This document shows, piece by piece, positions 1 through 64,000 of a stretch of 64,000 nucleotides of DNA. The stretch spans positions 96,001 to 160,000 of the forward strand of contig CAVWIG010000018.1 in NCBI GenBank assembly GCA_963754945.1. Reading direction: 5' to 3'. The stretch is from Methanotrichaceae archaeon (GTDB taxonomy: Archaea > Halobacteriota > Methanosarcinia > Methanotrichales > Methanotrichaceae). Under the pieces are notes generated by a model. It was not told where the DNA came from. It saw nothing but the letters and a program-made list of their open reading frames with translations, and searched no databases. The translations under genes and the position numbers were made by a program. Positions within the stretch are counted from its first letter, which is position 1. Each line of letters begins with the position of its first letter.

Positions 1-158
1 GTGCTTCCATAATCGGCACCTGGGGCCCTGTGGCCCATGGCGGCTACAACGTCAGCCTCGGGGATATCCCTGAGCTTATCGACATTGCCGGACATGTGCT
101 TCCTTCTGTTGATTCCAACAGAGGTGCTTCCGGGATAGAATTGTGGTGTGTAAGCCAT
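1..158 (-). CDS. mcrG: methyl-coenzyme M reductase gamma subunit (5' part, runs off window)
   Basis: Hand translation from ATG at 158: MAYTPQFYPGSTSVGINRRKHMSG...GHRAPGADY, the McrG N-terminus; directly after mcrD. Confidence 0.95.
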   Translation of the reverse strand, partial: MAYTPQFYPGSTSVGINRRKHMSGNVDKLRDIPEADVVAAMGHRAPGADYGS

Positions 159-161
159 ATT

Positions 162-668
162 TTATCTCTCCTCATCTTCTTTAAAGGTCACCATATCTTC
201 AGACAGTATGGCCAGTTTGTCTTTCTTGGCTTTCGGGTCGATCAGTCCAAGGATGCGCTCGTCCTCGACCTTGCCATACTTGGCGTAGTCAGAGGTGGTC
301 ATTCTATCGTGGAAGAACTTTCCTTGTCTGAACTGGAAGGAGAAGGGCAGCGCTCGCTCACACGCCGCTTTTAAACCGCCTAGGTATTCTTCGCTTTCCA
401 TCTCAAGCCTGACCCTTCCAACCTTGACTCTAAGCTCAATCGCCTGACCTCCTATCTCCACAAGGAGGTCCCTGTTTGCTTCTATCGGTATGCCTTTTCC
501 GGGACCATAAGGGACCTCTCGGGGCATATTGGGCCCGTGGATCATTATCCTCTTGATCCCGCCATTTTTGTATATCTCGCCTAGAAGGCGCTGAGCAGTC
601 TCGGGCATTAGGAATCGGCTGGGGACTATCTCCACCTGGACTGAATCCGTGTCTGATTTAGTGACCAT
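162..668 (-). CDS. mcrD: methyl-coenzyme M reductase operon protein D
   Basis: PSRFLMPETAQRLL, HGP..P..VPYGPG, TTSDYAKYG motifs; position between mcrB and mcrG. Confidence 0.95.
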   Translation of the reverse strand: MVTKSDTDSVQVEIVPSRFLMPETAQRLLGEIYKNGGIKRIMIHGPNMPREVPYGPGKGIPIEANRDLLVEIGGQAIELRVKVGRVRLEMESEEYLGGLKAACERALPFSFQFRQGKFFHDRMTTSDYAKYGKVEDERILGLIDPKAKKDKLAILSEDMVTFKEDEER

Positions 669-682
669 GCATTCAGCCTGTT

Positions 683-1987
683 TTACACAGCCTCCGCAAC
701 CGATACGATCGGCTCACGGAACTCCTTGATCTCGCTGTAGATAGCACCGACCAGACCGGATGTCATCTCGGGGGTGAACATCTGGGTGCCTGCATCAAGT
801 GCTACTGCTGCAGCCACGCATGGAATGGCAAACCCTCTGGAGTGCCTTGTGACCACGTGGTTGCCGTTGAAGACTCCGGGTCCGCCGCCGCCGTAAATGG
901 AGTGGCTGAAGAACGAGAACCCGACGGCTGTACCCATTACCCTGCCGAAGTCGCATCCGGGCAGAGCGGTTTCCTTCTCGATTATGTCGTTGAAGTACAG
1001 CAGTGTCGAGGACACAGCCTGCGCGCCTCTCAGGGATCCGCAGTTGACCATTGTTGCAGCCAGCACGCCAGCAGCGCAGTAAGCGTTCCACATGGAGACG
1101 TCGTTTGCCTCGTACATGACGTATCCGGAGGGGAGCTTCTTGCCGGCCTTGATGACCTTGTCCTCTATGGCCTTGGCGACTGTGCTCTGAACTACTGTGC
1201 CTATTGTTCCGGTCTTGCCGTTGGCCTTGACACACTCGTAAACCATGTTGTTGGCGTTCAGGCCCTGGTATGCCAGGCCCAGGAGCTGGTGCCTCTCGAA
1301 TATGCCCATGGCGTTGCCCATCTCCATCTCGCCAATCTGCTCGTAGATCGAAGCCAGAGCAGCGGCGTTCATGGCGTTCCTCTTGGTGATTGCTGCAAGG
1401 TGGTTGGCCATGACGTTCCTGAGAGCAAAGCCCAAACCCTCATCGTTCTGGGGGATGTTGAGAACAGATGCCACGTTTCCGCCGGCCATGCCTACAGTCT
1501 GCGGGTACTCGCCCCAAACAGCGGCGTGAACCATTGGTGCGTCGACCATACCGACCTTGAACTGCTGGACAAGCGCCTCAACTGTGGCAGCTGCCGCACC
1601 AGTCAATCCGACCACGAACTCAGAAGCTGCGTTGAGCCTGGCTGTGGGTATCTGAACCATAAGCTGCTTTCCTCCGCCGAGGACCTTGACGTTGGTGTCG
1701 TCGCCAGCGGTTACTTGCAGTAGAGTCTTTATCTTATCGGCTAGGGAGTTTGCGTTGGCTACAACATCGAACTTGAGCTCGCGTCCCTTTACCTTCCTCT
1801 TGCCTCCGGCAACAGCACCGGTCTTGAGGCCGTTCTCGATTCCGGCCAGGTTAACTGCAACGGTTCGCTTGGTGAGGCCGATGAGCCTCTGCATGGCAGC
1901 GTTCTTGAGTGGGCTGACGGCGCTTAGGTCGACGTCGCTCTTTAAAAGAACACCACGGTCGCTATATAGGTCTATCTTGTCAGACAC
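683..1987 (-). CDS. mcrB: methyl-coenzyme M reductase beta subunit
   Basis: GFSFFSHSIYGGGGPG and NHVVTRHS motifs; likely GTG start at 1987 after GGAGGA RBS. Confidence 0.98.
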   Translation of the reverse strand: MSDKIDLYSDRGVLLKSDVDLSAVSPLKNAAMQRLIGLTKRTVAVNLAGIENGLKTGAVAGGKRKVKGRELKFDVVANANSLADKIKTLLQVTAGDDTNVKVLGGGKQLMVQIPTARLNAASEFVVGLTGAAAATVEALVQQFKVGMVDAPMVHAAVWGEYPQTVGMAGGNVASVLNIPQNDEGLGFALRNVMANHLAAITKRNAMNAAALASIYEQIGEMEMGNAMGIFERHQLLGLAYQGLNANNMVYECVKANGKTGTIGTVVQSTVAKAIEDKVIKAGKKLPSGYVMYEANDVSMWNAYCAAGVLAATMVNCGSLRGAQAVSSTLLYFNDIIEKETALPGCDFGRVMGTAVGFSFFSHSIYGGGGPGVFNGNHVVTRHSRGFAIPCVAAAVALDAGTQMFTPEMTSGLVGAIYSEIKEFREPIVSVAEAV

Positions 1988-2131
1988 GTTCTTATCCTCC
2001 TTTACCTTTCTTGCAGAATAAATTGTAGGGAGCCGATCACTGAAGCGAGAATGATATTGACAGCCCACGCTCTAGGATGTCATATCCAATGCCAGCAATC
2101 CTCTACAATCTCCCGCTGCCTTCTTGATTGT

Positions 2132-2153
2132 CTCATATATACTTAAAGTTTTT
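2132..2153 (-). promoter_or_regulatory. putative BRE/TATA promoter of mcr operon
   Basis: AAAAACTTTAAGTATATATG on minus strand ~150 nt upstream of mcrB. Confidence 0.5.
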
Positions 2154-2726
2154 GCGTGTATAATTATTACATAATTAAAAATAGAAAAGAGTATCTGCTG
2201 GGGCCATAAATAACAAATTTCTTTTTTTAAATCGATTTTGTTGAAATTGTGCGTCTTTAATTGGGTCGTTAACTTGCTTCTTCATCTTATTTAAACTATT
2301 TGAACTTCGGGCTTCGCTTTAGGGCCGGAGCCCGTACGTCAAACCTAAACATGCAAGAAATTTGTAAATTATATGATAAATCATTAATTATAATGGGTGG
2401 CATTGACATTAATCTACTGCAACATATATATATCCGAATTTAATTATTGCTTGCCGTGCGCGGATGAGTGAGTGCCGCAATATTGCTGTGAAAGAGGATA
2501 TCTGTGTAGGGCCAATCGATTCACAGTCTTGTACAGTTTTTCTTACACACTAATTATCGATACGTCTGACAACGCTGAAATATAGAGCTTTCTGATGCAA
2601 GACGAAATCTCCACGACAAAGGCAAATGAGGTCCGCAGCAGGATGAGCCTGACGGGATATCGATCGGGTCCTGGCGTGCAATCCGGAGAAAAACTTTATA
2701 TCACTGCAGGAGCTGGCTGAGACGGA

Positions 2727-4931
2727 ATGCATCTCATTATCGCAGAGAAGCACGACGCTGCAAAGAGGATCGCCCAGATCCTGGCAGGATCAAAGCCTAA
2801 ATCCACCCGTGTGAGCGGCGCTGAGACCTTCTCCTTCGATGACAGGGTGGTCATCGGCCTTAGTGGACACATCGTTGGAGTGGATTATCCACCAGGTTAT
2901 AACAACTGGCAGAAAGTGGACTGCAAGGATCTCATTCATGCAGAGATCGTGACCACGCCGATCCAGGAGAAGATCATCTCTGCGTTAAAGAAGCTCGGAA
3001 AAGATGCAGATCGTATCACCATAGCCACGGACTACGACCGGGAAGGCGAGCTGATCGGTGTGGAGTCCCTCAAAATCGCTACCGAGAAGAATCCCACGAT
3101 AAGGGTAGACCGCGTCCGCTACAGCGCTATCACAAAAGAAGAGATCCAGAGCGCCTTCGAGAATCCGGGTGAGGTGGATTACGATCTGGCCTCCTCCGGG
3201 GAGGCCAGGCAGATCATAGACCTGGTTTGGGGGGCAGTCCTGACCAGATTCATCTCCAAGACCTCAGGACGGCTAGGCAAGGAGTTTCTCTCGGTAGGCC
3301 GGGTCCAGTCGCCCACTCTGGCGCTCATAGTGGACAGAGAGAAGGAGATAGAGGCCTTCAAGCCCGAGCCGTACTGGGAGATATACGCAGACCTGGAAAA
3401 GGAGTTGTGGGTCCACCACGCTAAGGGCAAGATCTGGGACAAAGCCGAGGTGGACCAAATTGTAGCGAACCTTGGCCCAGAGGCCACTGTAAAGTCCATA
3501 GAGAAGAAGCCCAGGTACGACAAACCTCCGACCCCATTCGACACTACCAGCTTTATCAGCGCCGCCAGCGCAATCGGCTTCTCTGCGGCCAACGCCATGA
3601 GGATCGCAGAATGGCTCTATACTAATGGTTTCATCTCCTACCCCAGAACCGACAATACCGTCTATCCGCCTTCCATTGACCTGAAGTCCTTGGTGTCCAT
3701 GTTCACAAAGGGCGTTTTTGCCCAAGATGCCCAAAGGTTGCTCAAAGGAAAGATGGTGCCGTCAAGGGGCAAGCGGTCCACTACGGACCACCCGCCTATC
3801 TATCCAACTGCCTCGGTCGATAAGAATGAACTGAAGGAAGAGCAGTGGAGGATATACGAGCTGGTGGTGCGCCGGTTCTTCGCAACCCTTGCTGAGCAGT
3901 CCTCCTGGGAGGTCTCCAATCTGTCGGTCGATATAGGGAAAGAGCCCTTCCGGGCCAACGGAGCCAGGTTGATCGAGGCCGGATGGAGAGCTTACTACCC
4001 CTACAGCAAATCGGAGGAGAATATCCTTCCAGAGCTAAAAGAGGGCGAGCGTCTGAATGTTTTAGGGCACGAGGTGGCCTCCAAGGAGACCCAGCCCCCT
4101 GCTCGCTACGGCCAGGGAAGGCTGATCAAGCTCATGGATGAGCTTGGCCTTGGGACTAAATCGACGCGTCACGATATCATAAGCAAATTGTACGCTCGTG
4201 CGTATGTACACGGCAACCCAATGAAACCCACGAACACCGCCTACGCCGTTGTTGACACCCTGGAGAAGTACGCCTCCGCCATAACCAAACCGGAGATGAC
4301 CCAGACCCTTGAGAAGGACATGACCAACATCTCCGAGAGGAAGATCAAGGAGACAGAAGTCATTGACGAGTCCAGGGAGATGCTTACATCAATCTTCAGA
4401 GACCTTGAAGAGAACGAAGAGGTGATAGGCACATCTCTGCGAGAGGGCCTCCGAACCGACAAGATCGTGGGGAAGTGCGAGAAGTGCGGCTCCGAGCTGA
4501 TTATCCGGAGAGGTCGACGCGGGTCCAGGTTCATCGGGTGCTCAGGGTACCCCAATTGCAAGTTCACCCTGCCTCTTCCCAGGTTTGGAACTCTGCTCGT
4601 CACGGACAAGGAGTGCGATATGCACCACATGAACCATGTCAGGATAATCAACAAGGGAAAGAGGCCCTGGGATCTGGGCTGCCCCCACTGCAACTTCCTG
4701 GAGTGGCAAGCCAAGAAAGCTCAGGAACCCAAACCCATCAACGACGGTTTAACAAACATTCAGGGGATCGGCCCCAAGACCCTGGAGAAGCTGACGGCAG
4801 CGGGGATAAAGACAACGCAAGACCTGTTAGCGGCAGAAGTCGAAAGCCTGGTAGAGAAGACTGGGTTGAGCCAAAAGAAGATCATAGCTTGGCAGAGCGC
4901 TGCTAAAGCGTTTACCGCTCCCAGCTGTTAG
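2727..4931 (+). CDS. topA: DNA topoisomerase I (type IA)
   Basis: IAEK, ATDYDREGE, SVGRVQSPT, ISYPRTD, C-terminal zinc ribbons and HhH. Confidence 0.97.
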   Translation: MHLIIAEKHDAAKRIAQILAGSKPKSTRVSGAETFSFDDRVVIGLSGHIVGVDYPPGYNNWQKVDCKDLIHAEIVTTPIQEKIISALKKLGKDADRITIATDYDREGELIGVESLKIATEKNPTIRVDRVRYSAITKEEIQSAFENPGEVDYDLASSGEARQIIDLVWGAVLTRFISKTSGRLGKEFLSVGRVQSPTLALIVDREKEIEAFKPEPYWEIYADLEKELWVHHAKGKIWDKAEVDQIVANLGPEATVKSIEKKPRYDKPPTPFDTTSFISAASAIGFSAANAMRIAEWLYTNGFISYPRTDNTVYPPSIDLKSLVSMFTKGVFAQDAQRLLKGKMVPSRGKRSTTDHPPIYPTASVDKNELKEEQWRIYELVVRRFFATLAEQSSWEVSNLSVDIGKEPFRANGARLIEAGWRAYYPYSKSEENILPELKEGERLNVLGHEVASKETQPPARYGQGRLIKLMDELGLGTKSTRHDIISKLYARAYVHGNPMKPTNTAYAVVDTLEKYASAITKPEMTQTLEKDMTNISERKIKETEVIDESREMLTSIFRDLEENEEVIGTSLREGLRTDKIVGKCEKCGSELIIRRGRRGSRFIGCSGYPNCKFTLPLPRFGTLLVTDKECDMHHMNHVRIINKGKRPWDLGCPHCNFLEWQAKKAQEPKPINDGLTNIQGIGPKTLEKLTAAGIKTTQDLLAAEVESLVEKTGLSQKKIIAWQSAAKAFTAPSC

Positions 4932-5048
4932 TCTATAATTTTTTTTGTTATTTTATTTATCGCAATACCTTATTATAGTTCTGCTGCGCGACGCGCAGCA
5001 GCTCGTTTGGCGTTGTTTGATGAGAATCTACTCTGCTTTATAGCAGCA

Positions 5049-5122
5049 TGGGCCTGGCCGGATTTGAACCGGCGGCCACTCGGTTATGAGCCGAGCGCTC
5101 TACCGGACTAAGCTACAGGCCC
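5049..5122 (-). tRNA. tRNA with CAT anticodon, probably tRNA-Ile2(CAU)
   Basis: Cloverleaf GGGCCTG...CTCATAA...GGTTCAAATCC...CAGGCCCA; Ile2 versus Met identity is inferred from the acceptor stem. Confidence 0.9.
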
Positions 5123-5137
5123 AAAAGCGTGATAAGG

Positions 5138-5232
5138 CGCCGCCAACAGGGCTCGAACCTGTGACATTCTGGTAACTGCTTCCCTATCTAGGGTTTAACA
5201 GCCAGACACTCTACCAACTGAGTTATGGCGGC
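5138..5232 (-). tRNA. tRNA-Asn(GTT) with 22-nt intron at 37/38 (5174-5195)
   Basis: GCCGCCA acceptor stem, CTGTTA anticodon loop followed by insert AACCCTAGATAGGGAAGCAGTT, then ACCAGA and T-arm. Confidence 0.92.
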
Positions 5233-5283
5233 CCGAACCCATCCCTTAACACACAATGATTTAAGCCTTTTGATTAGATGCTC

Positions 5284-6330
5284 CTTATGCGCGTCCTGAA
5301 GAAGAATCTGCGGGGAGACGACGGAGAGATCACGCTCCTTACTGAATCCCTGGACGACCTCTGGCACCTCAAGCACCTGATCGAGCGGGGTAACCTGGTT
5401 TTCGCTCTCACTCACCGAAAGGTAGCCTCCATAGCAGATAAGGCCAGACCGGAGAAGATGGAGAAGAGGCCGGTGCGCCTGGGTATCAGCGTCGAGGATG
5501 TGGAGTTCCACATGTACTCCAACTGGCTCCGGCTGCACGGGGTGATAAAGTCCGGGATCGACATCGGCTCCTACCACACCCTGAACATCGAGGTTGGAAC
5601 CGACCTTTCCATAATCAAGCGTTGGAGGCCTGACCAGCTCCAGCGCATCGAAGAGGCGGTCGCTGAGTCGATGAGGCCCAGGGTGGTCATGGCCCTTATC
5701 GAGGAAGGCGAGGCAACCCTCGGTGTTCTGAGACAGTTCGGGGTGCAGACTGTGTTCGAGCTTCGCGCTGGCAGCAGTAAGGGCTCCGGAGAGGACACGC
5801 GCGGTAGGTTCCTGAAAGAGTTTGCCGGTGAGATCTCACGAGTGGCAGGTGCAGACGCTCAGGTCATCGTCGCCGGACCCGGGTTCGTCAAGGAGGATCT
5901 GAAGAAGGTTATAGAAACCGAATATCCCGACCTGGCAAAGCGGGTCACCATGGACGACGCTTCCTCAATTGGTATGTCCGGGTTTCAGGAGGTGCTTCGT
6001 CGCGGCGCAGTGGGCCGGGTTCTCGAGGACAGCCGCGTGGCGCAGGAGACAAAGCTCATTGACGACCTTTTCAGGGAAATAGCCAAAGATGGAAAGGCAG
6101 CCTACGGGCTGAAAGAGGTGCATAGTGCCATCGAATACGGGGCGGTAGAGCATCTGCTGGTCCTAGACGAGCTGGCCAGGCGGAGAGAGATGGACCACCT
6201 CATGCGTGAAGTGTCCAACGCCCGCGGAAAGGTGGTGGTCTTCAGCTCTGAGTTTGAGCCCGGAGACAGGCTCCGCTCTTTGGGAGGTGTGGCTGCTCTC
6301 TTGCGCTTCAAGATAACCGGCGGTGCATAG
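5284..6330 (+). CDS. pelA: pelota/Dom34 ribosome rescue factor
   Basis: ESLDDLWHL, GSYHTLNIE, AGPGFVK, LGGVAALLRF. Confidence 0.95.
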   Translation, partial: LMRVLKKNLRGDDGEITLLTESLDDLWHLKHLIERGNLVFALTHRKVASIADKARPEKMEKRPVRLGISVEDVEFHMYSNWLRLHGVIKSGIDIGSYHTLNIEVGTDLSIIKRWRPDQLQRIEEAVAESMRPRVVMALIEEGEATLGVLRQFGVQTVFELRAGSSKGSGEDTRGRFLKEFAGEISRVAGADAQVIVAGPGFVKEDLKKVIETEYPDLAKRVTMDDASSIGMSGFQEVLRRGAVGRVLEDSRVAQETKLIDDLFREIAKDGKAAYGLKEVHSAIEYGAVEHLLVLDELARRREMDHLMREVSNARGKVVVFSSEFEPGDRLRSLGGVAALLRFKITGGA

Positions 6331-6362
6331 ACTAATATTCTAAACGAGTGGGGAATGCCTGA

Positions 6363-7175
6363 ATGACCAGATGCGACAAGTGCAACGCCCGAGCCGTAAT
6401 CTTTCAGAGGTACTCCGGCATGCACCTATGCCAGAGCCACTTTGATGATGACGTCCACCGCAAAGTTCGCGAGGCCCTGCGCGAGACTGGGATCTTCGGC
6501 AAAGGCGCGAAGCTCGCCATAGACCTTGATGGAGGCAAGAACAGCTCCGCCATGCTTTACATCCTGAAGGACCTGTTCTCCAGAAGAAGGGACATCGAGA
6601 TGGTTGCAGTCCTGGTGGACGAGGGGATATCCGGCTACAGATCAAAGACGCTTGCAAACGCTCTGTCTCTGGCCGAGCGGCTGGAGATACAGCACATCAC
6701 CAAGAGCTTCAAGGATGCATACCAGGCTACAACGGACGAAATTGCCTCTAAAAACTGTTCGGGGCCGCCGTGCGTTTTCTGCCGGGACATGAAGAGGGGC
6801 GTCTTGAACAGGTCCTCCATGGAGCTAGAAGCCGATGTCCTGGTCACCGGCGACACCCTTGACAGCGAGGCTCAGACCATTATGCAGAGCTATCTTCAGG
6901 GAGAGGTCTTTCGGATTTTCACGCTTCAGCAGCAATACCGCTTTCAGGGAATGGTGCCCGTAATCAAACCCCTGAGAAGGGTGCCGGAGAGGGAGGTCGC
7001 GCTTTACGCGGTGACTCATGGTCTGTCTCCCTCCTACTCTCATCCATGCCCCTACCTGGGAGATCCATTGAGACAAGAGGTCAAGAAAGGCCTCGACGAC
7101 TTTGAAGGAAAACATCCCGGGACGAAATACTCCCTGCTACGCAGCATGGAGCGACTGATCCAGCTTAATCCGTAG
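6363..7175 (+). CDS. TtuA/NcsA (TtcA/Ctu1 family) tRNA thiolase-like protein with degenerate PP-loop
   Basis: CxxC...LCxxHF zinc finger, VDEGISGYR, PCxxC, KPLR.VPEREV, CPY; PP-loop reads DGGKNS. Confidence 0.8.
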   Translation: MTRCDKCNARAVIFQRYSGMHLCQSHFDDDVHRKVREALRETGIFGKGAKLAIDLDGGKNSSAMLYILKDLFSRRRDIEMVAVLVDEGISGYRSKTLANALSLAERLEIQHITKSFKDAYQATTDEIASKNCSGPPCVFCRDMKRGVLNRSSMELEADVLVTGDTLDSEAQTIMQSYLQGEVFRIFTLQQQYRFQGMVPVIKPLRRVPEREVALYAVTHGLSPSYSHPCPYLGDPLRQEVKKGLDDFEGKHPGTKYSLLRSMERLIQLNP

Positions 7176-7276
7176 TCTTCTGAAGTGTCGTGAATTGAAG
7201 CCCCATGAGTTGGTGGTCTTTTTTAAGGCGTCAGGGCAAAGCCTTTAAGTGGAGACGGAGATTATTTGCGGGGTGC

Positions 7277-7350
7277 GCCTCGGTAGCTCAGCTGGCAAGA
7301 GCGATTGACTTGTAATCAATAGGTCGCGTGTTCGAATCACGCCCGGGGCT
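7277..7350 (+). tRNA. tRNA-Thr(TGT)
   Basis: GCCTCGG...ATTGACTTGTAATCAAT...GTTCGAATC...CCGGGGCT cloverleaf. Confidence 0.95.
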
Positions 7351-7379
7351 TGAGGTTTAAGCCGAATTGGAGAAGCGCT

Positions 7380-7799
7380 GTGAACAAGTTATTGATATAT
7401 TTCCTGGTCATAACTCTTGCTTTCTTGGTTTTAGCGGGCCCGATCGCAACAGCCAAGGATTCGACTGAGGAGCTGGATGCGATGCTCTCAGGAGACCATG
7501 GCAGCCGCGAGATATACCAGCTCTCCGGTGGGCAAGTCAGGCCAATCCAGCCCAATATCACAACAGGCGCGTTGTACAGTGTTCCCTACCAGGATTACTT
7601 CAAGAACTTCGCCATCTTTGGCGATTTCCTGGGACTGTTCGAGGACGGAAATCTGACACCTCCACAGATGAACAGCTCGTGGACAAAAACGTACCTAGAC
7701 AGCATTGCGGCGACAGCTCCGAGCGCAAAGGGCAGGATGACCCAGGACGGGGGGCTTCACGTCCTTAAGCCGCTGCTGATAAACGAGCCGCAGTTCTGA
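7380..7799 (+). CDS. exported hypothetical protein
   Basis: GTG start followed by signal peptide (NKLLIYFLVITLAFLVLAGPIATA). Confidence 0.65.
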   Translation: MNKLLIYFLVITLAFLVLAGPIATAKDSTEELDAMLSGDHGSREIYQLSGGQVRPIQPNITTGALYSVPYQDYFKNFAIFGDFLGLFEDGNLTPPQMNSSWTKTYLDSIAATAPSAKGRMTQDGGLHVLKPLLINEPQF

Positions 7800-8025
7800 T
7801 CAGAGCCTTCTGTTCCTTTTTATGTCCAGCCTCGTTTTGCATCTCGGGCAGGCCTTGGGCTTGGCCACCCTAGTCTCCCAGCGGTAACCACACTTAGCGC
7901 ACTTCGTCTGTCTCATACATCCACGGTTGTAATAAGAGTATTAATAACTTTCCATTGATATGAATATGTTTTGCAAATCCAAGGGCAAAGCCTAAAATAA
8001 AGGGCTACAGCAATTAGGTGATTCT

Positions 8026-8505
8026 ATGAGCGAGATTCTGGAGATCCTTTCTGAGAACGCCAGGGCCACTCCTGCGGAGATTGCGACCCTCCTAGGGCTA
8101 TCCGAGGAGGACGTAGCCCGCGAGATAAAAGGTCTGGAGGACTCCGGCGTCATTAAGAAATACATCACCCTGATAAACTGGGAGAAGTTGGAGGACGAGT
8201 ATGTATTCGCTGTGATAGAGCTGAAGGTGTCCCTGCAGCGCAAAACCGGTTACGACTCTGTAGCAGAAAGGATCGCCAGGTTCTCAGAGGTAGATTCGGT
8301 CAGGCTCATCTCCGGAGATCACGACCTCCAGATAACTGTGAGAGGAAAGTCCATGAAAGATGTGGCATTCTTCGTGGCTGAGAAGATCGCGACCTTGGAA
8401 GGGGTTCAATCGACCTGCACCCATTTCATACTGAAGACCTATAAAGAGCACGGAGTAATACTCACAGATAGGCCAAAGCCAAAGAGGTTGGTGGTCACCC
8501 CATGA
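8026..8505 (+). CDS. Lrp/AsnC family transcriptional regulator
   Basis: N-terminal HTH (ENARATPAEIA...LEDSGVI), RAM domain (ISGDHD). Confidence 0.92.
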   Translation: MSEILEILSENARATPAEIATLLGLSEEDVAREIKGLEDSGVIKKYITLINWEKLEDEYVFAVIELKVSLQRKTGYDSVAERIARFSEVDSVRLISGDHDLQITVRGKSMKDVAFFVAEKIATLEGVQSTCTHFILKTYKEHGVILTDRPKPKRLVVTP

Positions 8506-9695
8506 GGCAGCACCAGAAAGAGATTCATGCCTTCAATCCCGAGTCCCACGTCGCATCGACAGTCAAAGCCATGCCTCCTTCAGGGATCAGGAAGTTCTTC
8601 GACCTCGTCAACGAGATGGAGGGAGCAATCTCCTTGGGGGTGGGCGAGCCGGACTTCGTGACTCCATGGCACATCAGAGAGGCGTGCATATACTCCCTTG
8701 AGTCCGGCATGACCTCGTACACCTCCAATAAAGGGATGCCCGAGCTTCGTGATCGCATCTCCGAGGAGATGAAGAGGGAAGAAGGCCTAGAGTACGATCC
8801 GGCCGAGGAGATACTCATAACCACAGGAGTAAGCGAGGCGGTGGACCTCGCCTTCCGGGCGACCCTCAACCCCGGCGATGAGGTAATAGTTCCCGAGCCC
8901 TGCTATGTGGCCTACGTTCCGGACATCGCCCTCGCGGGGGGCGTTCCGGTTACAGTGCCAACAAAGCCTTCCGACCAGTTTAAGGTCCGACCGGAGGAGA
9001 TCTCTCGAGCCTTGACAAGGCGTTCCAAGGCACTAATGCTCAGCTATCCAAACAACCCCACGGGGGCCGTCATGAGCAGAGAGGACTTGGAGGAGCTTGC
9101 CGATGTTGTAGTAGAGAACGACCTGATGGTAGTATCCGATGAGGTGTACGGTAAATTAACATACTCTGGCAGGCACGTCAGCTTTTCCCAGCTTGAAGGG
9201 ATGCAGGATCGGACCATCGTCCTCAATGGGCTTTCCAAATCCCATGCCATGACGGGATGGAGGATCGGCTTTGCGCTTGGTAATTCCGCCCTCGTCTCGG
9301 CAATGACAAAGGTTCACCAGTACACCATGCTGTGTGCACCCGTCATGGCCCAGGTGGCAGCTCTAGAAGCCCTGCAGAGGGGAGAGGACGGAATGCTTGC
9401 GATGAAGCACGAGTATGACCTGCGTCGCAGGCTGTTCGTCTCAGGGCTGAACCGAATCGGCCTGGACTGTTTCGAGCCCCAGGGAGCCTTCTACGCCTTC
9501 CCATCAGTGAAGGATACTGGTCTTACATCTGAGGAATTTGCCGAGCAGCTACTGAAAAAGCACAAGGTGGCTGTGGTCCCGGGTAATGTTTTTGGCGCCA
9601 GCGGCGAAGGGTTTCTCAGGTGCTCCTATGCAACATCCAGGGAGGAGCTGATCGAGGCGCTGGATCGAATGGAGACCTTCCTGAAAGGTCTTTAA
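8502..9695 (+). CDS. class I/II PLP-dependent aminotransferase
   Basis: GVGEPDF, YPNNPTG, SDEVY, SKSHAMTGWRIG; ATGA overlap with the Lrp gene. Confidence 0.95.
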   Translation: MRQHQKEIHAFNPESHVASTVKAMPPSGIRKFFDLVNEMEGAISLGVGEPDFVTPWHIREACIYSLESGMTSYTSNKGMPELRDRISEEMKREEGLEYDPAEEILITTGVSEAVDLAFRATLNPGDEVIVPEPCYVAYVPDIALAGGVPVTVPTKPSDQFKVRPEEISRALTRRSKALMLSYPNNPTGAVMSREDLEELADVVVENDLMVVSDEVYGKLTYSGRHVSFSQLEGMQDRTIVLNGLSKSHAMTGWRIGFALGNSALVSAMTKVHQYTMLCAPVMAQVAALEALQRGEDGMLAMKHEYDLRRRLFVSGLNRIGLDCFEPQGAFYAFPSVKDTGLTSEEFAEQLLKKHKVAVVPGNVFGASGEGFLRCSYATSREELIEALDRMETFLKGL

Positions 9696-9697
9696 AT

Positions 9698-10306
9698 ATG
9701 CTGAAATCCCGTCTGCCGACGGAACGAACCGACAGGGTGCTGTGCTGGTTCTCCAGGCTGGGCTTGGGCCCCAACCATTGGACAATGCTGTCTATGGTGC
9801 CAGCTTCTGCCGGCTTTCTGGCTCTAGCCAGCCATCGGCTGGCCGCGGGCCTCGTTTTATTTGCGGCCTCCGGGTTCATCGATATGGTGGACGGTGCTGT
9901 GGCAAGAGCCACCAACAGCTCAACCGCCTCGGGAGCTTTTATCGATGGTGTCCTGGACAGATATGTAGAACTTTTTCTATGTCTCGGGCTGACGCTCTAC
10001 CTTGGTCCCAAAGTCTTCCTACTTCTCCCCGTTTCATTCTGGATAGTCCTGATGATCTTTGGTTCGATCATGACAAGCTTTGTTCGGGCCTATGCTGATC
10101 ACAGGGGAGTGGTGAAGGACCCACTTCTCCAGAAGAGGATGGGAGGACTTCTGGAGAGAGCGGAGCGGCTCATGGTACTGTACATAGGAATGCTCCTGGG
10201 CATCTTCGACGTGAGCTGGCTTTTGTGGGCTGTCACCGTGGTGGCAGTCCTGTCCAATGTCACAGCTGTGCAGAGGATCATCTTCACCGTCCGCCACGGT
10301 AGATAG
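9698..10306 (+). CDS. CDP-alcohol phosphatidyltransferase (archaetidylinositol-phosphate synthase-like)
   Basis: DMVDGAVAR...GAFIDGVLDR motif, GLLERAER, hydrophobic segments. Confidence 0.9.
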   Translation: MLKSRLPTERTDRVLCWFSRLGLGPNHWTMLSMVPASAGFLALASHRLAAGLVLFAASGFIDMVDGAVARATNSSTASGAFIDGVLDRYVELFLCLGLTLYLGPKVFLLLPVSFWIVLMIFGSIMTSFVRAYADHRGVVKDPLLQKRMGGLLERAERLMVLYIGMLLGIFDVSWLLWAVTVVAVLSNVTAVQRIIFTVRHGR

Positions 10307-10486
10307 GAGAAGATAAACTATAGATTTAAATACTATCTAAAAACTGTAATTATTTCTTCTATTTTCTCAACCGTATATCAGTGATTGATTATGCCCACAT
10401 ATTCCTCATTTAATTAGAAAATTAATAAGAAACTGGTAAAGTATTTATATAACTTCTTCTTAATCATTATATCATGAACTTAAATT

Positions 10487-12322
10487 TTGATGGGGTGTAT
10501 AGCAATGAATGATAAAAGGGAGGGAGGATGGGCGGTCGGCCGAGCAATACGGATGTCCCTCGTGCTGGCTTTCCTGTTCCTGTTCGCCTCAGGAGCAAAT
10601 GCCTTTGATACCATTATTGTGAATCCCGGAGACTCTATTACAGGAAAAATAGCTAGTGCCGGATTTGGGGATACTGTACAAGTCAATCCAGGAACATACA
10701 CTGAAGATGTAGTGATCAATCAGGGCGTCATTTTAAGGGGCGTGGACAACCCAACGCTGACCAACGCCTCTCCTGGGAAGAACGTAATCGAAATAAGAAC
10801 CGCCGGGGTAACGGTCACAGGATTCAACATAACCGGATCCTCGGTCGCAGGAATCCTCGTAAATGGTAGCCCAGACCTCGACACAACCAAACCGGTAGTG
10901 GTCTACAATAACATATACGACAACGGCGTCGGTCTTGAGAATACTTTAACAGAGTTTCCGACAGACGCATACCGAAACTTCTGGGGAAAGTACGGCAGCG
11001 GCGCGGAGAAAGGCAAGCCTGGAGCGGGTTCTGGGACCCACGTCAACAACGACGTTGACATACATACAGTGAATTATGAACCCTGGCTCACTGCTTATTC
11101 AATCGATGGCAATTACACGGATGCCCTTCACCAACCGGGCTGCGATCTAACGAACATGCTCATACTAAATAACTCTGAGGCTGGGATTGATGTGGTGATC
11201 TCAGGAGGAAGTATCCAATTTGACGAAATAACCAATATGGGTTCTGCCCTCTACAATGCTTCGCCCTATCACGGCTCAGTGGCTTTGCCAGGAACTGCAG
11301 TAAAATACTATGACGTTTACGTAAAGAACTATTTCGGAGGCAGTTCTGCTGTAGCCTCGATGGATATAGACTATAGCAATGTCGTAAACCCCGGAGTTCT
11401 GGAGGATACCCTGACGCCTTACGTGCTGCACGACTCCAGATGGGAAGCCGCAAGCAATGTGGTGGTAGACAGCGTTCACCAGAAGGTACACGGAACCTTC
11501 CCAGTTTCGGTGCTCGACGGCTCGCCCATCGCTCTGGTAGGCCAGAGCTACAAAGTCACAATATTACCACACGCAACCCCGAACATACCAATATCGCAAA
11601 AGCCTGTGTTCTCCACGTTCATGATTGAATCGGTGGATGATATCGAAGCAGTTTATTATCAGCTGGACGGCCACAGCAGTGTCGGCTGGAATCCGATCTT
11701 GAGTGGCACTGGCATTGGCACCCTCGTCTGGGAGAACCCCGGATGGACCATCACCGATGGAGAATGGGCGAATGTGACCAACGGCACCCACACATTCTAC
11801 TTCAAGTTCACGACTACTAGCTCTGCAGTGGGGGTGAATGGAGAGATAAGCTGGCAATTCACTAAAGGGGGCGTAGTTCCACCAGTCAGCCCGATTGTTA
11901 TCACCAGCCCAAAGGCCGGCGACACGCTGACCAGGACTCCCTGGTTGATAACCTGGACAATGCCTTCACCGGAGAACGTGCTGTCAGTTGACCTATGGTT
12001 CGCTAGGGACGGGGACTTCACCATGAGGGGAGGTTTGAACAACCCGCTCCACCTGGTAACTCTGGGAGGGGATACAAGCTACCTGTGGAGGTCGCCGAAC
12101 TTCCGGACCGACACGGCAAAGATTGCAGCGGTTGTAATATACAACGACGGAACTCAGTTCGTAGGAATCAGCGACAACTTCAGCCTAGCCAAGGGATACT
12201 CTTTCCACGCCTACAAGCCGACTCCCAAGACGCCCTGGCAGTTAGGCTCAGGCATTTCCCATGCTGTAGTAGTCCTAGGATCGTGGTTCAAAAAACCGCA
12301 TATCCCATACGTCATCGGATGA
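10487..12322 (+). CDS. exported cell-surface protein (beta-helix/NosD-like N-terminus, Ig-like C-terminus)
   Basis: Signal peptide, GDTVQVNPGTYTE, VTVTGFNI, ITSPKAG...ITW...SDNFS; many N-x-S/T sequons. Confidence 0.7.
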   Translation: MMGCIAMNDKREGGWAVGRAIRMSLVLAFLFLFASGANAFDTIIVNPGDSITGKIASAGFGDTVQVNPGTYTEDVVINQGVILRGVDNPTLTNASPGKNVIEIRTAGVTVTGFNITGSSVAGILVNGSPDLDTTKPVVVYNNIYDNGVGLENTLTEFPTDAYRNFWGKYGSGAEKGKPGAGSGTHVNNDVDIHTVNYEPWLTAYSIDGNYTDALHQPGCDLTNMLILNNSEAGIDVVISGGSIQFDEITNMGSALYNASPYHGSVALPGTAVKYYDVYVKNYFGGSSAVASMDIDYSNVVNPGVLEDTLTPYVLHDSRWEAASNVVVDSVHQKVHGTFPVSVLDGSPIALVGQSYKVTILPHATPNIPISQKPVFSTFMIESVDDIEAVYYQLDGHSSVGWNPILSGTGIGTLVWENPGWTITDGEWANVTNGTHTFYFKFTTTSSAVGVNGEISWQFTKGGVVPPVSPIVITSPKAGDTLTRTPWLITWTMPSPENVLSVDLWFARDGDFTMRGGLNNPLHLVTLGGDTSYLWRSPNFRTDTAKIAAVVIYNDGTQFVGISDNFSLAKGYSFHAYKPTPKTPWQLGSGISHAVVVLGSWFKKPHIPYVIG

Positions 12323-12329
12323 ACCGATC

Positions 12330-12360
12330 GGCCCACAGCCCTGTGGGCCCTCTTATTTTC
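12330..12360 (+). terminator. hairpin plus T-rich tract
   Basis: GGCCCACAG-CC-CTGTGGGCC right after the stop codon. Confidence 0.55.
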
Positions 12361-12512
12361 CTCGTTTTTCGGCCTAGGTCTCAGGTTCTATTAGTTGCAT
12401 AATTGTCTTGAGCTGAGCTTAGCAGACCATCTCGTCTTTAATGAATCCGTGTATCGAAGACGGATGCTTCACAATGAGATTAGGAACCTAATTTAAAAAG
12501 GATTAAGAGGAA

Positions 12513-12812
12513 TTAGAGCAGATCGAGGGCCTCCTTGCCTGACATCCCTACCTTTATTCCCAGACTTGCTGCGGCGTCGTTGGCATCTTTTATCACTCCG
12601 TCCAACAGGTCGTCTATCGTGGCAATGGAGCTGCCGCGATTTGGTTTGACCCTGGCGGCTGGATAGCCGAAGTTGTTCAGGGCGGTCACGTCAAAGGCCC
12701 CGCAGCCAACCATTCCCACGTCGGTAACCACATTGACCAGGTTGACCTTGCCTAGAGGGATGACGTACCCGTCGGCCTGTTTCCTGGCCAACTGTACTTT
12801 TGTGTGAATCAT
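12513..12812 (-). CDS. YunC/DUF1805 family protein
   Basis: GMVGCGAFDV...AARV...TIDDLL...GIKVGMSGKEAL; likely start ATG 12812. Confidence 0.85.
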   Translation of the reverse strand: MIHTKVQLARKQADGYVIPLGKVNLVNVVTDVGMVGCGAFDVTALNNFGYPAARVKPNRGSSIATIDDLLDGVIKDANDAAASLGIKVGMSGKEALDLL

Positions 12813-13019
12813 CTCAATAGCCTCTCTTAGTTTTTCTCCTCTTCGAGTCGCCACTGTTCCAGCTGCTTGATTTGTACAGTTCTGGCATAGAAAGATGATA
12901 AAGGCTCTGTTTCGGGCAACAACCGTTCTAACCAGCGATGAAGATGAATGGCTTAAATGCCAGCCTCTGCCGGGCTGCATCCTTATGACATTCCCCTCGC
13001 ACGGCCTGTTGCAGTGTCT

Positions 13020-13250
13020 CCAATCATTGAAATAGGTGTTTAGAATTGAGTTAGATAAGTACATCACACAGTTTCGGTCCTGGGGAGTGGTCCAGGCCGA
13101 AGACGTGACCAAGTTCAGCGTGGCCTCTTGAGAACTCTGCGCTAGAAAGATCTTCGTCCTCTGGCAATCAGTAGAACTCCGTCCTGAGAAGCCTAGGGGA
13201 GATCAAGGCCCTCCGATACGCCAGCCGAGGATAAAGTTAAGGCATCAACG
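13020..13250 (-). pseudogene. archaemetzincin (AmzA-like zinc protease) remnant, 5' half missing
   Basis: Across frameshifts and stops reads LNFILG...RLLRTEFY*LPEDEDL...RVLK...ELGHVFGLDH...NCVMYLSNSI. Confidence 0.75.
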
Positions 13251-13319
13251 ATTCTCATCCCCTCAAGACAAGTCATGAAGATTCTCTACAGATATTCATG
13301 TGCGGGGATGAGAATCGAT
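13248..13319. repeat. 14-bp perfect inverted repeat whose left arm overlaps a 17-bp copy of SRP RNA sequence
   Basis: CGATTCTCATCCCC ... GGGGATGAGAATCG; 13251-13267 is identical to 27560-27576. Confidence 0.85.
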
Positions 13320-13766
13320 ACATCTTTGACCCCATCCGTATGCTCTTGAATCTCCGGGAGTTTTCAGTTGATACACTATTATTTTACAACAAAAAGATAT
13401 TTATAATAGAAAACAATAGATATACTTGAAAGGGTTGAAACCCTTTCCGCGAGATGGGAACTGGGATGTAGCAAGGAGGAAAAGTTGGACCGTTTCGCAG
13501 GGCCTCGGTATTGGATTGGGCTGATACTGATCCAGGTACTCGGCCCTCGCTGCGGTTTAAATATGCTGCGCGTCGATAAATCAATTCCTAAGTTAATTAA
13601 CCTAATTAAAAACAAAAGATAGATATAGAAGTAGGTTATAACCTTAAATTGTCGGCGAGAAGTGGTCCTCCTTAAATCTTCTCACCCTCCTCCTAATTAT
13701 CAATGAGAGTTTCGAAAAACTAATCAATCGAAATACTTATATACTATTAATACTATAATATAATGC

Positions 13767-14828
13767 ATGAGGACTCTCATTGATTTTGCCATTCGAGCAG
13801 AATATGCTCGAGTAAAAGCCCTCGGAGATGATCTATCCGAGATCGGATCGTTGATCAATTGGGAGCGTTTCAGATTTTTGGAACCATTGATATACAAAAA
13901 TAAAACTAGCCGCGGAGGTCGTCCGAACATTGACATCGTGATTATGGTGAAAGCTCTCGTAATTCAGCATTGGTTTGGTCTAACAGATCCAGAACTGGAG
14001 CGACAGGTTGCGGATAGGATCTCTTTTCGTATTTTCCTTGGCACCACTGAAGTAATTCCTGATTTCAGCACAGTTTGGCTATTCCGTGAACGTTTGATTA
14101 AGTGCGACGTATACGATGATCTTTGGAATGAGCTTCAAAGGCAGCTCGATGAGATGGGGTTTACTGTAAAGAATGGCACTATCCAGGATGCAACCTTCAT
14201 AACTTCGGACCCAGGTCGGAAGAGGAACAAGAAAGACGAGCAAGGCGGGGACAAAAAGGAAGGTCAAGATTCCGAAGCCACCAGTACGAGCCTGAATCAG
14301 GAGTTTGATAAAGAGCTAATTGGTATTTCAAATAATATTATTGATGACAAGGCCAAACCACAGAGACTCGAAGAAGAGCCAATAAATGAGGGAAGTTGGG
14401 CAAAAAAGGGTGTCAAATCCTTTTTCGGATATAAAGGTCATATCTCAATCGATACCAATTACCACCTTATCAGATATTTTGAGACTACAACTGCTTCTGT
14501 ACACGATAGTCAGGTAGATCTTGGAATTGAAGGGCTACCACGTTACGCCGATAAGGGATATGATGGTGCAAAAACTCGAGGATATGATGCAGCCATGAAA
14601 AAAGCTACAAGAGGTCACAAGCTTGGAATCATAGATCTTCTGAGGAATAAGAGAATCAGTAAAACGCGATCGCACATCGAAAGATGCTTCGCTGTTATGA
14701 AGCGGGGGCATAAGGGAGCACATGTTTATGTAACAACTGTCGCAAGAGCTGGAGTAAAATTCATGATGAATTCGGTCGTTTACAACCTGGAACAGTTGAA
14801 ATATTTAGTGCATAAACAAACAGCCTAG
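13767..14828 (+). CDS. IS5-family transposase
   Basis: GGRP, PDFSTVWLFRE, IQDATFI, GYKGH, HDSQ, ADKGY, IERCF. Confidence 0.93.
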   Translation: MRTLIDFAIRAEYARVKALGDDLSEIGSLINWERFRFLEPLIYKNKTSRGGRPNIDIVIMVKALVIQHWFGLTDPELERQVADRISFRIFLGTTEVIPDFSTVWLFRERLIKCDVYDDLWNELQRQLDEMGFTVKNGTIQDATFITSDPGRKRNKKDEQGGDKKEGQDSEATSTSLNQEFDKELIGISNNIIDDKAKPQRLEEEPINEGSWAKKGVKSFFGYKGHISIDTNYHLIRYFETTTASVHDSQVDLGIEGLPRYADKGYDGAKTRGYDAAMKKATRGHKLGIIDLLRNKRISKTRSHIERCFAVMKRGHKGAHVYVTTVARAGVKFMMNSVVYNLEQLKYLVHKQTA

Positions 14829-14973
14829 CGGAAGCTCTCTAAAAAAGCGCAAAAATTAGAAACAACAAGGTAAATTGAAATCTAATAAGCCAATTTAGGG
14901 GTGAAATATGCTAAAAAACCACTATAAAGATTGAAAATATTAACGCAAGAATTTAAGGCTTCATTAACCAACA

Positions 14974-16062
14974 TAGGACTTACGCAGTTGAAGCATTCGA
15001 CAATGAATAAATAGGATATTTTATATACTCGCGAATTGCCTCACGAATAATTCTTCGCTTAGATTCGAACCAACTCATTCCCATTCTAAGCCTTTCTACT
15101 TCTAATCTGAGAAACGCTCTCAGGGAGAACATTATGTGTGCTCTCTGGGACTGACTTTTTCTTGCTTGACAGCTTTCGACTCCACAGAATTGCTTTATTC
15201 CCCTGTGATATTCCTCAATCTTCCAGGAATATCCACCAATTTTTTCGCGTTTAGCTTCGTCCATCTCCAGCACGTCAGTTGCCCAGTATCCTATGTCGCC
15301 GTCATTAGAGACTATCTTGAATACTTTTATAAAACCATAAGCTTTTAAATGCACATCCCTGCCTTGCAGCGGTATCTCTATCTCCTGGATTTGCATGTTT
15401 TTTGTGTTATCTGGATTCACCAGCCTATTTTTCTTCAATCGGGTCAGCCAGTGCCATCCAGACTTCCGTATGGTTTTGAGATTATCTACACTGGCGTACC
15501 AGCTATCGAAGAGAACAATACGGGGCTGAAAACTTCGTTCTTTTGCTTTGGCAAGCATATCCCGAAAATGATCATTTTTTGTCTTGCCGTCAACATCTAT
15601 ATCGTAGATTCGGAAATCAACGGGAATTATGGCGTTTCCATCTGTCCACAGCAACGTACAAATATTGATTCCATTCACCAGTCGATGCTGTTTTCCACTC
15701 CATTGATGATAAACTAGGCTCATATTTTTGGCATACGGCTTGTCCAACGTCGTATCGTCAATTACCAAGAAACCATTTTGAGGCTGAACAATATTCTTTA
15801 CTTCATTCCACAACGTATCCGTATCTGGAGGCTGTCTTTGTAGAAGACGGGTAAATGCATCATGCGATGAACTATTTTCTCCGACTGGCTGACACCTTGC
15901 GGCTTCGGTACAGGTAAAAACATCTACTGATGCTATCAGAAAGTGAATATAATCAAGATCATCGCACTTGGAAGGATTCAAGTTCAGCCCTATTCCATTT
16001 ATTTGTAGGTCTTAATATAGTCCATGCAATATAAGAAGATTCTGCCAAGTGCGTAAGTCCTA
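14974..16062 (-). mobile_element. IS701-family element (transposase 14980-15981)
   Basis: TIR TAGGACTTACGCA, TSD CCAACA; IDDTTLDKPY, FDSWY, WKIEEYHRGIKQ. Confidence 0.92.
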
Positions 16063-16372
16063 CCAACACTAAATCGAAACCCTCCAATGTTTATTCTGCT
16101 TCGAGATTCTCAATTGCTTTTGTTACGTCGTAGATGGATCGTTAGCAATTGCATCAGCTCTCTGAGCGCTTAAAGTATTGAGCGTATCGCATGATCTATC
16201 TACTCAGTACTCTGTTTGTGTAAGCAGTCGCTCCAAGTAACTCAGTCGATCTAGTTATGGGTAGCGCTAGCAATTTTGTTTGGGGGCTAGAAAAATTCTT
16301 ATATTACAAATATACTTAGATTAGTAAGCGAACTACGGTGTCGAGTGGACTATAATTTCCCGGTGAAAAGCA

Positions 16373-17038
16373 ATGGTAAATAAAAAGAAGATCAGATCTT
16401 TAACCCTATATATTTGCGCAATGCTAACCATAAATGTATTTCTCATCTCATCGATAAGCGCGATGGAATATTCGTTCTACAACGGAACTTATTTTTCGGT
16501 TGAATATCCTGTAACAGGGCAGGTTGAAGAAAACAACACTAGCTTAAATTTCTCTGATGAAAATACGGGTCATTATGTTTCCATCGAGACAGGGAAAAAC
16601 TATCCGACCATCGCTATACTAAATAATTATAGCACTTTTGTTAATGGATCACTTGATGAAATGACCATGCATTTCCTCGAGACGCTAAAATTTAAGTCGC
16701 AAGTAACAAGCCCCGGAACTGGCGGCAAAGAAAATACTAATAATACTCAAGTAATGAGCCCTTACCAAAAAGAAAATGCAAAAAGTTGGAATGACAGGGG
16801 CGTTGATCTCTATGCTCAAGGCAAGTACGATGAGGCATTAAAATGCTATGATAAAGCCATTGAGCTCGATCCACAATTTTCACCGGCCTGGAACAATAAA
16901 GACGCAGCTCTTTTTGCCTTAAATCAGAGGATAAAAATGCATGGCATAGCGAAGGCTTCGCTCTCAAGACGCTCGGTTACACGGTTCAGTCCTATCCACA
17001 ACTCTTTTCATGAATTGCCCTATATTGCTATAGGCTAG
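16373..17038 (+). CDS. exported TPR-containing protein, probably C-terminally truncated
   Basis: Signal/TM segment; AKSWNDRG...YDKAIELDP TPR; second TPR breaks off. Confidence 0.7.
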   Translation: MVNKKKIRSLTLYICAMLTINVFLISSISAMEYSFYNGTYFSVEYPVTGQVEENNTSLNFSDENTGHYVSIETGKNYPTIAILNNYSTFVNGSLDEMTMHFLETLKFKSQVTSPGTGGKENTNNTQVMSPYQKENAKSWNDRGVDLYAQGKYDEALKCYDKAIELDPQFSPAWNNKDAALFALNQRIKMHGIAKASLSRRSVTRFSPIHNSFHELPYIAIG

Positions 17039-17493
17039 TGAGATGAAGGCAAGGTCATTGTGAGCTTACTGGTAATCTCTGGAATGGTACTATGAGTAGG
17101 CAACCTCGTATCGTTGGGATCATCGGATTATTCCAGATATTCTCTAAGTTGCTATATCTCATCCAGGTATCATTCAAGTTGCTTTAGCTCTTCCGCGGTG
17201 AAGCAATCATCTATGCTCTCCCTATTGTATTCCTGTTGTCACTCTTCCTCGGTGAAACCGCATTGTTCTACTCGTGCCTTATCCATATCCGCCGCTATCT
17301 TAGGGTCATAACCAAAAATCAATTCTTCATAAGGCAGTTGTAATTGTAATGCCTTCTCTCTCCCTGTAACATACCAATAGAGTTTCAATTGACCATATCT
17401 GAAATGATCAAAAAGGGAATAAGCTCCGTAGAGCTTAATTGAACAAGGATGGAGTCTACGCCATGCTTCTAAACCAGCCAGGGAGACTAGCAA
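16923..17493 (-). pseudogene. decayed gene of unknown function
   Basis: Frame continues through several stops with internal repeats FTEEE / FTAEEL and QLE*YL / QLREYL. Confidence 0.35.
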
Positions 17494-17762
17494 AAAGCCT
17501 TGATTTCACAAATGCAAACTTAGCATCTTCTTTAAGTACTTAAAGATATGAATTATCATTGGAGGATAATTGAGGCGGATTCTTGCTCCGTTGATAGTTC
17601 TGCTCATGGCGCAGCGGGAGTAAGGGGGCATCCTATGAAGCCTAACGATGGTTTCTGCCCGATCCGTACGGGATACATGTAGACTATATCTGCTAAAGTA
17701 TTAATTTGATACTTACGGATCTGATACGAAAACATTGGTTTGTCAAACAAAGGAGGAAATCT

Positions 17763-18443
17763 ATGAAAAACAAAATAATTGTATTGAGCGACATCCACAT
17801 CGGTGACAATTCGCCGACTTGTTGGTATCAAAAAAGCGTTCATGAACAGTATTTGCTGACAATTCTCGATTGGGTTGTGACAAATGCCGCGAATGTGAGC
17901 GAACTCATCTTGGCAGGTGATGTTGTTGATACCTGGACCTATCCGTTCAATGTTCAACCGCCTAGTTTCGCAACGATCGCCTCGAAAAACCCTAACGTTT
18001 TCGGGCTGCAAGGAGGGCTGGCAAGCGTTCTCGATGCTCTAGGCGGAGCCGTGACGTACATCCCTGGAAATCACGACATGTTAGTAACCGAAGCTGATGT
18101 TGCCTCAGTCACGAGCCCAGGCGGACATCATCTCCGGTTCTCCAGAAAAAATTACAATCCGGGGGGCGATTCGCGCATACTTGTGATGCATGGCAACGAT
18201 TTCACGATGTTCAACGCTCCCGATTTGACTACCAAGTGGGCCCCATTACCTGTCGGACACTTTGTGACCCGGATTGTTGCCACGTATTGGCAATCTCACT
18301 TGCCACCCGGCAAAAATGTATCGGAAATCAGAGATCAAGGTTATCCCAATGGCGTAAACTTGCTGTCGATCATCGAAAATGTACTGAAGAATGTAAATGT
18401 ATCGTACTTGCTCAATATTACGTTGAATTCCCCAATCGAGTGA
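17763..18443 (+). pseudogene. calcineurin-like metallophosphoesterase, probably truncated at ~18398 by IS66
   Basis: SDIH, AGDVVD, GNHD, MHG motifs; last metal motif absent. Confidence 0.75.
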
Positions 18444-19130
18444 GTGCATGGACCAAAAATTATTAATACATATATCTAAAATATTTTGTTTGTGCCAGAT
18501 ATTATACACGAGGCCATAATCAACCTCGATGTAGACAAGATCAACTTCGACGATAAAGAAGCGATGAAAGAATTGATCCTCCAGCTTCTAAGCACAATAG
18601 AGCAATTAGCCCAGTCAAATCAAGAACTCCGCAAAGACAATCAACAGCTAAAGGATGAAATAAACCGGCTGAAAGGTGAGAAAGGCCGTCCTAAAATACT
18701 GCCGGACAATCCTGAATACCAGGCTAATGTGCCGAAGGAAAAACCCAAAAAATGGCATAAAGATAGCAAGAAACCAAAGATAAAAATCGACAGGACAGAA
18801 TACATTAAAATTGATAAATCGATTCTTCCACATGATGCCAAGCATAACGGCTATAGACGGGTCATAAAGCAGAACATAAAATTTGAAACCGACAACGTGG
18901 AATATTGGTTGGAACGCTACTATTCGCCGTCCCTGAAAAAGACCTATGAAGCAGAACTTGCCGAGTCCCTTAAGAACACGGAATTTGGAAGTCATCTGAA
19001 AGCATTCATCGCTTACCTCTACTATGCTGGAAGGGTTACTGAGAATAGGATCCACAAGATCCTAGAAGAGATCGGCATAATAATCTCGGAAGGCGAGATC
19101 TCAAACATACTGACCAAGGAAAAGAGCAAT
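18399..19130 (+). mobile_element. IS66-like transposase 5' fragment cut by IS5
   Basis: Coiled-coil LKDEINRLKGEKGRP, FG..LKAFI, ISEGEISNIL; GTA-starting left end is tentative. Confidence 0.65.
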
Positions 19131-20415
19131 GAGAGTTTCGAAAAACTAATCAATCGAAATACTTATATACTATTAATACTATAATATAATGCATGAGGAC
19201 TCTCATTGATTTTGCCATTCGAGCAGAATATGCTCGAGTAAAAGCCCTCGGAGATGATCTATCCGAGATCGGATCGTTGATCAATTGGGAGCGTTTCAGA
19301 TTTTTGGAACCATTGATATACAAAAATAAAACTAGCCGCGGAGGTCGTCCGAACATTGACATCGTGATTATGGTGAAAGCTCTCGTAATTCAGCATTGGT
19401 TTGGTCTAACAGATCCAGAACTGGAGCGACAGGTTGCGGATAGGATCTCTTTTCGTATTTTCCTTGGCACCACTGAAGTAATTCCTGATTTCAGCACAGT
19501 TTGGCTATTCCGTGAACGTTTGATTAAGTGCGACGTATACGATGATCTTTGGAATGAGCTTCAAAGGCAGCTCGATGAGATGGGGTTTACTGTAAAGAAT
19601 GGCACTATCCAGGATGCAACCTTCATAACTTCGGACCCAGGTCGGAAGAGGAACAAGAAAGACGAGCAAGGCGGGGACAAAAAGGAAGGTCAAGATTCCG
19701 AAGCCACCAGTACGAGCCTGAATCAGGAGTTTGATAAAGAGCTAATTGGTATTTCAAATAATATTATTGATGACAAGGCCAAACCACAGAGACTCGAAGA
19801 AGAGCCAATAAATGAGGGAAGTTGGGCAAAAAAGGGTGTCAAATCCTTTTTCGGATATAAAGGTCATATCTCAATCGATACCAATTACCACCTTATCAGA
19901 TATTTTGAGACTACAACTGCTTCTGTACACGATAGTCAGGTAGATCTTGGAATTGAAGGGCTACCACGTTACGCCGATAAGGGATATGATGGTGCAAAAA
20001 CTCGAGGATATGATGCAGCCATGAAAAAAGCTACAAGAGGTCACAAGCTTGGAATCATAGATCTTCTGAGGAATAAGAGAATCAGTAAAACGCGATCGCA
20101 CATCGAAAGATGCTTCGCTGTTATGAAGCGGGGGCATAAGGGAGCACATGTTTATGTAACAACTGTCGCAAGAGCTGGAGTAAAATTCATGATGAATTCG
20201 GTCGTTTACAACCTGGAACAGTTGAAATATTTAGTGCATAAACAAACAGCCTAGCGGAAGCTCTCTAAAAAAGCGCAAAAATTAGAAACAACAAGGTAAA
20301 TTGAAATCTAATAAGCCAATTTAGGGGTGAAATATGCTAAAAAACCACTATAAAGATTGAAAATATTAACGCAAGAATTTAAGGCTTCATTAACCAACAC
20401 TAAATCGAAACCCTC
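19131..20415 (+). mobile_element. IS5-family element copy 2 (transposase 19193-20254)
   Basis: Same sequence as copy 1; flanks CAAT versus ATTA do not match. Confidence 0.93.
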
Positions 20416-22200
20416 ATTATTATACGTGGTTTTAACGTTTTGAGCGGTTGGCTTCTCCAGCTCGTAAACAACCAAACTATCCGGTTTCCCAGCCAAGTCC
20501 CCATTAGCATCCCAGATTTTCTTTATGTATGGACCTGCCTTGCGTAATCTCGCGTTCTCAAGCTTCTTGAAAGGCTCCTTAATAGCTGGCTTTGGCAATT
20601 CTTCTTCGCACATAACGCCGTAGCCATAGGCGCCCTGTCTAATGATGCGTCTACCCGGTCCCCAAGTTAAAACTCTGTCTATATCTTCTGCCTTCACACC
20701 GATACAGTAGACCTCAGACGGCGCAAGTCCTTTAGGATCTTTGGCCCGTGACCATGCCTGCCACGTCGCCGCATCTACTGAACCTACCCGTATAGTCTGA
20801 CTCTCGATATCCGAATCCGCGAGGCAATCATAAGCATTCTTAGGAACTTCTGCTAGTCCAACTGCAATTATGGTCCTGCGGTCACTCTCTACGCCCATCG
20901 TGTTTGCTGATCTATAATAATCCCAAAAAAGGTTAGGGTATCCTTTGGATAGCGCCTTTTGCAATCTAGCATGTAGTTCCATATTGGGTGCCAACACATG
21001 TATAGGCGCGTTTCCCTTCGCTTCTGATAAATCTTTAATGCGTTCTATGATATCTGGGATTTTAGCATGTTTTTGGTTAGTGGTGCCACTTAACCGGCTG
21101 GAGTCTGCGTAGATTGTCATTTGGCTATTTGTATTGCAAATGTCCGGGAATATAGCCTGCTCTAGTGGCCAATCCACGCCAAGAAATTTACCCCTACCGG
21201 CTATAGACTTGAAGAAGCCGGAGTAAGGCTCAAACAAGGTTCCCGAAACAAAGATTACCGAAGCTTTTTTGGCATAATTCTTTAGATAATCCCTGACAGC
21301 ACCATTCATGCGGCCCAAAGCCCCACATACATAAATCTGACCCGAACCGTCATGACTGATATACGATAACCGGGCAGTATCGTGGCCCAGGATTTCTATG
21401 ATATCGCGTAATTGTAAAACTTCCTCTTCAGTTACATTGAACTCATCATGCTTCTTGGCCAGTTTCCTGAGTTCACCCCAGATCTTGCGCTGCTCGTCCT
21501 CGGTAAGCGTCCACGGGACTTTTAGCTCTCTAACTAGCCAATTGTTTGGGTCATACTCGACCTGTCTCCAAAGATCCTCGACGTCGTACTCTGCAGAATC
21601 GCGTAGTTCTGTCCATTTCTTTAACGCTTTCAGAAGTAAGGGATAATCCTCTCGTATTTTGAGAGCCAAATCCTGTAGGTGGGCTGTGTGCGGAATTTTG
21701 GCAACATCGCTAGTGACAAGGGTATGCGCCTCGTCGAACAATACAACATCGATGTCTTTTAAGATCTCACGAAGGGACTGCGCTCTTTCACTGTCGGAAA
21801 TCATAATGGCTTTTAGTTTCGCAGCAGTCAGCGATTTCATCGATGCGTATGGTTCGCGTTCGATATCGAGTATGCAGCAGTCCTCGGCATATTTGCAGGC
21901 GTCACACTCTCTCGGTATCGACATAGGTAATTGTTCAAGTAATGGCTCTTTGGCAATTTCGTCCTGATTGTATTGACATGCCACGTTTCCATAGATACCG
22001 ACAATGTCCTCATCGGCCTCTTTCATCGTATCGCTGATGATGTTTTTCGTTGGTGATACCAATAGCACTCGTTTATTGGATCTGCCAGCAGCGATGACGA
22101 AACTCGTCGTAAAGCCTGCTCGCGTAACTTTATGGATAGCGTAATCCTTACCGTCAAGGAAGGAAGCTGCAAGAGAAACCCTGCTTTCATCTATTTTCAT
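20416..22200 (-). pseudogene. SF2-type helicase-like replication protein, 3'-truncated by IS5
   Basis: TRAGFTTS (Walker A-like), VSPT, Cys cluster C..CxxC..CC, LFDEAH, SGTL, QAWSR; ORF runs into the IS end. Confidence 0.7.
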
Positions 22201-22390
22201 GCAGCAGCCCTCCAACTAGTTTTTATCAACCAAAAACTATAAATACTATACGAATTACGTATTAGATTAAATTGATTAGAATTAACTGTCATAACTTTAC
22301 CTTTTTTGAACGGCGCTGCGAACGTTCAATTTCTATTTTCTATTGAGCGTTTTGCTTTGGCTGTTTACTGCTTTTTTGTCAATATTTGTC

Positions 22391-22573
22391 TCAATTACTG
22401 CCACTCTCATGTACATCTATCGGCTTGACGGTGAGACACTCCCCATCAAATGTGAATTCAATTCGATCAAATTCTTTCCATGCATTCGCAACGGGCCGTG
22501 GTATGCTGATCAGTGCTGCCTTGTTGTCAACAGATTTCGTGAGTCTGCGCTTAAAGGTTAAATTCATCGTCAT
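22391..22573 (-). CDS. AbrB/MazE/SpoVT-like DNA-binding protein
   Basis: RRLTKS...LISIPRPV...DRIEFTFDGECLTVKP. Confidence 0.7.
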   Translation of the reverse strand: MTMNLTFKRRLTKSVDNKAALISIPRPVANAWKEFDRIEFTFDGECLTVKPIDVHESGSN

Positions 22574-22671
22574 GTTTATTTTCAACACTCCGTTTTAAAA
22601 TAGGCCATAAAAAATTTTTTTAACTCCTTAAAGCGGTTCTACTATTTATACTTTTTGGTAACAATCAGCAT

Positions 22672-22908
22672 CTACTGCTTTACCAAGATATCTTTCTGAT
22701 CATGAGTTTCCCAGATCTCCAAGACCCTAAGCTTAGAGATGAGAATCATTCTCCCGTCCAGCTTCTGAATGTTTAAGAAGTCCTTAGATATCGATAGCAA
22801 GCGACCACACAACGGAAATCTATCGTTACTCTCTGTTACGATGCCGACAACCTTCCCGATAAAAGGGCTAAATTCATCTTTCAAATCTAACTGATTCTTC
22901 ACTATCAT
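22672..22908 (-). CDS. small Sm/LSm/Hfq-fold-like protein
   Basis: FIGKVVGIV...LCGRLLSISKDFLNI..LDGR.ILISK..V..I pattern. Confidence 0.5.
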   Translation of the reverse strand: MIVKNQLDLKDEFSPFIGKVVGIVTESNDRFPLCGRLLSISKDFLNIQKLDGRMILISKLRVLEIWETHDQKDILVKQ

Positions 22909-22931
22909 ATTTCAATTTCACTCCAATTCTA

Positions 22932-23120
22932 TCAGACGATCCCATGAACCCGTTCGTATTCCCTATTGTATTCAACGAACAGGTCGAACTCGGGACTCTG
23001 CATCCATGCCAGTTTCCGCTTCATGAATTCCTGATGCAGTTGACGCTCTTCTTCACTCTCAAATGGATCCCAATCTGACCGTAAGCTTTTTATACTTTTA
23101 CTTGAATTACTAAGTTGCAT
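22932..23120 (-). CDS. hypothetical protein (62 aa)
   Basis: GGTGA RBS; in the co-directional cassette. Confidence 0.55.
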   Translation of the reverse strand: MQLSNSSKSIKSLRSDWDPFESEEERQLHQEFMKRKLAWMQSPEFDLFVEYNREYERVHGIV

Positions 23121-23188
23121 ATTTTTATCACCTTTTTGGATCAGTGCTACCAACACTGAATCCTTTTAACCTTTATTCAGCATTCTCC

Positions 23189-23305
23189 TGCTGTGTTGCA
23201 TAACTCAGAACCACGATGTCGATTGCTATCGATTTTGCTCATTTACCTATCATTACTGATATGCTCCGATGCATATCGATTTTAGCAAATTTATGCAACA
23301 CAGCA
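23189..23305. mobile_element. MITE family A (117 bp)
   Basis: TIR TGCTGTGTTGCATAA / TTATGCAACACAGCA, 8-bp TSD CATTCTCC. Confidence 0.9.
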
Positions 23306-23535
23306 CATTCTCCTAATCCCAATTTGTTTATCTTGTCGCGTCTATCTTGTTCTACCTTTACACCGATATGGACGCATTTCCAAATCATGCCTGAAATTGT
23401 CATTCCTAAGTTGTTAGCCATTTGCTTCAATTGTTTCTTCTCATTCGGAGTCACCCTAAGAGCGATAATATCAGTCATTTTGTCTGAGTCTACCGATTTT
23501 TGTCTTTTTGTCTGCCTAACCATGATTCTCACCAA
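23239..23535 (-). CDS. ribbon-helix-helix (CopG/MobC-like) protein, C-terminus extended by MITE
   Basis: IIALRVTPNEKKQLKQMANNLGMTISGMI. Confidence 0.75.
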   Translation of the reverse strand: MVRIMVRQTKRQKSVDSDKMTDIIALRVTPNEKKQLKQMANNLGMTISGMIWKCVHIGVKVEQDRRDKINKLGLGECAVLHKFAKIDMHRSISVMIGK

Positions 23536-23582
23536 CGTTATAACGACGTAAAATAGTGAAGACGATAAAAAAGATCTGGGAG

Positions 23583-24062
23583 TTAATATTTTGCCAAGAT
23601 CTTCTTCGCTTCTCTGACCCGGCTTTCAAGGTCCGAAATGATTGGACCTTTTTCGTTTTTAACCCGGTCTCGCTTATCTAAGGCGCTTTGAACTTCTGGC
23701 AGTCCCTCCGCTTCATGAGTGGACATGGCCGCATTCGTTCGAATCGCACGTTCCAAGGAATGACGAGCATCCAGCTCTGCATCAGAGAGGATCCGGCGAG
23801 CTCTCGATAGCTTGTCCAGAAGGCCGCTCAGTGTAGGTTCTCCATCAGTGAGCTTTAGGAATGCCTCGTGGTCTTTCTTAACGTCAGCTAAATGCTTATC
23901 AGCAGCTTCCACATTAGATATCGCGTCTACTGCCCCATCCCCAACGAACTCGGCACCCCATCCGCTGGCCGTCTTCTTAGGTCGAATGTATACGAGAAGA
24001 GCTGCCTGCTTGCTCGATAGATCTGCCTGTGCCGCTTCATAGGCTTCCTCGATACCACTCAT
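23583..24062 (-). CDS. helical hypothetical protein
   Basis: 159 aa; ATGA overlap with upstream gene. Confidence 0.7.
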   Translation of the reverse strand: MSGIEEAYEAAQADLSSKQAALLVYIRPKKTASGWGAEFVGDGAVDAISNVEAADKHLADVKKDHEAFLKLTDGEPTLSGLLDKLSRARRILSDAELDARHSLERAIRTNAAMSTHEAEGLPEVQSALDKRDRVKNEKGPIISDLESRVREAKKILAKY

Positions 24063-24766
24063 AACTGCTCCTGCTCGCGTTGAGCTTTCGAAAGGGCATC
24101 CCGCTTCCTATTCAGGGTCTGACGTAGACGGGATTTTGCTGCTTCAAGGTCATCATCGCCTTCCTCGGTCGTCTGACCGAATGCTCCCACAACAGGCGTT
24201 CGAGTATCTTGATCTACACCGCCTACACGATCAGGCGTGTTCCGCTTCTTCGCAAGCGTGTCCGCTAATCTTACCTTTGCGGTAGCCAGTGAAGTAGCCA
24301 GTTCCCCTTCTGCCTCTTCTCGATTGCCAGGTACGACATTAGATTTTGTCGAAAGTGTTCTGTGTAGCTGTGCCCTCAATTCGTCGTGCGTCTGGTTAAA
24401 TTTCATAGCAGGTCTCGGATTGATGATTTCGGGATGCTCGTCCAAATAAGTGAATCCCACATCTCTGAATGCCTCATAATGCTGTCTGGCCCTCTCGGGA
24501 CTGCGATTAGCCTGGTTTAGGATCATGAGAAAGTCATCATAATCCGGATTGAATTGGGTGTTGCGCGGTGATTCTATCTCTGGAGTTCCCTTGAGCGTTG
24601 CCGCTAGCTCTGCTTTTGCCTTCTCGACACCGGGACCTCTGGAATTGGACTTTATGAACCGTTGGCGTGCTGCCTCTAGCTCGTCGGAAACGAGCACGTC
24701 GTCTGGTTTGCCGGATAGTGTCTCCTTCAAGATGCTTTTGGCTCTAAAATAGCGATAATCTTTCAT
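24059..24766 (-). CDS. hypothetical protein with repeated amphipathic helices
   Basis: GGTGA RBS; repeated A(K/R)xxLxxTL motif. Confidence 0.7.
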   Translation of the reverse strand: MKDYRYFRAKSILKETLSGKPDDVLVSDELEAARQRFIKSNSRGPGVEKAKAELAATLKGTPEIESPRNTQFNPDYDDFLMILNQANRSPERARQHYEAFRDVGFTYLDEHPEIINPRPAMKFNQTHDELRAQLHRTLSTKSNVVPGNREEAEGELATSLATAKVRLADTLAKKRNTPDRVGGVDQDTRTPVVGAFGQTTEEGDDDLEAAKSRLRQTLNRKRDALSKAQREQEQL

Positions 24767-24969
24767 TTTATGTCACCTATAACGGACAAACTATCAGTGT
24801 ATTGTGAACATCATCATAAACCATTTCAACATGGGTGTAACCACTATCGGCCCAAATATTGAAAATCGGCTTCGGAATGCTGAACAATCCATAGCAGCCC
24901 GAGCTTAAAATTTTTCTAAAGAACCTCATCAAACTATAGAATCCGTAAAAAAGACAAAAAAAGGAAGGG

Positions 24970-25563
24970 TCATGCTTTAGCCCCTTCCGGTTGTGTCTGC
25001 TCTACGATTGTGTTGTTAGAACCTCGAGCATTCAAGGTTGCTTGCCTCTGTGTGAGAGCCGATTTGTGGGCCTCTAAAGTTCTGATAAGGTCGTCGATCT
25101 TGGCGATGACCGAAGTGATATCCTCGTTGGGTATTCCATCGGCAGTGATTGCAGACTTTATGTTGTCCTTCGCTTTGTCGAAATTGTCCTTGGATGCTCT
25201 GGTTGTCGTCTTGGGCTTCGGTGGAATGATCTGATTGACAATCTGTCGGACTTCCTTGTAGGTCACTGCAATCTTCGGTTGCTCGTCCATCTCCTTTTGC
25301 TCTGCCTTCTCGATGATCAGATCGAGTGCCTTATCTAGATCAGCATCATTCTTTAGGGCGTGTAGTGGACGAGCTGCATTTTCACTAAGGATCTCTCCGA
25401 TCGGACGAGAACTGTCCTTTAATATTTCACTTTGTGCTACTTTTGCCGATATATTGTTCATCAAAGGTATGTGCTTCAGAATTCTCTTTACCGTTTCTGG
25501 GTTTTTCTTACAGAAACCGTTGTTCTCAGCCATTGCTCGATAGAATTGCTCGCAGCGTACCAT
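24970..25563 (-). CDS. hypothetical protein, possibly HTH/ParB-like
   Basis: LSENAARPL...VTYKEVRQIV, C-terminal coiled coil. Confidence 0.65.
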   Translation of the reverse strand: MVRCEQFYRAMAENNGFCKKNPETVKRILKHIPLMNNISAKVAQSEILKDSSRPIGEILSENAARPLHALKNDADLDKALDLIIEKAEQKEMDEQPKIAVTYKEVRQIVNQIIPPKPKTTTRASKDNFDKAKDNIKSAITADGIPNEDITSVIAKIDDLIRTLEAHKSALTQRQATLNARGSNNTIVEQTQPEGAKA

Positions 25564-26034
25564 CTAAACGACCCCCGCTGCTGTTGGTTTCGGTAACAAA
25601 ACCGAAACTCTCATATACTTATGCGTACTCGCGCTTGTATTCAACATTTTGGACATACCGTCCACCGTCCTTTCGGGTTTTTTTACTCGGGACTTACCAG
25701 AGAATCGAGCCAAAACCCGAAGCGGGCGGCTGCATGCAGTGATACTATATATAGTCTTCTATCGGGCTCGCCCGATATTGTTATTTTTGCAAATATCACA
25801 ATTTCACAAAATTTATAAAATTTGCTGTCGCCATTTATCTGCCGCGTGCATATGATCCCATCACAATCAATAGCAGCTTCGATGCGGCACCTACACCAGT
25901 TTGATGCCGTCAGTACTCCGCTGGGAGCAAGATTGTCGTTGCACTTCTGTCCCGCTCAGTAATTACCCAGATCTTGATACCGCTAGTGCCCCTGGTGTCG
26001 CTAAAATATGACTAAGTGGGAATTTAGGCATCCA

Positions 26035-26205
26035 TTAAGCCTTTTTGCTCTGTGTAACTGTATCCTCTGCACTTCTCTTTTCAGCTTCATGAATCAGCGC
26101 GAGTCGGGCCAGGTTGACATCTCTTAGGCTGTTAAGAACGCTCAAAGCTAGGTCAATCTCAGCGACATCCTCGGTGATGGCTTTTTTGAAATCTACAGTG
26201 ACCAT
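26035..26205 (-). CDS. small coiled-coil protein (56 aa, not in ORF track)
   Basis: MVTVDFKKAITEDVAEIDLALSVLNSLRDVNLARLALIHEAEKRSAEDTVTQSKKA. Confidence 0.55.
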   Translation of the reverse strand: MVTVDFKKAITEDVAEIDLALSVLNSLRDVNLARLALIHEAEKRSAEDTVTQSKKA

Positions 26206-26216
26206 GAAGATCATTC

Positions 26217-26339
26217 CTACTTGGCCTCTACCAACAACTGCTCCAACTCGCCTACGGCAGCATCCCGGATTTCCTGAAGGACTCCTAGGATCTCGTTTAT
26301 CTGTTCGATCCGGTTTTCCAGTTCTGACTTAGTGGGCAT
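26217..26339 (-). CDS. small coiled-coil protein (40 aa, not in ORF track)
   Basis: MPTKSELENRIEQINEILGVLQEIRDAAVGELEQLLVEAK; TATA-like TTTATAAG at ~26399-26406. Confidence 0.55.
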   Translation of the reverse strand: MPTKSELENRIEQINEILGVLQEIRDAAVGELEQLLVEAK

Positions 26340-26490
26340 GAACAATCATCTCGCTTCAAATTTTATCCTATTTAGTTAATAGTAATATTAAGTGTGAACT
26401 TATAAACTTATGGTTGCTTGTATTATGCGATATACGCTACTCTATGTCTAGAATTACAGGTATTATACAGTTTAATGGGTATATCTATCT

Positions 26491-27360
26491 TCAAACGTCC
26501 AGGTACTTACTCTGTTTTTCACGAAGCGTCGCGATATCTATGTGCAGGTATCTCGCAGTGGTCCTTATACTGGAATGCCTCATCAACTGCTGCAAAGAAT
26601 AGATATCGCAACCGTGCTTAACCATAATTGAAGCCGGACTATGCCTTCCCCAGACATGTACGCTTCCTCGCGACTTTACTCCAGCGGCTTTCTTACATTT
26701 ATTAAACATCGTCTCGATCCCCCTCAGCTTCCACTTGTGGAACTGATCGGTATAAAATAATGGGAATCGCCCGTCAATCTCGATCCTAGGTCGAATCTGA
26801 AGATATTGCTCTATGATCTGTATGCAAGCTGGTGGAATAGGCAATATCGCAGACTTGCCGAACTTACCATCCCGGATTCGCAAGGTCATAGTCTTAAGAT
26901 CTAAATCATCATCTTCTAAATTCATTAAATCGCCAGCTCTTAGCATGCAATAGAACATTATACTTAACATTGTGTAGTATTTTAAGTTTGTTGTCGCGTT
27001 CAAGATCGCCAAAACCTCTAATTCGCTGAAGAAATAAGGAACCTTGTTGCTTACCTTCATGTAGGGTAATGTCAGCTCTAAACCCCTTGATTTATAAAAG
27101 GCTTTTAATGCTGCGCCCCAGATATTTACAGTGCTCCTAGCCAACTTTGACTCGGCTAGATCACCATGCCATTTCTTAGCATCCTCAATCGTTGGGTTTG
27201 GGCTTCCCGTTTCCTTCAAGAACCGCTTTACTGGATGTAGATATGTCTCTACGCATGCTTGCCGGTAACCATGCTCATTCAGCCAACGCTCGAACCTCCT
27301 TAGAGCAGGATTAACATCCATAGAAATTTGCCGATTCCAGTCCACCTTGATCTTATCCAT
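26491..27360 (-). CDS. tyrosine recombinase/integrase (XerD-like)
   Basis: R (MLRAGD), K (GKFGK), HxxxRH (HVWGRH), H (MRHSS), Y (TARYLH). Confidence 0.93.
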   Translation of the reverse strand: MDKIKVDWNRQISMDVNPALRRFERWLNEHGYRQACVETYLHPVKRFLKETGSPNPTIEDAKKWHGDLAESKLARSTVNIWGAALKAFYKSRGLELTLPYMKVSNKVPYFFSELEVLAILNATTNLKYYTMLSIMFYCMLRAGDLMNLEDDDLDLKTMTLRIRDGKFGKSAILPIPPACIQIIEQYLQIRPRIEIDGRFPLFYTDQFHKWKLRGIETMFNKCKKAAGVKSRGSVHVWGRHSPASIMVKHGCDIYSLQQLMRHSSIRTTARYLHIDIATLREKQSKYLDV

Positions 27361-27506
27361 TTCAAGCACCGGTCCCGCGCGACGTAATACGCTTACCCGC
27401 TGTTCTCGGTGAAGACATTCAAAACAAAATCAATATATTCGAGGATAGATCCTGGTTTCCTGTTGCCTTGCCACGCGACAATTATGGAGCCACATAACGA
27501 TTAAAT

Positions 27507-27820
27507 GGCGGGCTTGCCAACGGTTGCCAGCAGCGCCACAGGTCAGTTTATCCAGGAGCATTCTCATCCCCTCAAGCCTGTAAGCGACAGTTACCCGCAG
27601 TGGGTCTGCTCCCTTCCGGGCCTGAACCGGTGCCTGCAATTATGGAGCCCAAACCTGCCCTCCGGCAGGCTCAAACGCCGGTGCTATCCCTACAGGACGG
27701 AGAATCATGGTCAACATCTGGACTGACAAGCGACGCCTAAAGTCGTCCGCCAGCTTCTAGCCCCCCGCTTGTCGACGATTTCGGGTTGCAGGTGACGCCG
27801 AACCACCCGGACTGCCCGCC
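27507..27820 (-). ncRNA. ffs: signal recognition particle (7S) RNA
   Basis: Helix 8 GGTTCAGGCCCGGAAGGGAGCAG, helix 6 CCTGCCGGAGGGCAGG, complementary ends GGCGGGC/GCCCGCC, 314 nt. Confidence 0.93.
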
Positions 27821-27878
27821 ACTTTTAATAAAGAGTTCGATAGCAATAAAGCTAACGCAAAAAGTGGAGAGGAATTTT

Positions 27879-28130
27879 ATGGAAGATACCGACCAGAACG
27901 TAGGGTTCATCATGGGGAGCAACCAACGCCAAAGGGTGCTCCAGGTTCTCGGCGCCAAAGGGGCGCTCAGCGCTGATAAGATTGCCAAGATCGATCACAC
28001 ACCCGTACCTGGGGTAAGGAAGACCCTGGAGGAGCTGGCAGCAAGAAATGTCGTCGCCGAGAAGGAAGGAGTCTGGAGCCTGACCGATCTGGGCATTGAG
28101 TTAGAGAAAGAGATGAAGAAGAGGGGCTGA
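27879..28130 (+). CDS. winged-helix DNA-binding protein
   Basis: GSNQRQRVL...IAK...VRKTLEEL...WSLTDLG. Confidence 0.8.
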   Translation: MEDTDQNVGFIMGSNQRQRVLQVLGAKGALSADKIAKIDHTPVPGVRKTLEELAARNVVAEKEGVWSLTDLGIELEKEMKKRG

Positions 28131-28134
28131 CCGG

Positions 28135-28662
28135 ATGAAAGTGATGGAGGCCATCGCAGAGCGTCGATCCATCCGGAGCTTCTCGAGCCAGCCTGTCGAG
28201 GATGAGAAGCTCTTACGGGTTCTGGAGGCAGGACGCCTGGCCCCCTCGGCGAGGAACATGCAGGACTGGAAGTTCGTGGTTGTAAAAGACCCAGGCCTAC
28301 GCCAGAGGCTGGCTGAGGCAGCCAGGAACCAGGAGTTCGTCAGCCAGGCGCCCGTTGTGATCGTGGCTTGTGGCACCTCGGACTACGTCATGACCTGCGG
28401 CCAGCTCACCTATCCCATCGACGTGGCCATCGCCGTGGACCATATGACCCTGGCAGCAGTGGAAGAGGGCCTGGGAACCTGCTGGATTGGAGCCTTCTAC
28501 GAGGATAAGGCGAAAGAGATTCTGGGAGTACCCAAGACTATCAGGGTGGTCGCTCTGCTGCCCCTGGGCTATCCAGCTGCAGAGCCTGCAAAGACCGCCA
28601 AGGCTATTCTCAAACCACGTAAACCCCTGGAAGAGATAGTAGTTTACGATGGATGGAAGTAA
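28135..28662 (+). CDS. nitroreductase family protein
   Basis: RRSIRSF, APSARN.QDW, GLGTCWIG, LPLGYPA. Confidence 0.93.
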   Translation: MKVMEAIAERRSIRSFSSQPVEDEKLLRVLEAGRLAPSARNMQDWKFVVVKDPGLRQRLAEAARNQEFVSQAPVVIVACGTSDYVMTCGQLTYPIDVAIAVDHMTLAAVEEGLGTCWIGAFYEDKAKEILGVPKTIRVVALLPLGYPAAEPAKTAKAILKPRKPLEEIVVYDGWK

Positions 28663-28699
28663 ATAAAACTGAAAAGAAGCCGTGTGAAGATAACAAGGA

Positions 28700-29666
28700 T
28701 TAAGCGCCGAGAAGGTGCTCTAGTTTCTCGACGCACCTCCAGGTAAGAATGAGCTGGGCCACTCCGATGGCGTTGACGTACTCTTCACGTCTGTCGCTTA
28801 TGGCGGCGTAAGTCCCTAAAGTCCTGCCTAACTTGTGTTCCAGATGATCGATCATTGACTGATGAATCTCACCATCGATGGTCATTACTCCCACCTTTTT
28901 GGCGTAGTAATCATCGCGCTCGAACTCCAGGGAGAACTCGTGCTCCGAGGAGAGGAGGATCTTGGAAAGGTCGATGGTCATGTCCACCTCCGGAACCGGC
29001 CGATCAAGCATCTGCTGGATGAGCCGGACAGAATACCATTCGGGCTTGGGCTGTTTGGTCTCCAATATCGAAGGGTGAAACCTCGACTCCTGAATCTTGA
29101 CCACGATCTCTGCATAGATCTTCTGGATGTCCACGTACAGCTTGTAGTCAGGCTCTCTCTGAAGGATCTCACGCATGACATCCTCAGGACGATAACCCCT
29201 TTCGCCCACGTCACGCCGCACCTTCCACAGTCTTTTCACAGTTCGAGAAGGGTCCACGAAGATCTTGATGTCAGTAAGATGGCGCAGCCTTTCGGTATAG
29301 AAGGGATGCAATCCCTCAACAATGACCACCGGAGCCGGGCCGAAGGGGACTGTCCCATGGATCTGACCTGTATTGTGGTCGTAGACCGGCTTATCGATTC
29401 CCTCGCCTTGACGAAGAGCCTCTAAGTGGTCTGCCAGAAGGTCGAGGTGGTTGGCAGCCGGATTCAGGGGGGTTATGCCCATACTCCTTGCGCTGCTGTC
29501 GATCAAGGCTATGATAGTCATCCATGGAGAAAGAGATGACGTTCTCTTCCCCCAGTATCCTCTTTATGCCGCTAGACAGAGTGGTCTTTCCCGAGCCGCT
29601 ATCCCCCGCAACAGCGAAGACGAAAACCCTGCCTGAATCGATGATCCTCTCGGTCAGAGACTGCAT
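28700..29666 (-). pseudogene. prk: phosphoribulokinase with +1 frameshift near 29480
   Basis: AGDSGSGKTT and MDDYHSLDR in one frame; GITPLNPAAN, KPVYDH, EGLHP, WK.RRD.ERG in the next frame. Confidence 0.85.
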
Positions 29667-29691
29667 GATAACTATGGAACCTGGTATAAAA

Positions 29692-30621
29692 TCACTTGTT
29701 TTGCTTCTCCAGTACCAGATCCTCGAACTCGCTCGTCCTGCCGATGGTGTCCAGCTCGCGCTTTTCTATGATGGCTGTATCACCTATGCAGTCAACCCTC
29801 GACTCGCCTTCCACTATGACAGCTGAGTGGGTCCTGGCCACTGTGGACAAGCTGCTCATGAGTTGGGCCTTCTTGAGCATGTTCTGTGAGAACTTGCTGA
29901 TCCCGGTCAGGACGACCAGATCCTCGTCCCTGGTCACTGCATTGAAAGGAGCCTGAGCCGTTGGGAAGACCTCGAACCCCATCTTGGAGAGAAGCTGCAG
30001 TATGTTGTCGGTGATCTGCTCTGGCTTATCTTCCAGGTTTCCCGACTTGAAGAGATCCACTGGCAGAATAACCTCCTCCTCGAAGATCTCCTCAAGCTTG
30101 ACGGCCACGTCTATGGACGTATCCATGTTCTCCGTCTCATACTTTGATATTGTGCGCCGCGAGACTCCTAGCCTGGAACCCAGAGCTCCCAGCGAGATTC
30201 CCCGATCCAGCCTGAGCTGCCGGATCAAAGAGCCGTCTATGCGGACGTAGAGTCCTCCGTGGGCTGCGTAGACGAGAGGCAACACTCCATCGAGGAGACA
30301 GTCGGCCAAGGTTGGAACGCTGACCGTGGGTATGCCGTACCTGAAGTACACCGCTCCCCGCTCCAGGTACTGGTCCCGGCTCTTCTCCCCAACCAGAATG
30401 GTTCGCCCAAGGAGATGCTTGGCCAAACGGCGGACTTCCACCGCAGTCCTCTCGTTCAGGCCGTCTATGTTGGAGAGGATCTTTATTAGGATGAAAAGAT
30501 CTTCTTTCCTTGCCGCTAGATCGAAGGACCTGGGGCGTAGGTAGCAGCGCGCTGAGATTGTGAACCCCGCTTGCTTCAGCAGACCACTAACACTCTCGGC
30601 GAGAAGCTCCTTATCCATCAT
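29692..30621 (-). CDS. archaeal Cro/C1-type HTH transcriptional regulator
   Basis: SFDLAAR, ERGAVYFRYG, central HTH LGVSRRTISKYE. Confidence 0.85.
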   Translation of the reverse strand: MMDKELLAESVSGLLKQAGFTISARCYLRPRSFDLAARKEDLFILIKILSNIDGLNERTAVEVRRLAKHLLGRTILVGEKSRDQYLERGAVYFRYGIPTVSVPTLADCLLDGVLPLVYAAHGGLYVRIDGSLIRQLRLDRGISLGALGSRLGVSRRTISKYETENMDTSIDVAVKLEEIFEEEVILPVDLFKSGNLEDKPEQITDNILQLLSKMGFEVFPTAQAPFNAVTRDEDLVVLTGISKFSQNMLKKAQLMSSLSTVARTHSAVIVEGESRVDCIGDTAIIEKRELDTIGRTSEFEDLVLEKQNK

Positions 30622-30659
30622 TATATATCACAGTTAGACCGGTATTTAAAGGTTGACGT

Positions 30660-31907
30660 ATGTTCATAGGAATAGACGATACCGATTCGGAGAGAGGCCT
30701 GTGCACCACTTATCTGGCAGCGGTACTCATGGACAGGCTTCGGCCCTTTGGCGAACTGGTGGGTCTTCCCAAGCTGGTTCGCCTCAATCCATGTGCCCCG
30801 TTCAAGACCAGAGGCAACGCTGCAATCGCCTTCCAGTTTGAGACCGAGCGACCCAGAGAGGTCAGAGACTTAGCCCTGCAGACCGTCATAGAGTTCTCCG
30901 ACCTTTCCGGCAAAAACACCAACCCTGGCCTGGTGGCTGCGGACGTGGTCTCCCGAAGAATGAAATATTTTTATAAAAGGGCTGTGACTGAGATCCTGGA
31001 GATTGACGAGGCCAGGGAGCTCCTGGAGGCTGAGGGAGTTTGGCATCAGGGATTCAAGAAAGGCCGTGGACTGATAGGCGCTCTGGCGGCTGTGGGCGCA
31101 GAGTTGGAGGACCACACCTACGAGCTTATTGCCTACAGAGAGCCCAAGCGGTGGGGCACTCCAAGGATGATAGACCAGGCATCGGTCTGGAAGGCCGACA
31201 GCCTGACCTATCCACTGACCTGGGATACGGTGGACTGCCACAACAACCGGATTGTATTCGCCCCTCATTCCGTCGACCCGGTCCTCTTCGGAATTCGTGG
31301 TGACGACATCGGAGCCATAGACCTGGCCTTCCGGACCATCACTTCTGAGCCCTGGGAGAGGAAGGTCCTTTACCTGACAAACCAGGGGACAGACGCCCAC
31401 ATCATGCCCGGAGTTGTTTCAGAGGTCGTGGACAACCAGAGCTACCGGCTGAGAGGCAGGGTGAAGGATGCTCCTCGGGTAATCGAGGGAGGCCATCTGT
31501 TCTTCTCAATCTATGACAAACAGAACTCGCTGGTCTGCGCAGCCTTCGAGCCCACAAAGAACTTCAGAGACACCGTAAAAAAGCTTGTTCCGGGCGATCT
31601 GATCGAGGTTTACGGAGCGGTTAAGGAAAGGACGCTGAACCTCGAAAAGCTGGAGGTGCTGGAGCTGGCCGACATGATAGCGGCCCAGGCTCCCTTATGC
31701 GCATCATGTGGGAGGCGAATGAAGTCCGCAGGCCGCGAGCAGGGATACAGATGCAGGAGATGCAAGATCAAAGCGGAACAGCTGGAGAAGAAGGTCCTTC
31801 CGAGAGATGTAGAGACTGGGTTCTACGAGGTTCCGCCGTGCGCCAGAAGGCACCTATCCAAACAACTTGTGCGAATGAAGGGACAGAAGGTGCACCCTAG
31901 CCGGTGA
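30660..31907 (+). CDS. tiaS: tRNA(Ile2) 2-agmatinylcytidine synthetase
   Basis: GIDDTDS..G.CTTY, KTRGN, TNQGTDAH, OB fold, zinc ribbon, ARRHLSK. Confidence 0.95.
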   Translation: MFIGIDDTDSERGLCTTYLAAVLMDRLRPFGELVGLPKLVRLNPCAPFKTRGNAAIAFQFETERPREVRDLALQTVIEFSDLSGKNTNPGLVAADVVSRRMKYFYKRAVTEILEIDEARELLEAEGVWHQGFKKGRGLIGALAAVGAELEDHTYELIAYREPKRWGTPRMIDQASVWKADSLTYPLTWDTVDCHNNRIVFAPHSVDPVLFGIRGDDIGAIDLAFRTITSEPWERKVLYLTNQGTDAHIMPGVVSEVVDNQSYRLRGRVKDAPRVIEGGHLFFSIYDKQNSLVCAAFEPTKNFRDTVKKLVPGDLIEVYGAVKERTLNLEKLEVLELADMIAAQAPLCASCGRRMKSAGREQGYRCRRCKIKAEQLEKKVLPRDVETGFYEVPPCARRHLSKQLVRMKGQKVHPSR

Positions 31908-32019
31908 AAAACGAGGTGACTTGAGTAATTACGGCAGCACACATCGCAGAGCTGCGGGGAATTAAAAAAAAATTAAAATATTTTGAGTTTGAGGTTATCT
32001 ACCCCATCTCGGGCGTGCC

Positions 32020-32964
32020 TTACTTCTTAAAGGCTCCTTCGAGGGGCGGAATGACCTGCTTCTTCCTGGAGAGGACCTTCTCCTTGTAGATGGAGTTATT
32101 GGAGATTTTGCCGCCAAACGCCTTCTCGAATCCCGAAGCTGCCCCGGCGGTGCCTACGAAGAGGATGTCGCTTGCTTCCTTCATCACGTCTGTAAGCATC
32201 AACACCACCATGTCGAGCTTTTCAGCATCTTTCATTTTGTTCATTTCTTCAAGGATAGCTACCCTCTTGGGCACCAAGTCCTTGAGGTCCATGACCTCTA
32301 TCTGGCCCACGCCCGCTTTGGTGCCAGAAAAGTCGAACTTCTTGAAGTCGCCGGTCAGGATGTCCTTGGCTGACTTGGTGGATATGTCGCTCTTGGCTTT
32401 GAGAAGCTCCATGCCGAACTTCATGGGGTCTATGCCTGCGATCTTGGCCAGCTTCTCCACAGCGGCCTTGTCTCGGGGAGTGCAGGTAGGGGACTTGAAG
32501 AGCACAGTATCGCTCAGGATGGCAGACATCATTAGGCCGGCCATCTCTTTGCTGATTGGGACCTTATTCTGCTCATAGAGATTCGCTATTATTCCGCCGG
32601 TTGCGCCAACGGGCTCGTTGAGGAAGAAGATGGGCTTGCCCGTCTGGATGCCGCCGATCTTGTGGTGGTCTACGATCTCCACGATGTTGTCTGTGTTGAG
32701 CTTGTCCACTGCCTGGGCCATCTCATTGTGGTCTACAAGGATGACCTTCTTGTCAGTTGCGTCGGTGAGCTTCTCCGGCGCTGGAACCTTGAAATAATCG
32801 AGAAGGAATTTGGTCTCGTTGTTGATGTCGCCCGCTGCCGCCGGAACTACTTCTTTCATTCCCAGCGCATTCTTAAGGTTCGCATAAGTTATCGCCGAGG
32901 TCACTGAATCAGTATCGGGGCTCTTGTGCCCAACTACATAGATCTTGTCTGCCAAATGAAGCAC
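32020..32964 (-). CDS. ppaC: manganese-dependent inorganic pyrophosphatase
   Basis: GHKSPDTDS, LVDHNE, DHH, SRKKQVIP. Confidence 0.95.
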   Translation of the reverse strand: MLHLADKIYVVGHKSPDTDSVTSAITYANLKNALGMKEVVPAAAGDINNETKFLLDYFKVPAPEKLTDATDKKVILVDHNEMAQAVDKLNTDNIVEIVDHHKIGGIQTGKPIFFLNEPVGATGGIIANLYEQNKVPISKEMAGLMMSAILSDTVLFKSPTCTPRDKAAVEKLAKIAGIDPMKFGMELLKAKSDISTKSAKDILTGDFKKFDFSGTKAGVGQIEVMDLKDLVPKRVAILEEMNKMKDAEKLDMVVLMLTDVMKEASDILFVGTAGAASGFEKAFGGKISNNSIYKEKVLSRKKQVIPPLEGAFKK

Positions 32965-33497
32965 CTCAGGATTGTTAATGTAGGACCCCGACTTAAACCT
33001 TACTAGAGTTCAGCCTTCTCCCGGCGACTGCAGGTAGAATGAAGCCCCTTTATTGATGCACCCACCGAGGAAGATGAAATCCAAATCGACAACTTTATAA
33101 AGCAACGCCTCGACAAAAATCTGTCCTTTTTTGAGGACTGGCAAGAGCTCAAACAATTGTTAGCTGTGAATGCCGGTGCAAGAAAAGGACTACAATCCGC
33201 GTTGATAGGTCCTTGTGGTAGGATATTGACTACAGTCTACCTATGACCACGAGACAACCCAAATGCGGTACAGACGCCCGCTGCGAGGGTTACTGGGCTG
33301 ACTGCGGAATACCATCGAATGACGTTCCAGAGTTAGTATCGGGCGACAGCTTATACTTCTATTCCATCGTAAGACAGCATTGAATGAATGCTTTGAAGCA
33401 ACCCTAGGATCTCTTCTGGATCTCTCCTCTGGAGATGGTATTAATAGGCAGCTATGGCAGCGACAGCTTAATCTTTCCTTAAAAAAGAGATTAAAAG

Positions 33498-34184
33498 GTG
33501 AGAGGCATCCTTGTCACCCTTGAGGGCATAGACGGTTCCGGAAAGACAACTGCGTTACGAATCATTTCTAGCGAGCTCATTAAGACCCTTGGGGAGAGAC
33601 GTTTTGTCTTCACGGCCGAACCGACTTCGAGCCAGGCTGGAGAGGTCCTCCGGAGAGTACACCTATCGGAGAGACAAGCTTCCGAGACACATGAGATCTG
33701 CATAGTAAGGCGGATGGAAGAGATGCTCTTGTTCATGGCCGACCACGCCAACCACCTGGCTGAAACAATAATACCGGCCTTGAGAGAAGGCGATGTAGTC
33801 ATATCGGACCGGTACGCTGACTCGACGGCTGCCTACCAAGGCGTAACCCTACGAAAAATTGTCCCCGATCCTGTTGCGTGGATCAGAGATCTGTACCGTC
33901 CCTGGAACATCGTGCCCGATCGAACCCTACTCTTCACGCTAGATCCAGCCCTCGCGGTCAAACGCATCAAGTCCCGGACCGGGGCAGACAACGTGATCGA
34001 GAAATTCGAGAGGGAGGCGTTTCTCCGAGAGGTTGATTGTATCTTCAGGCTCCTGGCAAAATCAGAGCCTGAGCGGTTCGCCTTGATAGACGCCAGTCAC
34101 TGTATCGAGGAGGTTGCCGGTGATGCCCTGGAGGCGATCATCGACCTGATCTCTCAAGAATCGCAACCAGGACCAGAGCATTGA
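33498..34184 (+). CDS. tmk: thymidylate kinase
   Basis: EGIDGSGKTT, SDRYADS..AYQG, EKFE. Confidence 0.93.
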   Translation: MRGILVTLEGIDGSGKTTALRIISSELIKTLGERRFVFTAEPTSSQAGEVLRRVHLSERQASETHEICIVRRMEEMLLFMADHANHLAETIIPALREGDVVISDRYADSTAAYQGVTLRKIVPDPVAWIRDLYRPWNIVPDRTLLFTLDPALAVKRIKSRTGADNVIEKFEREAFLREVDCIFRLLAKSEPERFALIDASHCIEEVAGDALEAIIDLISQESQPGPEH

Positions 34185-34834
34185 GGGTCCTCATCGGAGA
34201 GAGCTAACTCAATCAGCCTTTTGGCCCATGCCAGCTTCTTGTGCTTCCTAGGGGTTACGCTAGTGTCATCAAAATCGAAGCCGATCAGCTTTATCTCTGA
34301 AGCTTCAAGGTATCTTGCGAAAAAGACGCACCTATCACCGTCTGTGAACCCTCCGAAGTTATAAAGCCCATGAGGCGGACGGGTTTGAGTCGTCCCTATG
34401 ACATTCCTGAGCTTTGGCACGTATTCTCGGAGCTTGTCCTGATTATCCCCATGGGCATGCACAACCACTACGGAGCCCATCTGGTTCGCTCGCAGGATGT
34501 CACCCACACATCCATCCAGGTCGGTGACTATTATCTCCGGAACTACACCGGCCTTTAGGAGAATTGATGTAGCCCCGTCAGCGGCTATGAAAATTTTGCC
34601 TCTTGGATCATTGAGAAATTCTTCCAGCTCATCCTTGAGGGCGGGAGCGTTGCCGCAGACGACAACAAATTTACAGCGAACCAATTTCGACGCCAAGGCT
34701 AGGACCGCTGAAGAGTTCAGGCAGGATTTCAAAAGATCAAAGAGGAGCCTGCCCGCTTCTTCATCGCGTTCTCTGGAGAACCCGAAGTCGTCGAGGATCT
34801 CAAGATATAACGGTTCCCAGGCGTCAAAACGCAT
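34154..34834 (-). CDS. mptE: 6-hydroxymethyl-7,8-dihydropterin pyrophosphokinase
   Basis: AADGAT, VTDLDG, HAHGDN, NFGGFTDGDR. Confidence 0.9.
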   Translation of the reverse strand: MRFDAWEPLYLEILDDFGFSRERDEEAGRLLFDLLKSCLNSSAVLALASKLVRCKFVVVCGNAPALKDELEEFLNDPRGKIFIAADGATSILLKAGVVPEIIVTDLDGCVGDILRANQMGSVVVVHAHGDNQDKLREYVPKLRNVIGTTQTRPPHGLYNFGGFTDGDRCVFFARYLEASEIKLIGFDFDDTSVTPRKHKKLAWAKRLIELALSDEDPQCSGPGCDS

Positions 34835-34882
34835 AAATCCGTTCTGCCGACCTAATGTTAAGGCTTTCTACGCAATATTTAA

Positions 34883-36146
34883 CCTGTAGGATTGCGAAGG
34901 ACGGAGCGGGAAGTCCCCATCCTTCAGGGTGGGGATGAAAGCGGAGTCCTTTGCCCTGGTTTCTGTCTAACAATAACTACTTAACCTCAAACTACAAGCA
35001 TCTATCAATGCTTAAATCGTATCGCTATAGACTCATGCCAACAAAATCTCAAGTTCACATCCTAGAAAGACAACTTGAGATTTGCCGGTGGGCCTACAAC
35101 GATACATTAGCGTACCGAAAGAATGCTTGGGAGAAAGAACAACGAACAGTCAAGCGTTTCGAGACTCAAGATAGATTGCCTCAATTGAAGCTAGAAATAC
35201 CCGAACTCAAAGAAGTCTATTCCATGACTCTTCAGAATGTTACTCTTCGTGTCGAGCTGGCGTTCAAAGCCTTCTTCCGAAGAGTCAAAGCGGGAGAAGA
35301 ACCAGGATACCCTAGATTCAAGGGAAAGGGTAGGTACGATAGCATTACCTATCCCCAATCTGGTTTTGGATTAGATTCTGGAAAGCTTCATCTATCTAAG
35401 ATCGGCGATATCAAGATCAAACTCCATCGACCTATTGAGGGAGATATCAAGACCTGTGCTCTTCGGAGATCAATGACAGGCAAATGGTTTGCTTGCTTCT
35501 CTGTTGAGATGTCAGACATGCCCCTCTCTCCCTGGAAAGATGGTTCCGTCGTTGGAATCGATGTAGGATTGGAAAGCTTCGCAACTCTCTCAAATGGTGA
35601 GAAGATCTCCAATCCTCGGTTCTTCCGAGATGAGGAAAAGGAGCTTGCGAGAGTCCAAAGAAAGCTCTCTAAAGCTCCGAAAGGCACTCCAGAGCGGAAA
35701 GCTGCCCTCAAGGTAGTCGAGCGAGTCCATGAAAGGATTGCTAACAAAAGACAAGATTTTGCCAACCAAGTAAGTCGTGTGCTGGTAGATCGCTTTGGGG
35801 TAATTGTCTTTGAGGATCTCGATATCCAAAACATGCTCAAAAACCATTGTCTAGCCAAATCAATCTCGGATGTGGCTTGGGGAAAGCTGGTGAAAGCAAC
35901 TCAGAGCAAAGCAGCATATGCTGGCTCTAAGGTTGTGCTAGTCGATCCAAGAAGCACATCTCAGATTTGTTCCAGGTGTGGCCTTGTAGTCAAAAAGGAT
36001 CTCTCTGAACGAGTCCATAGCTGCTCGGAATGTGGCTTGTCTATGGATAGAGATCTCAATGCAGCGGTCAACATTCTGAGATTGGGGATGCAATCTCTTC
36101 GCAAAAGCGATAGAAGTCCCCGCCCTTTAGGACGGGGAGCGTTCAC
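34883..36146 (+). mobile_element. tnpB: IS200/IS605-family solo TnpB element copy 1 (CDS 35008-36165)
   Basis: RuvC GIDVG / FEDL / DRDLNAA, zinc finger; left- and right-end hairpins, right end finishes TTCAC; left boundary approximate. Confidence 0.9.
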
Positions 36147-36171
36147 TGAATCACGCCTTCATTAGACTGAC

Positions 36172-36453
36172 CCCACATTCCGCAGTAAAGCTCAATTGAG
36201 CCAATAGTTTTCTGCATAGCGATTTTGCTATATTAATAAATATTTCAAAATATGCATTTATTTTTCAAATTTATAGATTTTGCAAAACGTGGCTAAATGC
36301 AGATTCCTGAATAGGATCTTGGTCCTGGAATCGCCGCAAAGGGCTTGGCAAATGAGATTATAATTAATTTTATATGATTAGGTTTTATAAACAAATTGCT
36401 AAATCGCTATCAGGCAAATTATTCATCATTCAATCCTTACTGCGGAATGTCGG
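36172..36453. mobile_element. IS1634-derived MITE (282 bp)
   Basis: TIR CCCACATTCCGCAGTAA / TTACTGCGGAATGTCGG, TSD CTGAC; termini match the IS1634 at 36726. Confidence 0.88.
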
Positions 36454-38240
36454 CTGACTAAATTGAAACACCAAATGAACGATACTTAGGAGTATTCCTA
36501 AAAACTAGCTTTCAACAAGCTTCTATTCTTTCTTTCAAGATTCACTACCGAATGACCTAGCCTTTTGGTTCAATTGTTATGAATTTCATTGAATTAGCCC
36601 TCTCTCAATCTGTTCTTCGATAGCTTCCGCTATGTTCAGATGACGTTGGCTTTTTTCGATGTACAGAGCTGAAATAGGTCAAAAGCGAAAGCTGTAACCA
36701 TCAATTCAACATGAACCCTCTTGACCCCACATTCCGCGGTTCACTCCATCCCGTAATATTTTTTGCACTCGCAGCCTAATAATTCAAGAATAGTGATCTG
36801 TGGGTCGCTTAGATGTACTATTGTCTTAATAATTGTTCCACCATCCGTAACAGCCGATACAATCACGCCCATAAAGATCTCAAAGACCCAGCGCATAGTA
36901 GGCCGCTGAGTTGGTTTGTTTATCTGATTCGGTATGGTCTGCTCTTTCTCTTTGAGTTCCTTCCTGAGCTTCCATTCGGCGAATGAGTATATGAGAAGAC
37001 TCAGGACCATGATCATGCAAAGTGCTTCGATCCTCTCCTCTTTTTTGAGATAGACCTCGGAAACCTGGAAGCTCTTATCCTTCAGGAATCTGAATCCACG
37101 TTCGACCGCTTGCTGTCCTTTATAATAATTTAGCATGACCTCGGGGTCGAGATCGACTTGATTGCTGGCCAAAACAAATCGACCTAAGTTTTTGCGAGCT
37201 TCTATAAGAGCGTCCTCGTTGAGCTCTATCTCGCATTCAATCATGTAGCTTATGTTCAAAAGCTCATCTTTTTTCGGACGTCCCCGTTTCTTTTCTATTT
37301 TTTCCATAACCGGCATGACCTGCACATTCTTGAGCAGATGATGCGGGTGCCCGGATTGCCATAATCTCAAATCATTATCGGCGTCCGGTACACAGGCAAA
37401 TTTCTTTCTCATTAACTTTCTGAGATCTTTTTCGGCCTCAGTCGTTTCTTTTTCAATTTTCTTCTCGAACGTTTTTTGGTTCCTTGTTTCCATTTCTTTA
37501 GACCAAACAACAACCGCACGCTGAGGAATTCCTGCATAATTAAGAGCGGTTGTAAAAAAAGCGTATCTTGGATCGCTGCCAGGTATCATATTTAAGTTGG
37601 AGTTGAGTAGTTTTTGAGCTTCTGATACAGTGGCTGGGATATGCGTAATCCATTTTGTATCTGTTCCCAAAAATTTGATATTTTCTTCTGTGTACAAAGC
37701 GCTATCCGCGATCCAATAGCTTTCATCGTCAAAATCAATCGCTTGTTGCGTTTTTTGTATCATTTCCATTATACTCTTCTTATCCGATTTATTTCCCGAG
37801 TATGCTTTAGCAAAGAGCGGCAAACCAAATTGATTTGTAACCATACCGAGAACGAACCTCTTCAGATCCATTCTACCGTCTTTGGCATGACCAAAAGTAA
37901 CCTGGATTGAATCAGTACCGTCTGGCGCATCATTTTCATATTTCCCATAGACGCTGAAGTTTGTTGTATCTACATGGATTAGTTGAGTCTCGAAGGAAAA
38001 TTGTTTCATTATGTGCAAAGAGATCTCATTGAAGAGCTCAGTGGCACCGTTTTCGTAAATCGCATCAAGTGTCCTGCCAACTACGTCGTCATTGAGGTCG
38101 GCTGGATTGATGCCTTCACCAAGTAGCTTTCCGGTAGGAATCGTCATGAAAAAGTTGGGAAAAAGGTACAGCCGCTGACCAGTAAAACCCAAGCCGTTCA
38201 AGATCATAGCTTTGATAATTACTGAATGAAGAAGATTTCG

Positions 38241-39539
38241 GGTCGTGAATTGTTAATAGGTTTTAATTTTGATATAGGAGAAGGTCAATAGTTCATGCAA
38301 GCTCCAGATGTGATCAATTAAGCCGGCTTGCTTCGCAGGACAATTGAGCCTTGTTATCCCTCGCTCGTCCCTGTATTTCAGAGAGCGATGCTTTCTGCAG
38401 TAATTGAAGTTTGCGAAATAGAGGGTCATTTGATGATCTAATTCCATATTTTTCTTAGAAAAGCCTATTGTTTTCCTGGATATGCGGTTATTATCTTGTC
38501 TGCATGTTAGATTATGTCGTTCTATATAGCTAGTAGATATCATCTTGAGTTTTATATTCGCCCCAAATATGATCCTTTTAACAACTTTTTTAAGTCTGCC
38601 TTCTGCCCGAATCTTAATAACCTGCGCGTAGTTTAACAGTTCGTCTACTATTAATTTAGGACTTCGAGGTCGTCCTCGTTTGCCAGTTGGTGCAAACAGT
38701 TGTAACTTTCCATATTGCTTTCGGAGAGCTATTGTATATAATTTTAATCCATCAGTTACAAATAATGGTATTGATCTCAGTATTTTCGCGGTATTTGTGC
38801 TGTGTTGCGTAACTCAGGACCGTGATGCTTACAGATGTCGATTTTGCTCATTTATCGATCATCACTGGTATTGCCCCGATGCATATCGATTTTGCCAGAG
38901 TTATTCAACACAGCAGGTATTTGCAACGAGCTTATCTGCGATTTTCTGAGACCGCTCACCAACTACATGGGAAAGCACCAGACGACATTCAGTAGCCATG
39001 CTTATCCAGATCCAATTCCCAGAGTCTTCGAATTCATCTTTTCTGGGCAACGTTTTTTTTTCCACAAAAGTCCAGAGTTCGTCCATCTCTACTTTTGGTG
39101 TCTCGATGTCTTTCAAAATAACCTCATTTACCCGTTCACAATGCTCTCCAGCTCTTGAGATCCAGGTGCTTACAGTAGACGGCTGTACCTCAAGAGTTTC
39201 TGCGATACCTAAAATGCTCATTCCGCGCATAGACATTTTTAAAGCCAGCTTGACTTTATCTTCATCTGTCCGTAGGTCATATAATGGCGTGTTAGTTCTA
39301 TCGCAGAACTTAGTTGTGCATGAATGGCAGACGAATTTTCTACCCTTGCCGGAACTTCTCTCATAGGTTCCGTAAACAGTAACGTTTCCTTTTCCAGCAA
39401 TTCCAAATAGTGCACACTTTTCATTTGGACATGCTACATCCAAAAATCGAGGTTTTGGACCTCTTAATCCCATTTGCTACACCCCATATAGCATAGTAGA
39501 CAGGGGCTATTTATAACAGCCTATAATTGATTCACGACC
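38241..39539 (-). mobile_element. IS1-family element (single-ORF transposase 39473-38253 split by MITE)
   Basis: TIR GGTCGTGAAT / ATTCACGACC, TSD AGATTTCG; zinc finger, EMDELWTFV, TSYIERHNLT. Confidence 0.9.
38798..38915. mobile_element. MITE family A (118 bp)
   Basis: TIR TGCTGTGTTG / CAACACAGCA, TSD GGTATTTG; homologous to 23189-23305. Confidence 0.9.
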
Positions 39540-40754
39540 AGATTTCGCGAACCTCTCTTGGGAAGAACTCGATCAATTACGTCAGCGATATTCAATGCAT
39601 CAAATATGCCAGCAACTATGCCAAGGTGACCTATCAAATATGATTGGACATCCATATCCATGCTACTTCCCTTCTTGGAAGCAGTAGAAAGTCGTTATTA
39701 AATAATCTTTCCCATTTTAATCATAGGCTATTTCTGGATTATTTGATGCGAAGCGCGGAATGTGGGCTTGACTGTTGTAACCAACACTCTTCCCATCCCA
39801 AATACTCTTTTTATAACAGCATGAGGCCGTTCTCCCGGGGATCTTAGTATGCTTATCAACCTGTTTCGCTCTTTATCAAGCTCCTCAAGAGGCTTTTCTG
39901 ATGTTCTGCGTTTCATCGTGAAATCGATACCCCTTGCTTCAGCGCCAAAATATCCTCTATCTCTAAGGACGATTTCATCTTTGGTTGATAAGTCAACCTG
40001 ACTATCATGCAATGAAGCGGTTGTTGTCTCGATTTCGCGTATTAGGCAGTAATCGATATCGGTTTTTTGGTGCAGCTTATATCCAAAATGAGTCTCATTT
40101 CCTTTCTTTGCCCAGGTTCCATCTCGACTGCGTCGAGTCTTAGCATCCTCACCACGAGGTTTTTTTGAAGAACCGGGATCTGCTTCAATGAATGTTGCAT
40201 CTTGCACCGTTCCACACTTAACCTGCAAACCCATAGCGACTAACTGTCTTTGCAGTTCTGACCAGATCAACTCAGCTTTTCCGGATTCTGCAATGCGTTG
40301 CTTGAATAGCCATATCGTTCGGGAGTCTGGCAAAGGATCAGGATAATCAAGGAACGCCATAAATGATATGCGGTCAGCCATTTGTCTTTCAATTCCCAAA
40401 TCGCTCAGACCATGCCATTTCTGAAGGATCAAAATCTTGAACATCATGATGACATCGCAGTTTGGTCTTCCACCTTTCTCGCTTTTATTATCATACATCT
40501 CTTCGAGAATTTGGCGGAAAGGTGCCCAATCAATCTTATTCGATATCTCTGAGAGTCGCGACTTCTCTTGCTTGGCATGGAGACCTTTAAGCATCCAAGT
40601 AGTAAATGAATCCATAATATACAATAGTATTAATAGTATATAAACTTTACTATAATTAAAGCCAGGTAGGTTTATAGGAATTCTCTTAGAACCGCTATAA
40701 TAGATGAAATTCTATAAAATAGAGGTTAGGGGAGATGTCTCCCCTATATGTATT

Positions 40755-41723
40755 TTAAGGTTTGCAGTACGGGAACGGACAGGACGTGCAGTCGAAGAAG
40801 CCCTTCGCGCTGTGGTATCTCTGGTCGTGGATAGTCATATCGTTCCAGCCTTCATTACAGGTGCATGGCAGCCAGTCGTATGTGGGCTTGTTCCTGGAAT
40901 AGGGAGCTGCCAGGGTCATGTTCTTCTCGACGTGGTATGTTCCGAAGTAATCCTCATCGATTTCGACCGCTGGTTTCTTCCAGGCTGTTACTTCCATCGA
41001 TGATAAGGAGTTCGGAATTATTCCTGTGCCATCGGCGTTAGCCTGCAACACACCGATGTGTATCTTGCCTTCCCCTACATCCTCTTTTATCCTCATCTGG
41101 GTGACTGCGTTAGCCGTGTAGAGCGGGTCGTAAGTGAAGTTGGTGAAGTCCTTTACGGTGACGCTGAGATCCTTGTCGAGCTTGTGGGCGTACTCGACCT
41201 CGTTCTGCATCTCTGAGCCTGCAAGCCGGTTCTTTACCCAGGTCTTCTCCTTGATCAGGGAATCGTAGTTCAGCGGATTGACTGCGTAGTAGCCGGTCCC
41301 TATTGCGATTCTCGTCGGAGCGTACACTGCATGGGTGGTCTCTTTGTACTGGATGCACGACACAGCGGCGTCATTCCAGTCTGCATTCCACAGATGGTAC
41401 TGGTGGGTTGTTTGGTAGTTGCTCAGAACAGCCTCGTTGTCCAGAGACCCGCTTCCATGGGCGTAATCCTTGAACTCGGCATTTCCCATCTTGGCGTATT
41501 TGTAAGTCATGTAGTAGCCGTTGCCCTGAACGGACTGCTCAAAGCTGAAGCTCACGTTCTTGTCTACTATCTGATTCGCGTATTTAATAGGATAATCATA
41601 TCCTACAAAACCATTCACAGCCTCTTGAGTATAATCGGGCTGTGGAATCAGAGCCGCCGTCACAATTGCCGTTGTTCCTAAAACCGCCATTAGGACCAAC
41701 GCCGCTAACATAATACTCTTCAT
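40755..41723 (-). CDS. exported/cell-envelope protein with Cys-rich tail
   Basis: Signal peptide; EQSVQGNG, HGSGS, DEDYFGTY, DWLPC...FDCT; codon usage resembling the mcr genes. Confidence 0.75.
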   Translation of the reverse strand: MKSIMLAALVLMAVLGTTAIVTAALIPQPDYTQEAVNGFVGYDYPIKYANQIVDKNVSFSFEQSVQGNGYYMTYKYAKMGNAEFKDYAHGSGSLDNEAVLSNYQTTHQYHLWNADWNDAAVSCIQYKETTHAVYAPTRIAIGTGYYAVNPLNYDSLIKEKTWVKNRLAGSEMQNEVEYAHKLDKDLSVTVKDFTNFTYDPLYTANAVTQMRIKEDVGEGKIHIGVLQANADGTGIIPNSLSSMEVTAWKKPAVEIDEDYFGTYHVEKNMTLAAPYSRNKPTYDWLPCTCNEGWNDMTIHDQRYHSAKGFFDCTSCPFPYCKP

Positions 41724-42107
41724 GTAATCCCTCCATGTAAATACGAGTTATCCTCTTTGAGGTCCTTTGGAATTCTTTTGTTACTCTTCTATTTGAATCT
41801 GTTGATCCTGAAGGATACGCCTAATAGAATTCGACATAGAAAAGCTGCACGGTTCACCCTACCAGCCGGAGGAAGCGACTCGGTACTATAAACATTTCTG
41901 GTGGCCGCAGTTCTCAATTGAAGCAATGAGCACGAAATGAATCTTGATGGATGATCCTAATAATTTTTTTACTATGACAAGTAAATTCGGTAAGAAATGC
42001 TTCGATTAGACAGATTAATCAATTCTTTGAATATAATGCCCATAGATATGCCTATTGATTCATGATTTAGACCGCTCTCTAACTGAATTCGTTGAGGGCG
42101 CTATATA

Positions 42108-43363
42108 CCTCGCAGGAGCGGAGAGGGCGGGGCGAGAAGGCCCCCTCCTTCATGGTAGGGATGAAAGCGGAGTCCTCCCGGTTCCTATAGATAACTATAT
42201 ACGCTAAAACAACTTCTTATATTTCATGCGTAAATCGTATCGCTATAGGCTCTATCCCACTAAGTCCCAACGGTCTGTTTTGAATCAGACTCTGGAGCTT
42301 TGTAGGCAGGTCTATAACGATACACTTGGTTTGCGAAAAGGTGCCTGGGAGAATGAAGACAAATCTATCTCCCTGTACGAAACCAACAGCGTCCTTGTAA
42401 CCTGGAAAGCCAAAAGACCGGAACTTAAGCTGGTCTATTCTCAGGTTCTTCAGAATGTCCAGGTTAGGGTAGATCTGGCCTTGAAAGCCTTTTTCCGAAG
42501 AGTCAAAGCCGGAGAAGAACCTGGATATCCTAGATTCAAGGGCAAAGGTCGCTATGATAGCATCACCTACAAACAATTCGGTGTTGAAATCAGAGATGGT
42601 AAGCTCCATCTAGCAAAGATCGGCGATATCAAGATCAAACTCCATCGACCTATTGAGGGAGATATCAAGACCTGCACTCTTCGGAGATCGACAACGGGCA
42701 AATGGTTTGCTTGTTTCTCGGTCGAGATTGAAGATGTTCCTTTGCCTCCATGGAAAGACGGTTCAGTCGTTGGAATCGATGTAGGATTAGAAAGCTTTGC
42801 AACTCTTTCTAACGGAGAAAAGATCGCTAACCCTCGATTCTTCATAGTCGAAGAAAAAGCATTAGCCAAAGCCCAAAGGAAGCTCTCAAAAGCTCCGATG
42901 GGATCGTCTGAACGGAAGAAAGCCAAATGGGTGGTCGAGCGAGTCCATGAGAGGATTGCTAACAGACGAACCGATTTTGCCAACCACGTTAGTCGTGTGC
43001 TGGTAGATCGCTTTGGTGTTGTTGTCTTTGAAGATCTTGATATCCAAAACATGCTCAAAAACCACTGCCTAGCTAAATCAATCTCGGACGTGGCTTGGAA
43101 TATGCTGGTGAACGCAACTGAGAGCAAAGCAGCATACGCTGGCTCTAAGGTTGTGCTAATAAATCCAAGAAACACATCTCAGATATGTTCTAGGTGTGGC
43201 CTAGTAGTCAAAAAAGATCTCTCTGAAAGAGTCCATAGCTGCTCGGAATGTGGCTTGTCTATGGATAGAGATCTCAATGCAGCTATCAACATTCTGAGAT
43301 TGGGGATGCAATCTCTTCGCAAAAGCGATAGAAGCCCCGTCCTTTAGGACGGGGAGCGTTCAC
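42108..43363 (+). mobile_element. tnpB: IS200/IS605-family solo TnpB element copy 2 (CDS 42226-43347)
   Basis: Intact RuvC triad; ends homologous to copy 1; right end GAAGCCCCGTCCTTTAGGACGGGGAGCGTTCAC. Confidence 0.9.
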
Positions 43364-43729
43364 CTATTTATCGCATAGTCGTAGATTCGTGGTATCATAA
43401 CCAAAAGGTTAATACGTAAAGGGTTGGTGGGTATGTACAACATGCCCACTAACTTCGATCTTATAGTATAATAACTAGTCTTAGTCTTAGCATCACTAGT
43501 CTTGAAATCGCGGGCAATATTTCGAAGGATTGATAGTTCGATTCGGCAAAATAGTTCGGGCCGAAGCGCTTAGTATAGTCCGCTTCATAAGATCGGCAAA
43601 TAGGACGTGGGAAACCCCAAAACTTGAAGTGCCTTTAGGAACAATACGCCTACGGGCGAAAGTTCTCGATCGAGGATCGGGGGTATCAAGAACCCCAGCA
43701 ATATGCTGGAACAGGAGGACCAAAGGGGG

Positions 43730-44590
43730 ATGCTGGCAGAACTGGAAGATAAAAAGGCAAAGATCAGACAAGAATCTTTTACGTACAAGGACCGCCGCAG
43801 CCAACTGAATTCAGAGGCGAGCAAATGGGCCGCCAAGAGAAATGATCTCAACAAGTCCACTAAGGAGTTAATTGAGAAGGCCCAGGAACTCAAAAAGCAG
43901 CGGGACGAGAACAACAAAAACGTCGCCGATGCCAAGAAGCACCGAGATGAATTCAACGAAAAGACCAATGCACTGTACGCCAAGATAGACGAGATCCGCA
44001 AGAAGTATAACTTAACTGGCGACCGGTCTATAAGGGATCTGCGCAGAGAGATAGACCACCTGGAGTTCAGGCAGCAAACTGAAGTCCTAAGCCCGGACAA
44101 AGAGAAACAACTGGTCGACAAGATATCTGCCCTCCATGCAGAGTTTCGCAGCCGCAAGGAACAGCTTGAGAAGAACGACGAGCTGCGTAAATTGCTTGAT
44201 GAGGCTCAGGGTCTGAGGGACGAGGCCTCCAAGTTCCACGACGAAGTCACCAAGTATGCGGAGCTGGCCCAGGAGTACCACGACCAGATGATCGCTACCT
44301 TCAAAGAGGCGGATCAAACAAGAGCAGAGGCGGACGCTGCGCACAAGGAGTTTGTAAAAGCTCAGGAAGCCGCAGATGATCAGCACAAGGAGTTCATCCG
44401 CACCCAGCGTGAGGTCCGCGACTTCGATAAGGTCATCGTGGGACTGAAAAAGAAGAACCGCGATAGCAAGGAAGATAGGGCCAAAGAAGTTGCTAAGCGT
44501 GAGGCTGAAGAGATTATGACCCACTTCCGTCAAGGCGAAAAACTGAATACGGCGGATCTGCTTAGATTGCAGCGTGCTGGCCTAGTGTAA
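43730..44590 (+). CDS. conserved archaeal coiled-coil protein (COG1340-like)
   Basis: LEFRQQTEVLS..KEK.LV, GEKL.T.DLL.LQ. Confidence 0.85.
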   Translation: MLAELEDKKAKIRQESFTYKDRRSQLNSEASKWAAKRNDLNKSTKELIEKAQELKKQRDENNKNVADAKKHRDEFNEKTNALYAKIDEIRKKYNLTGDRSIRDLRREIDHLEFRQQTEVLSPDKEKQLVDKISALHAEFRSRKEQLEKNDELRKLLDEAQGLRDEASKFHDEVTKYAELAQEYHDQMIATFKEADQTRAEADAAHKEFVKAQEAADDQHKEFIRTQREVRDFDKVIVGLKKKNRDSKEDRAKEVAKREAEEIMTHFRQGEKLNTADLLRLQRAGLV

Positions 44591-44890
44591 AATCGAATTA
44601 GACGGGCAGAATTCAGGCTGCCCTGTTCTTAGATTTTGTTGTGGCGCCCATTTTAGCTTTGCTTTTGTGTGGTTGAACGTTGTAGGACACAGAAGTGGTA
44701 ACCTTAAAACAAGGTAAGCAAAGGGACTATCAAGTTCTGGGCATAGAATTAGAGAACAATGCGACTTAACGCACTTTTGTCTCAGATTTTTGCTTCCATC
44801 CTCCAAAGCTACGATGAAATAAATTCGCCATCATCTTAAGACTCAAGCAACGACCGCAAGTTTTTAAACATCCTTGCCAGATCTTCAGCG

Positions 44891-45406
44891 ATGGACCAAA
44901 CACGTCTGCTCTTTGGAAAACCGCTCATAAAGGATAGCAAAGAGTTCATCTCCGCAATAAGAGATCTTCAGGCTAGGACTGGATGCATGATCCAGGCCTT
45001 CGATGCTGATAAAGTGGCCAGTGAGAGACATCTGATCTTTGCGATCGAAAAGGCATTTGCGGCCTTCTCCGAAGAGAGGAACATCGCCAAAGACTTAGGT
45101 GTAGAGATTCTGCGCTACGCCTCGGGAGAGCGTCAGATCGAAAGAGCCCTGTCGATAGGTGTATCCGGGTCAACGAAGAGAATAGCTTTAGCGATTACTA
45201 GCCCAGAGTTCGCGGGGGCACCGGCCTGGCCGGACTGCTCTGAACTATCCCAGCTAATAGAAGTCGATGGCATAGGGTGCTCTTTTAAGCTCGACGCGTT
45301 AAGAGAGACTTTCAACATATCGGAAGACGAGATACGGGCATCGGATGAGGCGCGAATCCCGGATCTTGTCCTTGAAAGGGTCGCACTAGTAGATACAATA
45401 AGGTAA
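44891..45406 (+). CDS. cgi121: KEOPS complex subunit Cgi121
   Basis: QAFDA.KVASERHL, EILRYASGERQI..AL, LVLERVAL. Confidence 0.9.
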   Translation: MDQTRLLFGKPLIKDSKEFISAIRDLQARTGCMIQAFDADKVASERHLIFAIEKAFAAFSEERNIAKDLGVEILRYASGERQIERALSIGVSGSTKRIALAITSPEFAGAPAWPDCSELSQLIEVDGIGCSFKLDALRETFNISEDEIRASDEARIPDLVLERVALVDTIR

Positions 45407-45415
45407 GGCGGTGGC

Positions 45416-46021
45416 ATGAAGGAAGAGTTCTATACAGATAAGCGCTGGCAGAACTGGCTCAGCAAAGTCAAAGATAGCAAGTTCACGCTTAAAGATTCTG
45501 ATGAGAAGAATGCCGGCGCAGTCTTCGTCTATATAATGGATGACGTTGTACTGGCCTGCTTAAAGGTCATAGCTAGATGTGAGAGAAAGGTCATACCTCT
45601 GGATGAGGCTCTATCTGAACTGGATAACATAAGGAACATCGTCTTCAAGGAGCATGATTCCCTGGGGGAGGATGCCGATCTCATGATCGATTCTCTCAAG
45701 ACGTCTCTAGCTGCCGTCTTCGCATCCTGTCAGCGTTACATCGCTGGAGACTACGATCGCGAATCTGACCTGAGGCAGATGGTGAAGAAGGCAATCGAGG
45801 CTGAGAACCTGGAGAATATAGACGAAGCCTTCGACATTCTCGGCCATGTTGGGGCCAGAGTGATAGGAGGAGAGAGCCTTCCCGAGGAGGCCATGGCCGA
45901 TTTGCCCTACAGTATGACTGTAGAGCTTCTGGACGGCATAGATGCCATCTCCGCCGCTATGATTGGAGACGACTCCTACAAGGAAGACGACGGAACTGAA
46001 GAATGCAGCGAAGGATTGTAA
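45416..46021 (+). CDS. DUF2150-like methanogen protein
   Basis: FYT..RWQNWL, DDVVLACLKVI, GARVIGG. Confidence 0.75.
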   Translation: MKEEFYTDKRWQNWLSKVKDSKFTLKDSDEKNAGAVFVYIMDDVVLACLKVIARCERKVIPLDEALSELDNIRNIVFKEHDSLGEDADLMIDSLKTSLAAVFASCQRYIAGDYDRESDLRQMVKKAIEAENLENIDEAFDILGHVGARVIGGESLPEEAMADLPYSMTVELLDGIDAISAAMIGDDSYKEDDGTEECSEGL

Positions 46022-46095
46022 TTCTTAGCTACAAACGCCTTATTTAGCCATCAATTCGGTTCCGCTACATTTCGAGATGAATCTATCAACGTTGG

Positions 46096-46986
46096 CTAAT
46101 CAGAACCGTTGAATCTTGTAGTAACCTCACAGCCGTTCTCCTGGACGATAACCGTATGCTCCGCTTGAGAAACCAGAGCGCCCTCTACCTCCCACAATAC
46201 CGGATAGCTGTGAATTATTCCAGCCCTCAAAAGTTGCGACAGGGCGTAGTCTATCCTCTCCCCGACCAGCCACCTGCGCGCGAAAGGCAGGGTCTTATAC
46301 TTTTCCTGGATCTCCTTCGCGAGTTCTCTTGCCTGGGGTGATCTGATCGGCCTGTGGCCAGAGAAACCAAAAATCTCGGTTTGAGGCGCCTCGGAAATTC
46401 TTCCTGAGCCATTCGTGGCAAAAGGCTCGATTGCGATAACGTCTCCATCCTTCAGGGTCACTCCCTTTTCCAGGACTTTGTTGGGTATGATTGGCTCGGC
46501 GTGAGCCGAGTACCTCTCCAGGCCATGCCCGGTGAGGTTGGCAACCGGTTTGAAGCCGTAGCCAGTTATGGCCCGCTCTATGGCCGCCCCGATATCGGCT
46601 GTGTTTGCTCCGGGAGTTACCAGCTCGATGGCTGCATCTAATGCCGCCTGCGACGCCTCCACCAGCTCGGTGTGTCCGCTGAGGTCCACAGTGATTGCGG
46701 CGTCGGCTATGTAGCCGTCAACGTGAACCCCTATGTCGAGCTTGGTCATGCTCTCGCCAAAGGTGCTCTCGTCCTTGGGGCCGGGAGTATAGTGGGCGGC
46801 CACTCTGTCCCTTGAGATGTTACAGGGAAAGGCAGGTTCTGCTCCTTCTTTTCTGATCGACCCTTCCACAAACTCGGCCACCTCGATCAATAGCACGTCC
46901 ACGTCCACCTTAGACCGGGCCTCCTGGCAAACCTTGGCCAAGATCCTTCCGGCCTTCCTGTAATTTTCTAAGACATCTGATTCCAT
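46096..46986 (-). CDS. map: type II methionine aminopeptidase
   Basis: AFPCNIS, AAHYTP, DGYIAD, NLTGHG, AIEPFAT, QAEHT. Confidence 0.96.
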   Translation of the reverse strand: MESDVLENYRKAGRILAKVCQEARSKVDVDVLLIEVAEFVEGSIRKEGAEPAFPCNISRDRVAAHYTPGPKDESTFGESMTKLDIGVHVDGYIADAAITVDLSGHTELVEASQAALDAAIELVTPGANTADIGAAIERAITGYGFKPVANLTGHGLERYSAHAEPIIPNKVLEKGVTLKDGDVIAIEPFATNGSGRISEAPQTEIFGFSGHRPIRSPQARELAKEIQEKYKTLPFARRWLVGERIDYALSQLLRAGIIHSYPVLWEVEGALVSQAEHTVIVQENGCEVTTRFNGSD

Positions 46987-47074
46987 GTATCCACCTAAAT
47001 TTCAGGTCCGGGTTCGGTCATAAGCCCGTCACCAATCTGTGGTTAATATTTGAAGGAATTATTTGAAGGATTTC

Positions 47075-48220
47075 TTAGACGACTAAACGCCTCTCGAACT
47101 CGGTGAGGTTATCGCATCCCTCTGGCCTAACAACCAAAAGATCCTCCAGACGGACACCGCCCAGGTCCGGATAGTAGAGACCAGGCTCGACTGTGACAAC
47201 ACTGCCGGCCTGCAGCACCCCTCCAGCCTCGCTGAGGGATGGGCTCTCGTGGACCTCCAAGCCCACCCCATGACCGGTGGAGTGGATGAACCCACTATCA
47301 TCTCCCTCCGGATAACCGCGGTCTAGGAAAATCTGGCTTACACTGGAGTGAACTTCTTTGCCGTCGACTCCCGCGCGCACGGCATCTATTCCGGCATTCT
47401 GGGCTGCTACCACAGCGTCATAGATGTCCACGATCTCGGGACTGGCCTCCCCCCTTAGCACTGTCCTGGTCATGTCGGCAAAGTATCTGCTGCGTTTGGA
47501 CCTAGGGAAGATATCGATCACAACAGGGGAGTTGGCCGGGAGTGGGCCGCAGCCACTAGCGTGGGGATTGGCGGCAGCAGTCCCTCCGGCCACTATTGTG
47601 TCAAACGCGTCGCACCCCTCCTCGAGGAGGGATATCTCGATGGAGCTTCGGACTTTCTCCGATGTCAGAGGGTTGCCGTCCGCGTACAGGTAATCTCCTT
47701 TGGGTTCCGATCTGGAGATCGAGTCGATAGCCAAGCGCATGGCCTTTTCACAAGCCTTCTGCACCCTCCCTATGGCCTCGATTTCCTGCTCGCTCTTGAC
47801 CTCACGCCACTTGGAGACGGGACTCTCAACGATTGTGATCTGGAACTCCTTGGAGAGCGTTGTGAAGATTCCCGCCGGAAACCTTTGTGGCACACCGATT
47901 CGACGCACTCCAAGGTCGCGAAGAAACTCGACCAGAGCTGCTGAGTAGGCAACGCCAGGTTTTCCCGAGGCTTTGAGCAACTCCCTGATGCCATACTCGG
48001 ATGTGCTGACCACCTTGTCGGCAGAGCTCTCGTGCATTGCCCTGCGTAGCTCCATGGACGAGACGAGCATGGTAACTTTCTCCGCGGCCAGGATGGTGAA
48101 GCGATCGACAGCGGAGAACCTGGTAAGATAGTACATATCAGGATCGCAGATGCTGTCGCCGACAAGAAGAAGCCCGTCCAGTTTCTGCTCTTCCAGGTAC
48201 TTCTTCAGCTTTGTCTGCAT
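47075..48220 (-). CDS. Xaa-Pro aminopeptidase (M24)
   Basis: DMTRT, HSTGHGVGLEVHE, TVEPGLY, GVRLED. Confidence 0.93.
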   Translation of the reverse strand: MQTKLKKYLEEQKLDGLLLVGDSICDPDMYYLTRFSAVDRFTILAAEKVTMLVSSMELRRAMHESSADKVVSTSEYGIRELLKASGKPGVAYSAALVEFLRDLGVRRIGVPQRFPAGIFTTLSKEFQITIVESPVSKWREVKSEQEIEAIGRVQKACEKAMRLAIDSISRSEPKGDYLYADGNPLTSEKVRSSIEISLLEEGCDAFDTIVAGGTAAANPHASGCGPLPANSPVVIDIFPRSKRSRYFADMTRTVLRGEASPEIVDIYDAVVAAQNAGIDAVRAGVDGKEVHSSVSQIFLDRGYPEGDDSGFIHSTGHGVGLEVHESPSLSEAGGVLQAGSVVTVEPGLYYPDLGGVRLEDLLVVRPEGCDNLTEFERRLVV

Positions 48221-48972
48221 TTTATGGCCCTGGTGACATCGAGGACGAAGGCTGTCACGTCCTTGCTCTTCTCCACCGCGGTTCCTGTTACTATCAAGTT
48301 CGCGCCCGCCTTCACTACCTCGGCGGCCGCAGCTCCGCTTCGGATCCCTCCACCGACCACCAGGAGGGTCTCCCCCAAAACACGTTTCACAGCTTTGACC
48401 ATCTCAAGGGGCACGGGCGTTTCAGCTCCCGATCCGGCCTCCAGGTAGACCATGCGCATACCCAAGTACTTGGCTGCTAGAGCATAGGCGGCTGCTATCT
48501 CCGGTTTCTTTCGGGGTATGATCCTGGCATCCCCCACCCAGCCCACAGTCCCTCCAGGCTCTACTATTATGTAGGCCATGGGCAAGGGCTCGAGATTATA
48601 CCTCATAACCAGGGGTGCACCGAGCACCTGGTTCTCTACGATGTAGCTGGTGGACCTGGAGTTCAAGAGGCTCATGAAAAATACGGCATCTGCATTCTGA
48701 CAAAGTCCAGCTGCGCTGCTGGGAAATAGGATGACTGGCAGTTCGGTCCGCTCTTTGATCTGTCTGACAGTCTCTTCAAGTATAGAACCACTGGCCCCTA
48801 CCGAGCCGCCCACCATGATGGCATCCGTGCCTCCAGCCGCTGCGGCCTCAGCAATCCTGCCTGCCTCTGATGGGCTCTGGGAATCCGGATCTATCAGCGT
48901 CAGATGGGCTGCTCCGTTGGCTACAACTGCCTGGACCAGTCCTTCCTCGACCCGGCCGATATTAAGCCTCAT
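48205..48972 (-). CDS. geranylgeranylglyceryl phosphate synthase
   Basis: HLTLIDPD, MVGGS, FMSLLNS, YLEAGSGA, VGGGIR. Confidence 0.94.
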   Translation of the reverse strand: MRLNIGRVEEGLVQAVVANGAAHLTLIDPDSQSPSEAGRIAEAAAAGGTDAIMVGGSVGASGSILEETVRQIKERTELPVILFPSSAAGLCQNADAVFFMSLLNSRSTSYIVENQVLGAPLVMRYNLEPLPMAYIIVEPGGTVGWVGDARIIPRKKPEIAAAYALAAKYLGMRMVYLEAGSGAETPVPLEMVKAVKRVLGETLLVVGGGIRSGAAAAEVVKAGANLIVTGTAVEKSKDVTAFVLDVTRAIKCRQS

Positions 48973-48980
48973 GCAGAAGC

Positions 48981-49130
48981 TTAGGCAGCCCTGCTCTCCT
49001 TGGACTTCATCCTCAGCCCATGATAGCCGCACTTGCGGCAGCGAGTAGCCTTAACCGGGTTACGCGCATTACAGTGCATACAGATCTTCAAGTTCAAAAT
49101 CCTGTTTTCAGCCTCTGGAAACCTAGCCAT
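48981..49130 (-). CDS. rpl40e: 50S ribosomal protein L40e
   Basis: MARFPEAE.R...[22 protein letters not shown]. Confidence 0.95.
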
Positions 49131-49372
49131 TATAATCGCCTCATAAATCATTCTTGGATTGCGGTTCTTGAATTGTAATTGGTTTTGATTCTGTCTCAAT
49201 TCTCGAAATCGCCAAGATAGGTTGTCTGCTCTGATATTAAGCTTTCCAGCAGATTTTGAAAGGATGGCACGATCTCGATCGAGAGTTCGAGACCCTAAGA
49301 AGCCAGTATGACTTCTTCGTTAGGTGCTGCAGCTAATGCTATCCCGGGAAAAAAAGGCTTCCGGTGATCTCT

Positions 49373-51457
49373 CTACCAGATCACCGGCCTCTCACTCTCT
49401 GGCCTGTAGAGTTTATCCCCCGGCTTTACTCCCGGGAACGCCTTGTAAAACTCGGGCACGTTGAAGACCACGCCGTCGACCCTGAATTTGGCGGGCGAGT
49501 GGGTATCGGTCAGTGCTCGCGTCCTCAGGGATTCGTTCTTGTCCGATTCCCTCCAGATCTGGGCGAAGCTTAAGAAGAACCTCTGATCTCCAGTGAATCC
49601 ATCGATCATCTCTGGCTCCCCTTTCAGTGAGAGCTTATAGGCCCGGTAGGCCATGGTCAATCCGCCGAAGTCTGCTATGTTCTCCTGTAGGGTCAGGTTG
49701 CCGTTGACGTGCAGGCCGGGCAGGACCTCGAACCTGTTGTACTCGTCCACCAAAACCCCCGTGCTCTTGTTGAAGTTATCGGCGTCCTTTGACGTCCACC
49801 AATCCGTCAAATTTCCGCTGGCATCGAACTTCCTGCCCTGGCTATCGAAGTTGTGAGTCATCTCGTGTCCTATAATGACACCTATGGCACCGTAGTTGAC
49901 TGCGTCATCGGCGTCCTTGTTGAAGAAGGGTGGCTGAAGAATGCCTGCCGGGAAGACCATTAGGACTTTGTTATAGTCCGCATAGGCGTTAGTCTCCTGG
50001 GGGTTCATCTCCCATAGCTTGCGATCTACGGGCTTGCCTATCCTGTCCAGGCCGATGGGACCGTGGTGGAACTGGAATTTAGAGGCCGCCAGGACATTCA
50101 TGACGTACGAATCGTTCTTCACTTCGAGCTTTGAATAATTCAGCCATTCATCGGGGTAGCCTACCTGGACATCCAGGACCTCAAGCTTCATGAGGGCTTT
50201 CTTCTTGGTTTCAGGCTCCATCCATGTCAGGTTTTGAATTCTCTCCCTGAAGGCCTTCTTTAGGTTGGATACCATCTCCTGCATCCTGGCCTTGGAGCCT
50301 GGGTCGAAATAACTGTCCACGTAGACACTTCCAATGGCTTCACCTATGGCCCCGTACTCTGCATCGAGGACCCTCTTCCAGCGGGGCTTCATCTCCTGCT
50401 GGCCATTGAGCTTTCTCCCATAGAAGTCAAAGTGCTCCCCCTCCAAGTCGGAGCTGAGATAGGGGGACGCGGCTAAGATCAGCTTCCAGCGCAGGAAGGT
50501 CTTCCAGTCAGCTATGCTCTCGTCCGCCAGGGCGGTGCTCAGCTCCTTGAAGAAGGACGGGTTTCTGACGTTCACCTCGGATACGTCCGGGCGACCAAAG
50601 GCGCTGAAGAGACGAGACCAGTTCATGCCCGGGGCAAAGGCCTGGAGCTCCTCAGGGCTCATCTTGTTATACGTTTTGACCTCATCGTTGTCGGCCACGT
50701 TGGTGAAGGATGCGTTGGCCAGGCGAGTCTCTATCGTCATAACGGTCCTGGCATTATTCTCAGCGACTTTTTGGCTATCGCCGAGGAAGACGAACATCTT
50801 GGCAACGTGAGTCAGGTACTGTTCTCTGGTCTTGATAGATTCGTTGTCCTGCCTGAGATAGAAGTCTCTTTCCGGAAGGCCTAGACCTCCCTGAGTGAGG
50901 GTGGCTATCATGACCTTGCTGTTCTTCTTGTCTGGTGCAGCGTACATGGAGAAGAAGGGGTCCATGCCATAGTCCATCATTTGCGTCGATACGGCCTGGA
51001 CTTCGGAGCTGTTGGAGATATTGTCTATCATCTTTAGCTCGTCTTTGATGGGATCCAGACGCTGCTTTTCCAGGGTGGAATTATTCATTCCCACGCGGTA
51101 GAACTCGCCGATCTTCTGGTCGAGGCTTCCCTTAGGGGCGGAGGTGTTGTTGGCTGCGCTCCCAACAATTGTTTTGACGCTGTCGTAGGTTCTGTCATCT
51201 ACTATCTGGAACTCTCCGTATCGGGATTTGTCCGCGGGCACGGGGTGGCTATTTATCCAAGCTCCATCAACATATTCATAGAAGTCATCTCCGGGTTTTA
51301 CTGAGAGGTTCATGCTCCCAGGGTCGAAGGCCTTCTCGTGGCCTGAGGTGCTCGTGTTAACAATCGCGGCTTCAGAAGAACCAAAAGCTACGAGGGTTAA
51401 AGCGATAGTTAGTGCGATGCCAAAAGCGAATAGACATACTACTCCCTTCCTCTTCAT
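49373..51457 (-). CDS. exported M13 (neprilysin/PepO-like) metallopeptidase
   Basis: Signal peptide, PGDDFY, NAY, HEMTH, ENIADFGG, HSP. Confidence 0.94.
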   Translation of the reverse strand: MKRKGVVCLFAFGIALTIALTLVAFGSSEAAIVNTSTSGHEKAFDPGSMNLSVKPGDDFYEYVDGAWINSHPVPADKSRYGEFQIVDDRTYDSVKTIVGSAANNTSAPKGSLDQKIGEFYRVGMNNSTLEKQRLDPIKDELKMIDNISNSSEVQAVSTQMMDYGMDPFFSMYAAPDKKNSKVMIATLTQGGLGLPERDFYLRQDNESIKTREQYLTHVAKMFVFLGDSQKVAENNARTVMTIETRLANASFTNVADNDEVKTYNKMSPEELQAFAPGMNWSRLFSAFGRPDVSEVNVRNPSFFKELSTALADESIADWKTFLRWKLILAASPYLSSDLEGEHFDFYGRKLNGQQEMKPRWKRVLDAEYGAIGEAIGSVYVDSYFDPGSKARMQEMVSNLKKAFRERIQNLTWMEPETKKKALMKLEVLDVQVGYPDEWLNYSKLEVKNDSYVMNVLAASKFQFHHGPIGLDRIGKPVDRKLWEMNPQETNAYADYNKVLMVFPAGILQPPFFNKDADDAVNYGAIGVIIGHEMTHNFDSQGRKFDASGNLTDWWTSKDADNFNKSTGVLVDEYNRFEVLPGLHVNGNLTLQENIADFGGLTMAYRAYKLSLKGEPEMIDGFTGDQRFFLSFAQIWRESDKNESLRTRALTDTHSPAKFRVDGVVFNVPEFYKAFPGVKPGDKLYRPESERPVIW

Positions 51458-51726
51458 GTCTCCTCAACTCCTATGAAGCTAAGGAACCTCTTACACTGCA
51501 TATAAAGGTTGCTTATTGTATGTGGTTAGTCCTCCGAGAAACACTCTATTGACAAGACGATCCGTACAAATATACATACTCATAGGAACTGGGATTGGCC
51601 TTTGTATCCCAGCTCCTTGGCTTTGACCAATGCGACGCAGGATTCACTTTTTCTTTACATCCTGAAGCGATCAAAACCCTTCGCCACTTTGTCTTAGTTT
51701 AACGTAGTCCTGCACTTTATACAGAT

Positions 51727-52815
51727 TAGGACTTACGCAGTTGAATCTTTCGACAATGAATAATAAGGATATTTTATATATTCGCGAATTGACTCGCGAA
51801 TAATTCTTCGCTTAGATTCGAACCAACTTATTCCTATTCTAAGCCTTTCTACTTCTAATCTGAGAAACGCTCTCAGGGAGAACATTATGTGTGCTCTCTG
51901 GGACTGACTTTTTCTTGCTTGACAGCTTTCGACTCCACAGAATTGCTTTATGCCTCTGTGATATTCCTCAATCTTCCAGGAATATCCACCAAATTTTTCG
52001 CGTTTAGCTTCGTCTATCTCCAGCACGTCAGTTGCCCAGTATCCTATGTCACCGTCATTAGAGACTATCCGGAATACTTTTATAAAACCATAAGCTTTTA
52101 AATGCACTTCCCTGCCTTGCAGCGGTATCTCTATCTCCTGAATTTGCATATTTTTGGTGTTATTCGGATTCACTAGCCTATTTTTCTTCAATCGGGTCAG
52201 CCAGTGCCATCCAGACTTTCGTATGGTTTTGAGATTATCTACACTGGCATACCAGCTATCGAAGAGAACAATACAGGGCTGAAAACGCCGTTCTTTTGCT
52301 TTGGCAAGCATATCTCGAAAATGATCATTTTTTGTCTTGCCGTCGACATCTATATCGTAGATTCGGAAATCAACGGGAATTATAGCGTTTCCATCTGTCC
52401 ACAGCAACGTACAAATATTGATTCCATTCACCAATCGATGCTGTTTTCCACTCCATTGATGATAGACTAGGCTCATATTTTTAGCATATGGCTTGTCCAA
52501 CGTCGTATCGTCAATAACCAAGAAACCATTTTGAGGCTGAACAATATCCTTTACCTCATTCCACAACGTATCCGTATCTGGAGGCTGTCTTTGTAGAAGA
52601 CGGGTAAATGCATCATGCGATGGACTATTTTCTCCTACTGGCTGGCACCTTGCAGCCTCAGTACAGGTAAAAACATCTACTGATGCTATCAGAAAGTGAA
52701 TATAATCAAGATCATCGCACTTGGAAGGATTCAAGTTCAGCCCTATCCCATTTATTTGTTGGTATTAATATAGCATATGCAATATAAGAAGATTCTGCCA
52801 AGTGCGTAAGTCCTA
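51727..52815 (-). mobile_element. IS701-family element copy 2 (transposase 51733-52734)
   Basis: TIR TAGGACTTACGCA, TSD CAGAT; slightly diverged from copy 1. Confidence 0.92.
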
Positions 52816-52824
52816 CAGATAAGA

Positions 52825-54234
52825 GAGAGTTTCGAAAAACTAATCAATCGAAATACTTATATACTATTAATACTATAATATAATGCATGAGGACTCTCAT
52901 TGATTTTGCCATTCGAGCAGAATATGCTCGAGTAAAAGCCCTCGGAGATGATCTATCCGAGATCGGATCGTTGATCAATTGGGAGCGTTTCAGATTTTTG
53001 GAACCATTGATATACAAAAATAAAACTAGCCGCGGAGGTCGTCCGAACATTGACATCGTGATTATGGTGAAAGCTCTCGTAATTCAGCATTGGTTTGGTC
53101 TAACAGATCCAGAACTGGAGCGACAGGTTGCGGATAGGATCTCTTTTCGTATTTTCCTTGGCACCACTGAAGTAATTCCTGATTTCAGCACAGTTTGGCT
53201 ATTCCGTGAACGTTTGATTAAGTGCGACGTATACGATGATCTTTGGAATGAGCTTCAAAGGCAGCTCGATGAGATGGGGTTTACTGTAAAGAATGGCACT
53301 ATCCAGGATGCAACCTTCATAACTTCGGACCCAGGTCGGAAGAGGAACAAGAAAGACGAGCAAGGCGGGGACAAAAAGGGGTCGTGTATGTGAGCTACTG
53401 AAAAGCGCTAACAAGTGTCCAAATGGATATTTACCGGGAAATCGACCCTTAGCACCTGATTTGGGCAATGATTTTCAGCAATATTCACCCACGACCCAAA
53501 AAGGAAGGTCAAGATTCCGAAGCCACCAGTACGAGCCTGAATCAGGAGTTTGATAAAGAGCTAATTGGTATTTCAAATAATATTATTGATGACAAGGCCA
53601 AACCACAGAGACTCGAAGAAGAGCCAATAAATGAGGGAAGTTGGGCAAAAAAGGGTGTCAAATCCTTTTTCGGATATAAAGGTCATATCTCAATCGATAC
53701 CAATTACCACCTTATCAGATATTTTGAGACTACAACTGCTTCTGTACACGATAGTCAGGTAGATCTTGGAATTGAAGGGCTACCACGTTACGCCGATAAG
53801 GGATATGATGGTGCAAAAACTCGAGGATATGATGCAGCCATGAAAAAAGCTACAAGAGGTCACAAGCTTGGAATCATAGATCTTCTGAGGAATAAGAGAA
53901 TCAGTAAAACGCGATCGCACATCGAAAGATGCTTCGCTGTTATGAAGCGGGGGCATAAGGGAGCACATGTTTATGTAACAACTGTCGCAAGAGCTGGAGT
54001 AAAATTCATGATGAATTCGGTCGTTTACAACCTGGAACAGTTGAAATATTTAGTGCATAAACAAACAGCCTAGCGGAAGCTCTCTAAAAAAGCGCAAAAA
54101 TTAGAAACAACAAGGTAAATTGAAATCTAATAAGCCAATTTAGGGGTGAAATATGCTAAAAAACCACTATAAAGATTGAAAATATTAACGCAAGAATTTA
54201 AGGCTTCATTAACCAACACTAAATCGAAACCCTC
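52825..54234 (+). mobile_element. IS5-family element copy 3, transposase split by MITE
   Basis: Same TIRs, TSD AAGA. Confidence 0.92.
53380..53496. mobile_element. IS1-type MITE (117 bp)
   Basis: Ends GGTCGTG / CACGACC as in the IS1 at 38241; 8-bp TSD CAAAAAGG. Confidence 0.85.
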
Positions 54235-54291
54235 AAGAGATGAAATAAGTTAATATTCACGGACTTCAATTCATCGTGTAGGAGGGGACGA

Positions 54292-55917
54292 ATGAGATAC
54301 AACTTCCTTCTGATAGGAATCACCCTGACAATGACAATATTTGTCGCCACGCTTATTGCAAGCTGCCAGATGCAAGGCAGAACTGGCCAGAACAGTACCC
54401 CTGATTTAACGGCTAAAGAGGCCTATGACCGGCTCCTGAACACTTCCGTTGAGATGGCTTACCTCGAAACGATGATAAGCCTCTCTGATTGGGATCAGGC
54501 CATTTCAATGCCTCAGAATGCGACTGAATATCGGGCCAAGGCCCAAAGCTATCTTGTGGATCTGGAAAACAAGAAAATGATCGATCCTGAGTTCGGCAGG
54601 CTTCTCTCCATTGCCAATAATGGCAGTAATTGGTCGACAGCCGAGGCCGCCAACCTCAGGCTCTGGAATCGCGATTACAACAAGAGGATAAAATTGCCCC
54701 CAGACTTCGCAGCCCGTGAGTCAGAGATGTCTTCTCTGGCCGAGGCCGCCTGGGAGGAAGCCAGAACGAAGGACAATTACTCCATATTCCGGCCCCATCT
54801 GAAGGCAATGGTTGAGCTGGACAAAGAGAAGATCAGATATTGGGGCTATAAAGAACACCCTTATGATGCCCTCCTGGATGACTTCATGCCCGGCATGACT
54901 GTGGCCAAATGCGACAAGCTCTTTGATGCCATCAAGCCCCAGATCGTAGAGCTGATAACGAAGATAAAAGAATCCAACGCGACTGCTACAAAGAATATCT
55001 ACGGCAACGCCTCTTATCCGGAGGACAAGCAGGAGGAGTTCACGAAGAATGTAACTTCTGCCCTTGGCTACGATTACGGATCTGGGATTATGGTCAAGAC
55101 CAATAGGCACCCAGCGACTTACGGAATCGGAGCCCATGATGTCAGGACCAGCCTAAGGTATGATGTGCACAACCCGGAGGATGCCATCCTGACGGCGATT
55201 CACGAGGGAGGCCACGGCATCGCTGCCCAGAAGATTCCAGATGAGTACTACGGAATGCCAATCGGTACCGAACCGGGCATGAACATGGCCGAGGCCGAGT
55301 CGAGGCTGTTCGAGAACAACTTGGGTCGCAGCAGAGCATTCTGGGAGTACTGGTTGCCTCAGTTGAAGAAAGAGTTCAGACCCGAGATGAATAACGTCTC
55401 ACTGGATGATATGTACAGACATGTCAATAGGCTAAACATCGGCCCCATACGCACAGATGCGGACGAGGTATCCTACATTCTCCATGTCATCATCCGTTAT
55501 GAGATAGAACGCGATCTCTTCGATGGAAATATTAGCGTAGACGACCTGCCGATGATCTGGAGTCAAAAGTACAAGGAGTATTTAGGAGTGAACGTCACCG
55601 ATGACAAAAACGGCATACTTCAAGACGATCATTGGGCTGCAGGATACTTCGGCTACTTCCCGGCTTATGCCCTGGGTTCCATGAACGCAGCTCAGCTTGA
55701 GGCGACCATGAGAAGAGACCACCCAGACCTGGACAAGAGATTCGCTTCAGGCGACTTCTCCATACCCGTCTCATGGATGCAGGAGCACGTGTACATGTAT
55801 GGTGCTATCTATGATACGCCTGAGCTGATGAAGAAAGCAACAGGGAACGAGACAGAGGCTTATGATTTCCTGAACTACCTGAACAGCAAGTACAAGACGT
55901 TATACAATCTTAAGTGA
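54292..55917 (+). CDS. M32 carboxypeptidase with N-terminal signal/lipoprotein-like peptide
   Basis: HPYDALLD, HEGGH, IRTDADE, QDDHW, GYFPAYALG; hydrophobic N-terminus ending LIASC. Confidence 0.92.
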   Translation: MRYNFLLIGITLTMTIFVATLIASCQMQGRTGQNSTPDLTAKEAYDRLLNTSVEMAYLETMISLSDWDQAISMPQNATEYRAKAQSYLVDLENKKMIDPEFGRLLSIANNGSNWSTAEAANLRLWNRDYNKRIKLPPDFAARESEMSSLAEAAWEEARTKDNYSIFRPHLKAMVELDKEKIRYWGYKEHPYDALLDDFMPGMTVAKCDKLFDAIKPQIVELITKIKESNATATKNIYGNASYPEDKQEEFTKNVTSALGYDYGSGIMVKTNRHPATYGIGAHDVRTSLRYDVHNPEDAILTAIHEGGHGIAAQKIPDEYYGMPIGTEPGMNMAEAESRLFENNLGRSRAFWEYWLPQLKKEFRPEMNNVSLDDMYRHVNRLNIGPIRTDADEVSYILHVIIRYEIERDLFDGNISVDDLPMIWSQKYKEYLGVNVTDDKNGILQDDHWAAGYFGYFPAYALGSMNAAQLEATMRRDHPDLDKRFASGDFSIPVSWMQEHVYMYGAIYDTPELMKKATGNETEAYDFLNYLNSKYKTLYNLK

Positions 55918-56737
55918 CTCTATAACAATTAAGCTGGCGTCTGATGGCTTGCAGTAGTTATTAACGCCTGCAAGCTATTATATTTTTAAGTAGGATTATT
56001 TCCAACAGCTCGTATCCAAGGGGACTGCAGGAGCGGGCTTACACTTATATAATATCAAAGCGGCTGCGGCTTTAGCCTTCACCAAGCCAGAGGTATAATT
56101 GCGGGAAGATCCGAGGTTCTAGAGCAATATAAAGATGCGAAGGCATTTTGCTTAGTAAATAAGTACCGGGGAATGAGGACTTTACAAAAGCATCTGTACC
56201 TAAAAGGGACCTCGTTTCCATCTTACAGATGTTCGCACAGAACGATCGCCTGAAGATAGCCAAAGGCTTGAATTTCGGCCAATTTTATCTGAGGAGCTAA
56301 AATTCTTTAGGGTTAAAGTCGATCTCAATACAGCACACGATTCTTACGGCTGCTGGATGGACGGCGAACACGACGACTTAATATTATCGACTGCCATTGC
56401 CCTTTCGACAGCAGAGCATCGATTTAGGAGCGATGATGATCACGCAATTATCGTGAGGCTCATCCGCTCAGGTTAAGTTTACCAATATGGGGGACAGCTC
56501 CTCTTCTTCCTTCTAGGAGCCTGCCTGGGGTGGTCCTGCCTGATTTGCAGGGCCACCTTTAGATAGATGCTTTTTTGGATTTGCCTTAACATAGCGCCGG
56601 CAATTGGCGGCAACTCTGACTCAGGACGGTATTTTATAATAATATAGACGGAAGGTTGTACGCTCAAATATCATCTAACAATATAGCTATCTACCGAAAA
56701 CGGAATAAAGTACTTTGGTTATGGCTAATAAAGCGAT

Positions 56738-57326
56738 ATGACAGATGATTTTGAGATCATGGGGTCTTGGTGGTTACCAGAAAATGAAAATAGAAAAATA
56801 CCAGGTTTATTGAAATTTGTGGCTGAAAAAGAGATAGAATTGGAGCTAATGAGTTCATTCGATGAATCTCAAGAACAATTCTTCGAAAGGGAACAGCCTC
56901 AATATTTTGATATCATACTCGGAGAATCTAATGGACACAAGATAACTCTTCTCAGATCTCAAGAAAAAAACAGAAACGGGGGATCTGTAGGCGACTCAGC
57001 GTTTCGACGTTCGTCGTTCCATTGCGATTATATCATAAAAGGGATCCACTTTCTAAGCTTAGATGATATTAAATTTGCTCGAATGAGTGTCAATTTCACT
57101 TATTTAGAAGATTGGATATCCCCAAATCCGTTTGTATATGAAGAACAGGATGGTATGGATGTTATTAGGTATGTTAATCCACCGAGTCACGATATAAAAA
57201 TTGAAAAGATAAATTCGGTTATATCAATAGTATCATCTGAAACCTATTCGAATGATTTCAAGACTGTATCAATGAGTGTTCATTCAGCTTTCATAATTAA
57301 GCCAATAGCAGAATCGAAAGATCTAG
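56738..57326 (+). pseudogene. ApeA N-terminal-domain-like protein truncated by IS5
   Basis: G.WWLP.N....IPG.L.F, IILG...G.KITL, F..L.DW pattern; ORF ends in IS DNA. Confidence 0.65.
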
Positions 57327-57888
57327 GAGGGTTTCGATTTAGTGTTGGTTAATGAAGCCTTAAATTCTTGCGTTAATATTTTCAATCTTTATAGTGGTTT
57401 TTTAGCATATTTCACCCCTAAATTGGCTTATTAGATTTCAATTTACCTTGTTGTTTCTAATTTTTGCGCTTTTTTAGAGAGCTTCCGCTAGGCTGTTTGT
57501 TTATGCACTAAATATTTCAACTGTTCCAGGTTGTAAACGACCGAATTCATCATGAATTTTACTCCAGCTCTTGCGACAGTTGTTACATAAACATGTGCTC
57601 CCTTATGCCCCCGCTTCATAACAGCGAAGCATCTTTCGATGTGCGATCGCGTTTTACTGATTCTCTTATTCCTCAGAAGATCTATGATTCCAAGCTTGTG
57701 ACCTCTTGTAGCTTTTTTCATGGCTGCATCATATCCTCGAGTTTTTGCACCATCATATCCCTTATCGGCGTAACGTGGTAGCCCTTCAATTCCAAGATCT
57801 ACCTGACTATCGTGTACAGAAGCAGTTGTAGTCTCAAAATATCTGATAAGGTGGTAATTGGTATCGATTGAGATATGACCTTTATATC
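57327..57888 (-). mobile_element. IS5 copy, 3' fragment (562 bp)
   Basis: Matches the 3' part of copy 2; cut by IS256. Confidence 0.9.
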
Positions 57889-59159
57889 GGCAGTGTAACG
57901 ATTTTTCTGTACTTTGATAATAAGAATGATTATCGGCCCTGTATCCTATCCAATCTTGAGAAAAGGAGGACACAGGACCATGATACCCATAGCACTCTTG
58001 GAAGATTACCTTATCGATCAGGAAGATGGACTAAAGAAGCTTCTGACCTGGTTCTTGAACCTTGTAATGCAGCTAGAAGCGGCGCAACAGGCAGATGCAG
58101 AACCGTATCAGAGAGTCGAATCCCGAAAGGCACATAGGAATGGCTACAAGGAAAGATCTCTGAAGACGCGAGTTGGAGAGCTCCGACTCAAGAAACCTCA
58201 ATTCCGTGAAATTTCCTTCGAAACCAAGGTGTTCGACAGATTTTCGCGCGTAGAGAAGGCTTTGGTCAACGCTGTACTCGAATCGTATCTCCAGGGGGTT
58301 TCAACCAGGAGAATCCAAGATATTGTCTCTCGATTTGGCATCGAGAATTTATCTGCCTCTAGCGTTTCCAGGATATCCAAAGAGCTTGACGAGAAGGTAG
58401 AAGAATTCCTGAAGAAACCTATCGAACGTCCTATTCCTTATCTTTATGTAGATGCAAGCTACTTCAAAGTAAGAACAGAATCAAGATATGTTACCAAAGC
58501 TTTCATGATCGTCACAGGTGTTAGAGATGACGGTTATCGCGAGATACTTGGCGCAAGAATAGCTGACAGTGAAGATGAACTCTTCTGGTCGGGATTATTT
58601 CAAGATCTGGCGGATCGTGGGTTGTCCGGAGTAAAGCTCGTGATATCAGATGGTCATAAGGGAATCCAGAAAGCGGTTGAGAAATCATTTCTTGGTGCTT
58701 CATGGCAAATGTGTCACGTTCACTTTTCAAGAGCGGTCTTGAGAAACGTTGCCAAGAAGTATCATAAGGAGATCGCCGATAAGATCAAGATCGCTCTGGA
58801 AGACGAAATCAAGATACAGGACTTAGCGAAAGAATTGAGGGAAAGAGGTTATGCGAAATCTGCTGACACTATCGACCGCTTCAGATTCAGTCTGTGGAAT
58901 TACAGGGCATTCCCCAGAGGTCACTGGAGAAGGATTCGGACTACAAACGGGCTGGAGAGGATCAACAAGGAGCTGAAAAGAAGATCCAGGGTAGTCGGTG
59001 CCTTCCCAAGTGAGAGCTCGTTCATGAGGTTAGGGGTTTCGATCCTCATCGATATCAACGAAGAATGGCTGACCGCTAAAAAGTATTTATCTATGGATGC
59101 TGATTGAGTATGTTGGGATACAGGGCAACTCCAAATTACAGAAATCTCGGCACACTACC
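57889..59159 (+). mobile_element. IS256-family element copy 1
   Basis: TIR GGCAGTGT..TTTTTCTGTA / TACAGAAAT..ACACTACC; YVDA, ISDGHKG, QMCHVH, TTNGLER. Confidence 0.93.
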
Positions 59160-59320
59160 CCAAGAGCTACATTTGCTGAAGTGTTGATGGTTAGACCTGG
59201 GGTATTTATTTCATTTAAAACAGCCTCGCCTTTTGCGCCACTTAGATCTACTTGCGCAATTGCTCCATAGATTAAGGCCATTGTCAAAAGGATTATGCTT
59301 CCGATCACCAGATTTCTCAT
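59160..59320 (-). pseudogene. 5' half of a small exported protein gene; 3' half at 62556-62663 (+)
   Basis: Halves rejoin in frame through shared GCTCTTGG to give 86 aa. Confidence 0.85.
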
Positions 59321-59451
59321 ATCAGTTCTCCCTGAAATCTCTCATCAAAGTAGGCCTTCATACGAATTTAGCGGATATAAAGAGATGGTACGGCTTCGAT
59401 TATATTAAAGAACCATGCCTTGCTAAGTTCTGGCTTCTACGTAGTCTTGAT

Positions 59452-59802
59452 TTACATTCCTTTCTTCAAAATCATTGTAAATCCTTTAGTGCTAGATGTT
59501 ATGTTTTGCGTCATTGATCCGTAATAGTAACTGCTTCCTATAGCCACTGAAGCACTAAAAGTATGCACGCCCAAAGTTGCCCCATTTATGTCAAAATATA
59601 AATATCCATTGTCATTTGTCGTCCCCATGTACTGATTATCTCTTGATACATCAGCATTAGAAGCCGGGGAAGTGTTTCTTATTGATCCAGCATCATTTGA
59701 GTATAGCACTCTTATAATGCCTATATCAGTATCTGCCATCGTAACGGGTATTGAGAGCAGTAAGCAACAGGCCAATACTGCAAAGGCGAGTTCATTAATC
59801 AT
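59452..59802 (-). CDS. small exported protein (Ig/prealbumin-like)
   Basis: Signal peptide; YMGTTNDNGYL motif. Confidence 0.7.
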   Translation of the reverse strand: MINELAFAVLACCLLLSIPVTMADTDIGIIRVLYSNDAGSIRNTSPASNADVSRDNQYMGTTNDNGYLYFDINGATLGVHTFSASVAIGSSYYYGSMTQNITSSTKGFTMILKKGM

Positions 59803-59858
59803 TCCTTAATTGACCCCCTGAAAGAAGCGAGGCATATCTAAAAATAAAGCATAGCCGT

Positions 59859-60269
59859 TCAAGTGTATGGCGGGTTTTGGATCAATATGGGTTGGCCTGT
59901 TTCTTGAGCGACGGCATATGGGTCCTCTAGCATATAGGGAGACGAAAGCTGGGCTTCAGTCAGATGACTAGGATTATTTTCGGGAGCATTCAAAGTTGCA
60001 TTCCCAATGATAGGAGTTGGATTGGTAACAAAGGCAGGAGTTATCAGCACGGAATTACCGTCGCCCAGTGATTCCAATTTGCCATTCATGAGTATGTGTC
60101 CTATGGGAGTTACTCCCCAGTCCCAGAGGCCTGACGAATTCGGTATTGTGTTCTTATTTCCAGAATTGTTAAGCCAGGTCTGCCCATAGTTTCCGCCAAC
60201 ATTAACCGGCAAACTTACCGATGGGATTATCAGCAGTGCAAGGCAGAGAAAAACTAGCGATGTCTTCAT
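59859..60269 (-). CDS. small exported protein
   Basis: Signal peptide from MKTSLVF; GGNYGQTWL and LWDWG..P.G motifs. Confidence 0.7.
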   Translation of the reverse strand: MKTSLVFLCLALLIIPSVSLPVNVGGNYGQTWLNNSGNKNTIPNSSGLWDWGVTPIGHILMNGKLESLGDGNSVLITPAFVTNPTPIIGNATLNAPENNPSHLTEAQLSSPYMLEDPYAVAQETGQPILIQNPPYT

Positions 60270-60935
60270 TGGAGATTCCTCACCATTTACATTTTTGGTG
60301 TTTCGAGCATTTAAAGACGTGGTATAGCTCATATAAAATCTCAAAATAGCATACTTAACTTGACTTTTCAGCTTGGTCAAACCTAAGCTGGGCAGACCTT
60401 TGATGCTGCAGAAAAAGATCTATATCCCTGGGCCAGGACTTCGGGATAGAGCATTCGGGTTTAAGGAGGCTTTACAACCTTTACAAATCTAGGTTTGCCT
60501 TAACAAGCTTCAATTCCTTCAACTTCTAGGAGTCAACCTTCAATCTCCGTACCTTCTGCATCTGGCCAAAATTTTCCAATCGATTGGATCGCAAGGTAAC
60601 AAAAACAGTGGGTAATTTTCTGGCACCCAGGAGGGTTTGTCACATTGTCACACCCTGCACTTGTCATCTCAATTTTGTCAATTCATGTCAACGAGTCATG
60701 TCCATTAATGTCCAGTTGTCCATCTTGCATAAACAGACAAATTATACAAATCTTAGACATAAAAAGAAAGCTTCTACCAAAAACCGTTATACATAGGCTT
60801 GATGATTAGAAACATATGCCCTGGGAGTCTGTTAATTGTGTTAATTTTGTGTAACAATGTAAATTCCACGATTTAGCAGAACGGCTAATCAATAAGGCAA
60901 TCTAATCAAGGCATTCCTGGAAGCATATTATATAA

Positions 60936-61284
60936 GAGAGTTTCGAAAAACTAATCAATCGAAATACTTATATACTATTAATACTATAATATAATGCATG
61001 AGGACTCTCATTGATTTTGCCATTCGAGCAGAATATGCTCGAGTAAAAGCCCTCGGAGATGATCTATCCGAGATCGGATCGTTGATCAATTGGGAGCGTT
61101 TCAGATTTTTGGAACCATTGATATACAAAAATAAAACTAGCCGCGGAGGTCGTCCGAACATTGACATCGTGATTATGGTGAAAGCTCTCGTAATTCAGCA
61201 TTGGTTTGGTCTAACAGATCCAGAACTGGAGCGACAGGTTGCGGATAGGATCTCTTTTCGTATTTTCCTTGGCACCACTGAAGT
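60936..61284 (+). mobile_element. IS5 copy, 5' fragment (349 bp)
   Basis: Matches the first 349 bp of copy 1; cut by IS256. Confidence 0.9.
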
Positions 61285-62555
61285 GGTAGTGTGCCGAGAT
61301 TTCTGTAATTTGGAGTTGCCCTGTATCCCAACATACTCAATCAGCATCCATAGATAAATACTTTTTAGCGGTCAGCCATTCTTCGTTGATATCGATGAGG
61401 ATCGAAACCCCTAACCTCATGAACGAGCTCTCACTTGGGAAGGCACCGACTACCCTGGATCTTCTTTTCAGCTCCTTGTTGATCCTCTCCAGCCCGTTTG
61501 TAGTCCGAATCCTTCTCCAGTGACCTCTGGGGAATGCCCTGTAATTCCACAGACTGAATCTGAAGCGGTCGATAGTGTCAGCAGATTTCGCATAACCTCT
61601 TTCCCTCAATTCTTTCGCTAAGTCCTGTATCTTGATTTCGTCTTCCAGAGCGATCTTGATCTTATCGGCGATCTCCTTATGATACTTCTTGGCAACGTTT
61701 CTCAAGACCGCTCTTGAAAAGTGAACGTGACACATTTGCCATGAAGCACCAAGAAATGATTTCTCAACCGCTTTCTGGATTCCCTTATGACCATCTGATA
61801 TCACGAGCTTTACTCCGGACAACCCACGATCCGCCAGATCTTGAAATAATCCCGACCAGAAGAGTTCATCTTCACTGTCAGCTATTCTTGCGCCAAGTAT
61901 CTCGCGATAACCGTCATCTCTAACACCTGTGACGATCATGAAAGCTTTGGTAACATATCTTGATTCTGTTCTTACTTTGAAGTAGCTTGCATCTACATAA
62001 AGATAAGGAATAGGACGTTCGATAGGTTTCTTCAGGAATTCTTCTACCTTCTCGTCAAGCTCTTTGGATATCCTGGAAACGCTAGAGGCAGATAAATTCT
62101 CGATGCCAAATCGAGAGACAATATCTTGGATTCTCCTGGTTGAAACCCCCTGGAGATACGATTCGAGTACAGCGTTGACCAAAGCCTTCTCTACGCGCGA
62201 AAATCTGTCGAACACCTTGGTTTCGAAGGAAATTTCACGGAATTGAGGTTTCTTGAGTCGGAGCTCTCCAACTCGCGTCTTCAGAGATCTTTCCTTGTAG
62301 CCATTCCTATGTGCCTTTCGGGATTCGACTCTCTGATACGGTTCTGCATCTGCCTGTTGCGCCGCTTCTAGCTGCATTACAAGGTTCAAGAACCAGGTCA
62401 GAAGCTTCTTTAGTCCATCTTCCTGATCGATAAGGTAATCTTCCAAGAGTGCTATGGGTATCATGGTCCTGTGTCCTCCTTTTCTCAAGATTGGATAGGA
62501 TACAGGGCCGATAATCATTCTTATTATCAAAGTACAGAAAAATCGTTACACTGCC
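61285..62555 (-). mobile_element. IS256-family element copy 2 (inverted)
   Basis: 1271 bp, same transposase as copy 1. Confidence 0.93.
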
Positions 62556-62782
62556 GCTCTTGGGGGTTCGGAGAACGTTTCGGCTGCTTCTCCACTAAGT
62601 CAATTAGACCAAATGAGTCAGGAAGTATTATTCGGCGATATGAGCGGATGGCTACCTAGCTAAAAGCTTTACTTCTGGATGTCAAGAATTCTAAAGAGGA
62701 GTAAAATCCAGCTACTCGCCTCTTTCAATTACCCAAATCCATTTTTAGACGAATGGCTATTATTGCAATTAGAGGTTCAACC

Positions 62783-62903
62783 ATGAAATTGCTAATTGGC
62801 ATAGTGTCCTTGTTATTGGTAATTGGCATAGCGACATCTGTACCGGGCAATTCTTCCGTCAAAAGCATAATACCGGGTAGCATAGCGAGGAATATCACAA
62901 ATC
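62783..62903 (+). pseudogene. 5' fragment of exported protein cut by IS66
   Basis: MKLLIGIVSLLLVIGIATS signal peptide running into the IS end. Confidence 0.6.
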
Positions 62904-64000
62904 GTATGTGTTTAGCTGGTTAGCTTTGCCGTTAGCATTTGGAGACAATCCAGATCTTTCTGTCCCCAGGTTGCCAGCACCGTCATGATTCGCTCGTGAA
63001 TCGATGTCCCTTTTTCATTGCGCAGCGTGCCCAAGATCTTTCTCAAAACGACATGGGGTCGCAACGCTCTCTCTGCTCTATTATTGGTCGGCTCTACGCC
63101 CGGATTAATGATAAACGTGAACCAGTAATTGAATCCGTTGCTAATTTTACCGATGAATTTTTGGATTATTTCTAGAGGATACTCTTTCATGATCCATTGC
63201 TTTAGCGCTTCTCGTGCCGAATGCCATAAATCCGCTCGGATTTCTGGTGGAGGATCACTTTCCAGAGCTTTAGTCAATGATTCATAAAGCGTTTTTAGCG
63301 CTTCATGCAACGGAATCGCTTCCTCGAACTTCTCGGCAAGGTCTTTCGATTCTCGAAGTAGATGGGCCCAACATCGTTGCAAGCGATTTGTGAATTTAGC
63401 ATAAGGTTTCCACCCATCGCATACGATTATTCCCTTGAATCTCCGTGTCAGAACTTCCGTCAGAACCTTCATGCCTCGGCTCTTTCGAATCACGAAAAAT
63501 GTCTCAGATTGTGTGGTAAATGTCCAGATCCAGTGTTTTTCTCCCTGGACGTGGATTGACGTTTCGTCTACGTAGAGAATCGGAGCATCTCGAATTTTGT
63601 TTAAAATCGCATCGTATTCAGATCTAACGGCATCAGCAGCGCGCCGGGTTAAATCAAGTATCGTAGCAGGACTTATTTTCAGCCCATACAGTCTCTTCAG
63701 AGCGTCTCGGATTTTTCTGTGAGGCAGTCTATCTTCGTATCTGAATAGTGTCGCCAGTGAGATTATGTTTTTACCAAATTTACCTTCGTGTGGGCAGTCA
63801 GAATTGCCTGCAACAACTTCTTTTTGGCAGCAGGGACATCTGTAATGCGCGATTTTGTATTCAGTGACGGTGATAGGTTGAGGTTCCGGAATTTCTTCAA
63901 TAATCTTCGAATCAATTCGAAAAGGAAGGCCAAGTTCTGCTCCGCAATCTGGGCACAGATCCATTGTAACTTCCACTTGCTTATCTGGAGTCGCATAAGG
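62904..64000 (-). mobile_element. IS66-family (single-ORF type) element, partial
   Basis: CPDCG zinc finger, YVDET, QRCWAHLLR, PTNNRAERALR; end GTATGTGTTTAGC. Confidence 0.9.

Follow-up and report, generated by a model that had tools for sequence, protein, structure and literature searches.

How a stretch of AT-rich DNA came to lie against the SRP (7S) RNA gene of a methanogen is the question raised by this locus. Islands and proviruses that carry a tyrosine integrase enter tRNA and tmRNA genes in their 3' parts, a principle that Williams reportedly set out in Nucleic Acids Research in 2002. The window that we analysed is a stretch of 64,000 nucleotides from a Methanotrichaceae archaeon (GCA_963754945.1, CAVWIG010000018.1:96001-160000), and a sequence-only reading had proposed that it holds an element of 14.3 kb, bounded by two copies of a 17-mer, that used the SRP RNA gene as attB. 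We consider it highly probable that the AT-rich island represents the remains of one or more integrative elements, which entered the SRP RNA gene in its 3' part by site-specific recombination and have decayed since. Our data support the use of the SRP RNA gene as the chromosomal attachment site by integrative elements with this integrase.

The target gene is complete in the window. The Archaea_SRP model (Rfam RF01857) matched the minus strand at 27506-27821 over model positions 1-317 with 180.7 bits (cut-off 96.5), a contig from an RNA library covers 27506-27571, and the assembly has no other SRP gene. The 17-mer ATTCTCATCCCCTCAAG has exact matches at 13251-13267 and 27560-27576, both on the plus strand; no third copy was found in the window at up to two mismatches, none of 100 shuffles reached two matches, and across the whole 2.97 Mb assembly there were two forward and no reverse copies at up to one mismatch. 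With two copies genome-wide, one of them within the SRP gene, the reported exact repeat in the same orientation was confirmed, as were the absence of a bordering tRNA gene (the closest tRNAs are at 5048-7350) and the position of the distal copy near a switch to AT-rich DNA (G+C 0.39-0.48 over 13-27 kb, compared to 0.51-0.57 on either side). The proximal 17-mer (27560-27576) corresponds to SRP RNA positions 246-262 and lies 54 nt before the RNA 3' end; its 3' edge, in RNA sense, falls on a 262/263 boundary that recurs. The remaining SRP 3' tail, positions 263-316 (27506-27559, minus strand), was probably supplied by the element at integration, judging from the attL/attR pairs of relatives.

An intact XerA-like tyrosine integrase of 292 aa is encoded at 26491-27369 on the minus strand. 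Its GTG start is 136 nt from the SRP 3' end, with an in-frame ATG at 145 nt, in agreement with the distance of about 150 bp given before. The protein matched Pfam Phage_integrase (PF00589) over residues 117-278 (E 6e-24, 85.1 bits, cut-off 27.1) and the XerA structure 5hxy across residues 17-288 (E 2.3e-28). In the 5hxy alignment its motifs lRaGDL, vHvwgRHspA, mrHSs and aRYlH are paired with vRvGEL, pHvl-RHtfA, lgHaS and qiYtH of XerA; Arg, His-x-x-Arg, His and Tyr, which we take to be the catalytic residues, are present, and the same columns are invariant in three clade members. The best family match was archaeal XerA (NF040815), with 146.6 bits under the equivalog cut-off of 220. An archaeal XerA chromosome-dimer resolvase is expected as a single conserved copy per genome in host DNA; this identity was rejected based on the score, on seven matches in the source genome (G000), some of them broken, and on the AT-rich setting. 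Among 392 genomes of the class, 4 have close intact relatives. Membership of the SSV1 type was also rejected, as the 292-aa ORF is whole, aligns with XerA end to end and has the SRP segment outside it. The spacer between the SRP gene and the integrase (27370-27505, minus strand) is assigned as the integrase-proximal arm (P') by its identity to the spacers of relatives: it is 70-76% identical over 93-134 nt to those of G074, L136 and L137, and identity in this range extends to relic arms on contig C28 of the source assembly and contig C40 of G001.

The association of this integrase with the SRP gene was also seen outside the window. A survey of 105 genomes of the family for intact integrases of at least 60% identity gave three more (G074, 78%; G059, 77%; G093, 60%), all of which begin 81-158 nt past the SRP 3' end and have the same orientation relative to the SRP gene, while the remaining full-length matches in the 105 genomes had at most 47% identity and were located elsewhere. 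Integrase fragments are present 100-500 nt from the SRP 3' end in G109, G107, G011 and G019, and at 1.5 kb in G079. In a tree of 30 integrases, being the best match from each of 30 genomes, the four SRP-linked integrases form one branch (support 100/99); of the other 26, 11 are placed after a complete tRNA gene and none after an SRP gene. Metagenome contigs yielded 21 loci with an integrase of at least 55% identity, of which three with at most 76 nt of upstream sequence cannot be judged and were set aside. An SRP gene or SRP 3' piece is found just before the integrase in all 18 loci with at least 169 nt upstream. The genomes that carry SRP-linked integrases are related to each other, as members of two genera in one family, and the counts therefore do not represent independent events. 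One metagenome SRP gene is 96% identical to that of the window and adjoins an integrase that is only 76% identical, which points to turnover at the site. A search of a viral contig collection gave no relative.

The relatives further define the attachment segment. Direct repeats of the SRP 3' part, 52-133 nt long, were seen together with tandem arrays: G074 has a repeat of SRP 224-319 at 3.7 kb downstream, exact in its first 58 nt; G107 has three SRP 3' copies, starting from about 224, 189 and 266, at 7.3, 10.8 and 11.8 kb downstream; G098 has two downstream copies (188-320 and 262-286), and contig L134 also shows a far-end SRP 3' direct repeat. The att segment repeated in this clade is about 96 nt long, SRP 221/224-316, and has a conserved distal arm. 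The order distal arm, SRP 221-316, integrase was found on eight contigs, and where the upstream sequence suffices, the distal arms are similar to their counterparts in G074 and G107; these contigs may be internal joints of tandem arrays instead of free attP forms. The 262/263 boundary recurs in six SRP fragments besides the distal copy in the window. Unoccupied sites, in which Nre lies within 1.1-2 kb after the SRP gene and no integrase match is present, were found in five genomes spanning four genera (G008, G009, G010, G014 and G022). The 5' flank of the SRP gene, an HTH gene, was kept in 19 of the 19 SRP loci examined, and in 5 of these 19 loci of relatives the assembly breaks within the SRP gene or no more than 250 nt from its 3' end. 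The linkage, the direct repeats of 52-133 nt, the tandem arrays and the empty sites strongly support, from outside the window, the proposal that the SRP RNA serves as attB.

At the left end of the island, homology to the sister species G002 stops exactly at 13250. The distal 17-mer (13251-13267, plus strand) is an isolated relic of SRP 246-262 at this synteny breakpoint: the far-end repeat consists of 17 nt alone, and neither the conserved distal arm of the clade nor the SRP tail of the host is present beside it. The window alone shows no standard attL/attR pair. At 13249-13317, the region of the 17-mer forms a hairpin with its own inverted copy as the second arm (I13; 17 nt, 94% complementary; DNA fold -19.6 kcal/mol, z -4.8), and such an inverted copy was found at none of six att copies tested in relatives. 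The DNA to the left belongs to the host. It starts with an archaemetzincin-like remnant, frame-shifted and 5'-truncated, at 12928-13250 (minus strand), for which neither a Pfam search of its three pieces nor, at this position, a genome-wide Peptidase_M54 search in six frames gave a match; we identify it as such because of a HAELGHVFGLDH stretch and because its G002 counterpart matches Peptidase_M54 positions 113-166 with 40.5 bits. The claim that an archaemetzincin gene is cut off at 13251 thus held for the breakpoint, which is exact at 13250, but the supposed gene is a frame-shifted remnant without a Pfam match. A DUF1805 (YunC-like) gene (12513-12920, minus strand; PF08827, E 2.3e-24) is next to it and is 97% identical in G001.

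The sequence-only reading had assumed that the old SRP 3' tail was lost by a later deletion. This was contradicted, since tail relics are present elsewhere in the assembly, one of them beside Nre. This older tail, positions 263-316 with 48 of 54 nt identical, is located at C28:135734-135787 of the source assembly, and the same arrangement of tail and Nre is present in G001. Nre is the neighbour of the SRP gene in other genera and represents its ancestral neighbour. As the old tail is beside Nre on another contig, the left repeat is best seen as a relic at the junction of a rearrangement. The sequence that follows on from the left flank in G002 sits on contig C24 of the source assembly, and together with the tail on C28 this indicates that the event was a rearrangement, not a local deletion. 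All genomes are metagenome-assembled, with the source assembly at 87.7% completeness over 54 contigs, which limits how far C18, C28, C24, C9 and C27 can be related to one another. In the contigs of four public runs across 12500-29500, no independent contig bridging the 13250/13251 joint and no joint between the two 17-mers or circle junction was found.

About half of the island consists of IS copies and unrelated cargo. IS copy 1 (13701-14973, plus strand) and IS copy 2 (19127-20399, plus strand) are identical over 1273 bp; copy 2 encodes a DDE transposase of 353 aa (Pfam DUF772 and DDE_Tnp_1) with 68 tblastn hit segments across the genome. A second IS (14974-16062, minus strand), with terminal inverted repeats of 17 nt (I14), encodes a DDE transposase of 333 aa, identified with Pfam, that has 23 such segments. 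Cargo or accreted genes at 16373-19184 (plus strand) encode, according to Pfam, a TPR protein and a metallophosphoesterase, together with a multi-copy 232-aa ORF, which has 13 tblastn hit segments in the genome and is about 93% identical to the other copies listed. A helicase-like ORF of 635 aa (20308-22215, minus strand), with weak DEAD/ResIII and helicase matches, enters an IS copy with its 3' end, and its final 35 aa match IS ends at many genome sites. The backbone genes, encoding proteins of 197, 235, 159, 98, 74 and 78 aa (22672-25563, minus strand), have paralogues in the same gene order on another contig of the source assembly (C15:24896-27771), where they come after an integrase of 37% identity and a 3' copy of tRNA-Leu(CAA) that is 64 nt long; the 98-aa protein is NikA/MobA-like (NikA, E 1.5e-6). 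A 59-aa ORF (26035-26214, minus strand) travels with the integrase, as a 74-77% identical homologue is found right after it in L135, L136, L137 and L143; family searches with this ORF gave no match. The island comprises an element of about 5-7 kb, three IS copies and cargo. Of the 14.3 kb element bounded by 17-mers, the integrative element at the SRP gene remains, whereas the proposed limits do not agree with the att segment of about 96 nt, the lack of a distal arm and the half taken up by IS and cargo.

Based on the relatives, we propose that integration was catalysed by the XerA-like integrase, whose gene lies at the SRP-proximal end of the element. The element would bring its own SRP 3' segment, in the standard case about 96 nt (SRP 221/224-316) between conserved distal and proximal arms, and recombination within this segment would give a complete SRP gene with its last ~54 nt derived from the element, the old SRP 3' end being displaced to the far side. 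We infer this direction of transfer, as well as strand exchange near SRP positions 257-263; serial integrations would lead to tandem arrays. In the source genome, the element would later have decayed and become fixed, with three IS copies and unrelated genes now occupying its distal half and the standard distal arm gone. The far junction would have originated as a chromosomal rearrangement joint, at which the 17-nt SRP relic ending exactly at 262 abuts the metzincin pseudogene. As a crossover between the two 17-mers would now deprive the only SRP gene of its last 54 nt, excision should be harmful.

This last point also bears on a literal interpretation of the repeat, in which one intact 14.3 kb element has two functional 17-bp att cores, has lost the tail by a small local deletion and can still be excised. 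Such an element would explain two exact and genome-unique direct 17-mers at both ends of the AT-rich stretch and the intact integrase. However, the clade att is about 96 nt long and has a conserved distal arm that is missing here, 13701-16062 and 19127-20399 are IS copies, one of which cuts the helicase-like ORF, the positions of the left-flank partner on C24 and the old tail on C28 mean rearrangement, and excision would, from the coordinates, take away SRP 263-316. We regard this interpretation as quite improbable. Alternatively, the distal 17-mer could be unrelated to att and belong to a 69-bp hairpin element, with a left border made by IS-mediated or random rearrangement. This we consider unlikely: a strong hairpin has the 17-mer as one of its arms, the flank at 13268-13352 matches nothing else among the sequences compared, IS copies are 430 nt away and an estimated ~0.1 chance matches of a 17-mer to the 316-nt gene are expected across 3 Mb, but the sole extra copy in the genome is in direct orientation at the exact breakpoint of an island that starts at the SRP gene, and it ends at 262, the boundary shared by six other SRP fragments.

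A host Xer-type recombinase, kept vertically beside the SRP gene while the SRP 3' copies arose as ordinary duplications, would be in line with archaeal XerA as top family match and XerA proteins as closest solved structures. It appears very improbable indeed, as the score of 146.6 is under the XerA cut-off of 220, some of the seven matches in the genome are broken, the integrase is missing from five genomes with an intact SRP-Nre neighbourhood and, among 392 genomes of the class, present in intact form in only 4, paralogues follow tRNA genes with tRNA 3' copies, and the G+C of the region is foreign. We therefore favour decayed integrative elements at the SRP gene. A wider interpretation, which we put forward tentatively and consider possible at best, is that this integrase clade made the Methanotrichaceae SRP gene a hotspot, with its last 54-128 nt serially replaced by copies that arrive with mobile elements, and that the same integrases cut and rejoined the chromosome via secondary sites. 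SRP relics that end or start at 262/263 are present at the left joint of the island, in the Nre-side tail and on contig L134, and would be traces of such events.

The proposed elements are similar to tRNA and tmRNA islands in that the integrase adjoins the 3' end of a stable RNA, a carried 3' segment keeps the gene whole, the displaced segment forms, in relatives, a far-end direct repeat and tandem arrays occur. They differ in the target, a 316-nt SRP RNA, in the length of the copied segment (52-133 nt) and in the 5' limit of the copy, which takes at least three values (~189, 224 and 263); sister integrases within the same genomes do follow tRNA genes. Archaeal integrases of the pNOB8 and SNJ2 types, named in the sequence-only reading, stay intact on integration, and the present integrase resembles these types, as generally described, in that a whole gene flanks the att site, although its nearest family match is XerA. 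In SSV1-type elements, attP is within the integrase gene and integration splits this gene; their integrases are likewise tyrosine recombinases of archaeal mobile elements, but here the ORF is intact and the att segment at least 136 nt outside it. Chromosome rearrangements driven by integrases have reportedly been described in Thermococcales by Cossu et al. in 2017. There is a likeness in the att-like relics at synteny breakpoints far from the primary site, whereas a link between integrase and rearrangement is here only suggested by the position of the breakpoint. In bacteria, Enterococcus phage phiEf11 integrates in ffs, the 4.5S SRP RNA gene, with a 27-nt core (PMC12540744), and islands of Vibrio cholerae are located at ffs (bioRxiv 10.1101/2024.07.25.605194). 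Here, too, an SRP RNA gene is the attachment site of an integrase-bearing element; the likeness is one of target, and the present case differs in its archaeal host, the 7S instead of the short 4.5S RNA and the XerA-like integrase. Descriptions of archaeal SRP RNA as an integration target were not found in the literature searched, which had only bacterial cases. The suggestion that SRP RNA is undescribed as attB thus stands for archaea within that literature, but not for bacteria, in which ffs is a described target.

Island finders that are limited to tRNA and tmRNA genes will miss SRP-targeting elements. The SRP-targeting branch is distinct from tRNA-using relatives in the same genomes, and the two make a natural pair for studying how integrases change their target. 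Methanotrichaceae rank among the major acetoclastic methanogens, so an integrase that is site-specific and has a defined att segment of 96 nt could also serve as a genetic tool. For the organism, the proposed origin of the SRP tail means that part of an essential and highly expressed methanogen RNA would be derived from an element. If the SRP gene is indeed a hotspot, the evolution of the SRP 3' domain would in part be that of mobile DNA, and the att relics would represent a record of integrase-driven genome rearrangement.

The archaeal SRP (7S) RNA gene at 27506-27821 on the minus strand, identified with Rfam over the full model (180.7 bits, cut-off 96.5), is the only one in the assembly. As the sequence-only reading had stated, exact copies of the 17-mer ATTCTCATCCCCTCAAG occupy 13251-13267 and 27560-27576, both on the plus strand; from the position of the gene, the sequence corresponds to RNA positions 246-262. 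A third copy was not found in the window at up to two mismatches, none of 100 shuffles gave two matches, and these two are the only copies in the entire 2.97 Mb assembly at up to one mismatch. At the distal copy, SRP identity does not extend beyond positions 246-262 on either side. The tyrosine recombinase of 292 aa encoded at 26491-27369 on the minus strand (PF00589, E 6e-24) can be aligned over its full length with the XerA structures 5hxy and 4a8e, its catalytic motifs included; against the archaeal XerA model it reaches 146.6 bits, under the cut-off of 220. Its start lies 136-145 nt beyond the SRP 3' end, in agreement with the intact integrase placed there, at about 150 bp, from sequence. 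The absence of a bordering tRNA gene (the closest are 6 kb left of the island) and the switch to AT-rich DNA, with G+C falling from 0.51-0.57 to 0.39-0.48 over 13-27 kb, were likewise confirmed. Elsewhere in the window, a 97-nt tRNA at 5136-5232, left without a name by ARAGORN (four-base 'anticodon' gtta) and scoring 60 bits with Rfam, is probably intron-bearing. The regions 35000-45000 and 51000-64000 (G+C 0.37-0.49) resemble the island and may be further foreign DNA.

Based on a search of 105 genomes of the family we found only three further intact integrases of at least 60% identity (78% in G074, 77% in G059 and 60% in G093), and all three start 81-158 nt past the 3' end of the SRP gene and share its orientation. 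The remaining full-length matches in these genomes reach at most 47% identity and are located elsewhere. Broken integrase pieces adjoin the SRP gene in four more relatives (G109, G107, G011 and G019) and lie 1.5 kb from it in G079. A scan of genome contigs with the single integrase gave one match only, a fragment of 84% identity where a contig begins. When the best match from each of 30 genomes was placed in a maximum-likelihood tree of 30 integrases, the four SRP-linked ones formed one branch with support 100/99. Eleven of the other 26 stand immediately behind a whole tRNA gene (Leu, Gly, Arg or Pro), none behind an SRP gene; Rfam gave no meaningful match at 16 loci lacking a tRNA. The sister branch of the SRP-linked clade (support 100/100) consists of integrases from G042, G018 and G110, with neither a tRNA nor an Rfam match upstream.

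The expectation that homologues sit beside SRP RNA was upheld in metagenomes, where a contig scan yielded 21 loci with an integrase of at least 55% identity. All 18 with at least 169 nt of upstream sequence have the SRP gene or a 3' piece of it there, the other three having at most 76 nt upstream of the integrase. SRP is lacking at four additional metagenome matches of 22-23% identity. Of 392 genomes of the class, four, every one in this family, hold an intact member of the clade, and no relative of the clade was found in a viral contig collection.

Direct copies of the SRP 3' part were found downstream of the gene in three genomes. G074 carries a copy of positions 224-319 at 3.7 kb; gene and copy agree exactly over the 58 nt that begin at position 224 and diverge beyond, as expected if one 3' end is element-derived and the other host-derived. 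G107 has three copies, starting near positions 224, 189 and 266, at 7.3, 10.8 and 11.8 kb, a pattern that reads as a tandem array, and G098 has two (188-320 and 262-286). Eight metagenome contigs show the order distal arm, SRP 221-316, proximal arm, integrase, the arms being the conserved flanks of the att segment with the proximal one on the integrase side. Where upstream sequence suffices, their distal arms resemble each other and those of G074 and G107; these contigs could be attP in its free form or the internal joints of arrays. On the integrase side, the spacer in the window shares 70-76% identity with its counterpart in relatives.

A boundary at SRP positions 262/263 was seen in seven places. 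The left relic of the window ends at 262; an SRP tail beside the gene Nre starts at 263 in both the window's genome and G001, a member of the same genus; copy 2 of G098 starts at 262 and copy 3 of G107 at 263-266; both copies on metagenome contig L134 start at 257-263; and exact identity between the gene and the first copy of G107 ends near 261. From this recurrence we infer that strand exchange would occur near positions 257-263. L134 (1-2330) itself is a very small unit, in which a G+C-rich coding sequence has an SRP piece immediately past its stop codon, then a 78%-identical integrase and, 1.1 kb further, a second SRP piece, and it may record integration or rearrangement at a non-SRP site.

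The neighbourhood was compared at 19 SRP loci from 19 related genomes. The 5' side is conserved, with an HTH gene at all 19 loci, usually accompanied by genes for a nitroreductase, a second HTH protein and a PRK-family kinase. Nre, radical SAM, HrcA-like, amino-acid kinase and adenylate kinase genes lie within 1-3 kb on the 3' side in six genomes, which represent five genera, and the SRP-Nre gap is free of integrase matches in five of these six (G008, G009, G010, G014 and G022), which we take as empty sites. Five of the 19 loci are cut short by an assembly break that falls in the SRP gene itself or at most 250 nt from its 3' end. Taken with the linkage in relatives, the comparative evidence gives good support to the SRP RNA gene as attachment site, and we consider this very probable.

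The borders and 17-bp core proposed from sequence were only partly right. The left end lacks the distal arm of the clade: the sequence beside the distal 17-mer (13268-13352) is not that arm and matches nothing among the other sequences compared. The distal 17-mer forms a hairpin of 17-bp stem with an inverted copy 35 nt away, and none of six att copies tested in relatives has such an inverted partner. The archaemetzincin gene thought to be cut at the 17-mer is a frame-shifted remnant. Nucleotide homology with the sister species G002 has its last position exactly at 13250. The remnant was not detected by any profile in the window's genome, and Pfam gave no match on its three pieces and the G002 open reading frame. 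The G002 counterpart, 80% identical, matches Peptidase_M54 positions 113-166; that model does not extend over the N-terminal part even of intact paralogues. In the outgroup genus the YunC gene, which here belongs to the left flank, has a different neighbourhood.

Simple integration should have left the old SRP tail beside the left end, and the sequence-only reading explained its absence by a later deletion. A local deletion is contradicted by tail relics found on other contigs of the assembly. Positions 263-316 lie at C28:135734-135787, immediately before Nre; ahead of this tail, at C28:133065-133200, stand the final 12 nt of a further SRP copy and a relic proximal arm. Positions of about 232-316 persist on C27. 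The left flank as it continues in G002 (a wHTH gene, a 310-aa gene, purC and a thermosome gene) sits on C24, joined to other host DNA, with a similar arrangement in G001. With these relics elsewhere and the flank's partner on C24, the missing tail was not lost by a local deletion; Nre, the ancestral neighbour of the SRP gene, is now separated from it, and the left joint is a rearrangement joint with its break exactly at the inferred crossover position. Such a joint fits one made by the integrase with a secondary site, but no reciprocal product of it was found.

Other candidates were rejected. The distal arm of the clade could have marked the end of this element, and it has no copy in the window; the copy on C9 precedes SRP positions 222-242 and is joined to host DNA, and because G001 and G002 share this joint it is an old relic and does not mark where this element ends. 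The C28 tail and the C24 joint are not reciprocal products of the left joint, since G001 shares the C28 joint and its C24 arrangement is similar, not identical. A TTCTCAT microhomology near the C24 break, shared with the 17-mer, was dismissed because the observed joints misfit a crossover inside it. The tail-Nre arrangement in G001 is preceded by a longer SRP pseudo-copy (147-235 joined to 289-316). The order there (contig C40, L035 7652-8689) is a DinB ORF (matching its family model only from profile position 50), the pseudo-copy with element relics, and Nre. G002 (L094, C157) has a DinB-type polymerase gene some 90 nt from Nre, without an intervening SRP piece.

Within the island, the conserved recombination module consists of the integrase and a 59-aa ORF (26035-26214); four contigs have a homologue of this ORF, 74-77% identical, after their integrase. 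What G001 has in common with the window's island is limited to the integrase and the next 750 nt or so, after which the two diverge. Backbone genes of 197, 235, 159, 98 (NikA/MobA-like), 74 and 78 aa at 22672-25563 have a paralogous set on C15 that keeps their order; ahead of it stand an integrase of 37% identity and a 64-nt tRNA-Leu(CAA) 3' copy, the intact tRNA gene being 11.6 kb away. This set marks the backbone as a modular small element with two integrases and targets in one genome. The second AT-rich island (C15:11819-31000) lies beside tRNA-Leu(CAA) and holds broken integrase pieces besides the intact integrase and the backbone genes, with its tRNA copy at C15:23493-23556; a search of the first 60 kb of C15 gave no third copy. 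A helicase-like ORF of 635 aa (20308-22215) runs into one of two identical IS copies of 1273 bp (13701-14973 and 19127-20399), and a second IS occupies 14974-16062. The DNA between the IS copies holds genes for a TPR protein and a phosphoesterase, and also a 232-aa ORF present in multiple copies (18486-19184), which has a weak IS66-type match and 13 tblastn hit segments in the genome, the other copies among those listed being about 93% identical. A conserved stretch of about 160-220 nt at 13353-13575, with an upstream TATA-like box and an internal GGGTTGAAACCC hairpin, recurs on C17:221438-221668 (83%), in G001 on C106 (85%) and in G002 on C109 (78%); Rfam found nothing meaningful in 13200-13720, and the stretch may be an undescribed small RNA gene.

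A contig from an RNA library matches 27506-27571 apart from one difference and carries adapter sequence ahead of 27506, in agreement with an RNA ending at this position and with the present tail joined to the core. That run gave very high depth over the SRP gene, with SRP RNAs of other organisms contributing. The predicted fold has -138.8 kcal/mol with the present tail vs -131.3 with the C28 relic tail, and differences in G074 and G107 are at most 3.2 kcal/mol; this comparison of modelled folds is suggestive only. In contigs of DNA runs X1, X2 and X3 and RNA run X15, no joint between the two 17-mers was found over 12500-29500, where cover was thin and no piece among those listed bridged 13250. 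Recombination between the two 17-mers would now leave an SRP gene without positions 263-316.

Integration into tRNA or tmRNA genes is a known principle of integrases, and the mechanism proposed for the island is the same. Two bacterial cases of the SRP RNA gene as target were found: phage phiEf11 occupies ffs of Enterococcus faecalis with a 27-nt core (PMC12540744) and Vibrio cholerae carries islands at ffs (bioRxiv 10.1101/2024.07.25.605194). No archaeal case was found in the literature searched, in line with the earlier statement that this target is not known to be described in archaea; papers outside that search could hold one. Of the papers that came up, those examined for it name SRP or 7S RNA simply among annotated genes. 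The integration logic is known and the SRP RNA target has so far been reported only in bacteria; here it is used by a distinct branch of archaeal integrases, with tRNA genes serving as targets for related integrases of these genomes.

Follow-up and report, generated by a model that had tools for sequence, protein, structure and literature searches.

Among the major acetoclastic methane producers are Methanothrix-type archaea, whose mobile elements are, to our knowledge, almost undescribed. In a Methanotrichaceae archaeon a cassette of genes headed by an integrase raises the question of whether it belongs to a virus, to a satellite of a virus or to a replicon of its own. A sequence-only reading of the window (the whole 64,000-nt stretch of DNA analysed) had described it as a one-strand series without capsid or conjugation genes, ending in a large helicase at position 20416, and had suggested a virus satellite or cryptic replicon family whose helical ORFs would act on a helper virus. 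Our analysis indicates that it is probably one arm, the one next to the integrase, of an integrative element that is plasmid-like and capsid-less. The cassette itself is a decayed relic, one member of a genuine family of similar elements.

The SRP RNA gene as integration target

The integration target of the element is the SRP RNA 3' end, at which it is inserted (Table 1). A second copy of the 3'-terminal stretch that forms the proximal attachment site closes off the SRP-site islands at their far end in the loci L068, L071 (twice) and L072; in L068 the two att copies share one block of 57 identical nucleotides, beyond which their 3' ends diverge. The crossover block likely spans positions 27540-27597. 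The integrase gene lies 136 nt from the SRP RNA 3' end and encodes a classical (unsplit) tyrosine recombinase: the Pfam match (PF00589) covers profile positions 6-169 of 172, and the catalytic residues R...HxxR...Y are present in the translation as LRAGD, HVWGRH and TTARYLH. Of 105 Methanotrichales genomes (91 with an SRP RNA match), 8 from four genera carry a same-clade integrase directly behind the SRP RNA. Four are intact (G000; G051, 78% identity; G035, 77%; G070, 60%) and four decayed (G056, G100, G002 and G084); orthologous integrases or their remnants thus occupy this site in seven Methanotrichales genomes besides the window's own. This adds an archaeal integrase clade that targets the SRP RNA gene.

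A low-GC tract of 14.3 kb (13251-27559) contains the cassette as the portion nearest the integrase. Base 13250 is where synteny with G010, a genome of the same genus, breaks off. Far-end repeats are present in L068, L071 and L072; in the window the proximal att is clear, and at the left edge of the tract there is only a 17-mer, the flanks of which do not match SRP RNA. It is possibly a secondary or eroded distal junction, and since a proper repeat is missing at the distal end, the extent of the element is putative here.

Table 1. Features of the low-GC tract and of the adjoining SRP RNA gene (positions in the window).
Feature	Position	Strand	Remarks
17-nt exact direct copy of att core (= 27560-27576)	13251..13267	.	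left edge of low-GC tract
Rest of low-GC tract	13268..19130	.	two nested IS, TPR protein, metallophosphoesterase, coiled-coil ORF
TPR protein	16373-17038		low-GC tract
Metallophosphoesterase	17706-18443		low-GC tract
Coiled-coil ORF cut by IS	18486-19184		low-GC tract
Insertion sequence (DUF772 + DDE_Tnp_1 transposase), 1,285 bp	19131..20415	+	truncates replicase gene
Replicase gene, first 600 codons only	20416..22215	-	XPD/DinG-like SF2 helicase, DEAH box, conserved cysteines
AbrB/SpoVT-like small DNA-binding protein, 65 aa	22391..22588	-	homologues in L021, L023 (two), L028, L030, L069
Sm/Hfq-like protein, 78 aa	22672..22908	-	family profile compared with PDB
74-aa ORF (62 aa from ATG)	22932..23156	-	73% identical copy on C15
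RHH (NikA/Arc-like) DNA-binding protein, 98 aa	23239..23535	-	Pfam NikA-like, E 1.5e-6
159-aa helical protein	23583..24062	-	homologues in L023, L028, L069, C15
235-aa helical, low-complexity protein	24059..24766	-	85% identical copy on C15
AbrB-like 51-aa ORF	24777..24932	-	96% identical copy on C15; aligns with AbrB-like family
197-aa protein	24970..25563	-	conserved N-domain with two invariant cysteines, then helical tail
59-aa ORF	26035..26214	-	70-73% identical copies on C10, C29, C34 of the same genome
42-aa ORF	26217..26345	-	weak matches (40-42% over 25-33 aa) behind integrase in L068 and L069
Tyrosine integrase, intact, 292 aa	26491..27369 (ATG at 27360)	-	Pfam Phage_integrase, E 6e-24
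Proximal attachment-site region (3'-terminal ~100-130 nt of SRP RNA gene)	27499..27631	.	
SRP RNA gene, full length	27506..27821	-	Rfam RF01857, 180.7 bits, model positions 1-317

A truncated replicase and its small companion genes

The gene read as a large helicase does encode a helicase, but only a fragment of the original protein. The ORF as read (20308-22215, minus strand) has its last 35 codons inside an insertion sequence (IS), and position 20416 is the boundary between replicase and IS rather than the end of the element. Full-length homologues comprise 944-997 aa in the alignment and run from an XPD/DinG-like helicase through a Prim-Pol primase-polymerase to a four-cysteine C-terminal domain; a replicase with the helicase first and the Prim-Pol second is represented by 352 cluster representatives at E <= 1e-30. 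The window replicase matches PADLOC typeIV_DinG (E 2e-13). Residues D172, E173, H175, C91, C118 and C124 are invariant in the alignment and C115 nearly so, and together with the structural model they identify the N-terminal part as an XPD/DinG-family SF2 helicase with two RecA-like motors, a DEAH box and a four-cysteine insert. The model of a full-length homologue (L023) was matched by Foldseek to DinG/XPD (E 1e-13 to 1e-9) and to the CAPP Prim-Pol (E 4e-9), and the replicase profile matched the CAPP Prim-Pol structure 7nqd with E 1e-24. Pfam AEP-TOTE was detected in seven of the eight scanned full-length homologues from genome loci (E 2e-27 to 5e-10; L023 gave no match and L026 was not in the scanned set) and in all eight scanned from IMG/VR. 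The AEP catalytic domain (DxD, SGxxxYH) is absent from the window replicase, which ends before it, and the Prim-Pol half was not found elsewhere in the 88%-complete assembly. With its replicase cut after codon 600, the window element is dead as a replicon.

The truncating IS is flanked by CAAT and ATTA, and the missing target-site duplication points to a deletion or rearrangement. The genome contains 35 copies of this IS (at least 1200 nt at ~100% identity), most of them with 4-bp duplications, a clear example of how a burst of one IS erodes such elements.

All genes listed by the sequence-only reading were found on the minus strand in the order that it gave, and its integrase and RHH labels were upheld by Pfam. 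The RHH match scores 28.6 bits against a cut-off of 27. Residues 1-77 of this protein are 100% identical on contig C15 of the same genome, and residues ~76-98 match C19, C23, C26 and C34; the 3' end of the ORF (the last ~21 codons) is replaced by a dispersed repeat (23189-23305), of which a further copy of 118 nt with 81% identity is located at 38798-38915. The labels Sm-like and AbrB-like held as well, each weakly. For the Sm-like family, which has homologues immediately preceding the replicase in L023 and L069, the profile gave weak PDB matches to Rpp29 (E 0.003) and the Hfq-like MJ1435 (E 0.004-0.007). Two of eight AbrB-like family members match Pfam MazE_antitoxin, weakly (best E 0.075), and the best Foldseek rows for the AF2 model were AbrB, MazE, VapB, SpoVT and pSSVi C56/pSSVx C68, all with E of at least 0.56. 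The 51-aa AbrB-like ORF did not appear in the earlier gene list.

The gene for the 159-aa protein is the accessory gene most widely conserved across the family, and an ESM Atlas search by features gave no usable match for its product. The 235-aa protein had no match in Pfam, PHROG or PADLOC, and relatives of known function were not detected for the helical ORFs in Pfam, PHROGs, PADLOC or ESM Atlas. The 197-aa protein has a 56% identical copy on C15, and its L030 homologue combines the N-domain and a PCNA-like sliding clamp in one fused protein (clamp match PDB 1rwz, E 6e-7, residues 192-430).

Relatives without structural genes and the question of a virus

The gene order was compared with that of Methanotrichales relatives, whose ORFs were called by a simple ORF script instead of a gene finder. 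On C15 a second IS-truncated cassette with the same order and 50-100% amino-acid identity lies behind a 64-nt tRNA-Leu repeat, and the order is partly repeated in L023, L028, L030 and L069; it is therefore beyond chance. The distal arm matching the C15 cassette was found on C22 and contains, up to the att copy, small post-replicase ORFs and an HSDR_N-like gene. The best intact relative, the G035 element (L023), comprises 16,082 bp between perfect 64-nt tRNA-Ser repeats and encodes an integrase, two AbrB-like proteins, a 159-aa-type protein, an Sm-like protein, the replicase, small ORFs and an E2-E1-JAB/MBL cargo that looks defence-like. Three targets are thus used by the family, namely SRP RNA, tRNA-Ser and tRNA-Leu, and because the accessory genes accompany integrase and replicase at all three, they behave as one mobile unit. 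This part of the earlier proposal stands: there is an integrase-led, capsid-less replicon family with conserved gene order, which adds small replicons able to carry defence genes to those known.

Structural and conjugation genes were absent from the cassette proteins, as had been read: Pfam and PHROGs revealed no capsid, terminase or T4SS family. No terminase large subunit, portal or HK97-fold capsid was found among the 16 ORFs scanned from 16373 to 27369; relaxase, coupling ATPase and VirB4-type T4SS were absent among the scanned proteins, the NikA-like RHH being the sole related item. Likewise, the 16.1-kb G035 element contains no terminase, portal or capsid gene (Pfam, PHROGs) and no T4SS gene, and L067 no terminase, portal or capsid gene. 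'Capsid-less' accordingly denotes negative Pfam and PHROGs searches, which archaeal capsid proteins can escape.

Homologues with capsid or terminase genes, named beforehand as counter-evidence, were encountered only at a distance. Replicase homologues with 25-30% identity that adjoin terminase and capsid genes occur in tailed-virus loci and fall elsewhere in the tree, into other clades; five of ten IMG/VR loci with distant replicase homologues carry terminase, portal and HK97-fold capsid genes. Since replicases of sister clades occur in tailed viruses, viral descent or dependence of the element may hold. PICI satellites and the Sulfolobus elements pSSVx/pSSVi combine integrase, small regulators and replicase with AbrB-like small proteins and have no capsid genes, and the cassette resembles them in layout and in its AbrB-like proteins. 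A true satellite, in which tailed Methanothrix viruses of the same host would lend their capsids to clade-A elements and the helical ORFs would redirect or interfere with the helper, would fit this PICI-type layout of integrase, small regulators and primase-helicase without structural genes, and the replicase family common to tailed viruses. Moreover, G035 harbours a clade-A element (L023) alongside a clade-B virus-type locus with TerS (L029), the window's genome has two terminase-large-subunit matches elsewhere (C21 and C8), and the AbrB-like model weakly resembles pSSVi C56 and pSSVx C68. We nevertheless regard it as unlikely. Nothing ties the cassette to a helper, and the part of the earlier proposal in which the helical ORFs act on one is unsupported: TerS, a cos/pac mimic or a capsid-related or capsid-redirecting gene was not found in the cassette or its 16-kb relative by Pfam and PHROGs, which divergent proteins could escape, and none of 25 family accessory proteins (11 from the window cassette and 14 from relatives, the truncated replicase left out) had a match at E <= 0.01 in any of the 10 viral loci that carry the replicase. 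Unlike in PICI and pSSVx/pSSVi, the replicase family is the only gene common to cassette and candidate helpers, no packaging gene was detected and no helper is known. The intact relative carries defence-like cargo, as ordinary islands do, and the window copy is broken, its replicase having lost the primase half. That clade-A elements arose as satellites of tailed Methanothrix viruses of the sister clades by shedding the morphogenesis module, as an archaeal PICI counterpart whose conserved 159/197/235-aa helical proteins would act on the helper, appears quite improbable.

It is equally doubtful that the cassette is the early or replication arm of a tailed provirus whose structural module, following the replicase, was lost by IS-mediated deletion. 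Terminase genes do directly follow the replicase in L051, L053, L027 and L029 (clade-B and other viral loci), the cut falls inside the window replicase, so that the downstream part is lost, and the IS without target duplication fits a deletion or rearrangement. However, the window replicase falls into a starred, well-supported clade (98/99) of five genome loci, none with structural genes, where it clusters with L020, L021, L023 and L028, away from the viral rows. The L023 element, delimited by att sites, is free of structural genes over its whole length, the C22 arm of the sister element reaches att without morphogenesis genes, and in L021 Peptidase_S9 and Peptidase_C1 genes, taken to be host genes, start about 1.5 kb past the replicase. 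The tract might also be no single element at all, only a patchwork of unrelated islets and IS at a hot spot, with the cassette genes as chromosomal cargo lacking any replicon function. SRP-site islands elsewhere are small with unrelated cargo (SIR2-like, REase and radical-SAM genes), remnants lie in tandem in L071, and IS crowd the window tract; the recurrence of the same accessory genes with integrase and replicase at SRP RNA, tRNA-Ser and tRNA-Leu makes this very improbable.

Proposed life cycle and known counterparts

For a plasmid-like integrative element we propose that the integrase would recombine the chromosomal SRP RNA gene with a copy, carried by the element, of its last ~100-130 nt, so that insertion restores an intact SRP RNA. 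The excised circle would be copied by the element's own three-part, single-polypeptide replicase, the four-cysteine end domain of which may resemble the primase large subunit; the family helicase presumably serves as the replicative helicase. The AbrB-like, RHH and Sm-like small proteins may be regulators and the helical 159/197/235-aa proteins accessory factors, the 197-aa type being possibly tied to replication, as the PCNA fusion in a relative suggests. In the window copy the IS cut the replicase after codon 600, and a rearrangement probably took away the primase half together with the distal arm. No excision joint was found in the assembled contigs of public runs, and a circular or excised form was not seen there. 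The integrase/att pair and the replicase could become genetic-tool parts for a group that has no such tools.

Archaeal integrative plasmid-like elements, which are reviewed in PMC8371274, likewise have a tyrosine integrase adjoining the att site, are directed at the 3' portion of a stable RNA gene that is rebuilt on integration, encode their own primase-type replicase without virion genes and form tandem arrays at one target. Here, by contrast, the SRP RNA gene serves as the target, and in the replicase the helicase precedes the Prim-Pol; in that review ('Archaeal tyrosine recombinases', PMC8371274) neither 'SRP' nor 'signal recognition' occurs. The integrase gene stays in one piece on integration, unlike that of the 'suicidal' type of SSV, pTN3 and pT26-2.

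The Prim-Pol domain of the family replicase is homologous to Marinitoga CAPP (PDB 7nqd/7nqf/7p9j) and Pfam AEP-TOTE (PF22548), and its model reaches a Foldseek TM of 0.65-0.69 (by target) with CAPP. Unlike in CAPP/TOTE, it is fused behind an XPD/DinG-like helicase and occurs in mobile elements and viruses without CRISPR or TOTE context; the window copy, in contrast to CAPP, lacks the domain. The first ~570 residues of the replicase share the fold, the DEAH box and the four conserved cysteines between the Walker motifs with XPD, DinG and CasDinG, whereas sequence identity is 10-14% and the family helicase is fused to a primase-polymerase. Such a replicase, common to capsid-less elements and tailed methanogen viruses, adds to the known types.

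The bacterial SRP RNA gene ffs is reported to be the attB of a tyrosine-integrase element, phage phiEf11 (PMC12540744). There a bacterial 4.5S RNA is targeted, the core measures 27 nt and the element is a complete tailed phage, whereas here an archaeal 7S-type SRP RNA with a ~57-130-nt repeat is used by capsid-less islands.

Gene order of the cassette and its relatives

The cassette is best interpreted as a plasmid-like integrative element belonging to a Methanotrichaceae-specific family. The sequence-only reading had placed all genes on one strand in the order integrase, two tiny coiled-coil ORFs, 197-, 235- and 159-aa proteins, RHH, 62-aa ORF, Sm-like, AbrB-like and large helicase. This order was confirmed, with every named ORF on the minus strand; an additional AbrB-like ORF had been overlooked. 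The labels integrase (Pfam Phage_integrase, E 6e-24) and RHH (Pfam NikA-like, E 1.5e-6; 28.6 bits, cut-off 27) hold. Support for the Sm-like label is weak: the profile of the six-member family matches Rpp29 and the Hfq-like MJ1435 (E 0.003-0.007). The same applies to the AbrB-like label, since Pfam MazE_antitoxin is touched by two of eight members (best E 0.075); the best Foldseek rows for an AF2 model (pLDDT 78) include AbrB, MazE, VapB, SpoVT, Sso7c4, pSSVi C56 and pSSVx C68, all with E >= 0.56. The proposed absence of capsid and conjugation genes agrees with Pfam and PHROGs, which detect no capsid, terminase or T4SS family in the cassette.

The 159-, 197- and 235-aa proteins have no match in Pfam, PHROG or PADLOC. 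A search of the ESM Atlas with the 159-aa family returned no usable feature match, only generic helical look-alikes, and the 159-aa protein as single query found no relative in the genome contig collection. The homologue of the 197-aa protein at locus L030 joins the N-domain of this protein and a PCNA-like clamp (PDB 1rwz, E 6e-7) in one polypeptide, a hint that this type may be linked to replication. In the 470-nt stretch that separates the 59-aa from the 197-aa ORF, a scan for repeats revealed no iterons but only short AT-rich palindromes. A dispersed repeat takes the place of the 3' end of the RHH gene; its two window copies share 81% identity, further copies lie on contigs C19, C23, C26 and C34 of the same genome. 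This repeat is possibly a MITE or the end of an IS.

A synteny check bore out the conservation of the gene order, which recurs on contig C15 of the same genome and, in part, at four loci of other Methanotrichales genomes (table). The C15 cassette encodes an integrase (37% identity), the 197-aa (56%), 51-aa (96%), 235-aa (85%) and 159-aa (55%) types, an RHH protein (100% over residues 1-77), the 74-aa type (73%) and an Sm-like protein (50%), directly followed by an IS630-like transposase. It is preceded by a perfect copy (64 nt) of the tRNA-Leu(CAA) 3' part. A third copy, 60 nt long, on contig C22 adjoins an HSDR_N-like gene and two ORFs of 297 and 83 aa. The 83-aa ORF has homologues among the post-replicase ORFs of L028 (59%) and L023 (38%), and another copy of the same IS comes next. 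The C22 stretch ending at the att copy is probably the distal arm of the IS630-truncated C15 cassette. At L069, the SRP RNA site of genome G035, the helicase-Prim-Pol replicase is replaced by two different P-loop proteins (518 and 398 aa). The accessory block is thus combined with different integrases, targeting SRP RNA, tRNA-Ser or tRNA-Leu, and with different replicases, which indicates modular mobile-element behaviour.

The G035 element at tRNA-Ser (L023) is 16,082 bp long, with the 3' part of tRNA-Ser(GCT) directly repeated at its two ends as perfect 64-nt copies. A local repeat search in L023-L025 detected no att sites; the L023 repeat was found outside those stretches by a genome search. 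The element contains the integrase-to-replicase core, six small post-replicase ORFs and a low-GC cargo block encoding an MBL-fold/LmuA-like protein, an E2-E1-JAB fusion (PADLOC E1-E2 / JAB), a pentapeptide-repeat protein and unknowns. Judged by these matches, the cargo of this small replicon is defence-like.

Features of the window and of related loci (window coordinates unless a contig or locus is named; C, contigs of the window's own genome unless stated)
Feature	Location	Details
Cassette ORFs	20308-27369	minus strand
Truncated replicase ORF	20308-22215
Additional AbrB-like ORF	24777-24932	51 aa
RHH-end dispersed repeat	23189-23305; 38798-38915	~118 nt
SRP RNA gene	27506-27821	minus strand, complete
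17-mer and its counterpart in the SRP RNA gene	13251-13267; 27560-27576	exact, direct orientation
Inverted repeat with 17-mer as left arm	13251-13322	12 nt, 41-nt spacer
SRP RNA 3' fragments	C27:24852-24946; C28:135734-135793	84-88% identity
Low-GC tract	~13.2-27.4 kb	GC 0.39-0.48; flanks 0.51-0.57
IS	19131-20415	1,285 bp; DUF772 + DDE_Tnp_1 transposase; inverted repeats GAGRGTTTCGA
Further copies of this IS (among others)	13705-14973 + 16062-16084; 52825-54235; 57327-57888
ORF pair of second low-GC tract	34951-36165; 42226-43347	404 aa; 373 aa
tRNA-like gene	5136-5232	97 nt
tRNA-Leu(CAA) tandem array	C15:11820-27816 (L080); C22:9037-15051 (L081)	3 copies of 3' 60-64 nt
197-aa N-domain + PCNA-like sliding clamp	L030:3088-4407 (contig C26 of G016)	439 aa
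Low-GC cargo of G035 element	L067:1455-10000 (contig C135 of G035)
Tailed-virus contigs, same replicase family	L052:11917-13275; L053:14727-16683
Terminase-large-subunit matches	C21:28315-28905; C8:1982-2563
Integrase gene near C21 terminase match	C21:32235-33050	3.3 kb distant
L023 order		integrase, AbrB-like, 159-aa type, AbrB-like, Sm-like, replicase
L028 order		159-aa type, NikA-like RHH, AbrB-like, replicase
L030 order		197-aa type, 51-aa type, replicase
L069 order		integrase, 42-aa type, AbrB-like, 159-aa type, Sm-like

Integration site and insertion sequences

The archaeal SRP RNA gene (Rfam, 180.7 bits) lies directly right of the integrase, with 136 nt between the RNA 3' end and the integrase start. 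SRP RNA gene positions (91 of 105 Methanotrichales genomes) were crossed with integrase matches (45 of 105 at E <= 1e-20). An intact orthologue directly behind the SRP RNA 3' end is present in G051 (78%), G035 (contig C115, 77%) and G070 (60%) as well as in the window, and decayed fragments occupy the same place in G056, G100, G002 and G084, giving eight genomes from four genera. Furthermore, the terminal 96-150 nt of the SRP RNA gene (equivalent to window 27499-27631) occur again 3.3-11 kb downstream at L068, L072 and L071 (twice). At L068 the proximal and distal copies share an identical 57-nt block and then diverge toward the RNA 3' end, the pattern expected if the element supplies its own version of the RNA 3' terminus. 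In the best-supported reading, the SRP RNA gene is where the window element integrated before IS activity inactivated it.

No distal copy of the SRP RNA 3' end was found in the window; the sole trace is a 17-mer lying within the identity block. Homology with the same-genus genome G010 ends at base 13250, just before the 17-mer, and past this break G010 runs into DNA found on contig C24 of the window's genome. Since neither flank is SRP RNA-like, the 17-mer was rejected as the canonical distal att and is not taken as a proven att; it is possibly a secondary or eroded junction. It forms part of an inverted repeat (ATTCTCATCCCC ... GGGGATGAGAAT) located exactly at the G010 synteny break. Other SRP RNA 3' fragments, on C27 and C28, possibly represent scars left by att sites, or attP-like sites that belong to other elements. 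A 2021 review of archaeal tyrosine recombinases (PMC8371274) treats tRNA targets at length and does not mention SRP RNA; phage integration into bacterial ffs is reported in a 2025 paper (PMC12540744). The part of the literature that was searched yielded no account of this element family, nor of SRP RNA serving as att site in archaea.

The cassette forms the right part of a low-GC tract, the remainder of which (13268-19130) contains two nested IS, a TPR protein, a metallophosphoesterase and an IS-cut coiled-coil ORF. Position 20416, given previously as the element boundary, turned out to be the right end of an IS. The flanks of this IS are unequal, CAAT at one end and ATTA at the opposite end, and suggest that a rearrangement or deletion took place instead of a simple insertion. 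A C21 copy with left flank ATTA was rejected as partner junction, as no replicase match is found there. The 2.97-Mb genome carries 35 copies of at least 1200 nt with ~100% identity, the trace of a massive and recent burst. Most have 4-bp target duplications; in our own reading of the flanks about 15 lack matching ones, which suggests many IS-mediated rearrangements in this genome. A second low-GC, IS-rich tract at 35-45 kb contains two ORFs that are ~80% identical in DNA and TnpB-like (IS200/IS605-type) by eye only, besides other transposase-like ORFs.

Contigs of four public runs were compared with 18500-28500. Among the matches listed, no excision joint appeared, and none of these contigs bridged position 20416. 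No RNA run was listed among the sequencing runs containing this sequence. One soil-metagenome run covered the cassette at low depth and the IS at far higher depth.

The replicase

The gene described as a large helicase does encode a helicase part, but it is not complete: the ORF runs 35 codons into the IS, leaving 600 genuine residues. Homologues are present in 11 of the 105 genomes (the window's own included), and complete ones comprise 944-997 aa. When the L023 protein (969 aa) was modelled with AF2 (pLDDT 76), its first ~600 residues matched DinG, CasDinG and XPD (Foldseek E 1e-13 to 1e-9), and residues ~640-840 matched the Prim-Pol domain of CRISPR-associated Prim-Pol (E 4e-9, TM 0.69 by target). 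The family profile matches the same Prim-Pol structures with E 1e-24. Pfam AEP-TOTE was detected in seven of the eight full-length genome-locus homologues scanned (no match in L023; L026 was outside this set) and in all eight IMG/VR homologues scanned; the C-terminus of one homologue touches DNA_primase_lrg. In the alignment the DE.H box is invariant, as are three cysteines between the Walker motifs, the fourth being nearly so. Therefore, the full-length replicase is a helicase followed by a primase-polymerase. Fusions of Prim-Pols with various helicases, among them remote SF2-like C-terminal domains, have been described by Kazlauskas et al. (2018); a helicase-first XPD-type fusion was not seen there.

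The window replicase lacks the entire primase half, and neither the lost half nor a second copy was detectable in its own assembly (88% complete). Among 1.84 billion cluster representatives, 5110 match the profile with E <= 1e-3, of which 352 reach E <= 1e-30; many of the proteins have 900-1100 aa and span both halves. Of the 31 pattern matches in GTDB species genomes, 29 encode relatives; these belong to Methanothrix/Methanosaeta/Methanotrichaceae, Methanolobus, Methanosarcina and Methanococcoides records and, in a few cases, to small contigs placed in bacterial or Micrarchaeota bins. A word-index homologue search with the replicase returned seven proteins with uninformative names.

Replicase kinship with tailed viruses

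Whether relatives carry capsid or terminase genes of their own depends on the distance considered. Pfam and PHROGs detect no terminase, portal or capsid family in the 16-kb G035 element, whereas distant viral loci do carry such genes. Morphogenesis genes flank the replicase, as far as flanks are available, in five of ten IMG/VR loci, the replicases of which are 25-30% identical to L023: L051, L052, L053 and L056 encode a terminase large subunit, and L050 and L051 encode capsid and portal proteins. In the genome loci L027 and L029, a terminase small subunit gene directly follows the replicase (PHROGs E 1e-11 to 1e-12) before the contig ends. At L021, Peptidase_S9 and Peptidase_C1 genes start ~1.5 kb past the replicase and are taken to be host genes.

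These data bear on the proposal of a virus satellite or cryptic replicon family, of which the second part, as an integrative plasmid-like family, is now best supported. A satellite would still be compatible with the kinship of the replicase with those of tailed viruses, with the finding that G035 contains both kinds of element and with the two terminase matches elsewhere in the window's genome; it remains an analogy of layout, however, and no packaging-related evidence came to light. That the cassette is the remnant of a tailed provirus is weakened by the att-delimited relative, which is capsid-less, and by a maximum likelihood tree of the helicase part (20 rows). Here, the window replicase and L020, L021, L023 and L028 form a well-supported clade (98/99) without any viral row. 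The viral rows V049 and V050 fall together with L024, L026, L027 and L029; V050 is near-identical to L026 and accompanied by capsid and portal genes. A further six viral rows make up a distant clade. When 25 accessory proteins of the family (truncated replicase excluded) were compared with the ten viral loci, no match was found at E <= 0.01.

Of the two tailed-virus contigs L052 and L053, one encodes an Mtd-type tropism determinant, a hint at a diversity-generating retroelement, and the other disaggregatase-related proteins. The terminase matches on C21 and C8 possibly represent resident tailed proviruses. Finally, the tRNA-like gene at the left of the window, which adjoins tRNA-Met, scores 60 bits as tRNA in Rfam and was left unassigned by ARAGORN with a 4-base anticodon call; it probably has an intron.
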